A DNA stretch of 64,000 bases from a virus. Its lineage: Duplodnaviria > Heunggongvirae > Uroviricota > Caudoviricetes. The DNA lies in the IMG/VR virus record IMGVR_UViG_3300035696_000002; one strand, 5' to 3'. The notes under the pieces are model-generated. The model worked only from the letters and a program-made list of their open reading frames with translations. It was not told where the DNA came from and did no database searches. Positions 1 through 64,000 of the stretch are shown here, piece by piece (position 1 is the first letter of the stretch; each line of letters starts with the position of its first letter). The position numbers were made by a program, and so were the translations under genes.

Positions 1-39
1 TGCGATTCTCGCACGGGCGACGTTTCCTAAGTTGGGCTA

Positions 40-477
40 ATGGGCCGACGTAAAGACATCCCGAATGTGGTGAAGCTGCCGGACGAGCGGCACGGCCCGG
101 TATGGATGGACGGCTCCAACAACGAGTACGAGGAAGTCCGGGATGCTTTCATCGGAGCCCTGCGGGTGTTCTTCCCCAAGATCGACTACCGCAAGCCGAC
201 TTACGGCACGCAAGCCTATGAGCAGTACAAGGACATGGTTTGCATCCCGGACATCAAGGAATTTTACGGCACCGGGTTCATGCCCACGTACCACCAGATG
301 ACGCCGGAGCAGCAGGAAGCGGCCAACCGTCTGTACATTGTGATCGGTCACGCTATTTGGGCGGCGTACAACCATGGTCAGGATAACGGACGCAACCTGC
401 TCCTCGGACTGGCCAAGGGTGAAGTGAGTTTCGAAGATTACAATCAGGGAGTCCGCCTGAAACGGGAGGAAGAGTAG
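40..477 (+). CDS. hypothetical phage protein
   Basis: ATG-initiated ORF in a tightly packed + strand run. Confidence 0.7.
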   Translation: MGRRKDIPNVVKLPDERHGPVWMDGSNNEYEEVRDAFIGALRVFFPKIDYRKPTYGTQAYEQYKDMVCIPDIKEFYGTGFMPTYHQMTPEQQEAANRLYIVIGHAIWAAYNHGQDNGRNLLLGLAKGEVSFEDYNQGVRLKREEE

Positions 478-478
478 T

Positions 479-880
479 ATGGGTGCGATACTGGAAACCA
501 AAGACGATCTCCTCGGGCTGGAAGAACGCCGGGAGTCGTTCATCATCGTCGATATACAACGCAAGTATCCCCACGAATTGCCACAGCGAACGAAAGCCTA
601 CTCGTTGGGCAAAACTCTCAAGACGGGTGCCTATCCCTCGTACACCTATCAGGTGAAAAAGTTCAACGATGTTTTTCTCGACTGCGGCTCCGACGAATTC
701 AAGGCCGAACAGATCGTCGCCGGGCTCAACAAGTTGGATGAGCCGGATCACATATCCGGTTTGTCTGAGCACATTTTCGCCAATCAAGATGGCGAGATTG
801 AGATGAGCAAGGAATTCCTCCGCAGGCTGGTGGATTTCTTCGACGACATCAAGAACAAAAAGTACTTGAAGGAGCGATAA
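479..880 (+). CDS. hypothetical phage protein
   Basis: Abuts neighbours; TAATG overlap with next gene. Confidence 0.7.
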   Translation: MGAILETKDDLLGLEERRESFIIVDIQRKYPHELPQRTKAYSLGKTLKTGAYPSYTYQVKKFNDVFLDCGSDEFKAEQIVAGLNKLDEPDHISGLSEHIFANQDGEIEMSKEFLRRLVDFFDDIKNKKYLKER

Positions 881-1098
881 TGCGGGCGGACACAAAAAAG
901 CGGGTCATTGCGGCTTATAAGCATCTGCTTGACCTGACGGAATCGCTGAAATTCGCGGCACAGGGCTGCACCACCCACCATGCCCCTGAGGATTTCGCAG
1001 CGTGGATTCTCATCAGGCAGGTGGAAGACGCCATCAGAGCGGGCGACATGGTATCGAAATTGGGTGCCGTGGCTCAAATTGCGGAGAACGAGAAATGA
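880..1098 (+). CDS. hypothetical protein
   Basis: GGAG SD; coupled to both neighbours. Confidence 0.6.
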   Translation: MRADTKKRVIAAYKHLLDLTESLKFAAQGCTTHHAPEDFAAWILIRQVEDAIRAGDMVSKLGAVAQIAENEK

Positions 1099-1409
1099 AC
1101 ACCAACGACGTGGGCTGGAGGCTGGCAACCATGAACGAGATCAAAGACGAGGAAGGGTACGCAGGGACGACCCACACGACACCGGAGCGGTTGCTCCCGA
1201 AAGCAGCCCCGGTGCCGCCGACTGAGGGCTGGTCGTACCTTTTCAACTCCCCGAAGTGGCACTACTTCCGGGCCGGGCGTTCCCTGTGCAAACGCTGGAT
1301 GATCCTTGGCCGGGGCGAATTCGAGCAGGGAAAGGATAACAGCCCGGACAACTGCAAGGCCTGCATCAAGGCCGTGGAAAAGGAGAAGGCCCGTGCAGCC
1401 GGGAAATGA
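1095..1409 (+). CDS. hypothetical protein (His/Cys motif)
   Basis: ATGA overlap; KWHYF..SLC..CKAC. Confidence 0.65.
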   Translation: MNTNDVGWRLATMNEIKDEEGYAGTTHTTPERLLPKAAPVPPTEGWSYLFNSPKWHYFRAGRSLCKRWMILGRGEFEQGKDNSPDNCKACIKAVEKEKARAAGK

Positions 1410-1824
1410 GGCAGCAACACTGGAGCAGGCTATCGCTCTATTTGCCGAGTACAACCAGCGGTGGAGCAAACAGCGATTCGCCCTGTACGAGTGCGAGACC
1501 GCAACCGGGGAGTTCCTTCGTTTCCTGAATCAGTTTCCCGGCTTGGTGACCTCTACCAAGGCTCAGCGATACGAGTTTGGCGTCGATAGGTACGAATCAC
1601 AGCGGAACCCGGCCCCCAAGATTTTCACGGGCGGAAGCAATGAAACAGGAAGCCATCGGGCAGGCTGGCATTGCATCGTTGAGACCGAAACATGCTTGAT
1701 TGATTGGACAGCCCGGCAGTATACTGAAAGGGCACCGTTCCCGTTCATCATGCCGAGGCTGGACGAAGATGAACCGTTGTTTTACCTGAAAGAGAGGTTT
1801 CCCGAATGGCATCGGTTGTTATAA
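1306..1824 (+). CDS. hypothetical protein, possible transglutaminase/papain-like fold (start uncertain)
   Basis: Cys..HC..IDWTARQY pattern. Confidence 0.5.
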   Translation: MAGANSSRERITARTTARPASRPWKRRRPVQPGNEAATLEQAIALFAEYNQRWSKQRFALYECETATGEFLRFLNQFPGLVTSTKAQRYEFGVDRYESQRNPAPKIFTGGSNETGSHRAGWHCIVETETCLIDWTARQYTERAPFPFIMPRLDEDEPLFYLKERFPEWHRLL

Positions 1825-2150
1825 GCACCGACGATCTGATGACGATCATCAAGAACTCCCGGCTCAGCCCGGAGCAAGTTCTGGAGATCACCAAACTCAA
1901 ATGCCAGCCACTCCTGACGCCGGAGACGCTTGTCAAGATCGCCCGCGACATGAAGGGCGGCTACCTCGCCAGCGGGCTGAAAGAGAAATTCGCCCGCAAT
2001 TTCAGTCACAGCGAAGTGAAGCTGACTCGCCGGGACATTGATGTCACCGCCGACGCTCTGAAATTCAACGCATTCTTCGTGCCCACCTATGTTTACAACG
2101 AGGCGTGGGCTTTGGTCGAAAAGGAAAACGATGAGTCTCTGTCCAAGTAA
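1806..2150 (+). CDS. hypothetical protein
   Basis: GAGG SD; packed ORF. Confidence 0.6.
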   Translation: MASVVISTDDLMTIIKNSRLSPEQVLEITKLKCQPLLTPETLVKIARDMKGGYLASGLKEKFARNFSHSEVKLTRRDIDVTADALKFNAFFVPTYVYNEAWALVEKENDESLSK

Positions 2151-2700
2151 CGCCATCGCCGAACAAGTCAACGGCGGACAGAAAGTGTTTGCCAATGTCG
2201 CCCGGCGTATCTGCCGGGACAACCCCGAGTACCCGTACAATGCGATTCTGCTACCTGAGGCTCAGTCGATTGCCGATGAAGTGGACGCCATCATCCGTCA
2301 GGAATTGATCGACGCTGGCATCCCCGCCAAAGTAACCGCAGACGGCAACGCGGGCATCATGGATATGTCCTTCGGCAAGCTTGAAAATGTGCGGCTGGCG
2401 AACGGATACTTCCCGGAAGTCCCATCGAAATTGGTGGGGTTCATTCATCGCTGGAAATTCGAACGCTCGTGGTACTACTACCGAGCCGAAGGCTCTGGTA
2501 TTCCACCCGAATTTGCCATTGAATTCGACAAAAAGTGGGGCCGTGAAGTGCGGGTTAACGGTGATTGTGCCTGCCGTGGAGCCGCGTTTTGGGGCGACGG
2601 TTTCGCCATCGACAGCTACCATATCGACACGCCGGGCGGGCTGAAAGCGTTCATCGAACTGCTGGCCACGATTCACAAACCACACCCGAGGGAAGAGTAA
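2131..2700 (+). CDS. hypothetical phage protein
   Basis: Long ORF with SD; WKFERSWYYY motif. Confidence 0.7.
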   Translation: MSLCPSNAIAEQVNGGQKVFANVARRICRDNPEYPYNAILLPEAQSIADEVDAIIRQELIDAGIPAKVTADGNAGIMDMSFGKLENVRLANGYFPEVPSKLVGFIHRWKFERSWYYYRAEGSGIPPEFAIEFDKKWGREVRVNGDCACRGAAFWGDGFAIDSYHIDTPGGLKAFIELLATIHKPHPREE

Positions 2701-2893
2701 TGGGGCTGGTAGCGTTCAGCATCGAACTCGAAAGCACGTGCGGTCGCTGCGGCGGTCGCGGACGGCTGCCCAAGATGGTGCAAGGAATTCCGGTCGCCAA
2801 TCAGACCGTCCAGTGTGCCTCCTGCAAGGGCAAAGGCACCCTTGAGAACGAATGGAACCGCCTACTGTTGCCCGAACTGATGGAGACGCGACC

Positions 2894-3280
2894 GTGATTC
2901 CCAACCTCTCACTTACGCAGGCCCTTGAAATCTACGAAGAACTGCTCGAAGCTTATCAGGGCACGAATGGGTTCGGCGGCAACGTCGCGGAAATCTACGC
3001 ATACCGTCTTTCCCCGGAAGACCCCTCGGCTGAAGTTGCTTATCGGAAAATGAATGAGATCAAGCCGGGTGATTTACTCCATACGGCCTTGATCGAACGC
3101 GGCATGATCGCTGCTTACAACCTGAAAATCCTGATTGAGTTTTTCATCAAACGTCATGAGGACGCGAAGGTCACAATCGAAATGTACGACGACAAAAAGA
3201 AAACATGGATTTTCGCTCCGTATAAAAAAGTCCTCAAGACGCCATTCATCCATCGCTGCCATGTTAGAATAGAGCAGTGA
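2894..3280 (+). CDS. hypothetical protein
   Basis: GTGA overlap start. Confidence 0.6.
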   Translation: MIPNLSLTQALEIYEELLEAYQGTNGFGGNVAEIYAYRLSPEDPSAEVAYRKMNEIKPGDLLHTALIERGMIAAYNLKILIEFFIKRHEDAKVTIEMYDDKKKTWIFAPYKKVLKTPFIHRCHVRIEQ

Positions 3281-3501
3281 TCCTGATCTGGGCTGCAAAC
3301 GCCACATTACTAGCTTCTGTCTGGCTCCTCGGTAGGAAGTCCTTCAAACTAGGTTGGGCTGCAAACCTCCTCGGTGATCTGATGTACACCTACGCCTCGC
3401 TGTATCTGATGCAGCCGAGGCACTGGGACATCGCTTCGTTCAATATCACGATTGCCTGTTTTGCAGCATGGAACCTATGGAAAACGTATACGACAAGCTA
3501 G
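3277..3501 (+). CDS. small membrane protein, PnuC-like
   Basis: Three hydrophobic segments; W..G.K....GW pattern. Confidence 0.5.
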   Translation: MILIWAANATLLASVWLLGRKSFKLGWAANLLGDLMYTYASLYLMQPRHWDIASFNITIACFAAWNLWKTYTTS

Positions 3502-4298
3502 TCAACGTCCTGCTCAAGAACAAATTCCCGTACACCGACAGCCTGATCCACGCTTTTGTGGGCGGCTCCGGCCTCCACGGGGCTCAGGTTAAGGCCGGGC
3601 ATGACGACGACTTCTTTGGCATCTTCATCGAACCGCCGAACAAGGTGATCGGTCTGCACGAATACCAGCACTATGTCTGGAGCACGAGCGGCGACCATGA
3701 GCGGAATGTCCCCGGCGACGTGGACATCTGCCTCTACTCGCTCCGCAAGTGGGCACGGCTGGCAAGCGGCGGCAACCCCACCGCCTTGGGGTACCTCTTT
3801 GTGCCGCCTGAGCGATTGCTTGATCTCGATTCTGGCGGATTCATCAAGCGGTATAGCTGGCTCACCGTCCTCCAAAACCGTGACCTGTTTATTTCCCGCA
3901 CGTGCGTGAAATCATTCGAGGGATTCGCCCGGCATCAGCTTGAGCGGATCACTGGCGAGAGGGGCCTTGGGAAACACGGGCAGCGACCGGAACTCGAAGA
4001 GAAGTTCGGGTATGACGTGAAAGCGGCAATGCACGTCATTCGCCTGCTGGGTGAAGGGATCGAAATCCTTGAACACGGGAACATCACCTACCCGCGTCCG
4101 AATAAAGGAATCCTGATCGCGATTCGTTCAGGAAAGTACGAGTTGTCGTTCATCAAGGAAATGGCTGACGTTCTGTTCGCCGACCTTGAACGGGCGGCAC
4201 GGGAATCAACATTACCTGACAACGTAGACACGGAGAAAATCTCCGATCTTCTCACCAAGGTTTACGTTGACTTCTGGGAAGACCATGGCCTTATCTGA
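3477..4298 (+). CDS. nucleotidyltransferase, RlaP/YcgL-like family
   Basis: GGSGLHG..DDD motif, GNPT, GYDVKAAMHVIRLL. Confidence 0.8.
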   Translation: MENVYDKLVNVLLKNKFPYTDSLIHAFVGGSGLHGAQVKAGHDDDFFGIFIEPPNKVIGLHEYQHYVWSTSGDHERNVPGDVDICLYSLRKWARLASGGNPTALGYLFVPPERLLDLDSGGFIKRYSWLTVLQNRDLFISRTCVKSFEGFARHQLERITGERGLGKHGQRPELEEKFGYDVKAAMHVIRLLGEGIEILEHGNITYPRPNKGILIAIRSGKYELSFIKEMADVLFADLERAARESTLPDNVDTEKISDLLTKVYVDFWEDHGLI

Positions 4299-4810
4299 AA
4301 TTTCCCAGAAGGATTTCAAAATACTGGACGACTGGGATATCGTGTTAGACGGAACGTCAGACTACAAAGGACAATCCTCGATAAGCCCAGTCGTACCTAT
4401 GGCCGTGATCTATGCATGGCCAGCGGACTCCCCGGAGCCCGAAGATTTCAGACTGCACGAATACTTGCACATTGCTTTGAGTGCATTCAGGCGTATTCCC
4501 GAAGAGGGACGGTACGATGCTGAGGAGGCCCTTGTGCAAGACATTTGTCGCTTATTCCGGGAGCGAAAATGAGACCAATGTGCGGCGTTACCTTCTCCCC
4601 GGAAGGCAACATAAACTTCCAAATCTCCGACCCTGATGGCAAGGTACTTGAATTCCCGGTAGGCCGGGTCTGTGGCAAGCCAGCGGTCGATTTTATTGAG
4701 TTCGTCGGGTGCGGCAGGACATGGTTGTGTGCAGAACATTTTGACGAGTGGAAAGTCTGTGCAAAGACAGCCGAAGACGTACTGACTAAGATATCGGAGA
4801 CTTTGAAGTA

Positions 4811-5095
4811 ATGGGCAACGAACTGAGGGCATGCGAACTTTGTGACCGGGAGCGGTACGACATCACCGGGCACCATCTCATTCCCCGGACACTGCACAAC
4901 AATAAAAAAGTTCAGGCAACTTTCCCAAGAGCAGTATTGAACATCACAGTTCCACTCTGTAAGCCCTGCCACAAACAAATTCACGAACTCATAAGCGAAA
5001 AAGACCTTGGCTGGGAGTATAATACAGTTGAAAAGCTGAAGGCACACCCCGAGGTCGCCAAGTGGATCGCGTGGGTGAGAAAGAAAACATTCTGA
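4811..5095 (+). CDS. small HNH endonuclease-like protein
   Basis: CELC..HHLIPR..LCKPCHKQIH. Confidence 0.8.
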   Translation: MGNELRACELCDRERYDITGHHLIPRTLHNNKKVQATFPRAVLNITVPLCKPCHKQIHELISEKDLGWEYNTVEKLKAHPEVAKWIAWVRKKTF

Positions 5096-6157
5096 TGGAC
5101 AACGAAGGATTCACTTCGATGGAGTTTGAAAAACTCAAAGCGATGCTGGAACGGTCTGGCATTCCGTTCACGGTGGAAGACACCGGAGAAAGGCTCGAAT
5201 ACTTCAAGGTGCCGGGCGGGAAAATTATTCATCTTGAAGTCGGCACCCACGACCATGACAAGCTGGTGGGCTACCTCGGCTTCATGGCCGAGTTCATGTT
5301 CGACGCGAACGGCTCGCTAGTCAAAGCGGGAATTTGGGAATGAGCGTAAAACTTTTAAGGGAGCCATTCACCGCCACAAAGTTTGATGGCACCAAATACT
5401 TTACTGTCATCGCCACAGGCAATGGCATGATTGTTCAGAATCTTCGCCGCAAGAAACCAGCTATAGAACTCGCACGACTTATGAACGAGGCCTTCAAACT
5501 CGGGTATGATTCTGGTTTCAAAAACGGACGGGCGAAACGAATCGTCGCCTTCGACTTTTAAGGAACAAAGATGAGTGAATGCACACACTTTCAGAAAATA
5601 CACCTTTGCAGTAACGGCCCCTCCAGCGGAGGCTCCTACTTCTGGTGCCCTAACTGCGGATGTCTGGGGCGTGAACGATCCATAGTGCGGCAACGACAAC
5701 TGTTCGTTGAACTGTTGTGGCGGAGTCCCGACGCAGAGTTTGTCGATCCTGATTTCCCGGAACGCTTGGCCCTGACCTAATGCGAAAAACTGGTGCCCGT
5801 AAAACACGCCGGAGCGAATTGACGAAGCAGCAACTCGTCAAATTGGCCATGAACAAAGTGCGTGGGTTGAACAAGAAGGAACTGCGGAAATTTGTGTTCG
5901 ACACGAATTGCTGCCCCCACGAGAACACGCACCCCTGCGGGATGGACACGGTCTGTAGCGACTGCGGAGATTGGGTATGATCCGCATCAACGTCGCTCTG
6001 AAGCCCTGCAAATGGTGCACGGACGAGAAGAGAATGTGGTTCAAGCACGTAGGCTACTATGCTGGTATCTACGGGGCAGAAACGATCATCCCCAAATGGC
6101 TCAAATGTCTTTGGTGCGGGAGACTTGTTGATTACACCGAAATCTGGGAGCGAGCCC

Positions 6158-6601
6158 ATGCCAGCAACGCCTGAACAACTCGCCGCACTCGCCGCCATCA
6201 TCCGGGCAAAAGAAAATCGCGTGTGTCCGCATGGGCCGCTCATCGTCGAAGGTATGAAACTCCGGTGTGAGCCGCACTACGATGAGTCCGCCTACCACGC
6301 GGAAGACCCGGCACTCGACACCCAATATCAGCGGGAAGAGGACGAGTACGCGGCCCGCGAGGTTCTTGGGCGGCTGGTTCTCTACCTCTACCCGACAGTA
6401 CCGGAACAGTGGCAGGATCGGGACTTCGTTAAGACTTGGCAGGCGTACCTGATGTTCTTGTACAAGCCAATCGCTAAGCATTACAACGTGGACGCGGACG
6501 CTCTGTTGAGCAGCTTCAATCGCCATTACCTGCCGTCAATCATTATGCGGGAGTATGGCGAGGCAGAGGCAGTTAAATTCATGATGGGGGCAAAACAATG
6601 A
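6158..6601 (+). CDS. hypothetical protein
   Basis: GGGAG SD, ATG. Confidence 0.65.
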   Translation: MPATPEQLAALAAIIRAKENRVCPHGPLIVEGMKLRCEPHYDESAYHAEDPALDTQYQREEDEYAAREVLGRLVLYLYPTVPEQWQDRDFVKTWQAYLMFLYKPIAKHYNVDADALLSSFNRHYLPSIIMREYGEAEAVKFMMGAKQ

Positions 6602-6699
6602 CGCCGTTTTTATGGAAACTCGCCGACATCTTGGTGTACCCAGTGGTGATCGGCGGCGTGATGTGGATCATGTGGAAAGTTCGCTGGAGCAAATTCTAA

Positions 6700-7089
6700 A
6701 TGCCGAAGTTCGTCATCGAAGCTGGGGCCATCGAGCTTGTCCGGGGCCGTCCCATCGAGGTCGAGATCGAAACGGGCGGTGCCATTACCGCACTGACGAA
6801 GCTGGGCCTCACTGTTTGGGAGCGGGACAAGTGGGATGCGACAGTAGCAAAGATCAAGGAAACTATGGATTTTGATTTCCCTGAGCCTATCGTAACGAAC
6901 CTCACGGTGCCCGGCTACATGCTGCTCTTGGATTTCTACAACGCCGTCGCCTACCTGACCCTCCACCACGACGTACTGGGCGGCGAAGTCGGCGACAAGG
7001 TACTCGGCGAGACGGCGGTGGTTTATCCATCAAAACTTGGCCCGCTGCTTGAGGCCGTGGACAAAGAATGGTGGAAGAGGAAGCCATGA
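6700..7089 (+). CDS. hypothetical protein
   Basis: Packed ORF. Confidence 0.6.
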   Translation: MPKFVIEAGAIELVRGRPIEVEIETGGAITALTKLGLTVWERDKWDATVAKIKETMDFDFPEPIVTNLTVPGYMLLLDFYNAVAYLTLHHDVLGGEVGDKVLGETAVVYPSKLGPLLEAVDKEWWKRKP

Positions 7090-7727
7090 TTAAACTACCC
7101 AGCGATGAATTCATTTTCAAGGTTCGGGCCATGACCGACGAAGAGTTGATCGCCGCCTACAAGGAAGCCCGCACTTGCATGGACAACCTTGAAGTGGAAC
7201 GGATGAACTGCTGGAACCGCATGATGGAGATTCACAAATTGCAGGACGACATCGGCGGCGAGATGCAGGCTTTGGCCGTCAATCTTCACTACGTCCGCAA
7301 GCTGAAGTTGGAACGATGAGAAACCTAATGAGCGAATTTGACAGGTTGAAAGCACAGAAAGAGCAGTTCGAGCAGCGGGAGGTTTGCCGGATCATCAATG
7401 TCCTCCGGCAGGCCTTCGTGAAGATCGCAAACGGGGCCGAGGCCATGAAGTTCGAGGACGCCGTCCACGCGGTCTACCCATTCGCCACAGACTGGATTCC
7501 GCCGAGTCAGGAACCGCCGACACAGGGATAACCATGGGACTACGACCAATGCCGATGATGCCGCTGCCCAACTCCCCGAAGGAGCACTGGGAAAAGTACT
7601 ACGCCGCTATGCGGCGGATGCAGTACGTCGCCGGGCTACAGATGCGAGTTCTCGCTATCGGGATCGGGCTCAGCATCGGCCTTGCAATCGCCCTGATCGC
7701 CATCGCAAAATAATTTTTCGCCAGTAG

Positions 7728-7756
7728 TTGACATTTTCCGAAATACCCAGTACTAT
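7728..7756 (+). promoter_or_regulatory. sigma70-type promoter of the tRNA operon
   Basis: TTGACA-17 nt-TACTAT. Confidence 0.85.
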
Positions 7757-7793
7757 ACAGAGAGTCAGCAAACTGCTGGCCCGAGACACTACC

Positions 7794-7892
7794 ATGACCT
7801 CAATGAAACATAATACGGTCGCACGAAAGCAGTGGCGGAATCGTCGCCACGACGGCGTTGGTCTGTCCTCGGACACGGAGTTTGGGAAGTAA
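7794..7892 (+). CDS. attenuator leader peptide MTSMKHNTVARKQWRNRRHDGVGLSSDTEFGK
   Basis: 32-codon ORF between promoter and terminator; core enriched in K/H/N/R/Q/W codons. Confidence 0.75.
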   Translation: MTSMKHNTVARKQWRNRRHDGVGLSSDTEFGK

Positions 7893-7933
7893 ACAAAGCA
7901 ACCAAACCCAAAACGAGAGCAAACAGACCCGCC
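7854..7933 (+). promoter_or_regulatory. putative antiterminator helix
   Basis: GGCG/CGCC, GGTCTGT/ACAGACC, CTCG/CGAG, TTTGGG/CCCAAA pairings; overlaps the terminator 5' arm. Confidence 0.7.
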
Positions 7934-7958
7934 AAAAACTGGCGGGTTTTGCATTTTT
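7927..7958 (+). terminator. intrinsic terminator (attenuator)
   Basis: ACCCGCCA-loop-TGGCGGGT followed by TTTGCATTTTT. Confidence 0.85.
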
Positions 7959-7971
7959 AGTGGGAAAATTC

Positions 7972-8045
7972 GGGGGTGTCGGTTAATGGCAAACCAGCGG
8001 TCTCCAAAACCGTGACTGGGGGTTCAAGTCCCTCCACCCCCGCCA
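7972..8045 (+). tRNA. tRNA-Trp(CCA)
   Basis: Cloverleaf, anticodon loop CTCCAAA, encoded CCA. Confidence 0.95.
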
Positions 8046-8064
8046 AAAGATTGAGGCGGAGATT

Positions 8065-8692
8065 ATGGAATTGAAGATTGAACAGCAGACGCGAGGCACC
8101 CGCATCCTGCGGGGGGAGTCAGCTACCCGGAGGCGACTTCATCTCATCTAGTCTCGCAACAGCAGCGACGGCAGCCGGGTACGAGGAAATCGTACTCCCG
8201 TCGCTAGAGCCAGCCGCTCTCTACGCTGAAAAGGCTGGCCCTGAGATTCTGGGACAGATGTACTGCTTCCCGGACAAGAAAGGCAGGCAGTTGTGCCTGC
8301 GACCGGAAGGAACGGCGACCTGTCAGATACTCGCCGACACGGTAATGAAAATGGAGCGAGACGTGAAGCTCTGGTATCTGACGACCTGTTGGCGTTACGA
8401 ACGACCACAGGCTGGGCGGTACCGGGAGTTCACACAGTTCGGGGTGGAAATCCTGAACCCACGCGGCCCCGTCCGGGATGAGTTAGTGGCTTTGGCCGAA
8501 AGCATGGTGCGGCAGTTCACGGATCAGTATGAAGTGAACGCGGCAGTCAAGCGGGGGCTGGCCTACTACGTCGAGGATGGCTTCGAAATCAGTTGCCCGG
8601 CACTGGGGGCTCAGAAGCAAGTCTGCGGCGGCGGTTCATACAAGCAAGGCTGCGGTTTCGCAATTGGGGTAGATCGCATGATGCTTGTGTGA
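8065..8692 (+). CDS. histidyl-tRNA synthetase-like catalytic domain (no anticodon-binding domain); +1 frame break near 8137-8147
   Basis: RGTR N-terminus, GYEEIVLP, LRPEGT, WRYERPQAGRYREFTQFGVE, GGGSY, GFAIGVDR. Confidence 0.85.
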
Positions 8693-8697
8693 CGTAT

Positions 8698-8774
8698 GGT
8701 GGGCGTAGCTTAATGGTTAAAGCATCTGGCTGTGAACCAGAAGGTTGCGGGTTCGATTCCCGTCGCCCACCCCA
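8698..8774 (+). tRNA. tRNA-His(GTG)
   Basis: Cloverleaf, G-1/C73, CCA. Confidence 0.95.
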
Positions 8775-8785
8775 AAATTTTATAT

Positions 8786-8863
8786 GGTGTCATTGGTGTA
8801 GGGGCTTATCACGGCGGACTGTGAATCCGCTATTCGTGGGTTCGAATCCCACATGACACCCCA
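8786..8863 (+). tRNA. tRNA-His(GTG), second divergent copy
   Basis: Cloverleaf, G-1/C73, CCA. Confidence 0.9.
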
Positions 8864-8879
8864 AGATTGGAAGTGCACC

Positions 8880-9032
8880 ATGTGGTACGACGACAACGTG
8901 TGCGAAGTTTGCGGGTTGGAAAAGCCGGACGTTCGTGAACGCGAGTGCGGTTACTCGATGGAACTGACTGGCGAAGTGCACTTGGAAGTTATTTGCGATG
9001 ACTGCGAACACCAGCATTGCATGGACGTGTAG
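8880..9032 (+). CDS. small Cys-rich protein (50 aa)
   Basis: CEVC..CDDC; stop codon lies inside the next tRNA. Confidence 0.5.
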   Translation: MWYDDNVCEVCGLEKPDVRERECGYSMELTGEVHLEVICDDCEHQHCMDV

Positions 9033-9099
9033 CTCAGTTGGATAGAGCGTTCCCCTCCGAAGGGAAAGGTCGCAGGTTCGACTCCTGCCATGTCCACCA
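9023..9099 (+). tRNA. tRNA-Arg(CCG)
   Basis: Cloverleaf, loop CTCCGAA, CCA. Confidence 0.95.
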
Positions 9100-9103
9100 G
9101 TTT

Positions 9104-9343
9104 ATGAGTAGAACATTTACAATTCACGATACGGAACTCGCTACGTTCGAGAAGTTCAAGGCAGAGCACGAACCAAAGTGCGTCTACCACGGCGACACGA
9201 TGGCGAATCCGGGGCACATTCGGTACTTCACGCCGACATCGGCGTACACGATTATGTTCAAGCCGACAGGCGTCGGTGACGGCGTGCATGTGAAGTGCCT
9301 TTGCGGTGAAGAGGTAGACATCACCGATTACGAATTGTGGTAG
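9104..9343 (+). CDS. hypothetical protein
   Basis: ORF between tRNAs; PTGVG..VKC.CGEE.DITDY..W. Confidence 0.65.
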   Translation: MSRTFTIHDTELATFEKFKAEHEPKCVYHGDTMANPGHIRYFTPTSAYTIMFKPTGVGDGVHVKCLCGEEVDITDYELW

Positions 9344-9347
9344 TTTT

Positions 9348-9424
9348 GCTCGTGTAGCTCAACAGGAGAGAGCGTACCCCTGCGAAGGGTAAGATTTGTG
9401 GTTCGAGTCCACTCACGAGTACCA
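9348..9424 (+). tRNA. tRNA-Arg(GCG)
   Basis: Cloverleaf, loop CTGCGAA, CCA. Confidence 0.9.
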
Positions 9425-9435
9425 TTTTAGATTTT

Positions 9436-9513
9436 GCCCGGTTACCCATTGGACATGGGGCCTCGTCTTCGAAACGAGGACGCTCAAGGGTTCGAATCCC
9501 TTACCGGGTTCCA
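9436..9513 (+). tRNA. tRNA-Arg(TCG)
   Basis: Cloverleaf, loop CTTCGAA, CCA. Confidence 0.9.
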
Positions 9514-9589
9514 GATTTTGGTCTGACACACGCTGGTGTCAGCGTAAGCGAGGGTCGCCGTAATCAGTCGCCCTTCGGCCATGAAGTTT

Positions 9590-9666
9590 GTTTCCGTAGC
9601 TCAACTGGATAGAGTACGTGGCTACGAACCACGGGGTTGGGGGTTCGAATCCCTCCGGGAACACCA
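9590..9666 (+). tRNA. tRNA-Arg(ACG)
   Basis: Cloverleaf, loop CTACGAA, CCA. Confidence 0.95.
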
Positions 9667-9679
9667 GATGTTGTAACAT

Positions 9680-9766
9680 TGGGATGTAGAGCGTAATTGG
9701 TAGCGTGCACGGCTGTTAACCGTGTGTCGAAAGACCTTGTAGGTTCGAGCCCTACCGTCCCAGCCA
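9680..9766 (+). tRNA. tRNA-Asn(GTT) with long variable arm
   Basis: Loop CTGTTAA; variable hairpin GTC-GAAA-GAC; CCA. Confidence 0.88.
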
Positions 9767-9783
9767 AATTCATAGGAGGCGTT

Positions 9784-10038
9784 ATAGGCAAACAGAAGGA
9801 AGTGAAATTCAGCGTCAGGGTCAGCGACCATGACTACGGTTACAGAGTCGAGCAGGTGAAGCGATTTCTGGCCAAGAAGCATAGTGTTTTGGCTGTGGTG
9901 CAGTTTAAGGGGCGTGAGATCACACATCCCGAACTTGGGCAAGAGTTGTTGGCCCGGCTGCTAACCGATCTGGGGAGAAACGGAACTCCCGTCCTGAAGG
10001 GACGATCACTTCAAGTTCTGATTACGCCTAAGAGTTGA
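9784..10038 (+). CDS. infC: translation initiation factor IF-3, C-terminal domain only (probable ATA start)
   Basis: KEVKF..DHD..RFL..FKGREITHPELG; AGGAGG SD upstream of ATA. Confidence 0.8.
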   Translation: MGKQKEVKFSVRVSDHDYGYRVEQVKRFLAKKHSVLAVVQFKGREITHPELGQELLARLLTDLGRNGTPVLKGRSLQVLITPKS

Positions 10039-10115
10039 GCGGTGCCGTAGAAGGCAACCCTGTTCAATAGGAGGGCAGAGACCAAAGCGGTACTGCTCAA
10101 AAAGTTTTGATGTAT

Positions 10116-10203
10116 TGGGAAGTAGGAAAATTGGCAACCCCAGAGGATTCTGAATCCTCCGTGCTTAAGCACACTGAAGGTTCGAATCCTTCCTTCCCAG
10201 CCA
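10116..10203 (+). tRNA. tRNA-Gln(CTG) with long variable arm
   Basis: Loop TTCTGAA; variable hairpin GTGC-TTAA-GCAC; CCA. Confidence 0.88.
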
Positions 10204-10216
10204 AGTTTAGGAGTCG

Positions 10217-10286
10217 TGGACTGTAGCTTAGTTGGCAGAGCACCCCCGGCAAGGGGGAGACGCGGGTTCGATTCCCGCCAGCCCGA
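10217..10286 (+). ncRNA. tRNA-like RNA with 5-nt anticodon loop, no CCA
   Basis: Canonical D and T arms; CCCCC-GGCAA-GGGGG arm. Confidence 0.65.
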
Positions 10287-10369
10287 ATACGAACGACTCT
10301 TAGTGCTGAGAGTGGACGAGGATTTGTCCTGATCGTATCGGGACGTAGAATTGTCCGCTCTCGTTGCAT

Positions 10370-10444
10370 TCCTCGGTAGCTCAGGGGTAGAGCAGGTGGC
10401 TGTTAACCACCCTGTCGGAGGTTCGAATCCTTCCCGAGGAGCCA
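10370..10444 (+). tRNA. tRNA-Asn(GTT)
   Basis: Cloverleaf, CCA. Confidence 0.95.
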
Positions 10445-10446
10445 AG

Positions 10447-10547
10447 TTAGGTTAGAAGGTCGCGGACACAGGAACCGCCTCTCGTGTACTGTACGCTTCG
10501 GCTATCGACAGAGGACGGGTGTAGCTCAGGGAGAGCATCTAACCTGA
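10447..10547 (+). ncRNA. circularly permuted tRNA-like RNA (YrlA Y-RNA-like topology)
   Basis: TAGGTTAGA/TCTAACCTG closing stem, then AGGTC, T-like arm, looped acceptor stem, TAGCTCAGGGAGAGCA D arm. Confidence 0.6.
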
Positions 10548-10560
10548 AAGTTTGAAGCTG

Positions 10561-10628
10561 GGGGGCGTAGCTCAATGGTAGAGCAGCCCACACAAGGGAA
10601 GATGCGGGTTCGAGTCCCGCCGCCCCCA
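10561..10628 (+). ncRNA. tRNA-like RNA with degenerate anticodon arm, no CCA
   Basis: Perfect acceptor, D and T arms; shortened anticodon arm. Confidence 0.65.
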
Positions 10629-10716
10629 TAAGGCTTCATTAAAGGGCCAGAGATAGACCGGGACGCCGGGAACGTCGTGAAATCCTCATAGGCCCCACGT
10701 GATTAGAAGTAAAGCT

Positions 10717-10793
10717 GGGTGTGTGGTGTCAACGGCTAACATATCTCCCTCTTAAGGAGCAAGATGCTGGTTCAAATCCAGTCACACCCACCA
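10717..10793 (+). tRNA. tRNA-Lys(CTT)
   Basis: Loop CTCTTAA, CCA. Confidence 0.9.
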
Positions 10794-10814
10794 AGTTTGT
10801 GTTAGAGTGAAGTC

Positions 10815-11627
10815 ATGTTGCATCACGTAATTCAGAAGGACATGTTTCACGAGTTCGGGTTTCATACTCTGATTCGTGCGATGGAAGAAAACGAAGTCCC
10901 GTATTGCGTGGTGAAGATCATCCCGTTCAGTCATGAACTGACGTGGGAGTCAGGTGTGCCGCTGCCGGAGAGCACGGTGCCGACAATGATCTGGGGCATG
11001 ACCTGTGTTGAGGAAGTCGCCGGAGTAAGACAATGGACGCCCGGCGTGTTCAAGAACGAGAATTTCGATTTGCGTGTGATCGGCGAGAGGTACGGCGAGA
11101 ACATGCTGAATGCCGACGCGAAGTTTTGCAGGCTGGGGGATATTCCAGCGTTTGAGGGATCGGCATTCATTCGCCCGGTACACGACACAAAGTCGTTTAC
11201 CGGAGCCCTTATCAATGGCGAAGACCTGCGAACTTGGCAGGATCAGCTAATGCAGTTGAAGGGTGAGTTCACGACGTTGAGTCTGGACACCCCGGTGCTG
11301 TACGCCAGCCCGAAGAAGATTGATACTGAGTGTCGCTTCTTTGTGGTGGATGGAAAAGTTATCACTGGTAGTTCGTATCGGGTTAACGGTAGAGTATTAT
11401 ACAAGAGGGTGAACGCCGACAACCCGATGTGCATCCCCCTGAGGGAGTTTGCACAGAGAATGGTTGACCAGTGGCAACCTGTTGAAGCATTCGTGATCGA
11501 CATCGGACGAGTCGGCCAAGAATGCAAAGTGATCGAGATCAACTGCTTGAATTCGTCGGGGTTTTACGACTCGGACATGGCGGCGGTGGTCAGGGCGATC
11601 ACGAATTTACCAAGTTTGGATCGGTAG
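10815..11627 (+). CDS. ATP-grasp domain protein (DUF4343-like)
   Basis: FIRP..DTKSFTG, ECRFFVVDGKVITGS.Y, FVIDI..KVIEIN..NSSGFY. Confidence 0.8.
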   Translation: MLHHVIQKDMFHEFGFHTLIRAMEENEVPYCVVKIIPFSHELTWESGVPLPESTVPTMIWGMTCVEEVAGVRQWTPGVFKNENFDLRVIGERYGENMLNADAKFCRLGDIPAFEGSAFIRPVHDTKSFTGALINGEDLRTWQDQLMQLKGEFTTLSLDTPVLYASPKKIDTECRFFVVDGKVITGSSYRVNGRVLYKRVNADNPMCIPLREFAQRMVDQWQPVEAFVIDIGRVGQECKVIEINCLNSSGFYDSDMAAVVRAITNLPSLDR

Positions 11628-11693
11628 CTCAATTGGCAGAGCAGGTGACTCTTAATCATCAGGTTGGGGGTTCGATTCCCTCCCGGTTCACCA
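11618..11693 (+). tRNA. tRNA-Lys(CTT)
   Basis: Cloverleaf, CCA. Confidence 0.95.
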
Positions 11694-11696
11694 ATT

Positions 11697-11765
11697 TTAC
11701 GGGTCGCTTAGAAGACGGAAGCAGGCGGCGGTACCGCCGTTGCGGGTTCAATGTCCGCCCCGTGA
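11697..11765 (+). ncRNA. tRNA-like RNA with 5-nt anticodon loop, no CCA
   Basis: GCTT/AAGC D stem, GGCGG-CGGTA-CCGCC arm, GCGGG-TTCAATG-TCCGC T arm. Confidence 0.55.
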
Positions 11766-12486
11766 ATTCGGGTCGAAGGCTAAATGCCTGATTGTTCCCG
11801 TGGACACCCAAACGAAAGAGGCGTGACCAAGCCGGAGAGTCGGCACCAGTTTTATGCGAAAGACGTGTCCCAGTTGTCTCGGTGATGACGCAGCAGAGCG
11901 AGAAGGCCGGAATTTCGACCCTCTCTATGGCACCGTAGAGATTTACTGCACGTACTGTGGCTCGTTTGTGGACATGATCTGGCGATGGCAGACAGACGAT
12001 TCGGTCTGGCAAAAGTTTAAGGAACAAGCGAGGGGATATGTGGGGTGCTCCTGAGGACGTGCCGGGTCGTTGTAACGCCCGGCTTTTTGTTGGGGACGAT
12101 TATGGCGACAACACCGCGACGTTCATGTGCGAGTTAGACCCCGGCCACGAAGGTAAGCACCGGGAAGTCTTCCGCGATGGCACAGCGGTCATAGAGTGGG
12201 AGACCGATGAGAGGCAGACCGGGAACGATCCTGACCTGTAAGGATTTTGCGGATTTGGGCATCGAATGTTGCGAGGCCTGCCACGACGTAGAGAATCTTG
12301 ACCCGCTTTTACGGATCAGGGTCGATGGGCAGGAAGCCCTAGTTTGTTGTGAAATAATGGCATTTTTCTACCCTGACGAAGCAGATCAGGCGGATTTTTG
12401 GCAAGCTCAAATGGACGAGGCCGAGGCGTTAAACCCACCAAAGCCAGAGGACTTTGAAAACCCTGAATAGAAGGGGAATTGATTTT

Positions 12487-13035
12487 ATGGCTGACACTCT
12501 AGTACTTGACATGTCGGGAACCCCAATCGGGTTCGTTTCTTGGCAGCGGGCTGTGAAGCTCTACTGGGAAGACCGTGCCGTCATCGTGGATGATGACGCA
12601 AACCGGATTCTCCACTCGCCGTCCTTCGAAATGAACATGCCGACCGTCATCCGTGCTAAGAACTGGGTGCAGCGTCGGAAGAAGGAACGTGTCCCGTTCT
12701 CGCGTCGCAACATCGCGATCCGCGACAACAGCCGTTGCCAGTACTGCAATAAGCTGTTGCAGACGGCCCAGTACACGATGGATCACGTCATCCCTCGTTG
12801 CAAGGGCGGAACGTCTACGTGGACGAACCTCGTGCTTGCTTGCATCCGTTGCAACAAGTACAAGTCTGGTTGCACGCCGGAGGAGGCAGGTATGCATCTG
12901 TTGAAGCAGCCTATCGAGCCGAAGGCAGATGACCCGAAGTACAACTTCAAGCTTCGGATCAAGAAGATGCACCCGACGTGGAAGCCGTGGGTCGATGGCG
13001 GCTGGCTGTACTGGAACATCGAACTGGACAAGTAG
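12487..13035 (+). CDS. HNH endonuclease (McrA/HNH_5-like)
   Basis: FSRRNI..RD..CQYC..TMDHVIPR..GG...WTNLV.AC..CN..K. Confidence 0.9.
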   Translation: MADTLVLDMSGTPIGFVSWQRAVKLYWEDRAVIVDDDANRILHSPSFEMNMPTVIRAKNWVQRRKKERVPFSRRNIAIRDNSRCQYCNKLLQTAQYTMDHVIPRCKGGTSTWTNLVLACIRCNKYKSGCTPEEAGMHLLKQPIEPKADDPKYNFKLRIKKMHPTWKPWVDGGWLYWNIELDK

Positions 13036-13456
13036 GAGAAGTCATGAGCCTAGTGCTAAGCGGCGATTTTTGCGGCTGTGAGAAGCATCATGGCTCATGG
13101 CACTCCAACTGCCCCGAGTGTGACACGGAAGAGGGCAAGTCCTGCTGGAAGTTTTTGCACGTGCAACTACCGTGCGGTAAGTGCGATAATTGCATTCGCA
13201 ACGGGAACAAGCCGTATGATTGGCGTAAGGAAATGCTGGGCGGGGAGTTTACCGAAAGTTTCATCGCTTGAAGGAGCCTTATGGACGTTGACAGTATTCG
13301 CAAGTTGGGCATTAGCAGCAGCCTCGGAGACAAGGAAACAGTAGCTCTCTTCGAGAAGTTGATCGCATACGGCTGGATTGACGGGGCCGGGCGGTCGTTA
13401 CCGTGGACGGCTCATCTTCGCCGCAAGGATCGTGCAGCGGCAGCGGGGCGTGAGTA

Positions 13457-13714
13457 ATGCCGTACAACTACCCCGGCTTACTTCGCAGCGAAGACACCAA
13501 CGACCACGATTGGCGGATTGTGTGTGATGTGCTGGATGCAGCCATCGCTCACTGGAAAAAGCGGAGCGAAACCGAGAGTGATTTGTTCGGTTCGGCCTAC
13601 GGTCATCACTACGTAGGGGCTCTCACAGAAGTTCAGATCGCGTTACTCGGCGGCGAAAGCGACAACGTCGATGAGAAGGCGATTGAGGCCATGATTAAGG
13701 CCGCAAAAGTTTGA
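13457..13714 (+). CDS. hypothetical protein
   Basis: TAATG-coupled ORF. Confidence 0.55.
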   Translation: MPYNYPGLLRSEDTNDHDWRIVCDVLDAAIAHWKKRSETESDLFGSAYGHHYVGALTEVQIALLGGESDNVDEKAIEAMIKAAKV

Positions 13715-13800
13715 TCCCGTAGTCTAGTTGGACAAGGCAGCGGTTTCCTAAACCGCAGAGCGAAAGCTCATCGGGGGTTCGAATCCCTCCGGGATCACCA
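13713..13800 (+). tRNA. tRNA-Arg(CCT) with long variable arm
   Basis: Loop TTCCTAA; variable hairpin GAGC-GAAA-GCTC; CCA. Confidence 0.9.
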
Positions 13801-13821
13801 TTTTGATTGCAGGAGCACGCG

Positions 13822-14094
13822 ATGTTTAAGACGATGCAGTTGGTTTATCGGAACATGGTTTGGAACCGCCCGAAGATCGGGCTGTGGGGTTTGATCGTAG
13901 TCGCGTTAGTGGCCACGACAGACCTGTACTTCAGCATTTTGCGGATCGGTGGGGGCCGGGTAACTGCTGGCGTATTCGCCGCCTTCGCACTGAGCTTCTG
14001 GTTCGTCGGGTTGCCAATGGTTCTGACACTGATCGACCTGAAGATGAAGCCCCAGAGGATGGAAAAAATCTGGGCACAGATGCACAAGCAGTAA
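13822..14094 (+). CDS. small membrane protein
   Basis: AGGAG SD; two hydrophobic helices. Confidence 0.6.
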   Translation: MFKTMQLVYRNMVWNRPKIGLWGLIVVALVATTDLYFSILRIGGGRVTAGVFAAFALSFWFVGLPMVLTLIDLKMKPQRMEKIWAQMHKQ

Positions 14095-14100
14095 ACGTTT

Positions 14101-14174
14101 TGCCCCTTCGTTCAACGGCAGGACACTTGGCTCTGAACCAAGGTATGGTGGTTCGAATCCATCAGGGGCAGCCA
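14101..14174 (+). tRNA. tRNA-Gln(CTG)
   Basis: Cloverleaf, CCA. Confidence 0.95.
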
Positions 14175-14661
14175 AGTTTTGGGCTTCAGAATCCATTTGT
14201 ATATGGAACTGAAACCGTATAAGATCGTTGCAATGCCGTTCGCACAATCTGACGCGACCGCCGAATACACGGAGTATGCGATCAGCGAAGATCAGGCCTT
14301 GCGAAATTTTGAACGACGTTACCCGGCGTACCGGGTTAAAGAAGTAAGGGAAGCGTGAGCAAGTACGACGGAACAATTTGCAACGACTGTAACACCGAGA
14401 TTTATCAGGACAAGTGCAACTGTGATTATTACCGGGCACACCCTGAGGCAACCTTACCCGAGAATGAAACATCTAGGGAGATAGGTCGCAGGATTCGAGA
14501 AGACTTTGGCGATGAGATCGCCGGAGCATTGAAATAGATTATGACCATGCTAAACTACATGCCGCTGATTGCCGCAACCGAGATCATGGTTCTCGTTGTG
14601 CCCCGCCTCGTCTTCGCGATTGCCGCGACTCCTCTCAGACGAAAACGCTAACCCAATCCTT

Positions 14662-14743
14662 GGGGGCGTAGACTCGTGGTCTTCTAAACCATAAGAGCTT
14701 AACCGGACTGAAAATGTGGGTTCGAATCCCACCGCTCCCTCCA
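14662..14743 (+). tRNA. non-canonical tRNA-Arg(TCT) lacking the D arm
   Basis: Acceptor, anticodon and T arms plus CCA intact; 7 nt in place of the D arm; 23-nt variable region. Confidence 0.7.
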
Positions 14744-14760
14744 TACCTTTGCGTACCTTT

Positions 14761-14835
14761 GCCTCCGTAGCTTAACGGTAAAGCTACCGCCTTTTAAGCG
14801 GATAGATGGGGGTTCGATTCCCTCCGGGGGTACCA
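14761..14835 (+). tRNA. tRNA-Lys(TTT)
   Basis: Cloverleaf, CCA. Confidence 0.92.
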
Positions 14836-14837
14836 AT

Positions 14838-14917
14838 GGGGGTGTAACTCAATCGGGTCAAGAGTACCCGGCTTTTAACCGGGAAGTTGCAGGCAACCCA
14901 ATCTGCCGCCCCCACCA
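14838..14917 (+). tRNA. tRNA-Lys(TTT) with aberrant T loop
   Basis: Loop CTTTTAA, T loop CAACCCAA, CCA. Confidence 0.8.
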
Positions 14918-15133
14918 TTCCTTCCTATGCTATAATCACCACGTGAAATACAAAGACTTTTTCATCGACGAGGGCAAATACTTCATCGACGCCGAGAAGG
15001 TGACTCGCGAAGTGTTCAACGAACGCCGATTGAAAGAGTGCTGGCACCACTGGGTGCCGATAGGTGATTCCGACAAAGACGGCGAATGTCGTTACTGTGA
15101 ACTCAAAGTTGTCGGGGGCAAAAAAGTAGTCGA

Positions 15134-15655
15134 ATGATTACCTGCGTGACAGCACCGAGTCGAAGCGGCACCAGCTTGACCATGCAAATGCTACAGGCAG
15201 CGGATGTGCCGCTGTGGTGGGACGCTCTCCCTAATCGCACAGCGTGGAATCCACGCGGACACTTCGAGATCAACACGCGAAAGAACAACGACTGGACGAT
15301 CCTTCTGCCGCTCTGTGAAGGCAGGGCCATCAAGGTGATGCCGTTTGATCTGTACCGCCTGACGCCGGATCACGAATACCGTTTCATCACAATCCTCCGC
15401 AATCCAACAGCCGTCGATGCGTCGCAGCAAGCTGCGGTGGAATTTCGTGGTGCAAAGATGTCTGACGCGGATAAGACCAAGGAATGGCAGCGGTATACGC
15501 TGGACTTTATCAAGGACTACCCACACGTCATCGTCAATTTCGACGACCTGTTCAACGGCAAGGCCCAGCAGAGCATCGGCGAGTTCATGGGCTTCGACGA
15601 CCTCCAAATCGCGAAGATGAACGATTGCGTAGACCCGGAACTCAGGCATTTCTAA
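15134..15655 (+). CDS. sulfotransferase-family P-loop protein
   Basis: PSRSGTSLTMQML, NPRGHFE, AIKV, ILRNP..V.AS. Confidence 0.75.
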   Translation: MITCVTAPSRSGTSLTMQMLQAADVPLWWDALPNRTAWNPRGHFEINTRKNNDWTILLPLCEGRAIKVMPFDLYRLTPDHEYRFITILRNPTAVDASQQAAVEFRGAKMSDADKTKEWQRYTLDFIKDYPHVIVNFDDLFNGKAQQSIGEFMGFDDLQIAKMNDCVDPELRHF

Positions 15656-15738
15656 TACCAACCGGAAAAAGATAAAACAAGAAATAGTTTCTGTGGTACG
15701 TTTGTTTCGTGGACACATTCCACAGACAAAGGGTATAT

Positions 15739-16326
15739 ATGTCAAAAGCTGCTGTAAAGGAACAAGCAATTGAGGTAAAACGGTTGGATATTCGTTCTAT
15801 CCGGCTGACGCTCGAAGGCGATTCACCGCTCATTTCCCACAAGTGGGCGGAAAAGGCAAAAAAGGAAATGCTCGACAAGCAGATGAAGAAGGCCAAGACT
15901 GCTAAGGAAGCAAAAGACCCCGAGAAGGACTACAAGGATAGCCTGTATGAGTATCCGGGCGGCGGTTTTGGTTTCCCAACGATTGGCGTCAAGGCTGCTG
16001 CGGTCACCGCTGCTGCTCAATGCGACATGTTCAAAACTGACGCACGTGCAGCATTCCACATCGACGGCGATCTGGTTAAGATCGACGGCGAACCGGAGAT
16101 GCGGGAAGACATGGTGCGAGTTGGCATGGGCACTGCGGACATCCGCTATCGCGGCATGTTCCCCAAGTGGAGGACAACCTTCACGCTCAAGTACAACGCA
16201 TCCGTGTTGTCTGCTGAGCAGATCGTGAACTTGTTCAACGCTGCGGGATTCGGCGTTGGCATCGGTGAGTGGCGTCCCCAGAAGAACGGGTCGTTCGGTC
16301 GCTTTCACGTTGCAAACGAAGCGTAA
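15739..16326 (+). CDS. stand-alone Cas7/RAMP-superfamily-like protein
   Basis: L.G.SPLI.H start, FP..GVK helix, IRYR..F..W, C-terminal G-rich loop AGFGVGIGEWRPQKNGSFGRF. Confidence 0.75.
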   Translation: MSKAAVKEQAIEVKRLDIRSIRLTLEGDSPLISHKWAEKAKKEMLDKQMKKAKTAKEAKDPEKDYKDSLYEYPGGGFGFPTIGVKAAAVTAAAQCDMFKTDARAAFHIDGDLVKIDGEPEMREDMVRVGMGTADIRYRGMFPKWRTTFTLKYNASVLSAEQIVNLFNAAGFGVGIGEWRPQKNGSFGRFHVANEA

Positions 16327-16331
16327 CAGAA

Positions 16332-16360
16332 ACCGGGGCCTAACCGCCCCGGTAGTTTTT
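16332..16360 (+). terminator. hairpin/terminator after the RAMP gene
   Basis: ACCGGGGC/GCCCCGGT followed by AGTTTTT. Confidence 0.65.
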
Positions 16361-16368
16361 ATAAGCGA

Positions 16369-16589
16369 GGTAGGGCAGGCTTGGCATGGTACGGCGGGGA
16401 GAGGCGAGGTCAGGCATGGCAGGTATGGCGTGGTAAGGTCGGGTGAGGCGAGATCGGGGCTAGGCGGGGCAGGCGTGGTGCGGTAAGGTGTGGTCGGGTC
16501 TGGTAAGGCGTGGTTGGGTAGGGCAGGCAAGGTGAGGTGAGGCGGGGAGAGGTGAGGTATGGTTAGGCCCGGCGTGGCAGGCGAGGTGT
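16369..16589 (+). repeat. GGY-NN pentamer array 1 (putative guide ncRNA), about 40 units with 5 GGCA separators
   Basis: Parsed directly: near-invariant GGY with a variable NN every 5 nt. Confidence 0.9.
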
Positions 16590-16614
16590 GATAAAATCAT
16601 TTTGAGGTGGAGCT

Positions 16615-17091
16615 ATGGTTTACAAATGGAAAGCAGCAGCACAGATCAAAGGACTCGATCCGCAAGTTTGTGGCGACCGGATGGAGTACATCAAGAAAAC
16701 AGTTGGAGCCGTAACAGCAGAAACAGTTCTTGAAGATGCCCGCAACATTAACTCGCCCCTGCACGGTGGTTTCACATGGGACGACAACGAAGCAGCAGAA
16801 CAGCACCGCCTCAATGAGGCACGATATCTTCTTCGTCAGATTGTGATCTACGAGGAGCCCAAAGAACCGGAAGGCGAACCTACGATTATTCGTGCGTTCG
16901 TAAATGTTCAGGAAGAAAACCAGCCGGATGCAACCTATGTTGATATAACGACGGCGATGAGCGATCCAAAATTGCGTGAGCAGATTTTGGAGCGAGCATA
17001 CCGCGAGCTTACGGCGTGGAAAGTTCGTTACGAAGAGTTTGAAGAGTTCGCACGGGTCGTCAAAGCAATCAACTCAGTGAAGCTGAAATAG
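16615..17091 (+). CDS. hypothetical partner protein between the two arrays
   Basis: GAGGTGGAG SD; V.EDAR...SPLH..FTWDD..AAEQHRL..AR.L motif. Confidence 0.8.
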   Translation: MVYKWKAAAQIKGLDPQVCGDRMEYIKKTVGAVTAETVLEDARNINSPLHGGFTWDDNEAAEQHRLNEARYLLRQIVIYEEPKEPEGEPTIIRAFVNVQEENQPDATYVDITTAMSDPKLREQILERAYRELTAWKVRYEEFEEFARVVKAINSVKLK

Positions 17092-17118
17092 GCGACCGCT
17101 GCGGAGTAGAGCGAAACG

Positions 17119-17396
17119 GGCGTGGTGAGGTACGGCACGGCTAGGTATGGCCCGGTTTGGCGTGGCAGGCGTGGTGTGGCGTGGCCCGTCGCGGTCTGGT
17201 GTGGTAAGGTAGGGTTAGGTATGGCAGGCGAGGTAAGGCGGGGATAGGCATGGTGCGGTGCGGCACGGCAGGTGAGGTGAGGTGAGGCGGGCTGGGCGAG
17301 GCATGTTTGGGCGGGGCGAGGCAGGCGGGGCTGGGCTGCGTATGGCATGGTCGGCAGGGTCAGGTCGGGTTTGGCATGGCAGGCACGGATCGGATA
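17119..17396 (+). repeat. GGY-NN pentamer array 2 (putative guide ncRNA), about 50 units with GGCA separators
   Basis: Same grammar as array 1 with different NN content. Confidence 0.9.
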
Positions 17397-17424
17397 AACC
17401 CCCTGAGTTCAGGGGGTTTCCTAT
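17396..17424 (+). terminator. terminator hairpin closing array 2
   Basis: AAACCCCCTGA/TCAGGGGGTTT. Confidence 0.8.
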
Positions 17425-17454
17425 TGGCCAAAATACCGTCTTCCCCGGTATACT
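17425..17454 (+). promoter_or_regulatory. leaderless promoter
   Basis: TGGCCA-18-TATACT-6-ATG. Confidence 0.75.
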
Positions 17455-17460
17455 ATAGAT

Positions 17461-18399
17461 ATGGAAACGCCCACCATTGACCAGTTTGTCACCGCCGACC
17501 CCCGCCGAGAAGAACGCTGGCACGCCGCGAAAAAGATGATCGCCGAAGGTCTGGCGAACAAACAAATCTGGAACACCGAATTTGAGTTGGCGAAATCCAA
17601 CCTGCACGCCATCGGCGAAGCAGCCCTCGAAGTCCCCTATGATGCCCTCCTGAACCGCCTCCGCAATGACGCCGACTGGCGGGTCGAAGTAAACAGTGAA
17701 GCCCGGTGGGCGATCAGCGGCTATTATCAGTTCAACGAACTCCCGAAGCGAATCCGGCTGTTGGAAAAGATGCAGGAACCGATCCGGTCGCAGGTTGAGC
17801 CGTACCTGCAAGTGTGCCGCGAGTTGGTCACCGTGGGCAACGATCTCAAGGCCGTGAAGCCTTTCATCGTGAAGGGCCGCAAACCGAATCCGAATGCACC
17901 GCCTGTCGAAGTCACCATGGCGAACACTGGCCAGTGTGCGATCTGCGGTCGCCGCCAGAAGATGAATAAGTACAACGCCATCGTTGACCATGGCTTCCAG
18001 ATTTCAGACGGCGTGCACTACTTCGGCTACCGGGCAGGACATTGCTTCGGTGTTGGCTACGAGCCGAGCGAACTTTCCTGCAAGGCGAATCAGGCGTACA
18101 AGAAAGTTCTGGAGAATTCCCTGTCCGAGACTGAGGAGACACTGGCCGAACTCGAAGCTTCCAATTTCGAGCAGTTGAGCGAGACCGTCCGGGTCAAGGA
18201 AAAGAATTTCAATTACCGCAACGAGAAACGCACCCACCTGAAAGGCACGCCGGATTACGAGCGTGTCCGCAAGAACAACATCGACCGGGCTCAGGAGCAG
18301 ATCAGAACGCTCAAGAGCGACATCAACTATCAGGCTGAGATCATCAAGAATTGGAAACCCTCACCGCTTCTCTACGGCTCCAAAGCTGACCAGAAATAG
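17461..18399 (+). CDS. hypothetical protein with Zn-binding motif
   Basis: GQCAICGR..HG..CFG. Confidence 0.75.
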   Translation: METPTIDQFVTADPRREERWHAAKKMIAEGLANKQIWNTEFELAKSNLHAIGEAALEVPYDALLNRLRNDADWRVEVNSEARWAISGYYQFNELPKRIRLLEKMQEPIRSQVEPYLQVCRELVTVGNDLKAVKPFIVKGRKPNPNAPPVEVTMANTGQCAICGRRQKMNKYNAIVDHGFQISDGVHYFGYRAGHCFGVGYEPSELSCKANQAYKKVLENSLSETEETLAELEASNFEQLSETVRVKEKNFNYRNEKRTHLKGTPDYERVRKNNIDRAQEQIRTLKSDINYQAEIIKNWKPSPLLYGSKADQK

Positions 18400-18414
18400 T
18401 GTACAATGTGGGGC

Positions 18415-19113
18415 ATGGACACCCTCCACCCCCATATCGTCGGCAGAATGGCCGACGACTTTTCTATCCTGAGCAAGAATCGGTACCTTACGTCGGAGGA
18501 AACCCTCGGCCTTGCCCTCGATGAACTCTTCGCCCGGCACAACATCACGGTAGATCGCGTACCCTTGATCCACGCCGTGGTGCACCCCAATGGTCAGGTC
18601 TCAAAGAGCGAATCCATTCTCGGCATTTCGTATGGCGGCAGCGTGGCACTGCGGAGCGATCTCGGGGAGAACAACCCGTTCCACCTTTCGACAGCCATCC
18701 ATGAGTTTGCTCATGAGTTTCTTCACTGCCCGGTCGATCCCTCTGATCCTGACGGCCTGAATCGTGCCGGGAGTTTCATGTCCCTGTATCGGCCCACACG
18801 GGAACGCGAAGCTGAGAGTGTCGCCCGGTGGGTGATGCGACGAGTTGGACTTGACTGGCCGGACATTTCCGCTTACGACACATGGGACGACATCACCTAC
18901 CTGAGCGAGGCCGAGTTGCTGGTGGTGCGGATGATCGTCAACAAGTTTCATGAAGTCACTGCCCGGCGTACCGTTGTTCCCGACTATTACACGCTGGTAA
19001 AACCAGCGGCTCCCCGGTATGAAAGTTTCATCAAGCCCGGCTGGTCGAATTGTCTGTGGTGCGACTACACCTTTCCGCATACTGATTGTCGGAATGTAAA
19101 GTCATGTAAATAG
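18415..19113 (+). CDS. zincin metallopeptidase (ImmA/IrrE-like)
   Basis: TAIHEFAHEFLH...EREAESVA. Confidence 0.7.
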   Translation: MDTLHPHIVGRMADDFSILSKNRYLTSEETLGLALDELFARHNITVDRVPLIHAVVHPNGQVSKSESILGISYGGSVALRSDLGENNPFHLSTAIHEFAHEFLHCPVDPSDPDGLNRAGSFMSLYRPTREREAESVARWVMRRVGLDWPDISAYDTWDDITYLSEAELLVVRMIVNKFHEVTARRTVVPDYYTLVKPAAPRYESFIKPGWSNCLWCDYTFPHTDCRNVKSCK

Positions 19114-19176
19114 GGAAGTTGGCTACGACTTTTTTCTGGACTTCGGGTTTCTAGTATTGAGTAGTAGGAGGCACTT

Positions 19177-19710
19177 ATGCGTAAGACTCTTTTTTGGTTC
19201 TTCTCTCTTTTCCTTTTTGCAGCCATCCCGGCTGTAGCTCAGCACGGCGGTCATGCAAGCGGTGGTCATTTCGGCGGCAGCGGTAGGTCGTTCGGCAGTG
19301 CCCGTGGCGAACAGCACGAACGTGTCGCGGCCCCGGCCAAGGGTGAGCAGCGAGGCGGCTTCGTCGAGCACCATGGCGAAGGCTTCCCGGCGACGCACAA
19401 CGGCTATCACTGGGCTGGCGGCGGGGCTGCCCGCACGCACTGGGACGGCCATGCGTATGACCATGATTATTTCTACGGCCACTGGGGCCGGGAACACGCA
19501 TTCTATTGGGGTCACTGCAATTGGTGGGGGCCTCGTTTCGGCATCGGTTCGTACTTCTGGTTCGGCGGCGGCTACTGGACGATTATCGACCCGGTTCCTC
19601 CGTACTGGTATGACGACGAGGTCTATGTCGAGTGGGTTCCGGGGTACGGCTATGCCCTCGTAAACCCCCTGTATCCGCAGGTTTACTTCCACGTCGGCGT
19701 CCGGTTCTAA
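19177..19710 (+). CDS. secreted Gly/His/aromatic-rich protein
   Basis: AGGAGG SD; signal peptide ending AVA-Q; G/H-rich region then W/Y-rich domain. Confidence 0.75.
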   Translation: MRKTLFWFFSLFLFAAIPAVAQHGGHASGGHFGGSGRSFGSARGEQHERVAAPAKGEQRGGFVEHHGEGFPATHNGYHWAGGGAARTHWDGHAYDHDYFYGHWGREHAFYWGHCNWWGPRFGIGSYFWFGGGYWTIIDPVPPYWYDDEVYVEWVPGYGYALVNPLYPQVYFHVGVRF

Positions 19711-19784
19711 AGCTTCGCGGGGTGCTGCAAAACAGGCACTTGATTTTTCCGGCAGAACACAGTATTATTTGTCGGAGGAGTCAG

Positions 19785-20171
19785 GTGCCTTTGCTTACCA
19801 CGGTCAACATTTTCAACTCCGAGACCAAAACCGAGCAGCCGTTCGGTGCCCGTGAAGATCGAATTCGGGCTTTCTACCAATTTATTGTGGGTGACCGCAG
19901 GACAGCGAACTCTGCCAAACCTCGTATGCCCGGCATCAGCGGCCCTGCCGCACTGGGCCTGAGCACGATGTTCTTCCGGGTGCCCGGCAGGTTCCCGGCT
20001 GACGACATCCTCAAGTGGCTACGGGAAAACCAGAAGACCTACCTAGACGGCTACCCGAACCCGACGATTACGCTCGAAGAAATCGAAGACGCTCTCGGAC
20101 GCTTCGCGGCGGTGAACACGCAACTGTTGGCCGATGGGCAGGATTCTTCCTCGCGGCAAGCTGGCGTATGA
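19785..20171 (+). CDS. hypothetical protein
   Basis: GGAGGAG SD before GTG. Confidence 0.6.
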   Translation: MPLLTTVNIFNSETKTEQPFGAREDRIRAFYQFIVGDRRTANSAKPRMPGISGPAALGLSTMFFRVPGRFPADDILKWLRENQKTYLDGYPNPTITLEEIEDALGRFAAVNTQLLADGQDSSSRQAGV

Positions 20172-20396
20172 ACTGGAAGGATTACAGCACCCATCCGTGG
20201 CGTTGGCCCTACCAGTTAGTCCGGGCCGGATTTTTGGGGTTCTTGGCCCTCGGGACGGGCCTACTGTGGATGCGACACGGCTGGCACGCAGCCCCGTCGC
20301 CGGAGAAATATGTACACTTGGCTCTTGGTACTGGTACGCTGGTTTTTATCTGCTATGCGATCTGGGCCTTCATCGTCGAACGGGGTAAAAAATACG

Positions 20397-21263
20397 ATGG
20401 ACTTTACCTTTAGGGATCACGTCAAGACGATCTACCAGAAGTACCTTCAAGGGGACATCCCCCGCGACATCGCTTACAGGCGATTCGAAAAGCTGTTGAA
20501 AGACTACGGCCTGATGGCTCTCGATCACAGGCTCCCGGACGACATCACCAACGAAAACTTCCTCGGCTTGCTGCGTTGGGCATTCAACATGAATCCGCAG
20601 CCGACCAACGTGCCCGATCCCCGGCACTTCTCCGCCCCGATGAACATGCTGAACAACGAGGAGTCCGCTGCGGTCAAGGAACTGCGGGAAGAGATCAACA
20701 CAGAGATTCGCAAGCTGCTCGACGGCAATCTTGGTAAGCCCCTGCCCAAGGCACCACCATCAAATCAGGCACCACTGAATCGAATTCGATTCCTGCCGCC
20801 AGCATACCCGGCACCGCCGATGATGAGCCACTACATTCCCCCGAAACCTCGCCGCATGCCGGAGATGCCGACGTGCCCGATCTGCCACAAGGAAACATCC
20901 ATCCTGTGCTCGACGGCTCAGTTTGAGAACCGGATCATCCAAGTCAATCCGGCCCGGTGTCAGGAATGCACGTTCGACTACGCGGTCAAAGAGTTCGAGA
21001 AGAAACCGTACATCATGGACACGAAGCACACTCCGTTGACTACGGAAGAGGAGAAGTTTTTCGCGGGGCTGGAAGACCAGATGAAGGTCTCGCCCTTCAA
21101 GGAATTGTGCGAACACTGTCATCGGCTGGTTGAGCCCGATCACCGCTGTCCACGCCGACCGGAATTTGACACGCACACATGTCCGAAGTGCGGGTTCTAT
21201 TACGACACACCAAATCACGTGCTTGGTTGCGGAGCCGATTTTGGCAACGAAAAGAAAGTATAA
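20397..21263 (+). CDS. hypothetical Pro-rich protein with CxxC motifs
   Basis: Long ORF; several CxxC pairs. Confidence 0.65.
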   Translation: MDFTFRDHVKTIYQKYLQGDIPRDIAYRRFEKLLKDYGLMALDHRLPDDITNENFLGLLRWAFNMNPQPTNVPDPRHFSAPMNMLNNEESAAVKELREEINTEIRKLLDGNLGKPLPKAPPSNQAPLNRIRFLPPAYPAPPMMSHYIPPKPRRMPEMPTCPICHKETSILCSTAQFENRIIQVNPARCQECTFDYAVKEFEKKPYIMDTKHTPLTTEEEKFFAGLEDQMKVSPFKELCEHCHRLVEPDHRCPRRPEFDTHTCPKCGFYYDTPNHVLGCGADFGNEKKV

Positions 21264-21730
21264 AGCCGTCCCCCTCGACGCAGTCGAGATCATGACCCGT
21301 CCCATTGGGGAGGATGAACGCCATTGGTTCTGGGATTACCGGGGCTACCGAATCCATATCAGCAAACAGAAGTGCATGGCCGGGTACTACCTGACCTACT
21401 TCGATATTTTCCGCAAGAAAGATGGTTACGAGTTCGTCTGCGACTTCACCGAGGGCTCCGACACGGTCACGCAAATGTTAGGTTTCATGAAAGACCGAGT
21501 TGATGATAAGATAGAGACCAAGAGGCCCGATGCCGAAGACTAAACGGTTCGTTGAAATGCAGTGCTTATCGCGGAAGTGCCGCAACAAGACGACGAAGCA
21601 TGTGCGTGAACCCGAGCACGAGACGACGCATTACCAGTCAACAGTGGGACGCGGCGGGCCGTCCGATTATCGCTTCATGCGGTGCACAGAATGTGGCCAC
21701 GGCCAAGAATGGGACTTTGCGAGGGATTAA

Positions 21731-22441
21731 ATGACTGACACACGACCGGGGCCGACCCGGCTGGAAACGATGCTCCACAACGCCGCGATTCTTGTCCGCG
21801 AGGGCAACACTGGCAAGCAGGTTGACGAATTCGTCGCCGGGTTGATCCGGCTGGCCAAAGTCAAGCCCGCATTTCTCGGCTACAAGCCACTGAACATGGG
21901 CGGGGGTGACGGGTATCCCGCAACGATCTGTGTCTCCTTCAACAATGAAGTGATCCATGGCATCCCGGACGACCGCAAGTTCCAAGAGGGTGACGTGATT
22001 AAGCTGGACTGCGGCATCGAAGAGGACGGGCAATTCGACGACGGTGCCCTGACCGTGATCGTCGGCAACGGCTCCGCCACAGCCCGCAGGCTGGTCAAGG
22101 CGACGCAAGAGGCTCTGGAGGCTGGCGTAGCTCAAGCCAAGGCCGGGAACACCACACACGACATTGGCCGGGCAATTGAGGCAGTAGCCAAGAAGTACGA
22201 TGTCTACGTCGTAGAGGGTTACGGCGGACACGGTATCGGCGAAAAACTGCACATGGAGCCGCACGTCCCCAACAAGGTGGAAGGCCCCGAGGTCAAACTG
22301 GAATCGGGAATGCGGATCGCCATCGAACCCATGTTCGGCAGCAACCATGGCCGCACGTATGTGGGGCCGGACAAGTGGGTCATCAAGCTACAGAACGGGG
22401 GCCTCGCCGCCCACTTTGAAAAGACGGTGACGATAAAATGA
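21731..22441 (+). CDS. map: methionine aminopeptidase type I
   Basis: YPATICVSFNNEVIHGIP, D..KLD.G..DGA.T, GHGIG..LHMEP, AIEPM, AAHFEKTV. Confidence 0.93.
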   Translation: MTDTRPGPTRLETMLHNAAILVREGNTGKQVDEFVAGLIRLAKVKPAFLGYKPLNMGGGDGYPATICVSFNNEVIHGIPDDRKFQEGDVIKLDCGIEEDGQFDDGALTVIVGNGSATARRLVKATQEALEAGVAQAKAGNTTHDIGRAIEAVAKKYDVYVVEGYGGHGIGEKLHMEPHVPNKVEGPEVKLESGMRIAIEPMFGSNHGRTYVGPDKWVIKLQNGGLAAHFEKTVTIK

Positions 22442-22741
22442 GTACAGCGGAAAAGGCAATTGCAGTAGCAATTTTGCTAGGCTCCGAACGGCGTCCTGAC
22501 CGTGTTTCCTCAGTCGAGATCAGGCAGTTCATTGATCTGGTTGAGAAGATCGAAAAGGAAGTTCTCGCCTACAACAACGACAGACGATAATGGCTGACAT
22601 GCATTGTCCAATTTGTCAGGCTGTGCGTGACGTATCTTGGGGTGTGCAAATCAGATGCGACAAGTGCCGGAACTGGTCACACGTTGACAACTGGACGTAC
22701 ACCAAGGAAGCTTGGGCCAAACTTCAAGCGAGGAGGGGACG

Positions 22742-23032
22742 ATGAACACAGGAACAGTTTCAGTCCACGTAATTCCATCGAGTGCAAGCCTTGACGCCAT
22801 CACGATTTTCTTTCAGGACTTCGAGCCCGGCCAAGGCCGCATGGTCGTGGAATGCTACGGCAATGCGTGGGCAGCCTACTGGGGTGCCATGGGCGGCAAG
22901 ACCGTCCGCGAATTCGTTCGCTCAGCAGACGTGTATTATCTGACCAACAAACTCTCCCGGCCAAACCAGAACAAGACCACGGACAAGTACCTCCAGCGTC
23001 TCGTTGAGGCCATTAAGGCGGATTTGAAATGA
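22742..23032 (+). CDS. hypothetical phage protein
   Basis: LD.ITIF.QD..PGQGR....CYG.AW.AYWGAMG. Confidence 0.7.
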   Translation: MNTGTVSVHVIPSSASLDAITIFFQDFEPGQGRMVVECYGNAWAAYWGAMGGKTVREFVRSADVYYLTNKLSRPNQNKTTDKYLQRLVEAIKADLK

Positions 23033-23306
23033 AAACAGCCCTCCTCCTGCTATTGACTCTGTCGATTCCCAAGATCACGCCTCCGGCCCCACCACGCCAA
23101 ATCGTGGACAAAACTTTGCCCGCCCATGCCAAGGGCGGACGCTGGTATATGGCCGAAGATGGGCACGCCATCTTTTGCTACGGCCCCACCATGCTGATTA
23201 CTTCCCCCACGGGCGGTTTCACAAAAGTCGCCACATTTTGCCGTGGCGATAAAACAATCGTCCCGCTTCACGAATAACTCCGGCCAAAATCCAGTATTAA
23301 CTGGAT

Positions 23307-23720
23307 ATGGCAAAGCCGAATCCTCCAAAATTATCCCGCACACCATCCGAGCATGAACTCCGGGCATACGCCCGGCGTCTGCAAGAATACGAACAGGCCC
23401 TCCTCCGCTGGGAACGATCCCTCTCTCAACGCGAAGAAGAATTCGCAGAAGACCTTGCCGAGGAAATGGGCTTTGAAGACGAGGAAGAAATCGAGTGGGT
23501 GTGGTGCAGCGATTGCGGCGGATATCATCCCGAGCGAATCATGGACGTAGAGGATGTACGGACAGCACTGGTGCAGGCGGGAAAAGCAAACACAAAAACT
23601 GATGCACCGGAATCAGAAATTTCATGGCTGAATGAGTTGTACAGCTTGCAGGACGAGCGGCCCGACAAACACACGCAGACCCCGGTGGGAAACACACGTA
23701 TCCCCCGAGGTCAGGTGTAG
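23307..23720 (+). CDS. hypothetical protein
   Basis: ORF downstream of a CAGTATT motif. Confidence 0.6.
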   Translation: MAKPNPPKLSRTPSEHELRAYARRLQEYEQALLRWERSLSQREEEFAEDLAEEMGFEDEEEIEWVWCSDCGGYHPERIMDVEDVRTALVQAGKANTKTDAPESEISWLNELYSLQDERPDKHTQTPVGNTRIPRGQV

Positions 23721-23941
23721 ATGTAGGATCACCCCCTTAGTTCAAATTTTGGATTGTAAAGCTTGCTCTCCCGTAGGTGTGGCGAAAAGCGGTTGAGGTT
23801 TGTAACGCAAGGGTCATGAGCGATATGTCCTCCTCGGGATTAGGGGTATTCAGTTGTGCGGGGCACGATGCCCCGGTCTTACTATCTAAAGGGGAGCGTA
23901 GTAGCAAAATCCGGCAATACTGAAATCAGATTAGGAGCATT

Positions 23942-25435
23942 ATGAACGACGGACTCAAAAGAATCTTAGGCCTACTGGGCGACGAAAAACGCATCTACTA
24001 CTTCGTCGAAGACCACGAGGTCAAGCAGGAAGATTTCCAATATTGTCAGACGTTGTACCAGATCGTCTTCGGGCCAAAGGGCTATGTTGAGACGCTGGGG
24101 CCGACGTGGAACATGATCCACGATCCTCGCTTCATGCAGATCGAGAACAGCTTCATCAAAAATCGCCGGGCCTTCTTCGGCGGCAACGCCGATTCCGGCA
24201 AGCAGTACATCTTCGCCGACAACACATTCACATCCAGCATCACCGATCTCGAACAGTACGCGGAAATTCTCGGTGAAGGCCGCAACTACTACAACGTCAT
24301 CGTTCACCCCGAGGCAAAGTGCCCGATCCGCCGCTGGCTGGAACGCACGCAGACCGGGATCACTTCGATCATTCCGCACGCAGACCTTGCATGCTCCTGC
24401 CCGAGCAACGGCGACCCGCACGCACTCAAGGATGCACCCGCAGAAGAAGTCTGGGCACTCATCAGACAGGAATGCCCAAACCGTGCCTTTGAACAGAGCG
24501 GCATGACCAGCGATTACGGCGACATGGTCTTCGATCTGTTGACCAAGTGCGATCTCGTCGGCCTGATCGCTGACTACGCCATCACGCCGCTGATCGACAG
24601 CTACGTGTACATGGAGACCGGGGAAGATGTCGTCGATCATCGCGAATTCGTCAGCGATCCCCACGGAGCCAACCATCAGAAAGTGCTGAAAGAAGTTGAT
24701 CTGCTGGAGACCGCCCTGACTCAGCGTGCAGTCATGCGAATGACGGCAACAGAAGTTCTGGACAGCATCGGCTTCGGAAAACAGATTGAAAATCTGACCG
24801 GGGAGAACGAAATCGAACTGGACGATCTGGAACGGGATGAACTCCTGCGAATCGTCTACGAATCCAACTGGCCAGAAGATAAGGCCAAGGTCATGTCGGA
24901 ACTTATGCTGTTTATCAGCACCCGGCACGCGAAGACGCTTGAAGAGCGTCGGGCAATCCACATTCAGCAGTGCAAGGAAGATTCTCAGAAAACCATCCAA
25001 GGCCTGCTCAAGGGAACGATCCAGCCGATCAATCCCAGCACTGAAGGTGTCGTTGAAATCCCGAAGGATGAAAACGAGAAGGAAGTGCTGTTCTACGCTG
25101 ATCTGATGGCCGCTTTGCAGAAGAACCCATTCAAGGCGGAACTCTTCATGCTCTACACCGACGCCGAACTGAAGGGCAACCGGGCGGTCGTGGAGATGCT
25201 TGCCCCGATCTTCGCTGACCCGAACTATTCGCTCGACGAGATCGGCTACTACAATTTCCTGAAGGCCATTGCAGCAGGGGTATTGACTGATGGCAACCGC
25301 CGCAATATCCGTGCAGGCAAGGAAGACGCCATCGCCGGAACAGAAACCACTGGGACATACAAAAAGTCTGTGGTACACTATGAGGCGGAGTACAACGGCC
25401 CCAATGATCGACCAAGTAACGACCCAAAACGGTAG
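23942..25435 (+). CDS. large hypothetical protein (497 aa)
   Basis: AGGAG SD; long ORF; no recognisable motif. Confidence 0.8.
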   Translation: MNDGLKRILGLLGDEKRIYYFVEDHEVKQEDFQYCQTLYQIVFGPKGYVETLGPTWNMIHDPRFMQIENSFIKNRRAFFGGNADSGKQYIFADNTFTSSITDLEQYAEILGEGRNYYNVIVHPEAKCPIRRWLERTQTGITSIIPHADLACSCPSNGDPHALKDAPAEEVWALIRQECPNRAFEQSGMTSDYGDMVFDLLTKCDLVGLIADYAITPLIDSYVYMETGEDVVDHREFVSDPHGANHQKVLKEVDLLETALTQRAVMRMTATEVLDSIGFGKQIENLTGENEIELDDLERDELLRIVYESNWPEDKAKVMSELMLFISTRHAKTLEERRAIHIQQCKEDSQKTIQGLLKGTIQPINPSTEGVVEIPKDENEKEVLFYADLMAALQKNPFKAELFMLYTDAELKGNRAVVEMLAPIFADPNYSLDEIGYYNFLKAIAAGVLTDGNRRNIRAGKEDAIAGTETTGTYKKSVVHYEAEYNGPNDRPSNDPKR

Positions 25436-25810
25436 CGTTTACCTCATCGACCACGACAAGAAAACGTGGACGAAGACCAAGGAAACTGAGCGGTCAGGAC
25501 TGCTTCGCACGCCGGACGGAAGCTTTACATCGGTGTTCATCGAAATGGGCAGGGGCATGGAAATCCTGTGTCCCCCGTTTATAGAGGGTGCAATCGCCCG
25601 CCTGATTTACACAAGCGATGTAGTTCGCGTCGAACGACTTGAGGAGTAGGCTATGGCATTCAAAGTCTCCAAGGAACTCGCCGATCTGCTGAACAAAGTC
25701 AGCGAGGAAGTCAGCAAGTGGGAACCATGGCAACGCAGTCTTGATCCGCTGGGCACGCCCGAGGGTCAACGAGCAATGAATCAAGCCATCGACGATTTCA
25801 ACAGGTACTA

Positions 25811-26413
25811 ATGTCGTACTACGAACTGCACATCACTGTCGCCGAACAAGAAAAGTGGGAGGAATTCGAGGCCCACTGCAAAACCAAACTTCTCTGCAAA
25901 TCCAACCTCATCGAACTCAGTCAGGGCCGCTATCCGCTCCAACTCATGCTTGCCAAGAAAGGCATCCTTAACACGGACGCCGAAGCACTGGAGTGGGGTG
26001 ACATTATGACGGCGTTCCTTGACATCGCAGGTTGGACTCCCATTCGCACCAAGGTTGAAGCACCGCTAGGCAGCGGGCCTGCCGCGTATTTCGAGGCTCA
26101 TTGGAAATTTGACTTGAGTTCTCCGCCCTCCAACCGTCTTGACATTTATTCGTGGGACAATATGAAACGGGCAATCGGCGAATTCACTGTTGCGTTCCCC
26201 GGCTTCATGCGGAGTCGAAACGTCGGACGACCGGGGGTTTACTACCTTTCCAAGCGTGCCTACCATTCCGATTTCGACGAGGCGATGGCGTCATTCGATC
26301 TCGGACACGAGCAGATCACCCGCTACCTGTCCTATGTCGTCCCCTGTGACGGCGTTCATTATGAACGGGTTCTGTTCGATTCCGATCCATCCATCGACGC
26401 AGGCTGGGCCTAG
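25811..26413 (+). CDS. hypothetical protein with duplicated [YF]E.H motifs
   Basis: YELHITV, YFEAHWK, E.VLFDS...ID.GW. Confidence 0.7.
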   Translation: MSYYELHITVAEQEKWEEFEAHCKTKLLCKSNLIELSQGRYPLQLMLAKKGILNTDAEALEWGDIMTAFLDIAGWTPIRTKVEAPLGSGPAAYFEAHWKFDLSSPPSNRLDIYSWDNMKRAIGEFTVAFPGFMRSRNVGRPGVYYLSKRAYHSDFDEAMASFDLGHEQITRYLSYVVPCDGVHYERVLFDSDPSIDAGWA

Positions 26414-26812
26414 AAAACATGTATACGGCAACCATCTTTAGGGGGTACCCTATGGACGATTGCCCTTGCCTCATCCCAGACGAAAATGACAACTGCGTCG
26501 AGTGTGGTGAACACATCTCAATGCCAGAAGTTGCCTGCCCCGACCTCGGGGACATCGGCAGCATCATCAGGCTCATCGACCTCACCGCCAAGGGCATGAA
26601 CGTTATCCAGAAACAGAACGAAGACCCGGATCGTCCCGGCCTTCCTCGCCTCCGCATGGTTGGTCACGTCATGGTGCGAGTGGCCCACTCAACTGTCTTC
26701 CGCGACTTTCTCGTACCGTCCTACATGGCAGCACGCCAACTCGGCTATCGCGGAACGTATCAACGATGGAATGAACTTGTAGAGGAAGCCCGCGTCAGAT
26801 TATAATCGTCGC

Positions 26813-27136
26813 ATGGCTTCAGATTCCAAGTTAGTGCCGAATTTCAACTCTGTGTTCATGGTGGGCACGTACATCCTCATCAACAATTTCGGCAAGTTGA
26901 ATGGCAAGAAAACCAACACCTATGGTGTTTGGGAAAAAGACATGCGACAGGATCAGTACGTCGCAGGCCCACCACTGGGCACGATCACGTGGCTTTCCCG
27001 TTGGAGAAAATACGCATTCAATCCCGCCCCCAACTGCTCCTTTGAAGAAATTTGCATGGGAGAAATTTCTGAATTCATCAAGAACGAAACCGCACATCAC
27101 TACGCCACACTTAAAACCAGAAAGGCCGCAGCATGA
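26813..27136 (+). CDS. hypothetical phage protein
   Basis: TATAAT 6 nt before ATG; LG.I.W...WRKY.F.P. Confidence 0.65.
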   Translation: MASDSKLVPNFNSVFMVGTYILINNFGKLNGKKTNTYGVWEKDMRQDQYVAGPPLGTITWLSRWRKYAFNPAPNCSFEEICMGEISEFIKNETAHHYATLKTRKAAA

Positions 27137-27619
27137 GCAATCATTTTAAGGGAAGGTTCGCTACGTTTCATTGGGAAGATGGCCGGGCAGTTGCCATCGC
27201 TCAAAGTGCAACTGGTTCGCCCAGCATGGCACTCGTCATCGACGACGTGAAAGATTTTGTACGGGAACTTGCCAAACACGAGAAGCGTGACCTGAACATC
27301 GTTTTGAAAATAGAATCTGTCCTTACCGAATTGATGCTCCGCTCACACGAGCCATGGTCAAGTCGCGTACAGGCCGACCGTATCTATGACATCGTCATGG
27401 GCCGCAGCGAAGAGGAAGTCAAGAAGCCGTGGGAACACTTCGCCGTTGGCGATCCGCCCTCTGGCGACTAACGAATCCAAGATTAGAGGCTGCATTACCT
27501 CATTGGAATGACCAAACGCAGCCCTCTAGTACCGGGGAGCACCGTCAAAGTCTCTCAAACACCTTGACACCGCTCCCCGGTTTCCCTTTTAAGCCCTTGA
27601 TTTCAAGCCACATCCAGAC

Positions 27620-27649
27620 TGGACAAAATGCCCCTGAAACCCGTATACT
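27620..27649 (+). promoter_or_regulatory. leaderless promoter
   Basis: TGGACA-18-TATACT-6-ATG. Confidence 0.8.
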
Positions 27650-27655
27650 TTAGGT

Positions 27656-28597
27656 ATGGCGAAACCAAAGGCACCGAAACCGGAAGCTGCACCGAAATCC
27701 ACCACTCCTGAACTCGATATTCCCGTCCAAAAAACCACTGTCAAGTCCAACTGGAAAGGCACCATGGTCATTTTCGACGGCGTGTCTGCGTTCCCCGTCA
27801 AGACCTACGTTGCGACCGACAACGATGCTTTCGAGCGTCACATGTATCACGGCTTCGTGCCCGTCATGAAAGACGGCAAGCCTGTGATGAAGGATGGCGT
27901 CGCCGAAATGCACCTGTGCGGCGGCAGCATGAAACAGGATTTGATGTCGTGCGAAATTTGCGGCACGAAGGCTGGCAAGACTGACCCGGCCATCGTCAAA
28001 GGTTTGAAGTTCGGCGACAAGCTGGTCGTGGTCACCGACGAAGCTGTGAACGCTCAGAAACCCATGAGCGATTCCACCATGAAGCTGACCGAGTACGTTG
28101 ACCCGAACGAAATCAACCCCAAGTACATCGAGAGCACCGAATACATCGCCCCGGATAAGGGCGGCGAAATCCCGTTCGCGGTTTTGGTTGCCGCGTTGCA
28201 ACGCACGAACAAAGTTGCCAAGGGCGTTCGCGTGAAGGGCGGCAAGGAACAGTACTTCGTGGTTCGCCCGGAAGGCCAGAACGGCCTCGTCCTGTCGTAC
28301 CTGTTCGCCGAGTACGAAGTCCGCAAGTGCGACAAGTGGACGCCGCTGGCAGTGCCAGACAAGGTTGTCGATCTCACGGCCAAGCTGATCGAAGCCAACA
28401 CCGTGAAGTTCACCCCGGCTCCGGCTGACCGCTTCCTGACCAACGTCCGCAAGTACGTGCGTTCGTTGTTCGACGGCACCACGGCGGCGACGGTCGAGGC
28501 ATACAAGGCCCCGGCTGCGACCGACAATCTGGAAGATGCACTGTTGAAGGCTCTGGCGAACGCTCAGGCTGCCAAGGCTGCGAAGGCTGGCAAGTAA
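27656..28597 (+). CDS. ku: Ku DNA end-binding protein
   Basis: SNWKG......FPVK.Y.AT, IVKG, V...EI.P.Y....YI.P, L..AL....KVA, L.F..EVR, NLEDAL. Confidence 0.85.
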   Translation: MAKPKAPKPEAAPKSTTPELDIPVQKTTVKSNWKGTMVIFDGVSAFPVKTYVATDNDAFERHMYHGFVPVMKDGKPVMKDGVAEMHLCGGSMKQDLMSCEICGTKAGKTDPAIVKGLKFGDKLVVVTDEAVNAQKPMSDSTMKLTEYVDPNEINPKYIESTEYIAPDKGGEIPFAVLVAALQRTNKVAKGVRVKGGKEQYFVVRPEGQNGLVLSYLFAEYEVRKCDKWTPLAVPDKVVDLTAKLIEANTVKFTPAPADRFLTNVRKYVRSLFDGTTAATVEAYKAPAATDNLEDALLKALANAQAAKAAKAGK

Positions 28598-28987
28598 CTT
28601 CGATCTTCGGGCGTGGTTCGGTGAGGGCTCCACCTTAGACGTTTGAGTCTTGACCAACCACACCCGAAACTTTTTCAGACTGGAGGAGCGAATGAAACTG
28701 CTGCTGACAACTTCGTTGCTGTTGCTGACCGCGTCCGCCGCTCACGCACAAGAGCCGCGAACGGCGATTAAACCAGCCGACCCAATCTCCGCTCCCTCCC
28801 ATGACGTGACTATCATGTCCGGCGACGGTGAGAAGCCAGTGATCCAGCCGACTCCGCTGCCGAAGTTGAAGATTGATCTGGCGGAAGTGGCACGCCGGGT
28901 ACGGGCCGCGAGGGTCGCACTACCGAAAGCACGCACCGTAGTGAACGACGATCAACCAATCGAGACCGCTTTCCGGGAGATATTCTA

Positions 28988-29620
28988 ATGAGCAACGTTT
29001 CACGAAGCACAGACTTTGACGATCTGCGAACAGCGATTCAACTTCTGATCGTGAGCACCTTCAAAGCTGATGGTGCACAGCCACGGGAATTCGGCTACGG
29101 GGTGATCGTCCCCAAGAAGTATTCCTTTGAAGTCAACCTGCAAGGTAAATCATGGAGCGTGTCCGGCGTTCGCGTAGTGGGCGACGTGCTGGCATCGCAC
29201 CGGGATCGCAAACCATTCTTCGTCGCCAAGGATTTGGCCGAGGCCGTTGAGAAGCTGAAAACCAAACTGATACCCGCCCTGAACGAACTTGAGGAAAACT
29301 GCAAGAAGCGGGATGCGTGGCAGAAAGAATCGGACGAGAAACGGAAGGCAGAAACCGCCCGTGTTCTGCGTGTGCTCACGGACGCTGGATTCCCTGCTGA
29401 GTCGCCTTACGCCGGGAGCATCCGGGTCAAGATCGACATCGGACAGATCGACTTCGACTATCAGCACAGCTATTGGCGTGCCAAGCTAGACCTGAATAGC
29501 GATCTCGCAAAAGATGCGGTCGCAATTCTTGCTTTGGCCAAGCGGCTGTCCGGGGCGGACGCGGCGAAAGACGCCCTCGCCGTTCTGGACGTGGCCGAGC
29601 ATCTGGCGGCGAAACAATGA
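28988..29620 (+). CDS. hypothetical protein
   Basis: TAATG-coupled long ORF. Confidence 0.7.
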   Translation: MSNVSRSTDFDDLRTAIQLLIVSTFKADGAQPREFGYGVIVPKKYSFEVNLQGKSWSVSGVRVVGDVLASHRDRKPFFVAKDLAEAVEKLKTKLIPALNELEENCKKRDAWQKESDEKRKAETARVLRVLTDAGFPAESPYAGSIRVKIDIGQIDFDYQHSYWRAKLDLNSDLAKDAVAILALAKRLSGADAAKDALAVLDVAEHLAAKQ

Positions 29621-29991
29621 ACCGCGAACTCGATACCGCTCTCGTGAAGTTGCAGACGCACCTGTGCGAGAAAGACGACAACGCCGGGCTCAAGCTGTTT
29701 GACGCCGTGCGTCAGGCGATCAAGAGCAATGACGACGTGGAGAAAATCCTGCTCTACGCCGCCGACTGTGAGGCCGCGACCGCCGAGGGCTACGCTCTCC
29801 GCAAGAGTGCGTCCAAGTACGAACGGAAACGGCACGGGAACATCTGTCTCGCTCTGGAAGCGATGATTCGCACGGGGTATTTTTCCGGCAGCACCATCTA
29901 CAGTGGGGTGGACTACAAACAGCGGGTGCTGGACAGGCTGACCGGGGCGTTCCGGGCCTGTCGGGACAAGGCGGAGGAAATACGTGGTTGA
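29617..29991 (+). CDS. hypothetical protein
   Basis: ATGA overlap. Confidence 0.65.
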   Translation: MNRELDTALVKLQTHLCEKDDNAGLKLFDAVRQAIKSNDDVEKILLYAADCEAATAEGYALRKSASKYERKRHGNICLALEAMIRTGYFSGSTIYSGVDYKQRVLDRLTGAFRACRDKAEEIRG

Positions 29992-30268
29992 AAAAACAGT
30001 AGTCATCTTCCGTAAAGACCCGCCTTCGCTTGGCGGCGACGTGTTCGCCCTATTCCCTTACGAAGAGGGGGCACCGGGGTTCTGCACGGTCTACCAACAT
30101 TGCGGAGGCCATGGAAGTGCCGATTACACCGGGTGCGTCGCCCGGTCGCGTCCGGCGAAGCCGGAAGAGTACGCCGCTCTCAAGCGGGAACTGGAATCAG
30201 CCCCGTACAAGTATGTGCTTGACGTGCGGAAGCGTGCCAGTCACAATAGACGGATGGGGGCACAATGA
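29984..30268 (+). CDS. hypothetical phage protein
   Basis: GGAGG SD; VIFRK..VFALFP..Y.H.G.H..A...RPA.PEEY..LKRELE. Confidence 0.7.
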   Translation: MVEKTVVIFRKDPPSLGGDVFALFPYEEGAPGFCTVYQHCGGHGSADYTGCVARSRPAKPEEYAALKRELESAPYKYVLDVRKRASHNRRMGAQ

Positions 30269-30458
30269 ATCCCATTCGTGAACTGATCGAAGCTGACAAG
30301 CTGAAAGGTCGGCCAACGGAAATGTTGCTGATCGCATTCTTAGGCTTCGGCGTTTTGTGTTTTGGTCTCGGGGTCATCACAGAAGTGGCGATCACCCGGC
30401 CTGATCCGGGAAAGGACGTGCACGGCGTGCCCTGCACGATCAGTGAGGAGTGCCGATA

Positions 30459-30797
30459 ATGGAATTCAATATCAAAGAAATCGTGAAGGACAACGTCGCC
30501 AAGTTCTCGTACCTGCGGGGCGAGAATGCCTACTATACGGTGACTCTGACGCACCCCAAGACTGAGGAGCAGAAGGTCTACATGTTCCCGGTGAGTCTCA
30601 AAGACCTCGGCGGGGCGTCGATCTTCGCCGAAATGAAGGCGATCACGCTGATGCGGTACATCCGCAAGGCGATTGCCGACTGCACCTTCGTGCCGACCAA
30701 GGATAAGCCCCGGCGTCGGTTCAAGATCACGTACCGGAACGGCGGCTATTACGTGAGCATCCCCAACTACGACGGTGGGGAGGTCGTTGAAGTATGA
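30459..30797 (+). CDS. hypothetical protein
   Basis: FPV...DLG.A....E.KAITLMRYIRKA. Confidence 0.7.
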   Translation: MEFNIKEIVKDNVAKFSYLRGENAYYTVTLTHPKTEEQKVYMFPVSLKDLGGASIFAEMKAITLMRYIRKAIADCTFVPTKDKPRRRFKITYRNGGYYVSIPNYDGGEVVEV

Positions 30798-31219
30798 AAT
30801 TCTACATCAGACTCAACCTGTTGCTTGGGTCAGCGTGTTTCGTAATCATGCTGGCTCTGGCTTCAACGTTGAAGAAATAGGGCCTATGCCAAAAACCAAG
30901 ACACCGAAGAAGCGGATCGTCCGGCGAGAGGGCAACATCAAGATGTCCAAGATCGCCGGGAAGCGGGTCAAGAAAGCGAAGGGCGAACTCAACAGCGTCA
31001 GCATCGTCTGCCGGGTTGATCCGAAAACCCGCAAGGCCGAAGTTGAGGTTCAAGACCTCAAGACGAAAGAGACGTACATCATCGAAGCCGACGTGCCGCA
31101 GGGCCTCGACTTGTACGATTTCGCAGAAGAGTTCAAGCAGTACATGACAGAGAAATACGCCGGGAACATTACATCGTTGGTGGATTCAAGGTCGCCAACG
31201 GTGCCACAGGCGTAACAAG

Positions 31220-31400
31220 ATCGGGAGGGGGATGAGCGACCTTCGGAGTCCACGTTCACGCCACTGGCGGCAGTAGCCGTTGCAGAGTCTACGTGACGAG
31301 AACTCCCTCCCGATGGCGATTTAGAGATCAAACCGGAGCCCCTTGCTTGGGGAGAAGCACTCCGGGGCGGTGGGAGCGTCCCTACAAAACCCTCTCACCT
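31220..31400 (+). ncRNA. unidentified structured intergenic RNA
   Basis: 12-bp stem 31220-31231/31303-31314, cUUCGg hairpin and further stems. Confidence 0.45.
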
Positions 31401-31691
31401 ATGATAGGGATGTGACAGGCGGGAACGAGACCGTCGTTCTTTTTGAGGAGACCATGGGCGAAGATGTTCTGATCGAAGTTGAACGTCGCAGACATGACAT
31501 CATGGAGACGGTTCGTGCACAAATGGCCGCAGGGCCGCTCTCCGAGGAAATCCTGTTCGAGGCCAACATTCGCCGGATGGAAGTCGAAGAGTACCTGTAC
31601 GAAGTTGAGGAGTGTCGCTTAGCGGAAATCCGGCTGGCGGAAATTATGCGGGAGAAACGGCTGGCAGACGAAGCCGCCGCAAAGGAAAACC

Positions 31692-32222
31692 ATGAAGAAG
31701 TTGACGACGAGGAGTGTCGATAAGCGAATTTACGTCGTGGCGAGTCAGAAGTCTCTGCTCCCCGGACGTGATCCGTTCATCCTGCCGCCCGGCATGATCG
31801 CCGCACAGGTGGGACATGCGGTGTCCAAGCTGCGGTACGCCATGCTCCGGCACGACATCAAGCGAGTGCTGGCGACCAAGGCCTCGGCGTCGGCGAAGCT
31901 GAAACAGATCGACACGATTCTCGGCCTCAATGACGGCGTCATGAAGCCGATCACAACCATCGTCCTCGGTGCACGTGACAACAAGGAAGTCGATCACGTG
32001 TTCAAGCTGCTGGTCAAGGCGAACGTGTTCACCGTCCGGTTCTTCGACACGAACCCGGTCATCTATGACGAGCACAGGGTGCTCACTGCCATCGCTACGG
32101 AGCCCGTGTACCCCGACAAACTGGACGGGATCACCGATTACCTGCCCCTGTGGGACGTAATCGAGATCGCCCCGCTGTCCCGGTGGATGCAGAAGTCGAT
32201 TTTCAAGCCCGAAAGGGACTGA
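31692..32222 (+). CDS. peptidyl-tRNA hydrolase, PTH2 family
   Basis: PGMIAAQVGHA, TTIVL, F.D, LTAIATEP. Confidence 0.75.
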   Translation: MKKLTTRSVDKRIYVVASQKSLLPGRDPFILPPGMIAAQVGHAVSKLRYAMLRHDIKRVLATKASASAKLKQIDTILGLNDGVMKPITTIVLGARDNKEVDHVFKLLVKANVFTVRFFDTNPVIYDEHRVLTAIATEPVYPDKLDGITDYLPLWDVIEIAPLSRWMQKSIFKPERD

Positions 32223-32240
32223 AAACACGGCACTTAGCAC

Positions 32241-32270
32241 TGGCCAAACCCTCCCCCAAGTCCGTATACT
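32241..32270 (+). promoter_or_regulatory. leaderless promoter
   Basis: TGGCCA-18-TATACT-6-ATG. Confidence 0.8.
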
Positions 32271-32276
32271 GTAGGT

Positions 32277-32567
32277 ATGGCGATCATCCTTCTACCGAAC
32301 GGGCACCGTGAAGCGACGATTGATCCCCGCGATCTTGACCCGAAAGATCAATGGACGAATCGCTTCCCCGTTCCATCGTCCTCTTCCAACGTGATTCACA
32401 CCGTCTCCCAACACAAAAAGAACCGCTATTGGGGCTGCTCCTGCAACGGCTGGAAGCGGCACAAAAAGTGCCATCACCTGACAGACCTTGGCTTGCCTTG
32501 CGGCAGGGAAGGGGAGCCCGGCTACCTGAAACCTTACGAACCCACACTGGTATCGGAGGGCAAGTAA
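32277..32567 (+). CDS. SWIM-type zinc finger protein
   Basis: WGCSC.GW..H.KCHHL. Confidence 0.7.
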   Translation: MAIILLPNGHREATIDPRDLDPKDQWTNRFPVPSSSSNVIHTVSQHKKNRYWGCSCNGWKRHKKCHHLTDLGLPCGREGEPGYLKPYEPTLVSEGK

Positions 32568-32568
32568 C

Positions 32569-32907
32569 GTGGCGAAGAACCATTGGGCTTACGAGGGTCG
32601 CCCCCGGTACAACCCGGAGAAGGAAGGCTACGGCAATCCCCGGAAATGGCGTGCGGCGTTCGCCGGACGCATGAGCCTGAACGATGCCACGGCTCACTTC
32701 CGCAGCAAGAAAGAAACGCCGCGTGAAGTGTTGGGCGTCGCGTCTTACGCAACGTGGGCAGACATCAAACACGCCTACCGCGTGCTCTGCCTTGAGTGGC
32801 ACCCTGACCGGGTCAAGACGACCGGGAAGGATGAAAAAGCCGCCGAGGCCCGGTTCAAAGACATCAGTGCAGCCTACGCCATACTGGCGAACGAATACGG
32901 AGAATAA
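32569..32907 (+). CDS. J-domain (DnaJ-like) protein
   Basis: VLGV..A...IK.AYR.L...WHPD..F..I..AY..L. Confidence 0.88.
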   Translation: MAKNHWAYEGRPRYNPEKEGYGNPRKWRAAFAGRMSLNDATAHFRSKKETPREVLGVASYATWADIKHAYRVLCLEWHPDRVKTTGKDEKAAEARFKDISAAYAILANEYGE

Positions 32908-34553
32908 CATGTCATTCGCAGACACGTTTTACAAAGACGAGAAGTCCGGCATCGGCATGAAAGCTGGCGACGTTTACCGGATGAACAATTGGGGTGCGTT
33001 CGGGGATTGCGTCATCCTTGGCTTCGATGGCAAGGGCAACGTGAAGGTCTCCCGCCCGTACCTGTACGCTTCGAGCGTGGGCACCACCTGTGCGACGCCG
33101 CTGTTGGGCTGCGAGACATGGGAAATGCCAGCGGCAAACTTGGTCGAGCACTACATCGTCGTCGAAAAGACAGGGAGCCGGATCACATAATGCCATTCCT
33201 CGACGAAATTCTCGCGGAACGGAACCTTGCACGGGTAATCCCGATACCGGAGCCTGATGCTGTTCCAATCGCCGAAACCGTCATCGACGCCGGGTTCGAA
33301 GCACCGATCCGCAAAAAGATTGTTGTGAACACGTCCGGCCAGCGTATTTCATCGCAGGTCAGCGACCGGGAATTGCTCGACAGGATGGATGATTTCCTGA
33401 GCCGACTGGACGGCATCCTGACGAAGAAAGACGAAGAGACGCACGCGGCACTGGCGACTGAGAACACTTTGCGATTCGCGGAAAGCAAACCAGCTTGGAT
33501 GAGGGAGGAATAACATGGGATTCATACTGCCCGAGGCCGAAGTCAAACGGATGCGTCGCTTGCAGATCAAGCGAATGCTGTTCCTGATGGTGTTCATCAC
33601 CGCTGGCTCCATGTGGGCCGTGATGGTCATCACCCATTCAGTTCCATGGACGCCTTGGTTTCTCGGCCTATTGGCCGGGTTCCTGATCGGTGCCCTTGGC
33701 GTCCGGGCGTACCACAAGATCGGCCCCCCGGTGCCGCGAGTGGACAAGTATATCCCGGCTGAGCCGATCAAACAGTGGAACGAGGAATCGTTTCAACGCG
33801 GCCATCGGCAGCCGTATCTGGTGAAGGGCTAGTCATGTGGATCATCGTGGAGGATGGTGAAGTTTTCGAAGGCGACGAACTCCATTGGGAGGATTGCTTC
33901 TTCACCAACGCCACTGAGACCGAGATCAGAAAATTTTGCAGGGAGAACGGCTGGAAGGTAGTCATTCAGGATCAAAAGCTATGGCTCAACTGAAAATCTG
34001 GAACGGTCGCGGCGACTACGCGGAACTCGACGGGCACTTGTTCGTGTGTGCCACGAGCCGGAAGCACGCCGTCGAACTGATTAACAAGGCCGGATACAGT
34101 GCCGGGCGGATGAACCTGCATGAACTGGACGTGTACTACAGTAAGGATTGTTGGGGCCGGGACATGAACGGCATCAAGATGGAGCCGGGCGTCTGGTTCC
34201 AGCCCAAGGATGCCGATCTCTGCATCTGCAACATCGGCCTGATGGAGTTTGACAAGCCGCACAAAAAGGAATGTCCAAAACGGCCCCGGAGGCTGGTATA
34301 ATGGCAGAGTATATGTCTGACGACACCGAGAAGAATTTCAACCACACGCACCCGGAACTTCTGGAAGGCGAAGTGTGGCTCACCAACCAGTTCGAGAGCG
34401 ATACGTGGGGCGTAACGATCCCGCACCGCATCGGCACTCAGGCGTACACCATTCTTGGGCGTCCGCTGTCGTATGGGCACCCTGTTTTTGCTTTGAAATC
34501 CGATCTTGAAAAAAGTCGCCAGTCCGGTAAGGGCTGGTACGAGGATGGGGACG

Positions 34554-35078
34554 ATGATTTGTCCAAACTGTAACGGCGAAGGCATAGTCTACGAGTACGG
34601 TGAGGAATCCCCGAGCGGGATTATCGCCGATGACGTGTGCCTGAACTGCGGCGGGTTGGGCGTCATTAACCTGATCTACGTGTTCGGCAGCAACGAGGCT
34701 GGCATCCACGGCAAGGGAGCGGCCTTGACCGCCCGGCTGGAGCACGCAGCCATTCTTGGGCAGGGATTCGGTCGGCAGGGGCAATCCTTCGGCATTCCCA
34801 CCAAAGGGAAGATCAACCTCGGCGGTACGTGGGGCATCGGTCGTCCACTGCCGCTCAGCGACATCAACAACTACGTCGGAATGTTCGTCGAATACGCCAA
34901 GCAGGTTCCGCAGGAGCATTTCAAGATCACGCAGATTGGCACCGGGCACGCCGGATTCAAGCACGAACAGATGGCTCCGATGTTCGCCGATTCGCCGGGC
35001 AACTGCCTGTTCGACGAAGCGTGGCGTCCGTGGTTAGGCAACAGATGGTATTGGGGGACTTATGTTCCGGGTCGGTGA
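34554..35078 (+). CDS. Macro-like phage protein (A1S_2505-like) with N-terminal Zn finger
   Basis: IYVFGSNEAGIHGKGAA, GQSFGIPT, T.IG.G.AGF..EQMAPMF. Confidence 0.75.
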   Translation: MICPNCNGEGIVYEYGEESPSGIIADDVCLNCGGLGVINLIYVFGSNEAGIHGKGAALTARLEHAAILGQGFGRQGQSFGIPTKGKINLGGTWGIGRPLPLSDINNYVGMFVEYAKQVPQEHFKITQIGTGHAGFKHEQMAPMFADSPGNCLFDEAWRPWLGNRWYWGTYVPGR

Positions 35079-35909
35079 CAAAGTTCGCTGCATCCACAAT
35101 CCGCCGTCAACGCCCGAGGGCTCCATGGAGTTTGTGATCGCCGGGTTCAAGCAGGGCGATGGAGTTTTCACGGACGTTGACACCCTGTACGCGGGTGGGC
35201 CGTCACTACACTCAGCGGCGAGGATTCTCTGGCCGATTGAGAAGCTGACTTTGATCGAAGGGGAGGGCAGCCGTGGAAATTGAACACGAGAATCAGAAAA
35301 TCCGCCTGATCGTCACCCGGCAGGAAGCACTCGACATGATCGCGGAACTGGCGAAGGGTGTTGGCCTGTCCGTTCGTGCTGATTTGGAGTGCGTGCACTC
35401 TGGCGGCTTCCACGCGGTCTTCCGCGAATACAAAAAGGCGAACGAGCAGGTGGGGCCGGATTACCCGGCATCCTGTTTTGTTTTTGTGGAGAAAGGGTTG
35501 TCTTGAGCACAATTGTTGACCAAGCGACGGAGTTGGCCCGGCTGCTCAACTACATTTTCGGGCGACCGGATCACGAACGGGATGCGATCTTGGTTGTCGC
35601 CGCCGAGAAGATTGACGGTGAGACCGCACGCCGGATGCTGAAAACCGTTTACCAGTCCGACGACCGGGGATGGGGGAGCTAATGACCGTTTTCCAATTCA
35701 TTCTCGTGCTTGTCACGGTGGAGGCCGCTGTCGTGGGAATGTTTCTCGCGATGCGGATGTCCCCGCCGACGACGATCAAGCCAATTCAGATCGTAATCGT
35801 GGTGCTGTGTTTGGTCGCCATCATCGGAGCCTTCACTGTCGGCTCGTACTGGAACCATGACGACTATCTATGCAAACCGGGAGCACATTGCTTCCCGTGG
35901 GGAGACTAA

Positions 35910-36434
35910 ATGGGCACACAAGGGATTGTAAGTGTCATTGTCGGCGGCAAGATGGAAGCCAAGGTCATCGCCGGGTGTAATGGTCAGAACGCCGCTAAGC
36001 TGGCAGACCTGATCCGCAACTACACCGTGGAGGATGAACTGGTAACGGGCCTGAAAATCCTCGGCTACCCGAAGCTGGCCGCACGGGTTGAACTCGATCC
36101 TGAGCACGCACCCAAGAAAGTCATGCCTAGCTATTTCCGCCTTCGTCCGCTGGCACGTCAAGCAGGATTCGGTTGCGACGATTGTCTGATCGTACAGGCA
36201 ATGCATCGCGGCAGAATCGCCGAAGATGGCACGCCGCTGCCGCCCCGGCTCAGCCTGTTTGGCATATCCGATCTCGGTGCCGAGGGCGAAGAACTGGAGC
36301 ATCGCACTGGCGAAGATCACCTGTCGAAGCTTTACGACCGCTTCAAACGCACGTTCGATGACCCCCGATTCAACCCCCGGTGGGAACGTGGCACCGCTGA
36401 GTACGTGGAAGTCGTTGAAATAGCAGGGGTTTAG
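35910..36434 (+). CDS. hypothetical protein
   Basis: GGAG SD; long ORF. Confidence 0.65.
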   Translation: MGTQGIVSVIVGGKMEAKVIAGCNGQNAAKLADLIRNYTVEDELVTGLKILGYPKLAARVELDPEHAPKKVMPSYFRLRPLARQAGFGCDDCLIVQAMHRGRIAEDGTPLPPRLSLFGISDLGAEGEELEHRTGEDHLSKLYDRFKRTFDDPRFNPRWERGTAEYVEVVEIAGV

Positions 36435-36436
36435 AC

Positions 36437-36466
36437 TAGCCAAAAAGTACCAGAAACCCGTATACT
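36437..36466 (+). promoter_or_regulatory. leaderless/short-leader promoter
   Basis: TAGCCA-18-TATACT-8-ATG. Confidence 0.7.
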
Positions 36467-36474
36467 ATAGGTGT

Positions 36475-37296
36475 ATGGTAAAGGCCGAACTCCTGACGGA
36501 CGGTCACCCTGACGCAGTCGAGCGGTACATCCTCGACCCCAACTGGGTTTTCCAAGAAAAACACAACGGCGACCGTCGCCTCGTTGAAAAACAAGGCCTG
36601 AGCGTGGTGGACTACAACCGCAACGGCGTCAACGGCAAGGGCCTTTCCCCGGCAATCATCGACGCCCTACGCAAGCACCCGCTGCCGCTGATGGTGGGCG
36701 ACGCTGAATACGTCCCGGCGACCGATCAGCTTTTTGTTTTCGATGCACTGGCGTTCGGCGACGAAATGGTTATCGGCAAGCCGTACTCGTATCGCGAGGC
36801 CAGCTACCACTCGCAATTCGACGGCTTCAATTATCACATTGTCCCGGTCGCGTCGGCCCGGACGCCGGAAGCGAAACGAGCGTTGATCGCTCACCTTCGC
36901 TCAATCCGGGCGGAAGGTTTCGTTGCGAAAGATTTGCGTGCGATATACCGTCCCGGTGGACGGTTCAACCTACGTTTCAAGTTCTGGAAAACGCTGGACG
37001 CGGTTGTGATCGGCGACAGCAAGGAACGGGACGACAAGGGCATGTTGAAAGACAGCGTGCGAGTCGGCCTGTTCGACAGCAAGGGCATCTTGCATGACAT
37101 TTGTGGGGCGACCAAGAAGGCTCAGTACGTGCTTCGCCCCGGCGACGTGGTCGAACTCAAGTACCTGTACGGCACCGGGACGCTGGACGTGGTTCAACCG
37201 TCGATCTTGAATCAGCGATTCGACAAGGCCCCGCAGGAATGCTTGTTAGATCAGATCGTGGTCAACAAAAACTGGTCGAAGTGGGGTAAACGATAA
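36475..37296 (+). CDS. ATP-dependent DNA ligase-like protein (minimal, LigD-type core)
   Basis: QEKHNGDR (motif I), DAE, FVFDAL, EGFVAK, RFKF, OB-fold C-terminus. Confidence 0.78.
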   Translation: MVKAELLTDGHPDAVERYILDPNWVFQEKHNGDRRLVEKQGLSVVDYNRNGVNGKGLSPAIIDALRKHPLPLMVGDAEYVPATDQLFVFDALAFGDEMVIGKPYSYREASYHSQFDGFNYHIVPVASARTPEAKRALIAHLRSIRAEGFVAKDLRAIYRPGGRFNLRFKFWKTLDAVVIGDSKERDDKGMLKDSVRVGLFDSKGILHDICGATKKAQYVLRPGDVVELKYLYGTGTLDVVQPSILNQRFDKAPQECLLDQIVVNKNWSKWGKR

Positions 37297-37759
37297 TGGC
37301 CGACTACATCAAAACCGATTACGTCAAAGTCAAGATCGCCGGGAAAAAGTCGATCTACCTTGAGCAGGTGAAGTACACCGAGGCCAAGGGACTCAAGTTC
37401 GTTTCCGGCTACGAGATCGACAAGAACGCAGAGTCGAAGATCATCCATGGTGGAGTGACGCAACACCTGATACAATTGGGCGAGGGCCGGGAAGTGGTGC
37501 CGCAGATGATGTCCAAGACGTATGCGACACTGGAGGATTACGATGAAACCAAAGTTTAAGCCGATAGTCATCAACGTCTACCCGGAGACCCCCGGCGTGG
37601 TTGAGATCGCTCTGGAGCGTGTTTGCCCCCGCTGCAATGGCAACGGTGAAGAGGCCAAGGGCCTCGTGTGCGGCATTTGTTGGGGCAAGGGCATTCAGCC
37701 GACCGCCACTGGCGGCATGATCCTCGAATTTTTGAAGCGACACACAGGAGAGAAATAAC

Positions 37760-38668
37760 ATGGCGTTCGATGACGACAGAAAGACATACAAGCACGAAAG
37801 CTACGGTGCGATTACGATCAACCGTTCCAGCGGCTCAGCCTATCTGTTTGGCTCCGATGCCCTGCACCACCAGTTCGTGCATATCGAAATCAAACACGCG
37901 GAAATGAACCGCGACCTGTCGCACAACTGGATTTATTCTGGCGGCGTGCCCATCACCGAAATCTGGATGACCGAGGCTCAGTGGGCGGAATTCGTTTCGT
38001 CCTTCGGACAGGGCTCAGGCGTCGCGTGCACCATCCGTGGCATCGAAGGCCGGACTATGCAACTGCCCCCGGAGCCGGAGCACTTCACCAGCGAGTTCAA
38101 AGACGAAGTCAAAAAGACCGTGGGCAAGGCCGTGGGCACACTCAAGGGCCTGACCGGGCAACTTGACGAGGCCCTTCTGCCCGGCAACAAGGCATTGGGC
38201 AAGAAAGACCTTGGCAAACTGCTCTCCGAGATCAATCACGCCATCATGCAGATCGAAGCGAACCTGCCTTACGTCGAGACCTGCTTCGAGGAAGAGATGG
38301 AAAAGAAAATGTCCGAGGCTAAGGTCGAATTCGAGGCCGTGGTCGCGAATCGCCTCCGCGAAATGGGCATTCAGCACGTCATCCAGCAATATCTGCCGGA
38401 GACCAGCATCCAACGCGGTGCCGGGCTACTCACTGGCGAGACCGACCTGACCAAAGACCCGTTCTACCGGGCTGGCGGTGGGCCGTCCAAGGAAACGCTG
38501 GCCGAGCACGGAATTCCGGCTCCGACCGAGGCCGATCTCGTCGAGGTTGAGCCGACTGAGCCTGAGATTGACGAAACCGAGAACGGTGCCCGGATCATCG
38601 TCACCGACCTGCGGAATTCGGATGTCCCACGCCGTTTCCGGGACGACTACGAGCCGGAGGGAAACTAA
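37760..38668 (+). CDS. hypothetical phage protein
   Basis: H.SYG.I..R..LFGS..H..E..M.EAQWA.FVSS.G.GSGV.CT. Confidence 0.8.
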   Translation: MAFDDDRKTYKHESYGAITINRSSGSAYLFGSDALHHQFVHIEIKHAEMNRDLSHNWIYSGGVPITEIWMTEAQWAEFVSSFGQGSGVACTIRGIEGRTMQLPPEPEHFTSEFKDEVKKTVGKAVGTLKGLTGQLDEALLPGNKALGKKDLGKLLSEINHAIMQIEANLPYVETCFEEEMEKKMSEAKVEFEAVVANRLREMGIQHVIQQYLPETSIQRGAGLLTGETDLTKDPFYRAGGGPSKETLAEHGIPAPTEADLVEVEPTEPEIDETENGARIIVTDLRNSDVPRRFRDDYEPEGN

Positions 38669-39476
38669 CGTGAACGCACTGGACAGAGCACAACTCGACT
38701 GGTGCAAGGCCCGTGACGCCTTCCATGGTGAAGGCAGCAACGGCATAGAGCCGACGATTGACGGCTATTGGGAAGCTGACCGGGCTCTGCTGCTGGAGTT
38801 CTCCCGCGACTGGAAGGGCTCAGACAAGCTGTTGCAGACCGCCTATCGGCAGTTCCGCAAGGCTCTGATCGACAGCCGCTATTGCCCGGAGCCAAACGTC
38901 GAACGGATGGTGATTCCGTGCCCGGCAGGACAGGCCTAATGGTCAAGGTCAAGAGAGAACCGAAGGGAATGGGGCCGTTCGAGCGATGCTGCATTTGCCG
39001 CGAACCTACCCCGTTCTGGTATACTCCAAAGGACGTGGCGTTGTGCCGGGCCTGTGCAAGAACGGCCAAGGTCAAAGACCTGCCCGATAAAGCGGCATGG
39101 GTCACCAAGGAAAGAGCACTGCGGCGAGGGTACTAATGAAACTGAGACTGCTGTTCGTTTTGATCGTGTTCCTGTTCGTGGTTTGGGAAGTCATCAGCCA
39201 CTCGTACTTGATCGTCTCCACGTCCGCCGTAATCGGCTGGCTGGTCACGATTGCGGCCTTGTTGGCGATCTTCGTCGTGCGGGGCAGACGTGGCTGAGAT
39301 CAGAGTCGGCCCATGGACAGAGAAGGCGATCCTGCGGGTGTATCGCCGCGAGGCACAGAGGTTAACGCCGGAACAACTGATCGAGGAGTACGCAGAGGCC
39401 CGGCTCCTGCAAGAAGTAGTCTGCGACCGCTTGGGCATTCACGCCTTGGGGTCGCTTGCTTACGCGAGGAAATTGC

Positions 39477-40517
39477 ATGACACAGATTTTGCTAAGCCGG
39501 GGCAACTTCCGCGAATTCACATTCGCAAGAGACAAGCATAAGTGTGTCAACTGTGGGCTGCCCGGCGTGGACGCCCACCATATCATCGAACGGAGGCTCT
39601 TTCCAGATGGCGGATACTATCTCGACAACGGAGTCACACTTTGTGAAGCGTGTCACCTTGCTGCCGAAGCTACGCTTATTGCATGTTCAAGCCTTAGAGC
39701 GGCAGCCGGAATCGAACAGGTGGTACTACCGCCCCACTTCTTTGCCGACCAAGATTACGACAAGTGGGGAAACTCCATCCTCCCAAACGGAATGAGGATG
39801 AAGGGCGAACTCTTCTACGAGGAGCCCGTCCAGAAAGTTCTCAAGCCTGTCCTGCACATGTTCACCGACAGGATCAAGTACCCCCGCACATTCCATTTCC
39901 CATGGTCGCCGAATCTCCAGAACGATGATCGGATGCTCCAGAGCACCGAAGGATGGGAAGGCACCGAAGTTGTAGTCACGGAGAAAATGGACGGCGAGGG
40001 CACCACGTTCTACCATGGCGACCTGCACGCCCGGTCACTGGAATTCGAGCCCCGGCCTGACCGGACATTCATCAAGGCGATCCACGCCACGGTCGCACAC
40101 GACATCCCGGAAGGCTATCGCATCTGCGGGGAGAACATGACGGCGGTGCATTCGATCCGCTATACTGATCTCCCGTCCTACTTTCTGATGTTCAACATTT
40201 GGGACGGCCTGACGTGCCTGTCGTGGGCCGAAACCTGCGAGTGGGCCGCGATGCTTGGCTTGTGGACGGTTCCTCTGATATACTGGGGGCCGTACAGTGA
40301 CGATCTGTGCAAGGAACTGTGCGACAAGATCAACCCGGTGACTCAGGAGGGTCTGGTCGTTCGACCTGCACGGGCGTTCCACATGCGTGAGTATCCTTAC
40401 GTCGTGGGGAAATGCGTTCGCCACAAGCACGTGACAACTGACCAGCACTGGGCAAAGAAAGCGGTGGAGTTCAATGGGCTTAGCAGACGAGACGGCTTCA
40501 AACACGGACTACAGTAA
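39477..40517 (+). CDS. HNH domain fused to RNA ligase (Rnl2-like nucleotidyltransferase)
   Basis: RD..KCV.C..DAHHI.ER..LC..CH; KYPRT.H.PWS, TEKMDGE, CGEN, QEGLVVR. Confidence 0.85.
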   Translation: MTQILLSRGNFREFTFARDKHKCVNCGLPGVDAHHIIERRLFPDGGYYLDNGVTLCEACHLAAEATLIACSSLRAAAGIEQVVLPPHFFADQDYDKWGNSILPNGMRMKGELFYEEPVQKVLKPVLHMFTDRIKYPRTFHFPWSPNLQNDDRMLQSTEGWEGTEVVVTEKMDGEGTTFYHGDLHARSLEFEPRPDRTFIKAIHATVAHDIPEGYRICGENMTAVHSIRYTDLPSYFLMFNIWDGLTCLSWAETCEWAAMLGLWTVPLIYWGPYSDDLCKELCDKINPVTQEGLVVRPARAFHMREYPYVVGKCVRHKHVTTDQHWAKKAVEFNGLSRRDGFKHGLQ

Positions 40518-41633
40518 GTTCGGCACGTATGAGAAGCTGACGCCGCAGGAAGAAGCGGCGTGGAAGCTTTACTGCGAAGAGACTGCGGGCGACATGGATG
40601 TCCGGGACTACTGGTCTCAGCTTCCGCGTCACGTGCGGGAGATGTATCTGGCGAAGGTATCCTAATGGCGATGCTTGCAGTCAAAATCGTCCTCTCCATC
40701 GTCTGGCTTGTCGGCGTGTTCTGGCTGTGCAAGCGAATCTGGAATGAGCGGTTACCGGGAGACCCGAAATAATGGAATTCGATGCGAAGAAAGAAACCCG
40801 ATCAGTGACTTTCACCACGTGCACGTCCAATGCCTTTGAACGCGGCGATAAGATCACGATCTCGGGGCTGGCTAACGGCGGGGAATATTCTCATTACGTC
40901 CCCGGCAAGGGGCTTGCGTTTGACAGCATGAACGGCGAGTACACGATCACGAAAATCGCCGGGCAGCACTGGTACGATCCAATCGTTCGGTTCTTGAAGG
41001 AGTGTTATGGATACATGCGAGAAATGCGGAAAGCCGAGCGACCACTTTAACCACTACGCCGACTATTCCATGGACGGCAGCATGTGGCACAATGCCGATC
41101 ATGAGTTCGTCGCTAAGCGGAATCAGCGGACGTTCGTGATCTTCACAGTGTATGCGATCCTCGGCCTGATCCTGCTGTGCACGATGGGATTCTTCGCCGC
41201 CCAATTCCTGACCAAATAACATGTGCACCTATTGCAGAACCGAGCACGATAAATTTCCCGAGGGCGGCTTCTTCATGTTCAAGGGCTGGAAGTTCACCGC
41301 CCCGTTTTTCTGTATGTGCTGCGGGATGTCAATCTGCCACGTACAGTGGGCCTTCGGTCGCTACTGCGGCATCTGCGATACAGGGAAGTGTAATCACCCC
41401 TACAACCATGGTCACCACCACATTTACGCCGGGCCGCATGAATTGATCGACACCACAGAGGCCGTCAAGTACCATTTCTTGGAAGAGCGGATCGTCACGC
41501 TGGAGAAAGAGCCGCCTGAGTACGTGGAGTGGCAGAAAGAATTGAAGCGGCAACGGGACACGCCGCTAAACAACTGGATGATAGATCGGATGGGCCTGTG
41601 ACACAACCAAGCATACTCGCATTGTGGCTGACC

Positions 41634-42215
41634 ATGGCTCCGAACCAGAAATTCCCGGAGACAGGGCCGCTCATCGACGCTCTCGTTCTTCGCTACCGCG
41701 AGGCCGGGCGGTTCTATCACAACTGGCAGCACATTGAATCCGGGCTCGAAACCTACCGAAAGTTCTTCGATAAAATCGACCGCACGGTGTTTTTCGCATG
41801 GATGTATCACGACGCGGTCTATGATCCGAAGGCCCATGACAACGAGGAGCGGAGTGCGAAGGTTTTCTTGAAGGACAACGCAGTCCTCGGCTTCAACAAC
41901 GAGGATGCTGACAAGATCGCGATGCTGATCCTGTCCACTACGCACACCGGGGAAACCAACGCCGTCACCGACATGGATTTGGCTGGCCTCGGGGCCGACC
42001 CGGCGACGTTCACGGCCAACACCGACCTGATCCGCCGCGAGTACCACTTCGTGGACGAGAACACATGGCGTGCCGGGCGTGCCGCGATCCTGAAACAGTT
42101 CTTGGAACGGGCGAAGGCCGGGACGCTCTACTCATCGTCGGCCTTCATCGGGGCGTTTACCGCTCAGGCCCAGTCCAATTTGGCCCAATCTATCGAAAAA
42201 TTGACCGATAAATAG
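41634..42215 (+). CDS. HD-superfamily phosphohydrolase
   Basis: RFYHN..HI, YHDAVYDP, NEERSA, D.DLA.LG, IRREY. Confidence 0.85.
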   Translation: MAPNQKFPETGPLIDALVLRYREAGRFYHNWQHIESGLETYRKFFDKIDRTVFFAWMYHDAVYDPKAHDNEERSAKVFLKDNAVLGFNNEDADKIAMLILSTTHTGETNAVTDMDLAGLGADPATFTANTDLIRREYHFVDENTWRAGRAAILKQFLERAKAGTLYSSSAFIGAFTAQAQSNLAQSIEKLTDK

Positions 42216-42238
42216 CCCATTTTCAGTAGTTTATCCTC

Positions 42239-42268
42239 TGGACAAAACATCGCTAAACTCCGTATACT
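42239..42268 (+). promoter_or_regulatory. leaderless promoter
   Basis: TGGACA-18-TATACT-6-ATG. Confidence 0.75.
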
Positions 42269-42274
42269 TTGAGT

Positions 42275-42409
42275 ATGAGTTCAGCATGGAGTGCTGGTCA
42301 AAGCCCCGTCAGGCGTGAATCCGACGCATTTGCCAAGTACATGATCGTTGCATGGGCAGTTGTTACCATCGCTGCCGTTGCCTTCCTTGCGTTCATCAAG
42401 TTTCACTGA
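42275..42409 (+). CDS. 44-aa single-pass membrane peptide
   Basis: Starts at promoter +1; hydrophobic C-terminal half; below the ORF-track cutoff. Confidence 0.55.
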   Translation: MSSAWSAGQSPVRRESDAFAKYMIVAWAVVTIAAVAFLAFIKFH

Positions 42410-42421
42410 TATACTGGGGAA

Positions 42422-43399
42422 GTGAGCCGGATTTACTTCCACGAAAACCACAAAGACGGCGGTGCCGAACTTTACGGTGCCGAGCGTCACTACATGGGCG
42501 GCTACGTCGCCGATCTTTTCATTCACGCTCTTGACCTCGACGACGATACTTGGATGCACTGGTCAAGCGACAGCCTCAGCAAAGAGCATCCCATCCGCAG
42601 CATCGTAACGCCGGGGCACTACTCTCTCGCCAGCTACGGTCAGCAATTCATTCGCAGCATCCGCACCGCCATCCATCTCGCACAGGACAACTGCCTGTTG
42701 TACTACGGGACTCCACGACGCGGTATCAAAGCCAGCAATCTCTTGGAGGTCGATGAGAAAACCGATCCCAAGTGGAACCCGGTCACGATTTCAGTTTGGC
42801 TATCGCAATTGAACACCGCCATGGCCGTGGGCTCAGACCCGGTCAAGTTGATGGCACGCCTCCATGGGCAATGTGAAATTCACTGCTTCGTTGAAGGCCC
42901 CAATCGAAAATGGTTGGCTGACATCATTGAGCAGGGCTGCGAGAGCGGGTTACTCCGCTGCGGCGATGATCCGCGTCTTGATGCGGGGTGGTTTCGCGTC
43001 ATGGACATGCTTCGTAAACGCGATGATCGCCCGGTCGTGTGCAGCTACAGTGTGTGTGAACAATTCCCGAATGCCGCCGCCGCGAATTTTCCTCTTCCTC
43101 TCGACGAATACGGCGATCCTGATCCTGATGCGTGGTACAAACTACCGAAGAAAGAGCGATGGGAACTGGCCATGGCTGGTATCCGCAAAACTGGCTGGCT
43201 GGAACTCAAGCCGGAGAACTGGGCCAACTATCGTTTCGGCGACAGCCTCGATGAGGCCCCCACGGCGTGGCTGCTTCATGACTCCGCGATCATGAAACAG
43301 AACGACGAGAACGCCCGGTGCAAAGCACGAATCAAAAAACTGGATTGCGGCATCGAAAATAAGAATAGCGGATTTAGCTTGGGACGTGGTAATGTGTAA
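42422..43399 (+). CDS. hypothetical protein
   Basis: Long ORF; ARLHGQCEIHC motif. Confidence 0.75.
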   Translation: MSRIYFHENHKDGGAELYGAERHYMGGYVADLFIHALDLDDDTWMHWSSDSLSKEHPIRSIVTPGHYSLASYGQQFIRSIRTAIHLAQDNCLLYYGTPRRGIKASNLLEVDEKTDPKWNPVTISVWLSQLNTAMAVGSDPVKLMARLHGQCEIHCFVEGPNRKWLADIIEQGCESGLLRCGDDPRLDAGWFRVMDMLRKRDDRPVVCSYSVCEQFPNAAAANFPLPLDEYGDPDPDAWYKLPKKERWELAMAGIRKTGWLELKPENWANYRFGDSLDEAPTAWLLHDSAIMKQNDENARCKARIKKLDCGIENKNSGFSLGRGNV

Positions 43400-43702
43400 A
43401 CAGTTAACACTCTGGCCTCAGGCTGAGCCGATACGGATCACGGTGATCCAACTCGACGAGCCTGAGATTTATTGCCACATTTGCGACAAGTACTTAGACC
43501 CCGAGAATCACTACTGTTTACCGTGGTACGAGAGTCAAGTTGCGTGGTGGTCTCACTTTTTTGTTTGCGTCTGCAAAGCTTGTCATGACGCACACGAGCC
43601 TCCACCGGGAACTCGGTTTTCGCAGTAAGGTTGTCAAATCCGCCCTGCGGGGCGACAGTCAAGGTGAATAAGGAATTTTTCGTTCCTTAGAAAGGAAGTA
43701 TC

Positions 43703-44884
43703 ATGGGGGTATTCGGCGTGAAACAGGCTGCTACTAAGACCATGCTTGACCCAAGCCGTCGCAGTAATGACGCACAGAGTTTCGAGGCACAGTTGCGACG
43801 CAGGATCGTAGGTCAAGACGAAGCGGTCACAAAGGTCACCGAAATCTACCAAATGTTTCTCGCCGGATTGAACGCTCCCGGACGCCCTGTTGGCAACCTT
43901 CTCTTCCTCGGCCCCACTGGAACGGGCAAGACTCGCGTAGTGGAAGCCATGGCCGAAGCACTCTTCGGCGACGCCCGTGCCTGTATCAAGATTGACTGTG
44001 CTGAATTCCAGCACTCCCACGAAATTGCAAAGCTGATCGGTTCGCCTCCGGGCTATCTCGGACACCGCGAGACTCATCCACTGCTCACGCAGGAAGCATT
44101 GAACCAATGGTTCACTGAGAAACTGAAACTCTCGATCCTGCTCTTCGATGAAATTGAAAAAGCCAGCGACTCGCTCTGGCAATTGCTGCTTGGTATTCTC
44201 GACAAGGCAACACTCACCCTCGGCGACAATCGCCGCGTCGATCTTAGTCAGTGCATTATCATCATGACCAGCAATCTCGGCGGCAGGGAAATGAACGAGG
44301 ACAGCGGCTTGGGTTTTGCTCCGAAAGACACCATCGTCGATCCTTCTTGGGACGCGAAGGTTGATCGTCATTGCGTCGAAGCCGCACGCCGGAAATTCCA
44401 GCCGGAGTTCATGAACCGCATTGACAAGACAGTCGTGTTCAAGACTCTCCGCGACGAACATCTGGCACAGATTCTTGAGATCGAACTCGGCATGGTGCAG
44501 CAACGCATCATCATGGCTGCCGGAACAAACCAGTTCGTGTTCACTTGCACCGATGCGACCAAGGAAGCCCTGCTCAGAGAAGGCACCGACAAAAAGTACG
44601 GAGCCCGTCACTTGAAGCGTGCGATTGAGAAGCGGCTGGTGCATCCGATGTCCAGCCTCGTTGCGACCGGGCAGGTAAAACTCGGCGATTTCATCCGCGT
44701 TGATTACGATCCCCCGGCTGAGGGTGCCACGGAAGGTGAGTACTCTTTCCACAAGGAATCCGAGAACAACTTTGTGGCTCCTACACTCGAACGCTACTAC
44801 GGTTCCCCGGCACGCACCGACCTGAACGGGCCGCGTAAGGTCGCCCCCATCGCCCCGCCAAAGAGTGGAACGGGCATCATCTAA
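43703..44884 (+). CDS. ClpA/ClpB-family AAA+ ATPase, D2 module only
   Basis: IVGQDEAV, GPTGTGKT, KLIGSPPGYLG, LFDEIEKA, PEFMNRID, YGARHLKRAIE. Confidence 0.92.
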   Translation: MGVFGVKQAATKTMLDPSRRSNDAQSFEAQLRRRIVGQDEAVTKVTEIYQMFLAGLNAPGRPVGNLLFLGPTGTGKTRVVEAMAEALFGDARACIKIDCAEFQHSHEIAKLIGSPPGYLGHRETHPLLTQEALNQWFTEKLKLSILLFDEIEKASDSLWQLLLGILDKATLTLGDNRRVDLSQCIIIMTSNLGGREMNEDSGLGFAPKDTIVDPSWDAKVDRHCVEAARRKFQPEFMNRIDKTVVFKTLRDEHLAQILEIELGMVQQRIIMAAGTNQFVFTCTDATKEALLREGTDKKYGARHLKRAIEKRLVHPMSSLVATGQVKLGDFIRVDYDPPAEGATEGEYSFHKESENNFVAPTLERYYGSPARTDLNGPRKVAPIAPPKSGTGII

Positions 44885-44918
44885 ACCTACTTCGGCCCTC
44901 TTAAATGAGGGCCGATTT

Positions 44919-45284
44919 ATGGGATTCTTTAAGACGCAAGGCAGCAAGATTCAGGGATTTCTCGACAAACTTACCAACGACGCACACGTGCCGATTGCTC
45001 TGTTCGTGTTCCTCGTGACCTCTGCCTACCACTTCCACACAGGCAAGGATTTGGGCACCAACTACATCAACAGCCTCTATGCTTTCTACGGCTTCCTGCT
45101 TGGCCATGCTGGCGTTTACCAGAAATGGCCGGATCAGAGTAATAGCGGTGGGGCGTCAGCCGCGTCCACCGATCAATCTCAACAGACCCAGACCGTGGAC
45201 GTGACCGTACAGGCTCCGCCTGCGGCACCAGCCCCGGCCCCTGCGGCGGCTCCGGCGACGGGAAGCAACGGCCCCAAGGGGTAA
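44919..45284 (+). CDS. membrane protein, possible holin
   Basis: Two hydrophobic segments; Ala/Pro-rich tail. Confidence 0.5.
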   Translation: MGFFKTQGSKIQGFLDKLTNDAHVPIALFVFLVTSAYHFHTGKDLGTNYINSLYAFYGFLLGHAGVYQKWPDQSNSGGASAASTDQSQQTQTVDVTVQAPPAAPAPAPAAAPATGSNGPKG

Positions 45285-45285
45285 A

Positions 45286-45834
45286 ATGGAAGTGTCCTGC
45301 TTCGTAGCCGAACGCCTACAGAAATACCGCCGCGAGCTACGCCGCTTCGTCTGGAGCAGCGAACAGAAATGCCTCGGCCCCTACGGCTACCATACCAGCA
45401 CCACGATCCTTGACACCGTCCCATCTCCACCAGATGAGGACGATCTGGAAGGCACCGGAGTCCGGCCCTTCGTTGCCAACGACGATTCCCGCTGGCCAAA
45501 GACCTGCTCTTGCGGGTACGTCTATCAGGATGCCGATCAGTGGCAGCAAAACCAGCACCGCCTATACCGCGATCCGTCCACAGGCCGGGAGTTCACCCTC
45601 TCCGAGGCCCCGCCCGGTGCCATGTGGTTCGCCGATTGGATGACTTGGACTGGGCCGGACGGCAAGACCCTTGTGGTAATGACGCCGGGCGGCGAATGGT
45701 GCGTGGATGGGCCTTCGAGTAATGGGTCGGGCTGGAAACGCACAGGAACGCCCCCAAACGTCACGGCGACCCCTTCCATCTCCATGCCCCGGTACCATGG
45801 CTGGCTGACGAACGGCAAGCTAATCTCCTGTTAG
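45286..45834 (+). CDS. DUF6527-like protein
   Basis: W...G.PP..T.TPSI...YHGWL.NG. Confidence 0.6.
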   Translation: MEVSCFVAERLQKYRRELRRFVWSSEQKCLGPYGYHTSTTILDTVPSPPDEDDLEGTGVRPFVANDDSRWPKTCSCGYVYQDADQWQQNQHRLYRDPSTGREFTLSEAPPGAMWFADWMTWTGPDGKTLVVMTPGGEWCVDGPSSNGSGWKRTGTPPNVTATPSISMPRYHGWLTNGKLISC

Positions 45835-45858
45835 CCAAAAACCCAGTATTATTCGGGT

Positions 45859-46521
45859 ATGTCAACCAGACAGTACATCTCCCAGTTCCCACATTGCGAC
45901 CAACGAATCCTTCACGCTCCCGGCGAGTGTGAATACTGCGACATGCACCCGGAATGGCAAGAACTCCGTGACGCATGGGGCATCAACTACACTGGCGGCA
46001 CCAAGGACAAGACCGATGGCGGCTGGCCGATGCTGCGGTGCCCGTCTGAGGCAGCCCGCCCGCTGGAGACCATCGAACGATGGCCCGGCAACCGGGCCTA
46101 CAAAGCCTGCACGACCTGCAACGACCAAAAGACTATCACGGTGGGGCACCCATTCGAGGGTGAGCAACCCTGCCCGGACTGCAATCAGGACGCTGTCGCC
46201 TGCAAGAAGTGCAACGGCTCCGGCCAAGTCAGTCGCGGCGGCGGTTGGGCCGGATACCCAGATGAGGATTGCCCGGAGTGTTGGGGCCGGGGCTATCTCA
46301 CCCCGATTGGGACGGTCACCCATGCACCTACCACTGCTGAACCTTGGCTTGAAGCGAAACTTACCGAGGATGAAACGCCCGTCATGATCGAACAGGATGG
46401 CTCAGTCCGACCGCTGACTTCACTGGAGGAGGGGGAGGACTTGGTGCAGAAGATTAGGGCTCTGTACAAGGAGTCTCAACGGCTGCTGACTGACCTACGG
46501 AAGAAAGACGCGGAGCGTTAA
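45859..46521 (+). CDS. hypothetical protein with DnaJ-type CxxCxGxG zinc fingers
   Basis: CKKCNGSG, CPECWGRG. Confidence 0.65.
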   Translation: MSTRQYISQFPHCDQRILHAPGECEYCDMHPEWQELRDAWGINYTGGTKDKTDGGWPMLRCPSEAARPLETIERWPGNRAYKACTTCNDQKTITVGHPFEGEQPCPDCNQDAVACKKCNGSGQVSRGGGWAGYPDEDCPECWGRGYLTPIGTVTHAPTTAEPWLEAKLTEDETPVMIEQDGSVRPLTSLEEGEDLVQKIRALYKESQRLLTDLRKKDAER

Positions 46522-47044
46522 TCCGCTCCGCAGCCTTCAACTTCACACGCCACTTCTTCAACGTGGTGTTCGCCCGCTTTACCTTCGACTCCCACTTCTC
46601 GACCATCTTCTGAGCCTTAGTTAGCCGGGCCGCACGCCGGGCGGTCAGCTTCTCATCCTTGGTCGGCTCAGGCTTCGCGGCCTTCACCCCAATCGGATAA
46701 TCCTTAGCGTAAGCGTACCGCTCACGCCAGCCTTCGCCCCAGTTGTAACGCACGGCGTTCATGTCGCGGTGCTTCAACCCCTTCGCATGACCCAACTCAT
46801 GGGCGATGACGAGGGCCAAGGCCACAGGGTCTACATTCGTGCGAGGAAGATTGAGCCGCATGCGGACGTTCGGGTTCTGGATCGTCCCGTAGTAGCACCA
46901 GCCTCCGAGCCCGCCGTTGCGACGGTAGTTGATCGTGATGCGTCCGTTGTCCAGTCCACCGGGATTCAGTTCATCCTGAGCAACCCGGTACACCAGCTTC
47001 ATGATCGACCGCGTATCGTAGTGCGTATTGTTGACTATCTTCAT
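46454..47044 (-). CDS. zincin-like metallopeptidase domain protein
   Basis: VIAHELGHAKGLKH. Confidence 0.7.
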   Translation of the reverse strand: MKIVNNTHYDTRSIMKLVYRVAQDELNPGGLDNGRITINYRRNGGLGGWCYYGTIQNPNVRMRLNLPRTNVDPVALALVIAHELGHAKGLKHRDMNAVRYNWGEGWRERYAYAKDYPIGVKAAKPEPTKDEKLTARRAARLTKAQKMVEKWESKVKRANTTLKKWRVKLKAAERINAPRLSSVGQSAAVETPCTEP

Positions 47045-47241
47045 TTAGCCTCCCAGAGTGGTTCTGCCACGTCTTCAACACGTACCTTCCGGTTCCGCTT
47101 CACCAGCTTGCCGCTCTTCTTGCTTCGCTTGGGCGGAGTGAAGTCGCGAACGATTGCCCACTTACGTCCACGCTTGACCAAGACGGCGTGGAACCACCCG
47201 CCATCTCGATCATAGAACCGGATGATCGTCTTGTTCTTCAT
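47041..47241 (-). CDS. small basic hypothetical protein
   Basis: TATAAT 7 nt upstream; overlaps start of next gene. Confidence 0.6.
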   Translation of the reverse strand: MKNKTIIRFYDRDGGWFHAVLVKRGRKWAIVRDFTPPKRSKKSGKLVKRNRKVRVEDVAEPLWEAK

Positions 47242-47419
47242 ACTTACTATTATAGACGGGGTGTTTTTGCGGACGTGCGTTTTAGGCCCTATTCATGCGG
47301 GTTGGACGCACTAAGGCTTTTATTTTCAGAAGTGAAATATTTTTGTTGACAGAAAATTTCGACAAAAACACAGTTGCACAGGAATGTGCAATTTAGGAAA
47401 GTTGTACGGAAGTGTGCAA

Positions 47420-50400
47420 CTACTGATATCTCTCTTCTGCCTCTACCAAAGAATACGTTTCGTACCCGTGGGCGGGAGAGTGCCACTCAACATCTACTCG
47501 TGCGGTATCCACAGCGAGGAGACGGACAAAAGCACCAAGCCTACGTTGAGCATCGGCCTGAGAGAAGAATTCAAAGATAGCAACTTTACCGCCAGTTGTC
47601 ACCTTCAACCCCGCCGATTCTGCGTTATAGCGAACGTAACCAGCCCGCATCGCGAACAACTCCGCACCTTCGTAGCCGCCCAGACCTTTGGACTGCCCAC
47701 CGCCGCGAAACTTTCCTTTGCTCTTGAAACCGAGAGCACGGGCTATTTCAGCGTGCGTCCCATTCACTGGAATATTTTTCCCGTCTGGTGTGATCCAGCC
47801 CCGACCGTGGAGCGGGTAAGACAACGCTGTTGGGGTTATCGGCTGGGTCGCCGTTCCCGCCGCAGCCGCCGTAATACCGGGGTTCTTCGGATCGAACGCA
47901 CCCGTATTGCCCGTCGCAGACTTGATCTGGGTCGGTTCGAACACAACGTAGTTGAGTGAGGCATCCAATCCGCCGCGTCCGTACATTTTTTCGGCACGGG
48001 CCGCGTAGTCTTCATCGCTCTGACCAACAAATTGAAGCTCGCCGCCCTCGACGGTGATGTAGCCATCGTAGCCAGCAGACTTAATGTCGTTCACGAGGTT
48101 GATGCCAAGCTGTTCATCGGTGGACACAGACTCCATGCCCTCTACGAACGCCCATTTGCCTTCGCGGAACAGTTTGTAGATGTGCTTTGGATCATACCCC
48201 TGTAGTTTCGCCGTATGCTTGCGGAGCCATTCACGCACCCAGCGACGCGAGGCTGGATCACGGAAATCAAGCGGGTTTTCCATCTTCAGGTAAACCGCTT
48301 TGACGTTGCCGCCTTCGCGATCCTTCCCGCCCGGATCGTAACTGTAGGTGAACTGCTCCGTGTACATCGGATTCGAGGCGAAAAAGAATCCGGGCCGGAG
48401 TGTAAGCTCCGTAGTCTTCGGACGATCAGCTTCAACCTTGTCCTTGGCCTGTTGGAGGGTGCCGAACTCGCCGCCGTCCGGGAAGAGCTTGAACTTTCCT
48501 TCCTGTTCGACGATTACGGCCTGCGTGCGGCCCTCACCCTGACCCACGGCACCCTTGCCGCCATCAAAGTCGCTCCACTTCCAGTACAGCGGACGTTCCA
48601 AGCTGAATGCATCGAAGTCTCGCGGCGATCCATGGTAAACCACCTGCGGATTGCCGTTCGCATCCACAACTTTGGAATTACCGAACCACGCTTTGAACTG
48701 CGGAGTGTCCGTCACCCTTTGTGGAGCCCGAGCCGGACTGGCTGCCGTGTGCACATCCTCTTCAGTCGAGGAGATCAGCTTCACGACCTTTGCTTTGCGT
48801 GCCCGATACTCGAACAACGTGTGCTCGCCGCCCTTGGCCTTACCGCTCCAGTAACCCTGAGCAAGGCGGGCAGCCTCCGGGTCATCTATGCTGTCCCAGA
48901 TGTACGTTGACAACTCGGAGTACCAATCCATGTCGTTCTTCTCGACCTTGCCGATAGGTTCGACGGCGTAGACGTAGTCTTCGTAGCCGCCCGCATAGTC
49001 GATCAGAGCCGGATCATCCACCATATAGACGCTATCCTTGCGAGGCAGGGCACCTTTCGGGCGATGCAGTTCTACGATGTCTTCAGTCAACTCGACATCG
49101 GGTTCTGGGGCGGTCACATACCCGCCCGGCTGGGGCGTAAGGGTGTCGCCCGGCTGGAATTTCTTCCGGCTGCCGTGGTACAGAACCGTCTTCGCTGTCT
49201 TTACCGATCCGTAGTGTGGGTCGTACTCTTTATCAACCTCATCCCTCGTCAGAACCGCACCAAAGTAAGCATCCCGCTTCACGGTAGTCTCGATGAGCGT
49301 CCCCTTCGGGGTGACGAGCCATGAGTGTGGACGCCAGAGTCCATCCGGGGACAGAGCGAATCCGTTCGCAACTTCTCCAATGCCCTTCTCCATGAGGCAG
49401 CGACTATTTCCGTGGCACTGGTTGTTCCGCATCTTCTGGAGCTTCGATCTTCCCTTCCAGTACCGACCGCGAGTGAGCAACCGCTGCACTTCGTCAGGTG
49501 GGTTGATCTGACCTCCGATCAAAACTTCGAAGCCGCCATAACCGAGTATCTTGTCCCGCAACTTGACCAAGTCGGGACGAGTCCGCAACTCAGGCTCGTT
49601 CATCTCCTCAAGCCGCTGCTGCCATTCCTTATCCACTGCAAGATCGGCAGCAGACTTGGGATTGGGGTCTACCGACGCATACTTGCTGTTCACATTGAAG
49701 ATTTTGTCGGTGAACTGGTAGCTCTTCAGCTTCGGGTATTTCGCCTTGATGCTCGTGACGATGGAGTTCGGTGCGTGCACGCCGTAGGACTGCATTTCAA
49801 CGGTGTTTTCATCTGGGTCGATGACAGCATACCCACGAAGAAGCTTGCTATCGTTCGGAATTCCCAACTCTTCTGCCCAACTGTCGTGGCTCCACGCGAT
49901 TTCCTGATCTTCGATGTAATCTTTGCCGCCACGGGACATCCAAATCAGGTAATTGCTCGCCGGAACGCGGGCAGCCGTTTTCTCCTGATCTTTTCCAAGG
50001 GCCTTGCGGATAATGTTCCCGGAGTTCTGGAACAGTTTCAGGAGGCCGGGGTGGTACTTGCTGGAATTCGTCCCGATGTCCTCCATGACAGTCTCGTAAG
50101 GCACCCAGTTCAAAGACGCGGTCTCGTCCTTGTGCTCCAGATCGTGTGTGCCGCCCGGCTGCGGGTTAAGGCCGAACTCCTGCGACACCACGCCGATGAA
50201 GTTGTGATAGTTGAACCCACCGAAGCCGGAATAGGTGAAGGCCGGGATCAAATTGATGCCGCCAGTGTACCCGGTCTCCTCGGCAAGTTCCTTCTTGGCA
50301 CTCTCAGCCGGGCCAAGGCCTTCTTGCAGGGCACCGCCGATTGTGCTGTACACGTTCGGGTGATCGACGTAGTTGGAACGCATGGCAAGGCAGATGGTGC

Positions 50401-53400
50401 CCTTTGCGGGGCACACAGGGAGGATACCGGACGCCTGCCCGGACTTACCGCCCCAGAATCCCTGCTTAGCCAGCCGCCCAGCCGGGAAACGCTCCTCAGC
50501 GTCAGCCAAGGAGTACTCGATAAAGTTGCCACGGCCCTCTTCGACGCCAACACGGGCGATATCTACCGGGAAGCGGCGGAGGATTTCGCCTGCACGGCGA
50601 TAAGCGTCTGCCTTGTCGGCAAACTGCATGAAACCGATGCTCTTGTTCGGGTCGATGACGACGCGGACGTATCCCTTGTCGATGGCCTGCTTGGTGAGAT
50701 CGTGTCCACGGAAGCCAAACTGCATTGCCATGGTTTCGTGGTCAGTATCGGAGCAATCCACCCAGTTTCCGGTTGGAGTCACCCAGCCATCGTCGCGAAT
50801 CTCCATGGGCATAGGGACGCCACGCATTTTCGGGCGGGCGAGGCGAACGCCGGGCTTCCCGCAATTCAGAGCGATTGCGGCAACCTTTGATCCCTGTGGA
50901 TCACGCACCATAAGCGTGCCCCGGACGGTTTTGAATCCACGACGGCTGTACCACGACGTAAGCTGCTCATCGTCGAGGCCCTGACCATCACCAAACGCAT
51001 CCGGCGTCAAACTCATCTTCACGCCATGCTTGTCAGCCAACGAGCACAGCCAATCCAATGCCCGTGAAGCGTTGCCTTTGCCCCGGAACAGGGAGGTGAT
51101 GTCGCTGATGTGAATCTTGCCGTCGAACGGACGGACTTCGATCACGACTTGTTCATTCCATACACGGTCGCGGTGCCCAAGTGGGTTAGGCCCAGTGCCG
51201 GAACGGAAATCATTCATGAATTCTTCGAGGGCCGGGTTCTTTGACTTCAGAGAAATCTCTGCGGAGGTTTTCCACGACCGGGATTCAAGCGGACGTTGAG
51301 CAACGACTTCTTTCTCCGGGTATAGCTGCTGGAACTCGTCAATAACCTCGTAAGGAACGCCGCCGTAATCGGAACTCTCCCGCAAGAAAATCTGAGTGGA
51401 GGCCTTACGGGCATCACCACGGGGAATGCGGTCAAATGAGTGCCCGGAGGTGGGCAGGCCCATGGCTTTGAACCATTCCAAGTGTCCCTTCTCCGATGGC
51501 ACGCCACGGAGCACTTCAACCTGACCATTTACGATGGCCCACAGGTCGAATGTCTGCCGTCCATGAAGGGCTGTCTTCACGCCATACTCTTTGAATGACG
51601 CCGGAGTCCAGAAGACCTTGTAGTGGTCTCCGTACAAGCCTGTGGCATCGCACTTTGTCTTGCCGGGCTCTTCCACACGTAAAGCCACGGCCTCAGCGAC
51701 CGGGTATCTGTCGAAGGTGAAAACTACCTGCTCCCCGTGGAGGCAAAGCGGGCGATCCTTGAACGCCCAGAACTCTTCCTTGCCGCCAGAGTCCTCAAAG
51801 AAGTGATCGCGGGCGAAGGAGGGGACTTCAATCGTGAAGGCCTTCTTGCCCGCCACAAATTCTCCGGTGTCTTTCTTGACCTGCCGGGCCTTGTCATCCC
51901 ACATCTCAATCAGGCCGGGGTCTTTGATGTTCGTCGCTTCGAGCGGCGTGCCAATATGCTTCTCCGTCCATTCACGAAGCAGCTTGTGGAGTGCCTGCTT
52001 GTTTTCGAGATCGGCCAGCCGGGCCGTGAAGACTTTTACAAGTTTGCCTTCCTTCAAGGCCTGCTTGACTTTCTCAACCATCGCCGGAATGGGCTTTCCG
52101 ATCACCAGAGGCGTGAACGGCACAACATCTTCAGCGAGCGTGCCGTCGAGATCGACACCGATCCATGGACGCCATCTTCCAGCTACCAGATCATCCTCTT
52201 CAGCAGAGAATTTCAGGGGGACATCATGCCCGTTGTACCGGAGCTTCGGTGCCACAATCGGCTCCCCGACCTGTTTGATCTGGCTCGACTTGAACACGAT
52301 GTAATCGTCGCCCGCTTTTAATGCGTGCGGTTCGATTACGTTTTTGATGATGACCCCGTCATACCCATTTTTGTGTGCGAATTCCGCAATGAGGTCTGAA
52401 CTGACGCCCCGCTTCTTCCACCAGTCACCACCGAGGAAGCCTTGCTGCATCTCTGGAGGTGCAGGAATGTTGTCGTAGAAGTTCCCTTCTGCGTCCACGA
52501 TGTACGGCTTGTTAATCGTCAGATATGCTTGGTGAACCTGCGGGCCATAAGCTCTGGCAACCTCTGGTGACGAGGTGAAGAACTCCCCGACCGTGTACTG
52601 ATCGTTCTTGATCTTGCGATTCAGCTTTTGCCCGACCGGGATTCCCCGATAAACGGGGCCATACTGCTGGGCGACCTTAGCGGCTGCGGCTTTCCCACTC
52701 ACAACACGGAAATACGTCGGCGGCAGAGGACGAGTCAAACAGACGTTCCCCGGCAGATCATTGATGTGGGCCAATTCTGTAAGGACATCGTCGGCGACGC
52801 CGTCCTCGGGGTCAACGATCAGGTTGTCGAGCGGGACATCGCGGACTTCTACGACCGTCTCGCATCCCTTTTCGCCTGCATACCAGAGAGCGTTCTGGAT
52901 TTCGTTCGTCAGGTAGAGATATTTTGTCTGCCCGGCATTACCACCCATGCCTGCCTTGTTGGGCTGCCAGCCGTGCTCGATCAGTTCCTTGGCGTTCTCT
53001 GGGCAAGTGCCGTGATAGAGCGGCGGAGCCAGTTCTGCGGCAGTTTTCGATGCACCCTCAGAGAACCACGGCATGTCAATCGTGTCGCCTGCTGTGACGG
53101 TACGGAGATTCTTCGGCGGCTTCTTCCATTCCTTTTCACCCTTGTACTTGTAGCCCGTGATCTGAATCTCTGCTCCCGGAACAACGTTAATTTCCTTCTC
53201 ATCAGCGGCCACAAGGTTCACGTATGCCGTCCGATTCCAGTCAACTTTGTTGGGCGAGTCGAGGATGCCCCGAAGCATGATGATGTGTGGGTGCCCAGCG
53301 GCAAGTTCTTCGTGCACGTAAGCATTGTTCTCGTCGTCAGACCAGAAAATGCCCGTGCCCTTCTCCTTGTACCGCCCCTTGTTAATCTCGTTGAGGCTGA

Positions 53401-56400
53401 CGGTGCCCAGTCCACGGTAAATCGTCAGCGGAAACTGGAGTGAATGGAGGCGATTCTCCGTAATCTCCCACGAAGCCCGGAGCCATTCCCAACCCACCTT
53501 GTCCAGCCACGCTTCACGTTGAGCCTCGGACAAAGTGTTCCAATCGTTGCCCTCGGCCTTCACTCGCTGGCGTGCCTCAGCCTCAATCTTATCCCAATCA
53601 CCCTGTGCCTCTTCGAGGCCAACATTGGCCCATGCCAGAGCGTCTTCCAGATCGGGCATACCCGATGCACTCTTGCTGGTCTTGAGTTCTTCGTACAATT
53701 CGTCGGTGTTTGTGTCATCGACTACTTGTTTGTTAGGCCTCTTTACGGGAACATACGCCTGAATGGTCTCGTCCCCACGCAGCTTCGCCGCCGCTGCACG
53801 GTGGTTTCCATCCAGTACAGTGCCACTGAATATAGAGCCGTTCGGATAGGAATTCATCACAATCGCCGGGAAGGGGGTGTCCATGTCCGCATATTGTTGA
53901 GCAACGGCGGGGCTGTAGTCATCGCCCGGTGTCAGAAGATCGACAGGTACATCTTTCAATTCCCACCGTGTGCTGGCACCCGTCTTAGGGTCTACGCCCA
54001 TCAGTTGATATGCCTCACGGAGGTCGGTCATGAATGGGCGTGAGTCACCGTAACGAGTGCTGTTGTCCAATATGTGCTGTGCGACGACTTCTCCGCTTAC
54101 TGCTTGCCCAGCGGTGACACTCGCCATGCGGAAATCGCCGGGTTGCTTTGCCTTATCCCCAGTCGCCAGTTCATAGAACTTGATGAGGTCTTCATCCGAG
54201 GTGATGTACTGCGACAGCGTGTTGTGAATACGGTGGTCTAACGCCTTGGCCTGCCCGATTGGCATGACCCGGAGAACTTTCGCCTTCTTGGGGTCTTCCA
54301 CCCAGAACTCGTTCCCGAATCCACGCTTTACCTGCCAGTATTTGTCACGGGGCACGTCGCTCATGTCGATCTGAGCCGCATACGCACGAGACTTGCCGTA
54401 ATAGTCCGCCCAGTTGTCGAGGTGGGACGTAATCATGAGTTTCCCGGCGTCCGCTGTGGCATCGCCCATGCTGGACATGTCACGCGGCCCCTTCTTCGGG
54501 TCAATCGTGAAGTTTGGGTCGGTCGTTACGTGCCAATACGTGCCATGCTTGATCTCGTGGAAGAAATCCTGATAGAACTGCTCAAACGAACCCGCTTTGC
54601 GTGCCTCGGCAGCGAGGCCGGACAGCGACGGCGGAATTTTCTTCAGTTCTTTGTAACCCCCGGTCTTCGAGGACAACTTTTCGGGCTCATCTTCGACATC
54701 GTAGCCTGATGGATCACGATCTGATGTGATCGAAGGTGGAGTCTTGCCGCCGTTGACGCCCTTCCACATGTAGTTGTCAGTTTCGTCGCCCTGTTCGGTA
54801 TCGTAGACGTAGCTGAAACCCATGGAATCCCAGAATCCTCTGGAACTACCCGCCCCGGTATCGCCTGCGTACAGCCGCACGAGTTTTATGTTCTTGGGGA
54901 GCCCGGCTTCCCATTGCATGTAGAACTTTCTGCCCAGACCCTTGCCGCGATCCTTCGCCGGGATCACAAACATGTCGATCCAGATCGTGCTTCCGTCCCC
55001 ATGGGTCTCAATGCTGGGCTTATCCTTTGCCCCGGTTTTGTCGAGCCACTGGAGAGCCTGTGACGGCGTCGGTTCTTCTTTACCCGCGATGTCTTCCAGT
55101 CTATCGAGGGCCATCTGAGCCATTTCCTGATCGAATGGGTTGGACGGCAGCGGCTTGTCGAATTCTGGCTGAGCGGAATCGCTGTGCTGCGGAATCATGT
55201 ACGACTGATCGGGGCCTGCGGTCTTCGTGGAGCCTGATTTTCCAGTCCCGGACAGTTGGCTGAGCGTATTGCTGCCGCCTTCGATGAACCAGCTTGCCAA
55301 ATCACTCCGCTGATGCACAATGTTGAGCACGCGGTCGATCAGTTGCAGCTTTTGCTCCGCCGTGGGGGCCTCGGAAAGCTGAATCGCGAGATTGGTGAGC
55401 TTGTTCATGGCGAAATCGCTGATCCGCCAGTTGCCCTTCTCGTCATCAAAGAAATGTTCGAGCTTTTCGAAGTAGCCGTCAGGGTATTGGTCACCTGTGA
55501 TGCCTTCGGCATACTGGATCGGGTCTTGTTGCTCATGTCCACAGAGAATCGTGTTGACTTCCAGCTTGTTGATGTTGTTTGCAATGATCCAAGCGATGTC
55601 GTCGATGCCCTTTTCGTCACGGACGAAGCCTGTCTTCGCGTAATCGTTCCAAATTTTCTTCAGACGGGCAGCGGGAACGAGCGTCCACTTCTGACGGTAA
55701 TTTTTCTGCTTCAAATGAGCAGTGTACTCTTCGATAATTTGCTGGGCGGCGGCATCCTGTCCTTCGATGTGTGAATACACGTCCGCTTCCTTCTCGAAGA
55801 GTCCCGGTGCGAGCGTTTCCAGAGCAGGCATGCCCTCGACACCCTTGACTCGTTCGTTGACAACCGAGTAGGCGTTGGTTTCTTCTCCCTGTGCGGGGTC
55901 TTGGTACTGGGTGTCGCTGAGCGGAGGCGTCTTATGCGAGGCCGTCTTGCCCGGCGTGAACTCTCCGGCGATTTCCTGCCATTTGTCGTGACCCTCAGCG
56001 AGTAATTTCTTCAAATCTTCAAGCAGATTTTCGCATTTCGAGAACTTCCACTGCCCCAAAGCGACGGCGGCGTCGCGTGCGATCCGCTGGGCGTTGTTGT
56101 AGACAGTCAACTGAGCGTGGGCGTCGGCGTATGCCTGACATTTTACCTTCAAACGGGCAACCGCGTCCTCAAAACTGAGGGAGATCGTGCCTTCTTCCTT
56201 GTGCACGTTGTAATTGTTTCGCTGATTGCCTTCCATTTCGCGGACGAAACCATACGGGTTCTGGAGAACACGCAAAACCTTCTCTACTTTGTCCTTGACG
56301 TTGCCCCACTGGCCCCGGAAACCGCTGAAATTTTCTGACATGCGGTGCGTCAGGTCTCCGGTGTGCTCAACAACGAAACTAAGGACGCCGGACGCAAGCT

Positions 56401-57445
56401 GATCGTGCTGAATTTTCAGCATCGCCTCTTCGGGAGCACCACGTTGGGCACTCGCAAGCTGCTCAAACGCCGCATCACGCTGGTAATCGTGCTCAGTCAT
56501 CTCGATTCCGCGACGATCATAGGCCCCGGTCTTGGGGGTCTTCCACTGAATGACGGCGGGATTGAGAATGAGAATACTCTGCCCGTTGGCCGACATGGGT
56601 TCGTCGATAAAAGCCCCGTCATAGCCGAGTTCTCGCATTCGCTTGGCGATCTCCGGGTAGTTCCAGAGGTAAGAGTAGTGGATTCCCTTCTTGCTCACGA
56701 GATCATCCACGGTCAAGCCCTTCTGATCGAGTAGCACAACCTTCAACACGTCCCACAGTGCGTTACGATCCTTCGGCGAGAGCATTTTCTTTGGGGTCAA
56801 TGTCGCCGTGAAAACGTTCGGGCCGTAGTCACGAGCGTCACCGGGGTCTTCTGCGAAATAGATTTCGTTGTGCGATGGTGGTGTGTCGGAATCCGTGCCA
56901 TGGTATGCCCGTATCCGCTCCAGCCCGGCAGAGGTCTTTTTAACTTCGACCGGATGGAACTCCCCCAAAGGGACTTGCACCTGCGACTTGTCTTTTCTGG
57001 AAAGTGTCACGGCATACACCGTGAAGGCCAGCCCGGCCAAAGCGTCGCTGCCTTCGTACTTGGCAGCGGCCTCGGTCGTCACGTAGGCGACTGTGACGTG
57101 CGGGGTGTATTCGAAATCGTCCGGGCGAACGCCGATGGCTTTGTCGATGGCGTTCTTCAGGTTCTCGATCTCGGGAGTCTTTTCAACGAGGGCGACAATC
57201 GGTGTGGTGGAGTGCCCTTCAAAGCCGTGGAGCTTCCCCAGCGTCACCTCGAACGGTTCAATGTCGCGGAGGGCCTGAGTGAGGGCAATCACATCCTCTT
57301 CGACGCCATACTTCAGGGTGATGTGGGGCTCAGTTTCCCGCCCGTCTCCGGCGAGTTCTGCTTCGGGGATTTCCTGCCCGACCTTCAGCACCGTCTCGGC
57401 GGCTTTGGGCGGCAGATTGATCTGTGTGAGTGCGTTCTTCGGCAT
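47420..57445 (-). CDS. giant polyvalent protein (2H phosphoesterase, multiple ART-like, 2 GNAT, ParB-like, HAD, NUDIX, Cys/His hydrolase-like modules)
   Basis: HITL/HVTV; YHG/YRG..GYDG; RGKG; DGNHR; DLDGT; GG.....E.A.KEL.EETG; 3341-aa uninterrupted ORF. Confidence 0.9.
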   Translation of the reverse strand: MPKNALTQINLPPKAAETVLKVGQEIPEAELAGDGRETEPHITLKYGVEEDVIALTQALRDIEPFEVTLGKLHGFEGHSTTPIVALVEKTPEIENLKNAIDKAIGVRPDDFEYTPHVTVAYVTTEAAAKYEGSDALAGLAFTVYAVTLSRKDKSQVQVPLGEFHPVEVKKTSAGLERIRAYHGTDSDTPPSHNEIYFAEDPGDARDYGPNVFTATLTPKKMLSPKDRNALWDVLKVVLLDQKGLTVDDLVSKKGIHYSYLWNYPEIAKRMRELGYDGAFIDEPMSANGQSILILNPAVIQWKTPKTGAYDRRGIEMTEHDYQRDAAFEQLASAQRGAPEEAMLKIQHDQLASGVLSFVVEHTGDLTHRMSENFSGFRGQWGNVKDKVEKVLRVLQNPYGFVREMEGNQRNNYNVHKEEGTISLSFEDAVARLKVKCQAYADAHAQLTVYNNAQRIARDAAVALGQWKFSKCENLLEDLKKLLAEGHDKWQEIAGEFTPGKTASHKTPPLSDTQYQDPAQGEETNAYSVVNERVKGVEGMPALETLAPGLFEKEADVYSHIEGQDAAAQQIIEEYTAHLKQKNYRQKWTLVPAARLKKIWNDYAKTGFVRDEKGIDDIAWIIANNINKLEVNTILCGHEQQDPIQYAEGITGDQYPDGYFEKLEHFFDDEKGNWRISDFAMNKLTNLAIQLSEAPTAEQKLQLIDRVLNIVHQRSDLASWFIEGGSNTLSQLSGTGKSGSTKTAGPDQSYMIPQHSDSAQPEFDKPLPSNPFDQEMAQMALDRLEDIAGKEEPTPSQALQWLDKTGAKDKPSIETHGDGSTIWIDMFVIPAKDRGKGLGRKFYMQWEAGLPKNIKLVRLYAGDTGAGSSRGFWDSMGFSYVYDTEQGDETDNYMWKGVNGGKTPPSITSDRDPSGYDVEDEPEKLSSKTGGYKELKKIPPSLSGLAAEARKAGSFEQFYQDFFHEIKHGTYWHVTTDPNFTIDPKKGPRDMSSMGDATADAGKLMITSHLDNWADYYGKSRAYAAQIDMSDVPRDKYWQVKRGFGNEFWVEDPKKAKVLRVMPIGQAKALDHRIHNTLSQYITSDEDLIKFYELATGDKAKQPGDFRMASVTAGQAVSGEVVAQHILDNSTRYGDSRPFMTDLREAYQLMGVDPKTGASTRWELKDVPVDLLTPGDDYSPAVAQQYADMDTPFPAIVMNSYPNGSIFSGTVLDGNHRAAAAKLRGDETIQAYVPVKRPNKQVVDDTNTDELYEELKTSKSASGMPDLEDALAWANVGLEEAQGDWDKIEAEARQRVKAEGNDWNTLSEAQREAWLDKVGWEWLRASWEITENRLHSLQFPLTIYRGLGTVSLNEINKGRYKEKGTGIFWSDDENNAYVHEELAAGHPHIIMLRGILDSPNKVDWNRTAYVNLVAADEKEINVVPGAEIQITGYKYKGEKEWKKPPKNLRTVTAGDTIDMPWFSEGASKTAAELAPPLYHGTCPENAKELIEHGWQPNKAGMGGNAGQTKYLYLTNEIQNALWYAGEKGCETVVEVRDVPLDNLIVDPEDGVADDVLTELAHINDLPGNVCLTRPLPPTYFRVVSGKAAAAKVAQQYGPVYRGIPVGQKLNRKIKNDQYTVGEFFTSSPEVARAYGPQVHQAYLTINKPYIVDAEGNFYDNIPAPPEMQQGFLGGDWWKKRGVSSDLIAEFAHKNGYDGVIIKNVIEPHALKAGDDYIVFKSSQIKQVGEPIVAPKLRYNGHDVPLKFSAEEDDLVAGRWRPWIGVDLDGTLAEDVVPFTPLVIGKPIPAMVEKVKQALKEGKLVKVFTARLADLENKQALHKLLREWTEKHIGTPLEATNIKDPGLIEMWDDKARQVKKDTGEFVAGKKAFTIEVPSFARDHFFEDSGGKEEFWAFKDRPLCLHGEQVVFTFDRYPVAEAVALRVEEPGKTKCDATGLYGDHYKVFWTPASFKEYGVKTALHGRQTFDLWAIVNGQVEVLRGVPSEKGHLEWFKAMGLPTSGHSFDRIPRGDARKASTQIFLRESSDYGGVPYEVIDEFQQLYPEKEVVAQRPLESRSWKTSAEISLKSKNPALEEFMNDFRSGTGPNPLGHRDRVWNEQVVIEVRPFDGKIHISDITSLFRGKGNASRALDWLCSLADKHGVKMSLTPDAFGDGQGLDDEQLTSWYSRRGFKTVRGTLMVRDPQGSKVAAIALNCGKPGVRLARPKMRGVPMPMEIRDDGWVTPTGNWVDCSDTDHETMAMQFGFRGHDLTKQAIDKGYVRVVIDPNKSIGFMQFADKADAYRRAGEILRRFPVDIARVGVEEGRGNFIEYSLADAEERFPAGRLAKQGFWGGKSGQASGILPVCPAKGTICLAMRSNYVDHPNVYSTIGGALQEGLGPAESAKKELAEETGYTGGINLIPAFTYSGFGGFNYHNFIGVVSQEFGLNPQPGGTHDLEHKDETASLNWVPYETVMEDIGTNSSKYHPGLLKLFQNSGNIIRKALGKDQEKTAARVPASNYLIWMSRGGKDYIEDQEIAWSHDSWAEELGIPNDSKLLRGYAVIDPDENTVEMQSYGVHAPNSIVTSIKAKYPKLKSYQFTDKIFNVNSKYASVDPNPKSAADLAVDKEWQQRLEEMNEPELRTRPDLVKLRDKILGYGGFEVLIGGQINPPDEVQRLLTRGRYWKGRSKLQKMRNNQCHGNSRCLMEKGIGEVANGFALSPDGLWRPHSWLVTPKGTLIETTVKRDAYFGAVLTRDEVDKEYDPHYGSVKTAKTVLYHGSRKKFQPGDTLTPQPGGYVTAPEPDVELTEDIVELHRPKGALPRKDSVYMVDDPALIDYAGGYEDYVYAVEPIGKVEKNDMDWYSELSTYIWDSIDDPEAARLAQGYWSGKAKGGEHTLFEYRARKAKVVKLISSTEEDVHTAASPARAPQRVTDTPQFKAWFGNSKVVDANGNPQVVYHGSPRDFDAFSLERPLYWKWSDFDGGKGAVGQGEGRTQAVIVEQEGKFKLFPDGGEFGTLQQAKDKVEADRPKTTELTLRPGFFFASNPMYTEQFTYSYDPGGKDREGGNVKAVYLKMENPLDFRDPASRRWVREWLRKHTAKLQGYDPKHIYKLFREGKWAFVEGMESVSTDEQLGINLVNDIKSAGYDGYITVEGGELQFVGQSDEDYAARAEKMYGRGGLDASLNYVVFEPTQIKSATGNTGAFDPKNPGITAAAAGTATQPITPTALSYPLHGRGWITPDGKNIPVNGTHAEIARALGFKSKGKFRGGGQSKGLGGYEGAELFAMRAGYVRYNAESAGLKVTTGGKVAIFEFFSQADAQRRLGAFVRLLAVDTARVDVEWHSPAHGYETYSLVEAEERYQ

Positions 57446-57480
57446 AAGACCAGCGATTTCCCCTACTTAGAAGCGAAAAG

Positions 57481-57885
57481 TTAGAACAGTGTGTGTCCCT
57501 TGTAGAGGGCGTGCTTCTTGAAGATACCACGGTCGGAAATGTACTGACGCCACTCCTCAAACGCCGGGCCGTGGTCGTCTTTCATGTTCGTGGCGAGATG
57601 GATCATCTCGTGAGCTAAAGTACTCAAAACCTTGATCCAATCCGCCTTTTCATCCAAAACAATCTCGAAATCGTGGCGGCAGCGGGGGCAATTCTTCTGG
57701 TGGGTAGCCCAAGTGGGTGTGGCTGGGCTGTCAGCCCAACCGAAATAGCTATCTTCGATCTCCCGCTTCTCTTCACCGGGTCGGGCGTATCGAACGCATA
57801 CCCGTTTTGACTCAGGGCAGTTGCCCGTAAAGAATCGGCGATTGATCTCCCGGTACCATTTGAGCAGTGTCCGATCAGACCTCAC
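57481..57885 (-). CDS. SprT-like zinc metalloprotease
   Basis: Y..IN.RFF, TLAHEMIH, HG..F. Confidence 0.8.
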   Translation of the reverse strand: MRSDRTLLKWYREINRRFFTGNCPESKRVCVRYARPGEEKREIEDSYFGWADSPATPTWATHQKNCPRCRHDFEIVLDEKADWIKVLSTLAHEMIHLATNMKDDHGPAFEEWRQYISDRGIFKKHALYKGHTLF

Positions 57886-57912
57886 AGAAATTCCCCCGAT
57901 GTTATCCTATCA

Positions 57913-59418
57913 CTATTTGGTGGTTTGAGTTTTTAGTTGTTGTGCCAAGGCTATGGTGCGTTTTTGCTCATCGGGGGTCATTTGAGCATACCCACGCTCA
58001 CCGCCGCCGACCTGACGTACAGCTTCCAGCCAATACGGATCATCTTGCGATGCTGGCCGCTGTTGGACTTGATTCATACTGCCCTCGGGCTCCTGTTCCT
58101 TTGTCTTCCAGAAGTCCTTCAGGCGGTCATCGACTGCATCAGCCCGATGTACCTTTAATACCGCAGTGCGGGCCTTGAGGTAAGTGAACCACGCACCAGA
58201 TTTGCTCCCAGCCGCCGCTTGCTTGGCGACCTCCGCTACTTCGTCCACGGTAAGTGACGAAGCTGCCTTGCCTTGGGATTGCAGGGCCAGTCTTTCCGCC
58301 AGTTTGGTCAGGGCCGAGGTAATGTCGAACCTCAAGTCCCCCTTCTGGCGTCCTTCTACCGATTCCTGAAGCTGTTCCAGAGTAGCCTCTCCCGCCTGTA
58401 CGATGTCATTGAGCTTTTTCAACATCTGCATCTCGGGCTCAGTGAGCTTACCCTTCTCCGGCTTGTAAATCAGGTCGTGCGTCACCTCGGCCCATGCGTG
58501 CATGAGCACCGAAGCGATTTGAATCTCCACGTTCGTGTCGGCGTACCGCAATTCGTCCTTGTGAAGCGTCTCAGGACGCAGTTGCACGAGGTAGTGCGTT
58601 GCCACATAGCCCATGGAATTGTCCGCGTCGCGATCTTCGGGGAAGTGTTTCGCCGGGCGGACTGATACGAACAATTGTTCGATGATTTTTCCTACGGCCT
58701 CACGATCAGCCGGGAGATACAGGGCGACACGGACGCCAGCGAGGTCAACGATGTCGGCGTAAATGTCGCTGAACGATTGATAATTTCGCGTCTTGTTCCG
58801 CTTCACCAATTTGTCGTACAGCTTGTGGGGCCGCTTCGCTCGATGAGTGACGATGGCTCGAATACCCGCCTCTTGCAGGGCTTCGTCGAGGGTGTCCCGC
58901 ATCTGGTGAGCAACCTGATCGTAGAAATCGACCTCGTGCTTGTAGAGTTTCACGAATGCGTCGATGATCGGGTTGCCGCTGGCGGCGGTCTTCGCTTCCT
59001 GTGCTTTTTGGACGGTATCGAACAGATATTCGAACGGAACTTCGTAGATTTCACCGAGGTTGGTGTCTTCCCAGCCCTCGTCGTAGTGAGCCAGATACGA
59101 GGCCTCGGCGTCTTCCAGCGAGTCGTACCCCAGCATCACCTTGTACTCGTCGAACTCGCCCTTGTCATCGTTTTGCTCAACAACATAGACAAATTCGGCA
59201 TCCTTGTCCGGGCCAATGTACACGTCCACTTTTTCTTCATCGCCCGCAGCCGTAGTATCGGGGATGTATCCGTAGTCGGCGTACATTTTCCGCTTCCACT
59301 TCTCCCCCTCAGGGTTCACCCCCACCCGCTCGCTGCCTTTTGGCCACTCGATTACGATGGGAATCCCCCTAAATTCAGTACTATGCATGTTAGGGAGTTT
59401 GTCTGCCGTTTTGTTCAT
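57913..59418 (-). CDS. inorganic pyrophosphatase-like domain fused to a RelA/SpoT small alarmone synthetase domain
   Basis: IEWPKGS.R..YGYI..D.E.VDV..DEYKVMLG; RAK..L..K, DLAGVRV, GY.A.H, EIQI..HAWAE..H. Confidence 0.88.
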   Translation of the reverse strand: MNKTADKLPNMHSTEFRGIPIVIEWPKGSERVGVNPEGEKWKRKMYADYGYIPDTTAAGDEEKVDVYIGPDKDAEFVYVVEQNDDKGEFDEYKVMLGYDSLEDAEASYLAHYDEGWEDTNLGEIYEVPFEYLFDTVQKAQEAKTAASGNPIIDAFVKLYKHEVDFYDQVAHQMRDTLDEALQEAGIRAIVTHRAKRPHKLYDKLVKRNKTRNYQSFSDIYADIVDLAGVRVALYLPADREAVGKIIEQLFVSVRPAKHFPEDRDADNSMGYVATHYLVQLRPETLHKDELRYADTNVEIQIASVLMHAWAEVTHDLIYKPEKGKLTEPEMQMLKKLNDIVQAGEATLEQLQESVEGRQKGDLRFDITSALTKLAERLALQSQGKAASSLTVDEVAEVAKQAAAGSKSGAWFTYLKARTAVLKVHRADAVDDRLKDFWKTKEQEPEGSMNQVQQRPASQDDPYWLEAVRQVGGGERGYAQMTPDEQKRTIALAQQLKTQTTK

Positions 59419-59650
59419 GACAAGAAATACCTGTTTTACTGGGGATTTAAGAATAACCCGAAGGTTCCCTCACTCAAGGAACGGGAAACCTTCAAATTTT
59501 TAAGAGCAAATTTCGCTTCCAGCAAAATCGCAGTATTGTACAGAGGAACCAGCAGGAATCACGGCCACGAGAGCGGAGCAAGGGATTGCACTGCTGTTGA
59601 TGCAGGCCACTTCGTTAACTAACTATACACCTCATAGGAGAGGGCACCCA

Positions 59651-60931
59651 ATGGCATCAAGTAAGATGGCCGTATCCAAACCCAGCAAGGCCACTCGCGA
59701 TCAAGTAATAGCCGATCTTAAACGAGTAGCAAAAAACTTCCCAACAGCAAAACTTTCACGCGACTTTTATCGGGCACAAGGCAAATACGCCGACGCCGCA
59801 TACACGCAGTACTTCCCCGAGGGCTTCAAGGCCTTTGCGGCGGCTGCCGAAGTCAACACCGTGGCCCCCGTTCCGGTCGCTTCCGATCCTGAGATTCCCA
59901 TCGAGAGCCGCGTCGATCTTGAAGTCAAGAAGCTCGACGCAAAACGCGACACCACCAAGAAAATGCTGGATGAAGCTGTCCGGCGTAATCAGGTGCTTGA
60001 GCAGGAACGCGAAATTCTGCTTTCGCTCAAGGATGTCACTCCGCAAGACCTGAATATCGTTCCGAAAACCAGCAGCGGCAGCAGCGAATCAGTGGCCGTG
60101 GGCGTGTTCTCGGACTGGCACATCGAAGAGCGTGTTCTGCCCGGCGACGTGTCCTACAAGAACGAGTTCAACCTTGAGATCGCCGATAAGCGTGCAATCA
60201 AGGCGTGGCAGGGCTTCTATCGCCTGTACGACATCCTGCAACGCGACACCGCGATCAAGTCCGTCATCATTTTCTTGGGCGGTGACTTCATCACGAACAC
60301 CATTCACGAAGACGCTCAGGAAAGCAACCTGCTGCTCCCTGCCGACGCGATTTACAAGGCCGAGAGCCTGATCGTCAGCGGTCTGCAATTCCTGCTGCGA
60401 GAACTCCCCGAAGATGTCGAGATCACGGTCGTCTGCCACTCAGGCAACCACGGTCGTATGACCAAAAAGCAGCGTCACTCGACCGAAGCCGGAAACTCTC
60501 TGGAACAGTTCATGTACTACCACGTCCGTGACTACTTCAAGGCCACGGTGCCGGAAGAACGCATGAAGTTCCAGATTGCAACAGGCTATCACACTTACGT
60601 CCGCCTGTTCAACGAGCAGTACACGATCCGATTCCACCACGGGCATGACATCCGCTATCAGGGCGGCGTGGGCGGCATCTACATCCCGGTCAACAAGGCC
60701 ATCGCCCAGTGGAACAAAGCTGTGCGTGCCGTTGACTTGGACGTGTTCGGCCACTTCCACCAGTACATCGACGCCGGAAACTTCGTTGCGAACGGCTCGC
60801 TGATCGGCTACAACGCATACGCCGTTGCAATCAAGGCCGACTTCGAGAAGCCGCAGCAGGCGTTTTTCCTCATCAACAAAAAGTACATGGCCAAGACCAT
60901 GGCGACGCCGATCTTCGTCTCAGAGGACTAA
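59651..60931 (+). CDS. calcineurin-like metallophosphoesterase with N-terminal extension
   Basis: SDWH, GGD, GNHGR, HHGH, GHFH motifs. Confidence 0.85.
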   Translation: MASSKMAVSKPSKATRDQVIADLKRVAKNFPTAKLSRDFYRAQGKYADAAYTQYFPEGFKAFAAAAEVNTVAPVPVASDPEIPIESRVDLEVKKLDAKRDTTKKMLDEAVRRNQVLEQEREILLSLKDVTPQDLNIVPKTSSGSSESVAVGVFSDWHIEERVLPGDVSYKNEFNLEIADKRAIKAWQGFYRLYDILQRDTAIKSVIIFLGGDFITNTIHEDAQESNLLLPADAIYKAESLIVSGLQFLLRELPEDVEITVVCHSGNHGRMTKKQRHSTEAGNSLEQFMYYHVRDYFKATVPEERMKFQIATGYHTYVRLFNEQYTIRFHHGHDIRYQGGVGGIYIPVNKAIAQWNKAVRAVDLDVFGHFHQYIDAGNFVANGSLIGYNAYAVAIKADFEKPQQAFFLINKKYMAKTMATPIFVSED

Positions 60932-62046
60932 CGTGCGTCTGGACATAGTCAAGTTGTGTGCGGCTGCCGATGAGAAGCCGGAACACCGCTTAGATCGCAG
61001 ATACAAATGGGAAGCATACGGATACGGCAGTCACCTCGCCGACTATTGCTTCCCAATTTGCGTTAAAGACTGCCCTCGTTGTAAAATGGACGAGTGATCG
61101 AGACCCTACAAACCTTAGCTTGGACTGCACGCCCGGTTCCGCCCATCGGGGTTGCCCCGTGGCTCCGCAGGCAACACTGGTTTCGGTACTACATCGTGTA
61201 CAAAATCAAATACCAGTTTTGGCGGCTCAAGAATTGGCGTTGGGAACGTCGGACTGGCAACAAACAGGACTGGTGCTGGTAATGCCGCCGATCACAGTTA
61301 CGCTCACCGAGACAGAAGCCGGGCACATCCGCGAACTCTGTGAAGAAGACCACAAAACCTGCGAGTTTGGTCTCAAGTTCAACACGAATCCAGACATTCG
61401 TGGCTTCTATGAAGCCATAGATACGGTCAATCAAAGCATCATCGAAAAGGTGAAAGACGCATGAGCGACGAACCAGTAGTTCACATCATACTCAAGGAGG
61501 GGGCCTTGATGAAGTACGTGCCGCCGCAGGGCTGTGACTTTATCCCCATCAACCCCCTCGCTGGCATTGAGACTGAGAGTGGCGTATGTGTCTGTGCACC
61601 GGGCTGGGGACACAATGCCATGGTGTACGAGCAATACCGCACGTCGGCTCCACCTGAGGCCTAATGAAAACCCATAACGACACTAACCAGCCCCTCCTGT
61701 TTGACCGTCCGTACTTCTCAGTCGCACCCGAACGCTGTGCCTTACAGCACGACTGGCGGCTCGTTGGCTTTGGCCCCAACAAAGACGGAGTTCGCATTTA
61801 CGAATACTGTTGCAATTTGTGCAACGTCGAACACATCCGCCAACCTGAAAAACTGGAGCGTAAACCCAACCCGCTGTGCTTCGAGGAGAAGCATTTCTGG
61901 CTGGATGCCTGTGGCGACGGCTGCTGCCCGTGGATGATCTGCTACTGTGGGGCGGTCAAACCGATACATCCAACGATGTATGCAGATCGCATCAAATATA
62001 CCCACGATTTCGACGGCAACCGGATAGTTGATCGAGAATCAATTCA

Positions 62047-62274
62047 ATGAAACTCACAGACGAACAAATCAAGTACATGGTGGATCGCTTTCTTCAGTGG
62101 CGGCTGCCGGAAAATTTCAACCCGGATGGTGGAATCAGCTTCAAGCGGATAGGTAACGAGCACCGCCCGGAGTGGTCATACAAGAATGAGCCTGTCGGCA
62201 CGAACCTCTTTGACGCCACGCAGACGGAGGCGATGATCCGCCATCTAGTGGATGGGATGCCAGACTTACCATAA
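62047..62274 (+). CDS. hypothetical phage protein
   Basis: MVDRFL.W.LP.NF.PDGGISF..P.GTNL. Confidence 0.7.
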   Translation: MKLTDEQIKYMVDRFLQWRLPENFNPDGGISFKRIGNEHRPEWSYKNEPVGTNLFDATQTEAMIRHLVDGMPDLP

Positions 62275-62387
62275 GGCGGCTTATCGGACGTTGCTTTTGT
62301 TCTCAGCAACTTGGCTCGGTAACAGTATTATCCTAGATACGGCACTTTCGTGTGGGTAACCGCGTCGAAATTGTACTGAGGAGTAAT

Positions 62388-63230
62388 ATGGAACTTGCAG
62401 ACTTTCAGAAGAAATTTCATCTCGATCACCCCGAATTCATTGACGCATCTGCACCGCTAGTTACGGCGGCTATGGATATTTTCGACACCCCGCTTCGATC
62501 CCCATTGCAGGAACGCGACCTCGTGGCTCGGCATTTGGCTCAGTCGGTAGTTAGCTCCTTTCAAAGCATTCAAATTCTCACATACGAAGGTCACGGAGCG
62601 GATGCCATGTGCATAGTCAGAAGTATGCTCGAACGCACCGTCGCTCTCGTAGCTTTTGAGCAGTTTCCCACAATGGCTGAAGACTACTGTGATTTTCGCT
62701 GGATCAAAAAATGGAAATCTTATCAGCGTGCTCGCGGAACGCATTTAGACGTGCTTCCCGATGAACAAGTGCGTGAACTCGAAAGTAAGTACAACACAGT
62801 GGTGGGTAAATTCACGTTACCAAGAGGAGGTATTCGAGGATCGTGGTATGCGTGTGATCTTCGCACCCTTTGTGACCAAATCGACAAAAGTATCAACCGA
62901 GTGCTGTGGGTTCCGATTTACGATGCCGCTTACAGGGTCGGCTCCGATTTTGAGCACGGTGACATCGCTGGTTTAGAACGTCAAGTTGACATCGAGAAAG
63001 ACCCGTACAACCTTGATCTCCCCCCATCTGATAATTTCATTACCCCCGCAATCTCTACGGCTCACTGGTTGACACTGGCGGCTTTGGTTGCTTACGTTAG
63101 CATCACTGGTATTGACAAGGGGGCAGTGACCGCACAAATCCACGACACCTACAAAAAGGTGTGGGACGTGGGATCACGAGAACACACGGTAGCCAAGAAG
63201 GGCTTCGACGACACTGTAGCATCCCTATGA
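62388..63230 (+). CDS. DUF5677-like helical protein
   Basis: A....RSMLE..., Y...S.FEHG motifs; appears lower in GC than neighbours. Confidence 0.55.
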   Translation: MELADFQKKFHLDHPEFIDASAPLVTAAMDIFDTPLRSPLQERDLVARHLAQSVVSSFQSIQILTYEGHGADAMCIVRSMLERTVALVAFEQFPTMAEDYCDFRWIKKWKSYQRARGTHLDVLPDEQVRELESKYNTVVGKFTLPRGGIRGSWYACDLRTLCDQIDKSINRVLWVPIYDAAYRVGSDFEHGDIAGLERQVDIEKDPYNLDLPPSDNFITPAISTAHWLTLAALVAYVSITGIDKGAVTAQIHDTYKKVWDVGSREHTVAKKGFDDTVASL

Positions 63231-64000
63231 CAAAAAAGACGTGGTTAATCTTGCGATGTAAAACTAAGGACTGTAGCCCTGACTGCAAACAAAAACACGA
63301 GTACACCAATAACGATACGGTCGAGGCAACGCTTGACTTTGAACCCGACCCTTCTACCTTTCTCAAATAATCCATCCACAAGAGCCAACGAAATAGCCCT
63401 CCCCATAGCAACCGTTTGCGTGGTAGAATACTAAGGCCGTGACCCCCCACTTTTGCGAATGGCGTCTCAAGTTCCATCATACAACTCGCACGTTTGAGAA
63501 CTGTGATAAGCCTGCCAACTTTGAACTCGGGGGGTACTGGTATTGTGCCGATCACTATGATTGGTATATGATGATGGCAAGAACCTATCCCTTGACGCCA
63601 AGGAGTGAACAATGCAACCAGTAGTTCTCATCAAAGACAGGGACGGTAATTTCACCGTCGCCGAAGTTTCAAACTACACCTACGACAACGAAGCGACAGC
63701 CAGAGCCTTTGCCCGCGACAAGTGGGGCGACGAAACTCCAGTTGTAGTTACCGCCGCCGAGGATTTTGTTCCTGCGTGGAAGACTACCGGGCCGGAATCG
63801 TCCCGTTCTTAACGCCGAGAACCCACTCTTCGTAGATGCTCACTGGGATCGCGATCATGTCACCTTCACCGTGGCCGACCGTAATTCCACAGATCGCATC
63901 TTGATTCTCGCACACCAATGCCGATCCGCTGGAGCCCGGCCCCTCGCCGGGCAACTCAAAGAGTAAGTCCCCTGTCCAAATCGTCCCGTCATCCAGCACC

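Follow-up and report, generated by a model that had tools for sequence, protein, structure and literature searches.

It has long been asked why phages carry tRNA genes and how these are put to use. Phage tRNA clusters are generally seen as compensation for a codon-usage mismatch, for host tRNA degradation or for tRNA-targeting defences. Septu, for its part, is reported to cleave tRNA-Tyr (PMC13096335). The stretch of viral DNA that we analysed (64,000 nucleotides, hereafter the window) raises the question in a precise form, since a large tRNA array is preceded there by a promoter, a short ORF and a terminator, together about 230 nt. What does this element do to the array behind it? We consider it likely, with a probability of about 0.8, that it is a ribosome-mediated (leader-peptide) transcription attenuator gating a phage tRNA operon; this reading rests on sequence comparison and secondary-structure models, and no expression or RNA-end data are available.

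The window corresponds to bases 79749-143748 of a single contig of 463,033 bp (55% G+C), on which ARAGORN detects 68 tRNA genes and a tmRNA. The tRNA genes are clustered into arrays that are sorted by amino acid or codon class. A GenBank phage search with positions 7000-11000 returned tRNA-sized matches only and no close relative; relatives exist among IMG/VR and metagenome contigs, the longest of which measures 578 kb. The array under study (7972..14914, plus strand) comprises at least 19 tRNA or tRNA-like genes, as counted with ARAGORN and Rfam, with ORFs interspersed. It encodes tRNAs for Trp, His (two), Arg (CCG, GCG, UCG, ACG and CCU), Asn (two), Gln (CUG, two), Cys, Lys (CUU, two) and Lys (UUU, two), together with two genes without clear identity. 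The tRNA-Cys gene, at 10217-10286, has a GCA anticodon. A tRNA-like gene at 10561-10628 is odd in having a 6-nt anticodon loop, and Rfam reports two further tRNA-like genes at 14662-14740 and 14840-14911, the second with a UUU anticodon. Directly past tRNA-Trp, and under the same leader, lies a gene for a truncated HisRS-like protein of 204 aa (8078..8692, plus strand; Pfam tRNA-synt_His, E = 7.8e-21). Other ORFs of the array encode a protein with the C-terminal domain of IF3 (9775..10038, plus strand; Pfam IF3_C, E = 1e-19), an R2K-clade ATP-grasp protein (10815..11627, plus strand; Pfam R2K_3, E = 4.9e-18) and an HNH endonuclease.

The anatomy of the element can be read directly. It begins with a sigma-70-type promoter (7728..7756, plus strand) in which TTGACA (7728-7733) and TACTAT (7751-7756) are separated by a 17-nt spacer, with 10 of 12 positions matching the consensus. 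The same type of promoter, TTGACA ... TATTAT followed by ACAGAGA, is present upstream of the other leaders of the genome and of its tmRNA gene. According to the folds, a small hairpin (7764..7780, plus strand) forms in the 5'-UTR at the predicted transcript start. The leader ORF (7794..7892, plus strand) extends over 32 codons from ATG 7794 to TAA 7890-7892, encodes MTSMKHNTVARKQWRNRRHDGVGLSSDTEFGK and has a second in-frame ATG at 7803. No clear Shine-Dalgarno sequence was seen upstream of the leader ATG, and so its translation, for which there is no transcript or ribosome evidence, is inferred from conservation of the ORF only. Further downstream, an intrinsic terminator (7919..7958, plus strand) is made of a 9-bp G+C-rich core stem (7926-7948), an extension (7919-7952) and a U-rich tail to 7958; the stem is followed by UUUUGCAUUUUU and the terminator fold is worth -18.5 kcal/mol. 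The first tRNA of the array, tRNA-Trp, starts at 7972, 13 nt past the terminator tail. Since a promoter scan of the 13 nt between the tail (7958) and tRNA-Trp (7972) gave no promoter-like site, the array appears to be transcribable only by read-through of the terminator.

The leader ORF is written in the codons that the array decodes. Codons 5-19 (7806..7850, plus strand), hereafter the sensor codons, contain AAA, AAG, CAT, CAC, the complete CGN set, CAG without CAA, TGG and two copies of AAT; the array downstream supplies tRNAs for 12 of these 15 positions (Lys, His, Asn, Arg CGN, Gln CAG, Trp). Of the 15 codons that the tRNAs of the array can read, 11 occur in the leader, a match that random coding windows of the same length from the same genome seldom reach (P = 0.0017). 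It is also specific to the frame, with 13 of 31 codons matched in frame vs 6 of 30 and 9 of 30 in the other two. The match is not perfect: the Thr, Val and Ala codons of the sensor region have no tRNA in the array and, conversely, Cys and AGG have array tRNAs and no leader codon. Across the leaders described below, the excess of synonymous codons over the expectation from codon usage is only a trend (combined P = 0.07), and it is therefore not established that a leader samples every codon, beyond the match in amino acids. The first-pass annotation of this stretch, made from sequence alone, had described the promoter, the 32-codon ORF, the terminator and tRNA-Trp at 7972, and had quoted codons 5-19 with twelve of them encoding K, H, N, R, Q or W. 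All of this held exactly. Its statement that the array encodes tRNAs for these six amino acids only was slightly wrong, as the array also contains tRNA-Cys and, at 13713, a tRNA-Arg(CCU) that reads AGG, a codon missing from the leader.

The decisive evidence that this match is not due to chance is its replication in other arrays and other genomes. In the same genome, six of the seven arrays, that at 7972-14914 included, carry the module, each leader using the codons that its own array decodes. In front of the other arrays, the module consists of a similar promoter and a short ORF, usually starting with MN, and a T-run terminator follows four of these five leaders. The array of four Ser tRNAs and Leu(UAA) is preceded by the leader MNRISSLSSSSSSFGG..., in which all six Ser codons and UUA are used; that of two Ile, three Thr and three Gln tRNAs, on the minus strand, by MKQTQTTRTTTTQRITIT...; the Val/Gly/Ala/Asp/Glu/Cys array, which decodes nearly all GNN codons, by ...ATAVATTGGVVCAGEAGTVAAGAAVED...; the Tyr/Leu/Phe array by MNRVSLSLSLLYSLL...; and the Pro/Gln/Met/Phe array by MNLMRPFTMFRPCMPTM.... 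The six leaders cover 7/8, 11/15, 8/8, 14/17, 7/10 and 5/9 of the codons of their own arrays, and when the six leaders were paired with the seven arrays in all possible ways, the true pairing ranked 1 of 5040. The sole array for which no leader was found is that of three CUA suppressor tRNAs. The modules of this genome are paralogues and hence not fully independent. Strict genome-wide regex scans for a promoter, a short ORF and a terminator recovered only two or three modules and were not used for counting. A recoding of TAG is not supported, as reading TAG as sense lengthens ORFs no more than the TAA and TGA controls do, and TAG ends 66 of 384 long ORFs.

Relatives behave in the same way. Using the HisRS-like protein as a query, we fetched 22 IMG/VR loci, and in seven of them, from related huge phages, a short ORF stands before an array and matches that array, with other amino-acid sets. 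In L001, the leader MLYTTIHTKTNTTCIKRN (also quoted as MLYTTIHTKTNTTCIK) precedes Cys/Asn/His/Thr/Ile/Lys tRNAs; in L008 and L009, MTFMSYSHSCSYSHSS and MTTIISSHSYCYSSSYHS, respectively, each precede Ser/Cys/Tyr/His; in L011, MALVKKHSSKSFKFWSHS precedes Lys/Arg/Trp/Ser/His/Phe; in L022, MNNMNNIYRIYRNCNINYNMEEIC (also quoted as MNNMNNIYRIYRNCNINY) precedes Glu/Asn/Cys/Ile/Tyr; and in L002 and L003, Glu-rich leaders precede Glu arrays. When these seven leaders were analysed together with the six in-genome ones, mean coverage was 0.72 for the own array vs 0.30 for other arrays, and none of 200,000 random assignments reached the observed match for the 13 leaders. No such leader was seen in L007, L010 and L018, which have mixed arrays of about 45 tRNAs. 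Leaders devoid of a T-run terminator are A6 in the genome and those of L002 and L003 among the relatives. The first-pass annotation had proposed looking for leaders that match their own tRNA content at other arrays of this phage and of its relatives, and the outcome is thus positive in both.

Could the RNA itself, rather than a translating ribosome, read the tRNAs? In such a ribosome-independent sensor, the leader would bind tRNAs directly through codon-anticodon pairing, as a T-box does, and the ORF would be incidental. In favour of this idea, T-box leaders too are known to read tRNA status through a terminator/antiterminator choice. However, a search of Rfam models identified nothing other than tRNA, either in 7600-8100 at E up to 1 or in 7700-15200 at the gathering score, so that the element matches neither a leader family (His, Thr, Leu, Trp and similar) nor the T-box model. 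Moreover, the matching triplets are in one ATG-to-stop frame in 13 of 13 leaders and in 11 of 11 homologues of the window leader (see below), and twelve different specifier triplets in an unstructured run would be unlike any T-box. We therefore regard this explanation as very unlikely.

In a leader-peptide attenuator, the antiterminator uses one strand of the terminator and one ORF-proximal strand. For each of the 10 leaders followed by a T-run terminator, we determined which ORF segment forms the best duplex with the terminator 5' arm, taking codon-shuffled ORFs as the null. In 10 of 10 leaders this segment is located directly 3' of the sensor codons, frequently within a stretch rich in Gly, and its sequence mimics that of the terminator 3' arm. 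The P values of individual duplexes lie between 0.009 and 0.16; combined by Fisher's method they give 3.6e-8, a value in which independence is overstated since the in-genome leaders are paralogous. For the window leader, nt 60-74 of the ORF (7853-7867) pair with 7920-7933 at -17.0 kcal/mol (P = 0.017).

The resulting antiterminator has its 5' strand at 7854..7871 (plus strand; codons 21-26, GGCG-UU-GGUCUG-UCCUCG), starting two codons past the last sensor codon, and its 3' strand at 7914..7933 (plus strand), a segment shared with the 5' arm of the terminator as seen in the folds. Two other hairpins belong to this architecture. The first one (7832..7850, plus strand) is a 7-bp stem, GUGGCGG / UCGCCAC, formed by sensor codons 14-19; it excludes the antiterminator strand. 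The second one (7877..7909, plus strand), also derived from the folds, spans the leader TAA and closes the loop of the antiterminator; the models predict that a ribosome translating to the leader stop would melt it.

Before the 3' arm of the terminator is made, the antiterminator 7854-7871 : 7914-7933 is the minimum-energy fold. Once the leader is full-length, the terminator fold wins at equilibrium under every ribosome mask. Because equilibrium always gives the terminator, any switching by the window leader must be kinetic, a competition that remains an inference without transcript or ribosome evidence; for the same reason, since equilibrium folds of the full leader show no switch, we carried out ribosome-masked folds on the nascent transcript, before synthesis of the terminator 3' arm, varying the codon in the A site. 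In such conditions, the predicted probability of the antiterminator is 0.95-0.99 for stalls at codons 5-16, 0.78 at codon 17, 0.60 at codon 18 and 0.09 at codon 19, and it falls to 0.00-0.03 with the ribosome at codons 26 and 29. According to the model, a stall on nine of the 12 matched codons would leave the antiterminator free and onward translation would remove it. With a ribosome parked on the stop codon, the antiterminator re-forms in the model, which ignores sterics; only sterics, outside the model, would oppose it at that point. Without any ribosome, its predicted probability in the nascent transcript is 0.99 and, as the window leader lacks a protector hairpin of the trp type, an untranslated leader is predicted to read through. 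The Ser leader, at 62682-62865 of the genome, does have a protector hairpin, and it shows a textbook-like switch even at equilibrium, where stalls at codons 5-10 exchange the terminator for the pairing GGGGGCUUUGG:CCGAAGCCGCC.

These folds bear on the polarity of the device. In an inverted scheme, efficient translation of the leader would be needed for read-through, for instance because it melts a fold that favours the terminator or because it blocks Rho, and stalling would terminate transcription, giving a positive feedback. Two observations speak for it: the equilibrium fold always favours the terminator, and stalls at codons 18-19 cover the antiterminator strand and would thus favour termination. 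On the other hand, most sensor codons precede the antiterminator strand, so that a ribosome on any one of nine of the 12 matched codons leaves this strand free, and a ribosome past codon 19 destroys the antiterminator; furthermore, in the Ser leader, the stalls at codons 5-10 yield an antiterminator even at equilibrium. Finally, a positive feedback would keep the arrays off exactly when tRNAs are short. An inverted polarity is consequently unlikely.

With regard to conservation, metagenome contigs carry a HisRS-like gene whose protein is 80-84% identical to that of the window. Eleven homologues of the leader identified in this way share its synteny, that is, leader, terminator, tRNA-Trp, HisRS-like gene, tRNA-His, tRNA-Arg and so on. 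All 11 have an in-frame ORF of 32-44 codons, for instance MTLKNANSTVTRKHQGHVRSNQRNNRWFGTGLFCVGEPTN, with 9 to 12 of the best 15 codons in the K/N/R/H/Q/W set and, on contigs with enough of the array, a coverage of own-array codons of 9/10 to 11/13. The peptide sequence varies among homologues; the composition and the RNA pairings stay. The -35 and -10 boxes are recognisable in most of the 11, several being degenerate, and the stretch forming the 5'-UTR hairpin at 7764-7780 is an insertion specific to the window, missing from the homologues.

We aligned the window with these 11 homologues (12 sequences, mean column identity 56%). Two motifs are invariant, GGTCT.T on the ORF side and GACCC on the terminator side, the latter within the shared segment 7914-7933. 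The core of the antiterminator, GGUCUG at 7860-7865 paired with CAGACC at 7924-7929, has one compensatory pair, changed on both sides in homologue L025, and 71% of the antiterminator cells are paired vs 31-44% in slid controls; the comparison somewhat favours the structure, which was derived from the window sequence itself. At the position of the terminator, every homologue has its own G+C-rich hairpin and T-run; covariation of the terminator could not be read from the alignment, because gaps interrupt its loop region and shuffled controls reach equally high scores. The hairpin at 7877-7909 is weakly conserved (56% of cells paired). That at 7832-7850 is paired in 96% of cells, vs 17-59% in slid controls, and three of its pairs are changed on both sides, all of them between the window and the other 11 sequences, so that they may reflect a single event in one lineage. 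This hairpin is a possible RNA-polymerase pause or synchronising hairpin, to be opened by the ribosome; the pausing is inferred from its position only, with no transcript or ribosome evidence. Conservation of the pairings is thus shown, as is their existence. The first-pass annotation had proposed that 7854-7871 pairs with 7914-7933 and sequesters the 5' arm of the terminator, which held in the nascent folds and in the duplex test, and the conservation of ORF and pairings in relatives, whose absence it had given as a refutation, was confirmed in the 11 homologues. Its further claim of an attenuator in which stalling frees the antiterminator and complete translation terminates is supported by the ribosome-masked folds and mostly by replication; dependence on translation in vivo is inferred.

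A referee might still object that the element is a stand-alone small gene, for a basic peptide of 32 aa or an RNA of about 195 nt, the array being transcribed by constitutive leakage or from elsewhere and the likeness of codons having no role in sensing. Indeed, a promoter, a short ORF and a terminator form a complete transcription unit, and a function in trans is conceivable given the attenuator RNAs and leader peptides of Sinorhizobium (PMC6614838, PMC7298713). However, this explanation leaves unaccounted for the fact that the composition of the leader follows the tRNA set of its array in 13 cases, be they independent or paralogous, a match reached by none of 200,000 permutations, and that the terminator 3' arm is mimicked past the sensor codons in 10 of 10 leaders. 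There is also no room for another promoter before tRNA-Trp, and in the homologues it is the peptide that changes while composition and RNA pairings are kept. As the sole role of the element, a stand-alone gene is therefore unlikely. A trans role of the released leader RNA or peptide is not excluded and might coexist with attenuation, by analogy with rnTrpL and peTrpL, the released attenuator RNA and leader peptide that can act in trans in Sinorhizobium (PMC6614838, PMC7298713).

Returning to the attenuator, we propose the following mechanism. Transcription would start at about 7763 from the host-type promoter, and the 32-codon leader would then be translated, its codons 5-19 sampling those decoded by the downstream tRNAs. 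When matching charged tRNAs are scarce, the ribosome would be slowed at codons 5-16, leaving the strand 7854-7871 free to pair with 7914-7933 as it emerges; the 5' arm of the terminator would be sequestered, the terminator blocked, and RNA polymerase would read into tRNA-Trp, the HisRS-like gene and the remaining array. When decoding is fast, the ribosome would cover 7854-7892 during synthesis of the terminator; pairing of the antiterminator would be prevented, the more stable terminator would fold and transcription would end at about 7958. Because the products are the very tRNAs being sensed, this would amount to a negative-feedback, on-demand supply of tRNAs, and the genome would hold six or more of these circuits, each serving a single amino-acid-sorted array. 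The proposed trigger is the depletion, cleavage or poor charging of host tRNAs during infection; the first-pass annotation had likewise invoked cleaved or uncharged host tRNAs, and this remains an inference, with no transcript or ribosome evidence behind it.

The general principle of leader-peptide attenuation is well established (PMC1183508), and the element shows each feature of this broad class that can be checked in sequence: a promoter and a short ORF, cognate codons, a terminator without an intervening promoter and an antiterminator sharing a strand with it. The required geometry, in which a ribosome on the sensor codons frees the antiterminator and a ribosome further on prevents it, is met in silico only. 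The narrower feature of the trp/his type, a 1:2 protector hairpin, is not met by the window leader.

Enterobacterial attenuators are the closest relatives in logic. Some are multivalent, such as thrL (Thr and Ile) and ilvL/ivbL (Ile, Leu and Val), and others, such as trpL, hisL, pheL and leuL, respond to a single amino acid. The phage element resembles them in its promoter, its translated ORF with regulatory codons and a terminator 5' arm able to pair with an ORF-proximal strand; in both, a stalled ribosome would select the antiterminator, and the terminator is thermodynamically stronger, which makes the choice kinetic. In the trp leader too, the terminator is a more stable fold than the antiterminator. 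Unlike these attenuators, the phage element regulates tRNAs reading its regulatory codons and not biosynthetic enzymes; its sensor spans six amino acids and 11 codons, mostly present once each, in contrast to runs of one to three amino acids; it is encoded by a phage, in at least six codon-specific copies per genome; and the copy of the window lacks the 1:2 protector hairpin, so that its untranslated default is predicted to be read-through.

Attenuation of a component of the translation apparatus has a precedent. In E. coli, the pheM leader attenuator of pheST, which encodes phenylalanyl-tRNA synthetase, responds to charged cognate tRNA. The phage element is similar in that it does not act on amino-acid synthesis and has a HisRS-like gene behind its leader. 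Unlike pheM, which senses one amino acid and controls a synthetase, it has mainly tRNA genes as cargo and senses six amino acids. A T-box RNA binds one uncharged tRNA directly, without a ribosome or an ORF. The phage element shares with T-box riboswitches the reading of tRNA status and a terminator/antiterminator choice upstream of translation-related genes; it differs from them in that nothing in 7600-8100 matches the Rfam T-box model. As for its cargo, it is the same as that of known phage tRNA clusters, namely tRNAs presumed to stand in for host tRNAs that have been depleted or cleaved. The published studies of phage tRNAs that we found address the purpose of these tRNAs and not a codon-matched sensor switching each array on, and a search of the open-access literature (leader peptide or attenuator together with phage tRNA arrays) gave no account of such a control for tRNA genes. 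The novelty lies in the cargo, which consists of the tRNAs decoding the regulatory codons, in a sensor as broad as six amino acids and 11 codons, and in the repeated, modular use of this sensor within a phage genome.

If the attenuator reading is correct, leader-peptide attenuation would extend from amino-acid synthesis to the tRNA pool itself. A codon-matched sensor implies that these phages gauge the speed of decoding for each codon class and release tRNAs on demand, with negative feedback built in. It would also explain why the tRNA genes are sorted by amino acid or codon class, because each array must match one sensor. A bolder reading, which we put forward tentatively and on which we would not yet bet, is that huge phages carry a modular and reprogrammable family of multi-codon sensors. 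Each sorted array would be an autonomous, demand-driven circuit that senses the loss of host tRNAs (through shut-off, anticodon nucleases or other tRNA-targeting defences) by ribosome stalling, and supplies replacement tRNAs along with proteins that assist translation, for example the HisRS-like, IF3-C and ATP-grasp ones. Were this true, the arrays would be an inducible counter-defence and a tRNA homeostat, not a constitutive supplement to codon usage. The attenuator reading itself can be put to a direct test, given a promoter of the host sigma-70 type and a total length of about 230 nt; the element would also provide a compact natural part reporting a shortage of chosen tRNAs.

None of the RNA runs searched for the stretch contained the sequence. 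Its DNA matches peat metagenome runs, which are a possible source, and points to a peat phage of about 463 kb.

The tRNA arrays of this phage contig (G000:C1) are sorted by codon class. Outside the window, for example, an array on the + strand (G000:C1:304344-308157) carries tRNAs for Val, Gly, Ala, Asp and Glu, which are GNN decoders, together with tRNA-Cys. In the related phage L013, one array is composed mostly of CNN decoders (Gln, His, Leu and Pro).

We observed that two leaders of this contig, the Thr/Ile/Gln leader (G000:C1 ~237330, - strand) and the GNN leader (~304300, + strand), have in common a 17-nt motif, GAAATCAGAGACTTCCG, located in both cases between the stop codon and the terminator. 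We consider this shared motif as evidence that the leaders are products of duplication, with their sensor codons rewritten.

Three codon-matched leaders are followed by a hairpin without a T-run: the Pro/Met/Phe leader of this genome (G000:C1:345871-346043, + strand) and the Glu leaders of two related phages, L002 (L002:15711-15820) and L003 (L003:15584-15700). These leaders may use another read-out, via processing, Rho or translation.

For the mixed arrays of about 45 tRNAs present in three other relatives (L007, L010 and L018), we did not find a codon-matched leader. The three phages share a conserved segment, ..CACCGAGCGAGAAGCGAGG..CCGGAGGGTCGGGA.., which appears structured and which follows a promoter-like site and precedes the first tRNA (L007:1500-1700, L010:3600-3790 and L018:4350-4560).

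Another array outside the window (G000:C1:238747-239667, - strand) contains three amber-suppressor-type tRNA(CUA) genes and a tRNA-Lys gene; it lacks a codon-matched leader and is the only such array in the genome. A global recoding of TAG in this genome seems unlikely. The tmRNA gene (G000:C1:242851-243196) has a promoter of the same type as those of the leaders. We also noted, likewise outside the window, a promoter of the leader type followed by ATG CTC TAG (G000:C1:~240740-240690, - strand); beyond the TAG, the frame runs on for about 125 codons. The suppressor-tRNA array lies about 1 kb downstream of this site.

In the window's own array, a truncated HisRS-like protein of 204 aa is encoded on the + strand (8078-8692), between the tRNA-Trp gene, directly 5' of it, and tRNA-His genes. 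It retains only catalytic-core motifs, without the anticodon-binding domain, and its length and position are the same in dozens of related phage contigs (among them L023-L036). Its function is not established; it could act as a HisZ-like partner, or be an enzyme connected with tRNA-His. Two other proteins are encoded on the + strand amid the tRNA genes, namely an IF3 protein reduced to its C-terminal domain (9775-10038) and an R2K-clade ATP-grasp protein (10815-11627), and both would be co-transcribed with the tRNAs behind the leader.

Three tRNA-like genes of the window are unusual. The one at 10561-10628 has an Rfam score of 57 bits and yet an anticodon loop of 6 nt, a tRNA-Cys (10217-10286) carries a G at position 33, where U is expected, and the gene at 14662-14740, of 80 nt, combines an apparent UCU anticodon with a long extra region.

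Follow-up and report, generated by a model that had tools for sequence, protein, structure and literature searches.

Why phages carry tRNA genes is a long-standing open question, as posed in the accessible portion of PMC10264068, and huge phages with up to 67 tRNAs have been reported (Al-Shayeb et al. 2020, PMC7162821, in the part of the study available). The 463,033-bp IMG/VR virus record from which our 64,000-nucleotide stretch (the window) was taken is a megaphage with 68 tRNAs and a tmRNA, and it shares with those phages a genome above 200 kb, dozens of tRNAs, a tmRNA, IF3 and synthetase-like genes, here the C-terminal domain of IF3 (IF3-C) and a mini histidyl-tRNA synthetase (mini-HisRS). 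Its tRNAs, however, are sorted into six arrays according to amino acid, and the accessible text of PMC7162821 describes neither such arrays nor leaders. Dense arrays of many tRNA genes are also found on mobile DNA as mycobacterial and phage tRNA array units (PMC5966550), but the available part of that source mentions neither amino-acid sorting nor a codon-matched leader for them. Phage copies of tRNAs that are depleted by defences, a depletion that may also slow decoding, appear in PMC10264068, PMC11464382 (T5 tRNA versus PARIS) and PMC11555353, although the available portions of these reports deal with individual tRNAs or with arrays that are not sorted, and mention no feedback control.

The regulatory layout described here is closest to the enterobacterial attenuators of thrL, ilvL, hisL and trpL, which combine a promoter, a short ORF with regulatory codons (the translation of which we infer in our case) and an intrinsic terminator, and in which the antiterminator borrows the 5′ arm of the terminator and one leader senses several amino acids. 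T-box riboswitches likewise respond to how much of a specific tRNA is available, choose between terminator and antiterminator and control translation-related genes, but they bind the uncharged tRNA directly and need no leader translation; Rfam gave no T-box match in the window and no leader family match for the leader of the array studied here (array B). Unlike the enterobacterial attenuators, array B controls tRNAs together with mini-HisRS and IF3-C instead of biosynthetic enzymes, so that its output would restore tRNA supply and not amino-acid supply, and its leader samples up to 11 codons once or twice without repeating a single codon. We found no published description of leader-attenuated phage tRNA arrays. 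Our models of sequence and RNA folding make it likely that this megaphage divides a near-complete tRNA set among six leader-peptide-attenuated operons, array B being one of them.

Results

The tRNA genes of array B

ARAGORN identified 17 genes in 7972-14835, and 15 of them were among the 17 tRNAs that the original prediction had placed at 7972-14917 for Trp, His, Arg, Asn, Gln and Lys, the amino acids with nitrogen in the side chain (N-class). All features reported here lie on the + strand. The array begins with tRNA-Trp CCA (7972..8045, 60.3 bits), followed by tRNA-His GTG (8699..8774, 76.4 bits, G-1 encoded at 8698) and a second, divergent tRNA-His GTG (8787..8863, also detected by Rfam, G-1 at 8786). 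Four Arg genes come next, with anticodons CCG (9023..9099, 70.7 bits), GCG (9348..9424, 60.7 bits), TCG (9436..9513, only 38.1 bits to RF00005 but with canonical loop and CCA) and ACG (9590..9666, 62 bits), and then tRNA-Asn GTT with a long variable arm (9680..9766, 87 nt, 35.4 bits), tRNA-Gln CTG, also with a long variable arm (10116..10203, 88 nt, 46.7 bits), and another tRNA-Asn GTT (10370..10444, 65.4 bits), which is 85% identical to Asn2 of the related record L057. The distal genes are two copies of tRNA-Lys CTT (10717..10793 and 11618..11693, both also found by Rfam), tRNA-Arg CCT with a long variable arm (13713..13800, 88 nt, 57.2 bits), the second tRNA-Gln CTG (14101..14174, ARAGORN and Rfam) and tRNA-Lys TTT (14761..14835, 65.3 bits). 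All 15 of these genes encode CCA and have the canonical Y-T-NNN-A-A loop.

The remaining two predicted genes were supplied by Rfam, and both are structurally odd. The tRNA-Arg TCT (14662..14743, 37.5 bits) completes the set of six Arg anticodons that had been claimed, but as a non-canonical gene in which the normal D arm is missing and a 15-nt linker is conserved. Its anticodon loop is invariant among the 5 records that retain the gene, and 9/21 pairs show compensated changes. The second Lys-TTT (14838..14917; Rfam hit at 14840-14911, 32.4 bits) has a normal anticodon arm and CCA, and direct reading of the sequence showed a T loop that deviates from the T-T-C-purine-A motif. Two tRNA-like genes had been missed, and neither looks like a decoding tRNA from its sequence: the gene at 10217..10286 (48.5 bits) has a G at position 33, an anticodon loop that can close to 5 nt, no CCA and no homologue that we could find in L057, and the gene at 10561..10628 (57.2 bits) likewise lacks CCA and has a loop of 6 nt. 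ARAGORN called the former Cys GCA, an identity that we rejected given its defective loop, the missing CCA and the absence of a Cys codon from the array B leader.

All 17 tRNAs of the array are N-class, compared with 21/65 genome-wide (P=3e-12, or 1/38,760 at the level of amino-acid families, both for a grouping picked after the data had been seen). N-class tRNAs are not exclusive to array B, as three Gln tRNAs, Gln-TTG included, and one Lys-TTT lie outside it in another array. Duplicate tRNAs within array B are highly divergent in sequence, yet their anticodon loops are identical and canonical. We detected no trace of recent duplication among the tRNAs, and the Arg isoacceptors are not each other's best matches.

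Several protein genes lie among the tRNAs. The mini-HisRS core (8078..8692, about 204 aa; PF13393, 7.8e-21; hisS, 2e-43) aligns only to residues 25-147 and 249-288 of E. coli HisRS and has homologues in 22 phage contigs. It is followed by a stand-alone IF3-C protein (9802..10038; PF00707, 2.4e-19; infC), for which sequence reading points to the GTG at 9802 as the probable start, and by an R2K-clade ATP-grasp protein (10815..11627; PF14243, 4.9e-18). An HNH endonuclease (12487..13035; PF14279, 2.1e-14), one of seven small ORFs in 11854-13714, has a homologue in the equivalent position of L057 that is 80% identical.

Sorting of tRNAs across the genome

A scan of the whole genome placed the other amino-acid classes in separate arrays, and together the arrays cover all 20 amino acids. 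Isoacceptors adjoin in 26/60 neighbor pairs versus 2.5 expected, and neighboring tRNAs share anticodon position 36 more often than expected (0.50 versus 0.23, p=0.0006). The G34+U34+C34 anticodon set is present in all eight four-codon boxes, and the GCG and TCG tRNAs belong to it. The suggestion that these two free Arg decoding from TadA fits only in part: the set is genome-wide, the ACG tRNA is kept, we found no TadA gene in the phage, and L057 lacks both GCG and TCG.

A leader ORF and an RNA switch upstream of array B

A sigma70-like promoter at 7728..7756, with 10/12 consensus matches and a 17-nt spacer, was the best-scoring one in 7000-15600, on a consensus that may not be that of the host. 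About 30 nt past it, an ATG preceded by a weak Shine-Dalgarno sequence opens a leader ORF of 32 codons plus stop (7794..7892). Twelve of the 15 codons in its control run (7806-7850, KHNTVARKQWRNRRH) encode K, H, N, R, Q or W, and 12 match downstream anticodons; the run holds AAA, AAG, CAT, CAC, AAT, CAG, TGG and each CGN (CGA, CGG, CGT, CGC) once, while three codons, for Thr, Val and Ala, have no matching tRNA in array B. Among 7,775 short ORFs of the genome, this is the only one with at least 12/15 N-class residues and all six types. The fit extends to the codon level: the leader uses CAG and not CAA, and array B has only Gln-CTG; the four NCG anticodons of the array correspond to a single instance of each CGN codon. 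The leader samples neither the AGR tRNAs nor several protein genes of the window.

The leader is followed by two mutually exclusive RNA structures in our folds. An intrinsic terminator (7925..7959), formed by a stem at 7925-7949 of 10 bp with 6 G-C pairs and a T tract, lies 12 nt before tRNA-Trp. The antiterminator strand (region 2, 7854..7866) forms 11 bp with 7921-7934, and in the absence of the 3′ arm of the terminator this structure reached -30.6 kcal/mol (z -4.1). The antiterminator formed in shortened transcripts and when a ribosome mask sat at the early control codons; a mask over region 2 abolished it. The terminator was always preferred in equilibrium folds, so the switch has to act kinetically. 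The untranslated leader also gave the antiterminator and is thus predicted to read through, in contrast to the enterobacterial attenuators and their trp-type superattenuation. The stop codon of the leader lies 25 nt past region 2, and a ribosome parked there could block pairing only by bulk. Within array B, no strong promoter and no + strand terminator were predicted; promoter and terminator predictions in the region were no more frequent than in shuffled sequence.

The leader-plus-terminator layout was also present at the four other arrays that we checked (A, D, E and F), where the leaders spell Ser+Leu, GNN+Cys, Tyr/Leu or Pro/Met/Phe. Odd array members are mirrored as well, with Leu TTA accompanying Ser and Cys accompanying GNN.

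Conservation and covariation in relatives

In L057 the order of the array matches although the tRNAs are only 65-85% identical. A comparable promoter lies in the equivalent position, followed by an N-class-rich leader, here with AGG and AGA included, an equivalent terminator and an antiterminator with z -5.6; this particular leader type is known from these two sequences only. Across 28 arrays of 7 phage records, leaders track the amino acids of their own array (score 3.69 versus 1.27, permutation p<5e-5).

The amino acids that share an operon differ between lineages. In distant megaphages Trp, Lys and Arg are placed with Leu, and His with Ser/Tyr/Cys or Thr/Ile, with leaders that match. N-class co-occurrence in four of them was at chance (Jaccard 0.228 versus 0.199, p=0.28), and none of their 16 arrays was N-pure.

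Discussion

The idea that array B is a regulon was supported: a promoter, a leader with codons for the six amino acids and a terminator with its antiterminator precede the array, and the same layout recurs in L057. Its own leader and switch, their conservation in L057 and the tracking of arrays by leaders suggest that the set is a regulon probably sensing slow decoding. The locus has the codon cluster, the terminator before the first gene, the predicted exclusive antiterminator and the conservation with covariation of an attenuator, although its targets are tRNAs and small proteins in place of biosynthetic enzymes or synthetases. We propose that transcription would start at the 7728-7756 promoter and that the 32-codon leader would be translated, with nearly all anticodons of the proximal array represented by one codon each in its control run. 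Fast ribosomes would reach region 2 before the polymerase completes the terminator, the antiterminator would not form, and transcription would stop at 7925-7959. Slow decoding at any sampled codon would instead leave region 2 free to pair with 7921-7934, and readthrough, presumably on a single long transcript, would cover tRNA-Trp, mini-HisRS, the tRNAs for His, Arg, Asn, Gln and Lys, IF3-C and the remaining genes. Such slowing would probably stem from too little usable tRNA, arising from a mismatch between codons and supply, host shut-off or tRNA-cleaving defences, and the phage would replenish this tRNA set on demand.

Nitrogen limitation had been suggested as the signal, with the six amino acids grouped to sense or answer a nitrogen shortage in the host, and this now appears very unlikely. 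Array and leader do comprise exactly the six N-side-chain residues, the set recurs in L057, the family-level chance is low (1/38,760, as above), and a shortage of N-rich amino acids would raise stalling at these codons. However, the same device serves unrelated sets at arrays A, D, E and F, N-class tRNAs are not grouped in the distant megaphages, whose leaders follow the other combinations, and Gln-TTG and one Lys-TTT lie outside array B. We searched upstream on the + strand for one type of nitrogen-responsive promoter, sigma54, and found none beyond chance hits, and an output of tRNA would not relieve a shortage of amino acids. The six residues also adjoin in the codon table, where neighboring tRNAs tend to share position 36, and the side-chain nitrogen that they have in common most likely just follows from the grouping of codon-table neighbors ([C/A][A/G]N plus UGG). 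An adaptive version, in which tRNA supply is split into demand-sensing regulons according to which aminoacyl-tRNAs fail together and the array B operon acts as a ribosome-based gauge of host nitrogen or N-rich amino-acid status that also switches on mini-HisRS and IF3-C, is a long shot.

The set could also serve counter-defence, its members mirroring the host tRNAs that anticodon nucleases cleave together and the divergent duplicates being resistant replacements. Nucleases are known to target tRNAs for Lys, Arg, His, Asn and Gln, which favors this reading, as does the high divergence of the duplicates, and such an attack would be detectable by a sensor of decoding speed. Phage tRNAs reportedly rescue infection when defences target tRNAs (available portions of PMC10264068, PMC11464382 and PMC11555353), but the loops of the array B duplicates are identical and canonical, unlike the loop mutations described in the accessible text of PMC10264068, and similar arrays span all 20 amino acids, leaving nothing specific to known targets; we consider it unlikely. 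The counter-defence reading is compatible with the attenuator as its sensor. That there is no regulation at all, the short ORF and hairpin being incidental (for example, the terminator of an upstream gene), the array constitutive and the sorting a relic of past duplication, strikes us as extremely improbable. The weak Shine-Dalgarno sequence and the frequency of promoter and terminator calls in shuffles agree with it, and the evidence against it is wholly in silico, but that evidence includes a leader unique among the short ORFs of the genome, its codon-level match to the array, a leader of the same kind in L057 although its sequence has changed, leaders that covary with arrays, and tRNAs that lack the marks of recent duplication.

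Our results distinguish a real regularity, in which a co-regulated set has a leader to match, from an appealing chemical label that relatives do not support. A leader that samples the codons of its own downstream tRNAs implies that decoding speed is measured and that tRNAs are made on demand, and it makes the choice between codon compensation and defence evasion directly testable. It would also bring tRNA genes within the reach of leader-peptide attenuation, familiar from textbooks as a control of amino-acid operons.

A putative attenuator ahead of array B

The best sigma70-like promoter of its region lies at window positions 7728-7756, ahead of the putative tRNA operon at 7972-14917 (array B), and downstream of it a leader ORF of 32 codons (7794-7892, + strand) carries KHNTVARKQWRNRRH at residues 5-19. 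Twelve of these 15 residues are Trp, His, Arg, Asn, Gln or Lys, the amino acids with nitrogen in the side chain (N-class), with all six types represented. The leader codons are AAA, AAG, CAT, CAC, AAT (twice), CAG and TGG, with CGA, CGG, CGT and CGC once each, and therefore match almost all anticodons in the proximal array; CAA is missing from the leader and Gln-TTG from array B, and the leader also has no Cys codon. This composition was unique among 7,775 short ORFs in the six frames of the whole genome, where the leader itself was counted at two nested starts.

An intrinsic terminator is predicted at 7925-7959, ending 12 nt 5′ of tRNA-Trp, and when its 3′ arm is omitted, 7854-7866 (region 2) pairs with 7921-7934 (−30.6 kcal/mol, z −4.1) as a predicted antiterminator. 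Equilibrium folding of the full leader gave the terminator in every case, with ribosome masks as well, so any switch must be kinetic, as it is in classical attenuators, and for this reason the effect of the ribosome was modelled on transcripts cut just 5′ of the terminator 3′ arm. In these, the antiterminator forms without a ribosome and also with one masking the early control codons (N-class run, 7806-7850), is weaker with the ribosome at the last control codons, and is lost when region 2 is covered. The leader matched no Rfam leader or T-box family. With a promoter, a codon-matched leader, and a terminator and antiterminator ahead of it, array B is in line with the original prediction of a regulon; how the switch would operate, past what the sequence and modelled folds show, we infer.

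Composition of array B and the arrangement of tRNAs in the genome

ARAGORN found 17 tRNA genes at 7972-14835, all on the + strand, and Rfam 18, for a combined 19 tRNA-like genes. Fifteen genes of the list read originally from the sequence were borne out (Trp CCA; His GTG twice; Arg CCG, GCG, TCG, ACG and CCT; Asn GTT twice; Gln CTG twice; Lys CTT twice; Lys TTT), and each of the 15 encodes its CCA and has a canonical anticodon loop of seven bases. In both tRNA-His genes, the sequence encodes G-1 opposite C73. Arg-TCT (14662-14743, + strand, 37.5 bits) and the second Lys-TTT (14840-14911 in a gene span of 14838-14917, + strand, 32.4 bits) are present according to Rfam but absent from the ARAGORN output, and two further tRNA-like genes, described below, had been missed. 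For the decoding tRNAs, the claim that array B serves the six N-class amino acids only, with all six Arg anticodons, is valid (P=3e-12 for this purity).

Some of these genes are unusual in structure. In the second Lys-TTT, the anticodon arm and CCA are normal but the T loop deviates from the usual T-T-C-purine-A motif; its counterpart in the related viral contig L057 is canonical. Long variable arms, which in bacteria are usual only in Ser, Leu and Tyr tRNAs, occur in Asn-GTT (9680-9766), Gln-CTG (10116-10203) and Arg-CCT (13713-13800), each 87-88 nt; the corresponding L057 genes have normal lengths, and in other parts of the phage genome Thr-TGT and two Pro tRNAs are long as well. Between intact genes, at 10500-10560 and 11694-11790, are fragments that resemble parts of tRNAs (a D arm, or just a T arm), with no match found in related loci.

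The window corresponds to 79749-143748 in one IMG/VR virus record of 463,033 bp, which is rated complete and has 68 tRNAs (ARAGORN) or 70 matches (Rfam) and a tmRNA. Besides array B there are five arrays: A has four Ser and Leu-TAA; C has Lys-TTT, three CTA suppressors, Ile, Thr and Gln; D has all GNN decoders and Cys; E has Tyr and Leu; and F has Pro, Met and Phe. Four N-class tRNAs, three Gln and one Lys, fall outside array B, and the three CTA (amber-reading) tRNAs and the tmRNA lie outside the window (genome record G000:C1, 238747-239065 and 242851-243196). The genome has G34, U34 and C34 tRNAs in all eight four-codon boxes, so Arg GCG and TCG belong to a pattern seen across the whole genome, with ACG in addition. 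The idea that GCG and TCG free the phage from TadA editing is only partly sustained: both anticodons fit the genome-wide set, ACG is kept too, L057 lacks both, and TadA was sought in the phage and not found, the sole deaminase match being a dCMP-deaminase-like ORF.

In this genome, neighbouring tRNAs carry the same amino acid in 26 of 60 pairs, against 2.5 expected. The tRNAs are divergent, with identity of at most 83%, and judging by their sequences they are old. A tandem-duplication origin of array B was rejected on that identity and on Arg isoacceptors that are not mutual best matches, and on sequence grounds recent duplication is no explanation for the sorting; sorting by synthetase class gave no signal. 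Adjoining tRNAs of different amino acids tend to share anticodon position 36 (0.50 versus 0.23, p=0.0006). The related phage record G006 and the more distant megaphage G002 show this too (p=0.007 and 0.014), and it is weak or absent in three other genomes, so position-36 sorting is a tendency and not a rule.

Leaders follow their arrays in related phages

L057, a 69-kb contig, was reached via the HNH endonuclease gene inside the array B operon (80% protein identity). Its array runs Trp, His twice, Arg ACG, CCG and ACG, Gln, Asn twice and Lys CTT twice, and further 3′, after protein genes, Arg CCT, Gln, the odd Arg-TCT and Lys TTT twice. The order and the restriction to six amino acids are those of array B, though tRNA identity is just 65-85%; Arg GCG and TCG are absent, as are the small HisRS gene and both defective tRNA-like genes. 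The upstream region has a promoter, a leader with many R, K, N, H, Q and W codons, AGG and AGA among them, and both a terminator and an antiterminator (−34.5 kcal/mol, z −5.6). The R2K protein as an anchor found no relatives, and the ORF of L057 with which it was aligned encodes another protein; ORF 15134-15655 recovered relatives without nearby tRNAs.

In G006 (332 kb), arrays C, D, E and F have counterparts in unchanged order, and A and B probably lie beyond the end of its contig. The distant megaphages (516-578 kb, 59-71 Rfam tRNA matches) group their tRNAs otherwise: Trp/Lys/Arg with Leu, and His with Ser/Tyr/Cys, in G003 and G004; His with Gln/Pro/Leu in G002 and with Asn/Thr/Ile/Lys in G001. 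Upstream leaders shift to match in G001, G003 and G004 (Leu/Arg/Lys/Trp; Ser/His/Tyr/Cys; Thr/Ile/His/Lys/Asn/Cys). When each upstream region was scored against every array's amino-acid set, the mean own-array score was 3.69 versus 1.27 for other arrays, a value reached in 0 of 20,000 permutations. A check of arrays A, D, E and F in this genome found leaders that include even odd members (Leu TTA with Ser, Cys with GNN).

Protein genes and non-canonical RNAs of the operon

A HisRS core of about 204 residues (8078-8692, + strand) lies directly 5′ of the tRNA-His pair. Its alignment covers only residues 25-147 and 249-288 of E. coli HisRS, so that the insertion and anticodon-binding domains are missing; motifs 1, 2 and 3 are kept, as read from this alignment and the translated ORF. 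Equally small homologues were recovered from 22 phage contigs, where a tRNA-His is often located no more than about 1 kb away. An earlier ATG is possible at 8065 in another frame, and the N-terminal motif is seemingly split over two frames around a G run near 8101-8107, which leaves the real start in doubt or else points to a frameshift or sequencing error. The operon also encodes a stand-alone IF3 C-terminal domain protein, several small zinc-ribbon-like ORFs (Cys patterns and one weak Pfam match), and an R2K-clade ATP-grasp protein (10815-11627, + strand) between the two Lys-CTT tRNAs; the last gene is absent from L057, and a pattern search of the viral collection found no others. Elsewhere in the window, an open reading frame of 3,341 codons occupies 47420-57445 (− strand).

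The two additional tRNA-like genes (10217-10286, 48.5 bits; 10561-10628, 57.2 bits; both + strand) have defective anticodon loops and, in contrast to the canonical genes of array B, no CCA, and the ARAGORN call of Cys for the former is not credible as a decoder. Together with genes at G000:C1 239197-239272, 239593-239667 and 347159-347231, they make up a set with good acceptor, D and T arms in which the anticodon loop is replaced or shortened: a 7-bp stem closed by a GAAA tetraloop at 239197, a CTCG loop at 239593, and 5- or 6-nt loops in the remaining genes of the set. In array C of G006, a gene labelled "???" occupies the position of a defective tRNA-like gene. These genes may be non-decoding tRNA mimics instead of pseudogenes.

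By sequence comparison, Arg-TCT is a conserved, non-canonical RNA, kept in five records (window 14662-14743; L057 12287-12367; L066, L072 and L062) with an invariant anticodon loop and compensatory changes in 9 of 21 pairs. A normal D arm is lacking, and a 4-bp helix, followed by an invariant 15-nt linker, extends the anticodon arm. A DNA pattern built from it recovered L057 again in the viral collection and, in metagenomes, three short related fragments and unrelated arrays; the L062 fragment has a Val-TAC tRNA beside its Lys/Arg genes. Just 5′ of the Arg-TCT and Lys-TTT genes, a small hydrophobic ORF (14542-14652) ends Arg-Arg-Lys-Arg (AGA CGA AAA CGC), with no terminator downstream; this ending may have arisen by chance or may act as a second, minimal sensor.

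Discussion

That the N-class grouping of array B is itself adaptive would fit its purity, the similar limitation of the L057 array, and N-class tRNAs that adjoin each other far above chance in this genome. However, in the four more distant megaphages, N-class co-occurrence resembles that of random six-sets (0.228 versus 0.199, p=0.28) and 0 of 16 arrays are restricted to N-class. N-class residues also occupy adjacent code boxes ([C/A][A/G]N plus UGG), neighbouring tRNAs tend to share position 36, and the phage's own usage of N-class residues is ordinary (22-23%). A sigma54-type promoter was sought, with matches at chance level only, and the operon's output is tRNA, which remedies a shortage of tRNA and not of amino acids. 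We consider an adaptive role for nitrogen very unlikely, and the proposed response to nitrogen limitation is not upheld; most likely, the nitrogen label is incidental to a lineage-specific grouping.

Genomes of huge phages are known to carry as many as 67 tRNAs along with synthetases, IF3 and tmRNA (PMC7162821), and a role of phage tRNAs against tRNA-cleaving defences has likewise been reported (PMC10264068, PMC11464382 and PMC11555353). Our literature search for leader-peptide control of tRNA genes or attenuated tRNA arrays found no report. Leader-peptide attenuation is a known form of control, and the sequence and modelled folds of array B suggest its use on tRNA genes.

Follow-up and report, generated by a model that had tools for sequence, protein, structure and literature searches.

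The locus described here lies in a window of 64,000 nucleotides (the whole stretch of DNA analysed), which belongs to the 463-kb genome of a jumbo phage from a metagenome. All of its genes, arrays and hairpins are on the plus strand. The vipr gene (15739..16326) encodes a lone Cas7-like RAMP protein of 195 aa that is assigned to phrog_4652 and to no Pfam family. It is followed by a terminator-like GC hairpin with a T run (16332..16353), vrRNA array 1 (16369..16589), a putative vap-like accessory gene (16615..17091), vrRNA array 2 (17119..17396) and a terminator-like hairpin closing array 2 (17400..17416). The accessory gene, located between the two arrays, encodes a product of 158 aa (phrog_15946) with no Pfam family and no sequence match in PDB; in relatives with genes called, an ORF of 135-173 aa, compared by position and length, is present directly after vipr. 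No sigma-70-like promoter was found upstream of vipr, a result that is uninformative for a jumbo phage, and the RNA fold of the vipr leader is indistinguishable from those of shuffled sequences (z -1.0).

Both arrays are composed of GGY-NN pentamers, 94 units on the vipr strand, with a pyrimidine at position 3 in 89 of them and with diverse NN doublets. The pentamers are organized into segments ending in GGCAG, and the last G of the closing GGCAG is also the first G of the next segment. At the sequence level, this staggered arrangement corresponds to the 1-nt overlap of successive vrRNAs in the staggered arrays of fig. S18 of bioRxiv 10.64898/2026.04.26.720920. The segments delimited by GGCAG are regarded here as putative vrRNA units. 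Among 641 in-frame segments of the family, 43% end in GGCAG, with a median length of 6 units for such segments, and in most of 80 related loci the arrays are located downstream of vipr on the same strand.

VIPR, a CRISPR-like RNA-guided DNA silencer, was first described in 2026 (bioRxiv 10.64898/2026.04.26.720920, 10.64898/2026.04.26.720927). The locus is almost certainly a VIPR system, consisting of the Vipr protein, the putative accessory gene and the GGY/NN guide arrays, and its subtype is the phage-borne, staggered-array one. The identification is based on the Cas7/Csm3 fold, the homology with the SUSP1 Vipr in PDB, the 94 GGY-NN units on the vipr strand and the GGCAG punctuation with its 1-nt overlaps. 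The protein has more than 7,700 homologues, and the family profile hits the PDB chain 36pp_D, ‘SUSP1 Vipr protein’ (E 3.5e-8), over the G-loop, where GvGeWRP..GRF is aligned with GvGdWRP..GRF of SUSP1 Vipr, together with the YR thumb arginine. A tblastn search of Vipr against SUSP2 and Felixounavirus phages gave E values of about 3e-4, and the AF2 model (pLDDT 84.5) has Csm3/Cas7 as the top Foldseek matches (E 2e-5, probability 1.0). The protein is a minimal RAMP (Cas7-like RRM core, G-loop and thumb) homologous to a characterised Vipr, and the original prediction, made from the letters alone, was right to call its gene a RAMP gene.

That prediction also proposed that two bases are read per pentamer, that one target base is then skipped, that either strand can be matched and that the target is dsDNA. 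This is the VIPR code as already published, and is not new; since both the system and its gapped code have been published, the main claim is a rediscovery. The reading rule itself is right: it equals the published code, and one guide of array 2 follows it over its full length at external targets, as described below. The conclusion on dsDNA agrees with published experiments on other VIPR systems, although its derivation from two partial matches on both strands was weak.

The guide in question is A2s1 (17119..17168), with the doublets GT GA AC AC TA AT CC TT GT followed by the GGCAG terminator. All nine doublets (17119-17163) are matched, 18/18, at four homologous ORFs (L093, L094, L096 and L097) in a metagenome collection; in L094 the matched site is 5132-5157. 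The matched sequences encode TNGIYVVS, and the skipped bases vary between loci and sit at codon third positions, so that for the one guide with an assigned target the pattern NNxNNx is found with the skipped bases on the codon wobble. As A2s1 reads codon positions 1-2 only, synonymous changes at third positions would leave the match intact. The full-length ORFs L093, L094 and L097 are assigned to tail-fibre and virion-structural PHROGs, and L096, located at the end of a contig, is a fragment of 25 codons. A2s1 is probably aimed primarily at tail-fibre-like genes of other phages, and it provides a clean natural example of the VIPR code, reading codon positions 1-2 of the conserved TNGIYVVS motif. 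No homologue of the targeted tail-fibre domain was found in the own genome at E<=0.01, A2s1 has no match in IMG/VR, and no other guide of the window reaches 80% on the tail-fibre contigs.

Could the guides also recognize the gene of their own effector? The original prediction pointed to a site at the vipr start (15725..15742), which covers the RBS AAAGGG (15728-15733) and the start codon (15739-15741). We confirmed both matches at this site, each of which skips one base per step. Units 4-9 of A2s1 (17134-17163; GGCAC GGCTA GGTAT GGCCC GGTTT GGCGT) carry the doublets AC TA AT CC TT GT, which match the minus strand of 15726-15742 at 12/12, that is, its reverse complement read as AC-a-TA-t-AT-a-CC-c-TT-t-GT. 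The second guide, A2s4 (17227..17271), has the doublets GA AA GG TA AT GC GC AC followed by GGCAG, and its units 1-5 (17227-17251; GA AA GG TA AT) match the plus strand of 15725-15738 at 10/10. As claimed, the remaining doublets do not match (0/6 for A2s1 and 1/6 for A2s4). Consequently, the whole-guide identity to the own site is 12/18 for A2s1 and 11/16 for A2s4, or 13/20 and 11/18 with the terminal AG counted. The median GGCAG-ended segment has 6 units, so a match of six units is as long as a typical whole guide. The two guides together specify 17/18 bases of the site: 15727, 15730, 15733, 15736, 15739 and 15741-42 are read only by A2s1, while 15725, 15728, 15731, 15734 and 15737 are read only by A2s4. 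Since A2s4 reads 15725 and the bases skipped by A2s1 (15728, 15731, 15734 and 15737), the second match is not implied by the first. The site is unique in the 463-kb genome even at 3 mismatches, and neither its 18-mer nor the full A1s5 guide has a match in IMG/VR.

The self-match suggests self-regulation, and we put the chances of autoregulation of vipr through partial matching, as read from the sequence, at even or slightly below. By analogy with the published systems, Vipr protomers would coat the guide, hide its GGY bases and present the NN doublets, which would pair with dsDNA with every third target base skipped, and the bound DNA would be silenced. The vipr start would then be a selected, partially complementary operator for the six 3' doublets of A2s1 and the five 5' doublets of A2s4, whose matches lie in overlapping registers on opposite strands of the RBS and start. 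Complexes of Vipr and guide, once assembled, would bind weakly at the 5' end of vipr and lower its expression, so that protein and guide RNA stay balanced, in the manner of CreR and the long-form tracrRNA for Cas genes. Binding at a match of 6 of 9 doublets is postulated in this model, as are repression and its direction. It is possible, if somewhat doubtful, that VIPR feeds back in this way on its own effector via 5-6 contiguous doublets below the identity threshold, and that a single guide has a dual use, the full match silencing a rival tail-fibre gene and the 3'-proximal partial match throttling vipr.

Several observations argue for the self-regulation of vipr. The partial complementarity of own-locus guides to the effector 5' region exceeds chance, the site has the very position at which binding of a complex would block the RBS and the start codon, and published VIPR complexes silence from either strand. 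In addition, the cryo-EM series of SUSP1, which includes 5-subunit intermediates, indicates that filaments and R-loops nucleate at the guide 3' end, and the A2s1 match uses the 3'-proximal units, corresponding to this nucleation end. However, in A2s4 the matching units are at the 5' end and those at the 3' end are mismatched, so that the wrong end would be paired if 3' nucleation were obligatory. The whole-guide identities of 0.67-0.69 are also below the criterion of at least 0.8 used in both VIPR target papers, whose authors found no self-hit at that level.

The pairing of guide and operator is neither conserved nor covarying in related loci, which also speaks against the claim of the original prediction that the system autorepresses: besides the identity of 67-69% against at least 80%, the match is absent in the closest relatives and there is no enrichment in about 72 loci. 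In the closest relatives, with 75-85% identical Vipr (L090, L170, L172 and L173), the 5' regions are unrelated and runs of at least 5 doublets do not occur. A self-match at p 0.003 is confined, among the 43 non-redundant entries for relatives, to a single locus, represented by L032 and the near-identical copy L046; among 30 further loci there is one at p<=0.05, with 1.5 expected. SUSP2 has no comparable self-match, and L089, a second copy of the present locus from another sample, is identical and consequently gives no information on covariation. A pattern of own guides on the own -10 box in the ‘cctaacctcaa’ subfamily (L032, L053, L057, L006 and L065; post hoc Fisher p 9e-4) was rejected, as it was not reproduced in six new members (p 0.42).

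The guides may instead serve only against other phages, the self-matches being functionless and tolerated below the binding threshold, an explanation that we regard as rather unlikely. It accords with the perfect external targets of A2s1 and with the position of both self-matches below 0.8. In this case, the target of A2s4 may be the vipr start of a close rival that has the RBS in common but begins with ATG GCN GCN ACN AGN (MAAT[S/R]), and the half-match to the own gene would stem from common ancestry combined with built-in self-avoidance. The doublets AT-GC-GC-AC-AG, which form the 3' half of A2s4, do read ATG GCN GCN ACN AGN when third positions are skipped, ATGGCTGCTAC is frequent as a start among family members (e.g., L013, L022, L028 and L029), and an October 2026 preprint describes vrRNAs against early codons of rivals' vipr with lower scores for the self-match. 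However, shared ancestry would leave the 12-base match of A2s1 to the vipr leader as a coincidence of about 5e-4, and the search for a rival carrying the predicted sequence found none. In IMG/VR, the 16-base pattern of the whole A2s4 has 8 matches, which lie in unrelated contexts and represent background, so that no external target is assigned to this guide; the relaxed pattern GGNTANATGGCNGCNACNAG, searched for a rival vipr start, gave 28 matches, none of them beside a Vipr homologue. Guides of the window have no run of at least 6 doublets in 80 related loci. Nor is there a signal that guides of the family are aimed at the VIPR loci of relatives, since 338 guides against 81 loci gave 93 runs of six at gap 1, compared with 84 and 82 at gaps 0 and 2, respectively.

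Pure coincidence, that is, two partial matches on a low-complexity leader (AAAGGG TATATAT) at one of many VIPR loci inspected, is very unlikely, and the self-match is in all likelihood non-random. The original prediction held that two such matches are improbable by chance and would be refuted if shuffled arrays did equally well near the gene start. In 100,000 shuffles of the arrays under each of three schemes, a 6-doublet run occurred in 15680-15760 in 18-28 cases, and two different segments with runs of at least 5 in 0-2 cases, so the prediction survived its own test. A 5-run in the vipr start region is present for 2 of the 8 own guides but for none of the 385 unique real guides taken from other VIPR loci, and the gap controls (0, 2 and 3) gave no run of at least 5 at the vipr start. 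At gap 1, the whole 463-kb genome contains three 6-doublet runs and 42 five-doublet runs, and the vipr start is the only place in it where two guides overlap. On the other side, neither match is complete, and gap-1 patterns, whose period of 3 bases is also that of coding DNA, have more background genome-wide (45 runs against 19-29 at other gaps). A cluster of different guides appears somewhere in the genome in 5.5% of 3000 shuffles, and the feature was not seen in the roughly 72 relatives. In addition, with many VIPR loci inspected, the present one was picked as the most striking. Whole-guide scores do not single out the site either: in the 463-kb genome, no guide of at least 8 doublets reaches 80% at gap 1, the score distributions at gap 1 are like those of the controls at gaps 0 and 2, and dozens of other sites equal or exceed the vipr-start site in identity. 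Against coincidence, the two-guide event in the pre-specified 81-bp region occurs in at most 2 of 100,000 shuffles, the second match requires five further specified bases, and even when multiplied by about 100 inspected loci the probability is still about 1e-3 to 5e-3.

Least probable of all is regulation at the RNA level, in which A2s1, whose doublets match the minus strand so that the RNA can pair with the coding strand and the vipr mRNA, would block translation over the Shine-Dalgarno sequence and AUG like an antisense RNA, with A2s4 (mRNA sense) irrelevant; published cryo-EM indicates that Vipr-vrRNA can pair with ssRNA, but mostly as 7-subunit partial complexes, incompletely assembled and with no stabilising third strand, the published silencing is transcriptional, and the 10/10 match of A2s4 would be left as a coincidence of about 1e-3.

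Statistically, the self-match at the vipr start is robust; such a feature has not been described in the VIPR preprints (10.64898/2026.04.26.720920, 10.64898/2026.04.26.720927 and 10.64898/2026.10.15.759431), the two of April 2026 reporting no self-hits of at least 80%. If it works as self-regulation of vipr, VIPR would have its first known regulatory circuit. Then 5-6 contiguous doublets would suffice for binding, a matter of consequence for predicting off-targets and designing VIPR tools. VIPR binding would depend on contiguity and position instead of overall identity, and one class of regulatory sites would escape the present target predictions.

Compared with known systems, the locus resembles the staggered-array VIPR of 10.64898/2026.04.26.720920 (fig. 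S18) in its lone Cas7-like protein, its one small putative accessory gene, its same-strand GGY-NN arrays with 1-nt overlaps and its phage-borne location. [quoted passage not shown] Unlike published VIPR, it is carried by a 463-kb jumbo phage from a metagenome, its arrays flank the accessory gene, its segments have no obvious 3' pseudoknot tail and are punctuated by GGCAG, and two of its guides have contiguous sub-threshold matches to the own RBS and start. The footprint on the first codons and 5' end of vipr, as well as the sub-threshold score of the self-match, are similar to those of the vipr-targeting solo vrRNAs in SUSP1-family phages (bioRxiv 10.64898/2026.10.15.759431). However, those vrRNAs reach at least 0.8 against the vipr of rivals, and the phages that carry them have lost vipr. 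Here the own vipr is matched, at an identity of 0.67-0.69, and no rival vipr with a better match was found.

Autorepression by guides that pair over part of their length is also familiar from CRISPR. The long-form tracrRNA (tracr-L) of Workman et al. 2021 reportedly autorepresses Cas by partial complementarity. A further precedent is given by CreR and crRNA-like RNAs (bioRxiv 10.1101/2023.03.10.532045). In those systems, the repressing guides come from dedicated degenerate mini-arrays that are conserved in related loci, and experiments have demonstrated the repression; in the present locus, perfect external targets exist for one of the guides as well, and the predicted pairing is not conserved. 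As with CreR and tracr-L, partial pairing of an own-locus guide would take place at the 5' end or promoter of the effector gene; in CreR and tracr-L, the effector thereby binds and represses without full targeting.

The VIPR systems described in 2026 combine a lone RAMP protein with adjoining arrays of GGY/NN pentamers; Vipr protomers coat the guide RNA (vrRNA), whose NN doublets base-pair with double-stranded DNA and skip one target base per unit (bioRxiv 10.64898/2026.04.26.720920). Targets may lie on either strand and need no PAM, and the result is transcriptional silencing, mostly directed at rival mobile elements (10.64898/2026.04.26.720920). The filament and R-loop extend 3' to 5' in the cryo-EM mechanism (10.64898/2026.04.26.720927), and solo guides are directed against early codons of rivals' vipr genes, self-match being reduced (10.64898/2026.10.15.759431). 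The window locus almost certainly belongs to these systems. Its Vipr family profile matches PDB 36pp_D, "SUSP1 Vipr protein", across the G-loop (E 3.5e-8), and the AlphaFold model of its Vipr (pLDDT 84.5) best matches Csm3/Cas7 chains (E 2e-5), which bears out the RAMP label of the original prediction; tblastn with the protein reaches SUSP2 and relatives. Full-length homologues of about 41% identity (E 1e-33 to 1e-38) occur in cultured actinophages, including Mycobacterium phages Quico, Donkeykong, Pippy and others and Gordonia phage UmaThurman, where they are annotated merely as hypothetical proteins; these phages could be tractable models for this Vipr branch.

The phage genome containing the window is 463,033 bp long. 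Downstream of a block of 18 tRNA genes (7972-14911, Rfam scan), the vipr ORF (15739-16326, 195 aa, phrog_4652, without Pfam family) is followed by a GC hairpin with a T run (16332-16353), array 1 of GG-periodic pentamers (16369-16589), a 158-aa ORF (16615-17091, phrog_15946), array 2 (17119-17396) and another hairpin (17400-17416). Of 80 related IMG/VR loci, most have their arrays downstream of vipr on the same strand; a relative 75% identical has a GGY-NN array directly 5' of vipr (L173:3350-3500) plus a downstream array, so array placement varies within the clade. Position 3 is C or T in 89 of the 94 units of both arrays, and positions 4-5 vary. In-frame segments close with GGCAG, whose final G also serves as the opening G of the segment that follows; fig. 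S18 of 10.64898/2026.04.26.720920 mentions "staggered arrays", in which there are 1-nt overlaps. Among 641 unique in-frame segments, taken from the window (16369-17396) and from about 150 related loci, 43% close with GGCAG, a family-wide segment terminator; since its AG is unmatched at natural targets of the guide segment A2s1, it behaves as a handle or processing signal, not as a reading unit.

Two guide segments of array 2 match the start of vipr itself, exactly as had been noted from the sequence. Units 4-9 of A2s1 (17119-17168; AC TA AT CC TT GT) are the reverse complement of 15726-15742, two bases on and one off (12/12), and units 1-5 of A2s4 (17227-17271; GA AA GG TA AT) are the plus strand of 15725-15738 (10/10), the site spanning the ribosome-binding site AAAGGG and the ATG. 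The remaining doublets do not match, also as first read, and whole-guide identity is 12/18 for A2s1 and 11/16 for A2s4, or 13/20 and 11/18 with the terminal AG. Allowing three mismatches brings up no second copy of the site in the genome. The bases read by A2s4 are exactly those skipped by A2s1, plus one flanking base; therefore, the two matches are non-redundant, and 17 of the 18 positions are specified jointly. A 7-bp inverted repeat (TCTGTGG ... CCACAGA, 15690-15726) extends as far as the site's first bases; the vipr leader RNA folds no better than shuffles (z -1.0). Relatives of the 'cctaacc' subfamily also carry a hairpin between promoter-like box and ribosome-binding site.

Then, could the self-matches be a functionless by-product of guides directed at rivals? 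The full nine-doublet pattern of A2s1 (17119-17163) has no exact match in IMG/VR and six in a metagenome collection. Four of these (18/18; contigs L093:184-209, L094:5132-5157, L096:6-31 and L097:1550-1575) lie in homologous ORFs in the same frame and encode T-N-G-I-Y-V-V-S, every skipped base being a codon third position that varies between loci. The full-length ORFs of L093, L094 and L097 match tail fibre or virion structural PHROGs across the motif region; the L096 ORF is a fragment of 25 codons that lies at the end of its contig. With these perfect targets in other phages and no homologue of the tail-fibre-like domain in the phage's own genome, A2s1 is evidently an ordinary anti-rival guide, which favours the by-product. 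For A2s4, no convincing external target was found; its 3' half would spell ATG GCN GCN ACN AGN, a common Vipr N-terminus, which points the same way, but a search for a rival with such a start adjoining a Vipr gene found none, and we regard the by-product as rather unlikely.

Coincidence was assessed by run counts, a run being a series of contiguous matching doublets. Genome-wide, gap 1 gives 42 five-doublet and three six-doublet runs, gap 0 gives 19 and none, and gap 2 gives 28 and one; only at the vipr start do gap 1 runs of two guides overlap, and gaps 0, 2 and 3 give no run of five or more in that region. Doublets were shuffled by three schemes, with 100,000 shuffles per scheme: a six-run fell within 15680-15760 in 18-28 per 100,000 shuffles, and runs of at least five from two different segments in 0-2 per 100,000; the shuffle and gap controls proposed with the original prediction, the former as its possible refutation, leave the observation standing. 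None of 385 decoys of real composition (unique guides from other family loci) has a five-run there, versus two of the eight own guides. An inter-guide cluster arises somewhere in the genome in 5.5% of shuffles, which lends coincidence some support and means that the rarity is due mainly to location; against the two-segment and decoy counts, however, coincidence is improbable, and we are confident that chance does not account for the self-match under any reasonable correction. An RNA-level variant of self-regulation is less probable still.

Autorepression is, tentatively and at close to even probability, the best single explanation for two guides jointly specifying the leader of their own effector gene. 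The site's placement, which covers ribosome-binding site and start codon, counts for it, together with the run statistics, as does the published silencing from either strand (10.64898/2026.04.26.720920). A2s1 matches through its 3'-proximal units, and SUSP1 complexes nucleate at the guide 3' end, with five-subunit intermediates (10.64898/2026.04.26.720927). Because GGCAG-ending segments of the Vipr family have a median length of six units, a run of six doublets has the length of a typical guide. For Cas genes, autorepression via partial complementarity is established (bioRxiv 10.1101/2023.03.10.532045).

Against autorepression, the self-match identity of 0.67-0.69 falls short of the 0.8 that the VIPR papers require; these find no self-hits at that level (10.64898/2026.04.26.720920), and many other genome sites equal or exceed the vipr start when ranked by identity score. 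A2s4 matches via the wrong end, opposite to 3' nucleation. In the four closest relatives the leader differs and the self-match is missing, and SUSP2 gives no self-match signal; among 43 non-redundant relative entries, p 0.003 is reached only by one locus, present as L032 and the near-identical L046, and one of 30 further loci has p<=0.05 (1.5 expected). In the Vipr subfamily of L032, L053, L057 and L192, promoter-like box, hairpin, 'cctaacctcaa', GGAG and ATG follow one another, and own guides match the -10-like box in runs of 4-5 doublets (L032:3927-3940, L053:434-444, L057:3920-3930, and -78..-68 from the vipr start in L192), guide doublets differing as the box differs (post hoc p ~1e-3). 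This pattern is unsupported, since it was not replicated in six newly fetched members with region and strand fixed beforehand (Fisher p 0.42).

Sub-threshold self-targeting is the one potentially new feature of the window locus. The two-read/one-skipped code and double-stranded DNA target originally deduced were right and correspond to the VIPR code (10.64898/2026.04.26.720920); this code and the RAMP protein, which the locus shares with VIPR systems, have both been published already.

What the first reader, a model, noticed from the sequence alone, without database searches (positions are those of the whole stretch)
15739..17424. Solo Cas7/RAMP-like gene with two GGY-NN pentamer arrays: candidate RNA-guided system using a gapped code
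Seen: a 195-aa protein with a RAMP-type C-terminal G-rich loop (AGFGVGIGEWRPQKNGSFGRF), then array 1 (16369-16589), a 158-aa gene, array 2 (17119-17396) and a terminator. The arrays are not microsatellites. GGY is nearly invariant while NN varies freely, and 4-nt GGCA units split them into segments of mostly 8-11 pentamers. Array 1 NN strings: TT AT AC GG GA GA CA AT | AT GT AA CG GA GA CG TA GG | GT GC AA GT CG CT AA GT TG AG | AA GA GA GG GA GA AT TA CC GT. Array 2 begins: GT GA AC AC TA AT CC TT GT | GT GT GT CC GC CT GT AA AG TA AT | GA AA GG TA AT GC GC AC. No cas1/2/5/6 gene or CRISPR repeat was seen. Established: Cas7 RAMPs polymerise on guide RNA with a fixed nucleotide period. Inference: one protomer binds each GGY, the NN doublets are displayed for pairing, and each GGCA-delimited segment is one guide. 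From memory this resembles the recently reported phage VIPR-type systems; that recollection needs checking.
Basis: partly seen in the sequence, partly recalled or inferred. Interest (0 to 1): 0.97.

Follow-up and report, generated by a model that had tools for sequence, protein, structure and literature searches.

The report
VIPR guide-RNA system in a megaphage
This 463-kb phage carries a complete VIPR system, a CRISPR-related RNA-guided DNA silencer first described in 2026 preprints; it is a new example of a known kind, and one of its roughly nine guides exactly spells the catalytic motif of an integrase gene of a mobile element in a soil Terriglobia bacterium.

Summary
The kind is already in print: VIPR, bioRxiv 10.64898/2026.04.26.720920.720927 and 2026.10.15.759431. 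This scan also holds 93 earlier VIPR notes in at least 84 other genomes.

- **Vipr protein.** The 195-aa protein is a true Vipr. A profile comparison with the solved SUSP1 Vipr gives probability 98.3% (E 1e-14). The RNA-contact residues are kept, and the AF2 model (pLDDT 94) matches Csm3/Cas7.
- **Accessory gene.** The 158-aa gene is conserved next to vipr in 78 of 82 related loci. It is unrelated in sequence to SUSP1 vap1 and has a weakly winged-helix-like N-terminal part.
- **Arrays.** The two arrays hold 93 pentamers, 83 of them GGY. 4-nt GGCA units cut them into runs of 8-11 pentamers. In 75 of 83 loci (the window included), same-strand arrays are present; across them GGCA is the main punctuation, at the same spacing. 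This fits the preprint's "staggered" tail-less arrays.
- **Predicted target.** By the published 1-nt-skip rule, guide A1.3 (16472-16521) has one exact 20/20 match in each of two collections. Both lie in orthologous tyrosine-integrase genes, with the skipped bases at wobble positions, spelling LHTFRRTFAT. I put about 0.7 on this being a real target.
- **Negatives.** The other guides and self-targeting stayed at chance level.

Verdict: new member of a known kind, interest 0.35.

The parts
15739..16326 (+). vipr: 195-aa single-RRM RAMP (Cas7-like) protein that should polymerise on the pentamer RNA
   Evidence: hhalign of the clade alignment against SUSP1 Vipr gives probability 98.3%, E 1.2e-14, over 170 columns. 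phmmer to PDB 36pp_D 'SUSP1 Vipr protein' gives E 4.6e-5. The clade profile finds SUSP1 vipr at E 4.9e-16. The AF2 model has pLDDT 94, and Foldseek's top hits are Csm3/Cas7. It matches phrog_4652 at E 3e-32. It is single-copy in the genome.
16332..16353 (+). GC-rich hairpin followed by a T-run, between vipr and array 1 (terminator-like or attenuator-like; role not known)
   Evidence: Consensus scan: 8 pairs, 7 of them G-C, tail AGTTTTTATA. A GC-rich hairpin lies at the same place in locus L001.
16369..16589 (+). vrRNA array 1: four GGCA-delimited guides, A1.1 16378-16417 (8 units), A1.2 16422-16467 (9), A1.3 16472-16521 (10) and A1.4 16526-16575 (10), plus a short end piece
   Evidence: Tokenisation. 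The lag-5 autocorrelation is 0.59. The same architecture is seen in 75 of 83 loci.
16472..16521 (+). Guide A1.3 (NN = GT GC AA GT CG CT AA GT TG AG), the only guide with a predicted natural target
   Evidence: There is one exact 20/20 NNx match in metagenome contigs (L088:3707-3735) and one in genome contigs (L092:6638-6666, Terriglobia MAG). Both lie in orthologous PF00589 integrase genes.
16615..17091 (+). vap: 158-aa Vipr-accessory protein with a weakly winged-helix-like N-terminal part (residues about 12-112) and a C-terminal helical hairpin
   Evidence: A homologue lies beside vipr in 78 of 82 related loci. It matches phrog_15946 at E 1e-19. The AF2 model has pLDDT 90. Similarity to winged-helix domains is weak: VIA-align Z 4.3-5.3 and Foldseek E 0.5-3. 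There is no similarity to SUSP1 vap1.
17119..17396 (+). vrRNA array 2: five GGCA-delimited guides, A2.0 17120-17163 (9 units), A2.1 17168-17222 (11), A2.2 17227-17266 (8), A2.3 17271-17319 (10, one internal 4-nt unit) and A2.4 17324-17377 (11, one internal 4-nt unit), plus an end piece
   Evidence: Tokenisation.
17400..17416 (+). Intrinsic-terminator-like hairpin that closes the module
   Evidence: Consensus scan: CCCCTGAGTTCAGGGGG followed by TTTCCTATTG.

Best explanation
The stretch 15739-17416 is a self-contained VIPR (Viral Interference Programmable Repeat) cassette of a 463-kb phage. It reads vipr, hairpin, vrRNA array 1, vap, vrRNA array 2, terminator.

Proposed mechanism, inferred by homology to the SUSP1 system:
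- The arrays are transcribed.
- Vipr protomers bind one per pentamer and hold each GGY between two neighbouring protomers.
- The NN dinucleotides are displayed. The filament then binds double-stranded DNA whose sequence reads NN-x-NN-x..., with one base skipped per unit, and blocks transcription there.

In this clade the guides carry no 3' tail. A 4-nt GGCA unit shifts the register by -1 every 8-11 pentamers. I infer that this break ends one filament and starts the next, so each array yields four or five guides.

The vap product probably assists at the DNA; its winged-helix likeness is weak.

At least one guide (A1.3) appears aimed at the catalytic HxxR box of a tyrosine integrase. That integrase belongs to an element integrated at tRNA-Ser in a Terriglobia bacterium. 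I infer that the phage silences excision or integration of a resident competing element in its host, as SUSP1 does with its satellite's recombinase. My odds for this target are about 0.7.
For: Shown here:
- Homology to SUSP1 Vipr.
- The residues that contact vrRNA or the target in the cryo-EM structure (H17, K33, R138, D177, W178, R179) align with H34, K50, R138, E177, W178 and R179 here. R138 and R179 are invariant in 71 relatives.
- Cas7/Csm3 fold.
- 75 of 83 loci (the window included) have same-strand arrays of 12 or more units, and none has one on the opposite strand. GGCA makes up 293 of 408 4-nt units. Runs between GGCAs peak at 8-11 pentamers.
- NN strings are not shared between loci.
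- vap is adjacent in 78 of 82 loci. The other neighbouring genes are not conserved.
- The genome is a virus record of 463,033 bases, with one vipr, one vap and only these two arrays.

Target of guide A1.3:
- It has a single exact 20/20 hit in each of two collections.
- Both hits lie in orthologous integrases with 88% amino-acid and 87% nucleotide identity.
- The skipped bases fall on codon position 3.
- The one difference between the two target sites is at a skipped base.
- In the MAG the integrase lies beside tRNA-Ser(GGA) and an HTH_17 gene.
- 100 shuffled guides reach at most 17/20 in 80 kb.

Against: - No expression, processing or binding data exist for this locus. The preprint says staggered arrays were not among the array types it confirmed by sRNA-seq.
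- About one exact chance match per collection is expected for 20 specified bases in roughly 0.5-0.6 Tb. The target claim therefore rests on where the hit lies (integrase catalytic box, wobble phase), not on the count. The two hits are orthologues, so they are not independent.
- The other eight guides gave only chance-level matches in the Terriglobia MAG, in its integrase-bearing element and in IMG/VR. There is no convergence of several guides on one element.
- The vap fold matches are weak (Z about 5).
- Several units are irregular, so some guides may be decaying.
Confidence: 0.9

Rival explanations
1. The locus is a VIPR system, but the GGCA units are only degenerate repeats. Each array would then be one long guide (or be cut elsewhere), not four or five guides of 8-11 units.
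For: No processing signal such as a ribozyme or tail is present. Other 4-nt units (GGCC, GGCT, GGTT, GGCG) also occur in related arrays, 115 of 408. sRNA-seq has not been reported for this array type.
Against: GGCA is by far the commonest 4-nt unit, 293 of 408. Spacing between GGCAs is sharply peaked at 8-11 pentamers across loci whose Vipr proteins are only 50-86% identical, including actinophages. The unit after GGCA is biased to GGC-R-A (C 0.83, purine 0.88, against 0.67 and 0.67 in the background). The exact integrase match spans one GGCA-to-GGCA segment and does not continue into the preceding segment.
Confidence: 0.12
2. The Vipr-vrRNA complex of this clade acts on RNA rather than DNA, for example by blocking or destabilising the integrase mRNA. 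Guide A1.3 is antisense to that mRNA.
For: The closest structural relatives are RNA-targeting type III Csm3 subunits. The one predicted target lies on the strand that would also pair with the mRNA.
Against: In the homologous SUSP1 system, double-stranded DNA binding, silencing from either strand and an R-loop triplex were shown. K33, the residue that contacts the target-strand backbone, is conserved here as K50. One target cannot establish a strand bias.
Confidence: 0.06
3. The pentamer tracts are not guide RNAs. They would be G-rich microsatellite-like DNA (for example G-quadruplex-forming or recombinogenic repeats) or part of spurious or real coding sequence, and sit beside a RAMP-like gene by coincidence.
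For: GG runs spaced by three bases can in principle form two-tetrad quadruplexes. Gene callers place ORFs over such arrays, for example the 114-aa call at L001:2069-2413 and the minus-strand ORFs over the window arrays.
Against: A 5-nt period cannot encode a repeating peptide. The variable NN with fixed GGY is the opposite of microsatellite slippage. Arrays are strictly co-oriented with vipr in 75 loci and are never on the other strand. Homologous arrays are transcribed and co-purify with Vipr in SUSP1.
Confidence: 0.02

Closest known systems
Type II VIPR system of Escherichia phage SUSP1 (vipr AVU07_agp039, vap1 AVU07_agp038, four vrRNAs; bioRxiv 10.64898/2026.04.26.720920, .720927; PDB 36pp)
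   Same: The Vipr protein is homologous (hhalign probability 98.3%) and has the same length of 195 aa. The G-loop GxGxWRP and the thumb arginine are kept. Both have GGY/NN pentamer RNA genes on both sides of a two-gene vipr-vap operon, lie in a phage genome, and lack cas genes and a CRISPR array. Both have a (predicted) guide against a recombinase gene with the skip bases at wobble positions.
   Different: SUSP1 vrRNAs each end in a conserved 3' tail with a pseudoknot and have their own flanks. Here the guides abut directly, separated only by a 4-nt GGCA unit. The vap here shows no sequence similarity to vap1. Pairwise, only the C-terminal 65 residues of the two Viprs align by BLASTP, at 35% identity.
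'Staggered vrRNA arrays' of the VIPR classification (fig. S18 of 10.64898/2026.04.26.720920)
   Same: [quoted passage not shown] GGCA followed by GG is exactly two pentamers, GGCAG and GGYNN, sharing one G.
   Different: I could read only the legend, not the figure or the data tables. Which of the seven types this clade belongs to, and whether GGCA is the published boundary, is therefore not verified. The preprint did not confirm this array type by sRNA-seq.
Vipr-vap-array cassettes of cultured actinophages (Mycobacterium phage Quico QUICO_57/58 and about 26 other Mycobacterium phages; Gordonia phages ODay, Ecliptus, Pipp)
   Same: Vipr is 41-42% identical over 93-97% of its length. The arrays are the same GGCA-punctuated, tail-less kind. 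A vap-sized gene follows vipr.
   Different: These are temperate phages of 50-60 kb. In Quico the array lies upstream of vipr, inside the immunity region between cro/antirepressor and xis. In these records the genes are annotated only as hypothetical proteins.
CRISPR type III Csm3 / Cas7 backbone subunits (for example PDB 9ash_F, 7uzw_B, 8do6_E)
   Same: Both have an RRM core, a thumb hairpin and a glycine-rich loop, and polymerise on a guide RNA with a fixed period (Foldseek E 1e-5 to 1e-4, TM 0.45-0.57).
   Different: Sequence identity is 8-16%. There are no Cas10, Csm2/4/5, Cas6, Cas1 or Cas2 genes and no repeat-spacer array. The period is 5 nt with 2 read bases, instead of 6 nt with 5 read bases. 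The target is dsDNA that is silenced, not RNA that is cut (literature).

Membership tests
VIPR system | Vipr protein: a small single-RRM RAMP with a thumb and a glycine-rich loop, homologous to the described Vipr proteins | tested here: met
   hhalign against SUSP1 Vipr gives probability 98.3%, E 1.2e-14. phmmer to PDB 36pp_D gives E 4.6e-5. The AF2 model has pLDDT 94, with a beta-alpha-beta-beta-alpha-beta core, a hairpin at 120-141 and a G-loop at 170-187. Foldseek's top hits are Csm3/Cas7.
VIPR system | Conservation of the residues that hold GGY and the target backbone in the cryo-EM structure (H17, K33, R138, D177, W178, R179 of SUSP1 Vipr) | tested here: met
   They align with H34, K50, R138, E177 (D to E), W178 and R179. 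R138 and R179 are invariant in 71 relatives.
VIPR system | Adjacent, co-oriented tandem GGY/NN (YNNGG) pentamer repeats with hypervariable NN, at least 4 units | tested here: met
   The two arrays hold 42 and 51 units, 83 of 93 of them GGY. 75 of 83 loci have same-strand arrays and none has one on the other strand. NN strings are not shared between loci.
VIPR system | Minimal locus: vipr plus one accessory (vap) gene, with no other cas genes and no CRISPR array | tested here: met
   The vap homologue is adjacent in 78 of 82 loci. Flanking genes are not conserved. No CRISPR-period repeat occurs in the window.
VIPR system | Viral or proviral genome context | tested here: met
   The own genome is held as a virus record of 463,033 bases. 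Relatives come from IMG/VR contigs and cultured actinophages.
VIPR system | Guides match natural DNA targets by the 1-nt-skip (NNx) rule, typically in competing mobile elements with the skip at wobble positions, and do not target the own genome | tested here: inconclusive
   One of nine guides has an exact 20/20 match in an integrase gene, in wobble phase. The others are at chance level. No self-target exceeds the shuffled null.
VIPR system | vrRNAs are expressed, co-purify with Vipr and silence a matching dsDNA target | not testable with these tools
   This needs sRNA-seq, pull-down and reporter assays.
Type II VIPR (SUSP1 / P. fulva clade) | Each vrRNA ends in a conserved structured 3' tail (a pseudoknot in SUSP1), and the accessory gene is vap1 | tested here: not met
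   No tail lies between the guides here, while SUSP1 arrays show the repeated tail and no GGCA. vap against vap1 gives BLASTP E 1.5, no similarity. I therefore do not file the locus under type II.
VIPR with staggered arrays (fig. S18) | Tail-less array in which successive vrRNAs overlap by 1 nt | tested here: inconclusive
   GGCA+GG equals two pentamers sharing one G, recurring every 8-11 units. Only the figure legend was readable, and no supplementary data are held.
CRISPR-Cas class 1 (type III/I) effector | Cas7 together with Cas5, a large subunit and Cas6, plus a repeat-spacer array | tested here: not met
   The Cas7-like fold is present. However, there is no CRISPR-period repeat in the window, the cassette has only two genes, and the neighbours are not conserved.

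The most novel reading that the evidence does not exclude
In this large, mostly uncultured Vipr clade, which also includes Mycobacterium and Gordonia phages, guide length would be set without a tail, a ribozyme or a dedicated nuclease. A single -1 register slip (GGCA) every 8-11 pentamers would break the Vipr filament, so the protein itself measures and delimits the guides. In addition, the megaphage would use one such guide to silence the integrase of a resident Terriglobia element. That would give both a host assignment for a 463-kb phage and a second, independent case of VIPR aimed at a recombinase active site.
Probability: 0.35. Interest if true: 0.55.

Novelty: new member of a known kind. 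Interest (0 to 1): 0.35.

Why it matters
VIPR is a very recent discovery, and only the SUSP1 and P. fulva clade has been studied experimentally. This locus adds four things.

1. **A VIPR cassette in a 463-kb phage.** The system is therefore also kept by very large phages.
2. **Numbers for the tail-less array type.** GGCA punctuation and the 8-11-unit guide length are conserved across 75 loci. This architecture has not yet been tested experimentally.
3. **Culturable relatives.** Mycobacterium smegmatis and Gordonia terrae phages carry the same architecture, so the guide-delimitation question could be answered with routine sRNA-seq.
4. **A concrete predicted target.** It is an integrase catalytic box in a Terriglobia integrated element. 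It mirrors the published SUSP1 satellite-recombinase case and offers a testable host link for an uncultured megaphage.

None of this changes the known picture of how VIPR works.

Tried and rejected
1. **Self-regulation lead (e1-5713859).** An earlier scan note said two segments match the vipr RBS/start. The best matches in 15690-15790 are 12/18 (A2.0, minus strand) and 11/16 (A2.2). These are below the published 80% threshold and below the genome-wide chance maximum of 13-14. Rejected.
2. **Self-targets in the own genome.** Every guide's best score in the 463-kb genome equals the shuffled-guide null.
3. **Guides of related phages against this phage.** I tested 191 guides from related loci. The real and shuffled score distributions are the same, with means 0.766 and 0.761.
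4. **Exact NNx patterns in IMG/VR.** Guides A1.3, A1.4, A2.0 and A2.1 gave 0 hits.
5. **Other guides against the Terriglobia MAG.** This covered the whole MAG and 80 kb around the integrase. Only chance-level hits appeared, equal to the reversed-pattern control.
6. **A1.3 with up to 2 mismatches in 301 Terriglobia-class genomes.** Two extra hits appeared, neither in an integrase. The control pattern gave about ten. The target is therefore rare, and only the exact match counts.
7. **A second hit near the integrase.** Guide A1.2 scores 14/18 about 600 bp downstream of the integrase (L089:11665). That is below threshold and near chance, so I did not count it.
8. **Integrase-motif spelling among the 191 related guides.** None found.
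9. **Family and RNA libraries.** Pfam and NCBIfam gave nothing for either protein, and Rfam gave nothing for the region.
10. **attL/attR of the Terriglobia element.** I found no direct repeat of 14 nt or more of the tRNA-Ser region within 80 kb, so the element borders are not defined.
11. **Whole metagenome record.** I could not reach the full record behind L088.
12. **Preprint supplementary tables.** The type assignments and target lists are not held, so the VIPR type number could not be assigned.
Full report
**1. Observation**

The sequence is as described.
- A 195-aa ORF lies at 15739-16326 and a 158-aa ORF at 16615-17091.
- Two G-rich tracts (about 52% G) lie at 16369-16589 and 17119-17396.
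- An optimal parse into 5-nt units, which allows 4- or 6-nt slips at a penalty, reads both tracts as GGYNN pentamers interrupted by 4-nt GGCA units.
- Of the 93 units that are not GGCA, 83 are GGY.
- Autocorrelation peaks at lag 5 (0.59, against about 0.27 at lags 2-3).
- The GGCA units delimit segments of 8, 9, 10 and 10 pentamers in array 1 and 9, 11, 8, 10 and 11 in array 2.
- Elsewhere in the 463-kb genome the longest such run on either strand is 7 units, against 42 and 51 here. Chance is therefore excluded.
- Terminator-like hairpins lie at 16332-16353 and 17400-17416.
- No CRISPR-period repeat and no Rfam family is present.

**2. The literature**

- Each has a small ancestral RAMP protein (Vipr), usually one accessory gene (vap), and vrRNAs made of 9-16 YNNGG repeats.
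- The NN dinucleotides read double-stranded DNA with one base skipped per unit.
- Cryo-EM shows one protomer per repeat. The two Gs are held by H17, D177, R138 and W178 of one protomer. The Y sits in a pocket of the next protomer that includes R179. K33 contacts the target backbone.
- Seven types are defined. Array forms include tailed arrays (type II, SUSP1), ribozyme-interspersed arrays, single vrRNAs, and 'staggered arrays' in which vrRNAs overlap by 1 nt. The staggered form was not among those confirmed by sRNA-seq.
- A later preprint shows that SUSP1's VIPR silences the excision recombinase of a satellite, reading codon positions 1-2 and skipping the wobble base.
- A fourth preprint recovers 99 VIPR-like clusters from intergenic sequence alone.

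**3. The protein is a Vipr**

- Pfam and NCBIfam have no model for it. PHROGs places it in phrog_4652, of unknown function (E 3e-32).
- Against PDB sequences the only significant hit is 36pp_D, 'SUSP1 Vipr protein' (E 4.6e-5).
- The family is very large. 3,997 clusters at 50% identity match at E 1e-3 or better, and more than 7,700 clusters at 90% identity match.
- A 71-sequence alignment (A1) used as a profile finds the SUSP1 vipr gene at E 4.9e-16. It aligns to it by hhalign with probability 98.3% over 170 columns.
- In that alignment the functional SUSP1 residues H17, K33, R138, D177, W178 and R179 correspond to H34, K50, R138, E177, W178 and R179. R138 and R179 are invariant in the clade.
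- The AlphaFold2 model is confident (pLDDT 94, pTM 0.85). It shows an RRM core, a long beta-hairpin (120-141, the thumb) and the C-terminal glycine-rich loop.
- Foldseek's best 50 PDB matches are almost all Csm3, Cmr4 or Cas7 subunits (E 1e-5 to 1e-3, probability 1.00, TM 0.4-0.57).

**4. The arrays and the second gene travel with it**

- I fetched 82 related loci. 80 are IMG/VR contigs with 50-86% identical Vipr, and two are metagenome contigs carrying an 85% identical one.
- Counting the window, 75 of 83 loci have an array of 12 or more GGY units on the vipr strand. None has one on the other strand. The eight without an array are mostly cut short by contig ends.
- GGCA accounts for 293 of 408 4-nt units. 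The number of pentamers between successive GGCAs peaks sharply: 30 at 8, 55 at 9, 36 at 10 and 35 at 11.
- The unit after GGCA is biased to GGC-purine-A.
- NN strings are not shared between loci. The best overlaps are 57-79% over 7-9 units.
- A homologue of the 158-aa protein is adjacent in 78 of 82 loci. Usually it lies directly after vipr, and sometimes, as here, an array sits between them. The other neighbours of the window cassette have no counterpart in any locus. The module is therefore vipr + vap + arrays.
- The same GGCA-punctuated arrays flank the 41-42% identical homologues in Mycobacterium phage Quico and Gordonia phage ODay. SUSP1's arrays show repeated tails and no GGCA.

**5. The accessory protein**

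- It matches phrog_15946, of unknown function. It has no Pfam hit, no PDB sequence hit and no similarity to SUSP1 vap1.
- The AF2 model (pLDDT 90) has an N-terminal helix-helix-helix-strand-strand part (residues about 12-112). This part resembles winged-helix domains only weakly: forkhead, MarR/PadR, Fur-family and Z-alpha domains, at VIA-align Z 4.3-5.3 and Foldseek E 0.5-3. A C-terminal helical hairpin follows.
- This fits the preprint's statement that several vap families are predicted DNA binders, but it is not proof.

**6. How the guides are probably delimited (inference)**

- GGCA followed by GG equals two pentamers (GGCAG, GGYNN) sharing one G. That matches the wording of the staggered-array legend.
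- Each GGY is held jointly by two neighbouring protomers. A unit one base short should therefore break the filament register.
- I infer that each GGCA ends one filament and starts the next. This would give four or five guides per array, with no tail or ribozyme.
- The conserved spacing supports this, and so does the target match described next, which fills exactly one segment.

**7. Targets**

- No guide matches the phage's own genome above a shuffled-guide null. This agrees with the preprints.
- An earlier scan note claimed that two segments match the vipr start region. That claim is at chance level (12/18 and 11/16).
- Exact NNx patterns of four guides found nothing in IMG/VR.
- Guide A1.3 is the one 10-unit guide whose units are all canonical. 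It gave exactly one exact match in the JGI metagenome contigs (L088:3707-3735) and exactly one in 596 Gb of species-representative genomes (L092:6638-6666, a Terriglobia MAG).
- Both hits lie in orthologous genes, 88% identical in protein and 87% in DNA over 1.7 kb. These genes encode a 420-aa tyrosine recombinase (PF00589 E 1.6e-15, plus the SAM-like N-terminal domain). An HTH_17 excisionase-like gene follows each.
- The guide is antisense to the gene, and the skipped bases fall on codon position 3. The read bases spell L-H-T-F-R-R-T-F-A-T, the HxxR catalytic box.
- The only difference between the two sites is at a skipped base.
- In the MAG the integrase lies beside tRNA-Ser(GGA). After it come small unannotated ORFs, a family-A DNA polymerase and, 12 kb away, a second integrase. 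This is an integrated mobile element whose borders I could not define. In the metagenome contigs the int-xis pair sits next to an IS21 in a chromosomal context.

How strong is this?
- With 20 specified bases, roughly one chance hit per collection is expected. The count alone therefore proves nothing, and the two hits are orthologues.
- The weight comes from three things: the location (integrases are a fraction of a percent of such DNA), the wobble phase (one in three), and the exact parallel to the published SUSP1 case.
- Hits with up to 2 mismatches in 301 Terriglobia genomes are chance. There are 2, neither in an integrase, against about 10 for the reversed control.
- The other eight guides show nothing in that MAG.
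- An earlier case in this scan, where 'guides spell catalytic motifs' was read boldly, was later marked down.
- I therefore put about 0.7 on A1.3 truly targeting this integrase family. I treat the host inference (Terriglobia) as a lead only.

**8. Verdict**

- The system is a member of the published VIPR class. It is not type II. It best fits the tail-less staggered-array form, but the type number could not be assigned because the supplementary tables are not held.
- The scan has already met VIPR systems many times (93 notes in at least 84 genomes).
- Specific to this case are the 463-kb phage context, the statistics of GGCA punctuation across the clade including culturable actinophages, and one predicted integrase target.
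- Novelty: new member of a known kind. Interest: 0.35.

Noticed in passing
L086 (Mycobacterium phage Quico NC_028751.1) 2107-2504; L087 (Gordonia phage ODay MW534375.1) 3110-3320: Cultured actinophages carry the same GGCA-punctuated, tail-less pentamer arrays next to vipr and vap homologues that are annotated only as hypothetical proteins. In Quico the array lies in the immunity region, between cro/antirepressor and xis. About 27 Mycobacterium and 5 Gordonia phage records have the gene.
   Followed up: partly
L001:2069-2413: A public gene call of 114 aa lies entirely inside a pentamer array. It is almost certainly spurious. The window's minus-strand ORFs 15823-16530 and 17028-17348 are artefacts of the same kind.
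   Followed up: no
L098 (G001:C12:60001-80000), about 66.3-79.9 kb of the contig: In the Terriglobia MAG, the A1.3-matched integrase sits at tRNA-Ser(GGA). An xis-like HTH_17 gene, unannotated small ORFs and a family-A DNA polymerase follow, and a second integrase (phrog_1) lies only about 12 kb away. This could be a small satellite-like element or two tandem elements. No capsid genes were recognised among the ORFs I scanned.
   Followed up: partly
L089:11665-11690 (= L088:3084-3109): Guide A1.2 matches 14 of 18 read positions in the intergenic stretch about 100 bp after the xis-like gene, roughly 600 bp from the A1.3 site. This is below the 80% threshold and near chance, but its closeness to the exact hit is worth a look with a mismatch-tolerant search.
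   Followed up: partly
L088:3704-3705: The target DNA also reads AG-x immediately before the 20/20 match. AG is what the boundary unit GGCA(G) would display if it counted as a unit (chance 1 in 16). This may bear on where a staggered guide really begins.
   Followed up: no
window 15700-15735: An inverted repeat (CTGTGG ... CCACAG) lies just upstream of the vipr ribosome-binding site. It could be an operator or a processing hairpin. I found no sigma-70-like promoter before vipr or before either array.
   Followed up: no
window 7728-14917: A dense tRNA gene block lies a few hundred bases upstream of the cassette. Earlier scan notes treat it separately. It is not conserved next to VIPR cassettes in other loci.
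   Followed up: no
L030:4221-5346 and L031:4221-5125: Two related IMG/VR loci have very long arrays (229 and 184 units). Their 4-nt punctuation is mostly GGCC/GGCT/GGCG rather than GGCA, which suggests that subclades use other boundary units.
   Followed up: no
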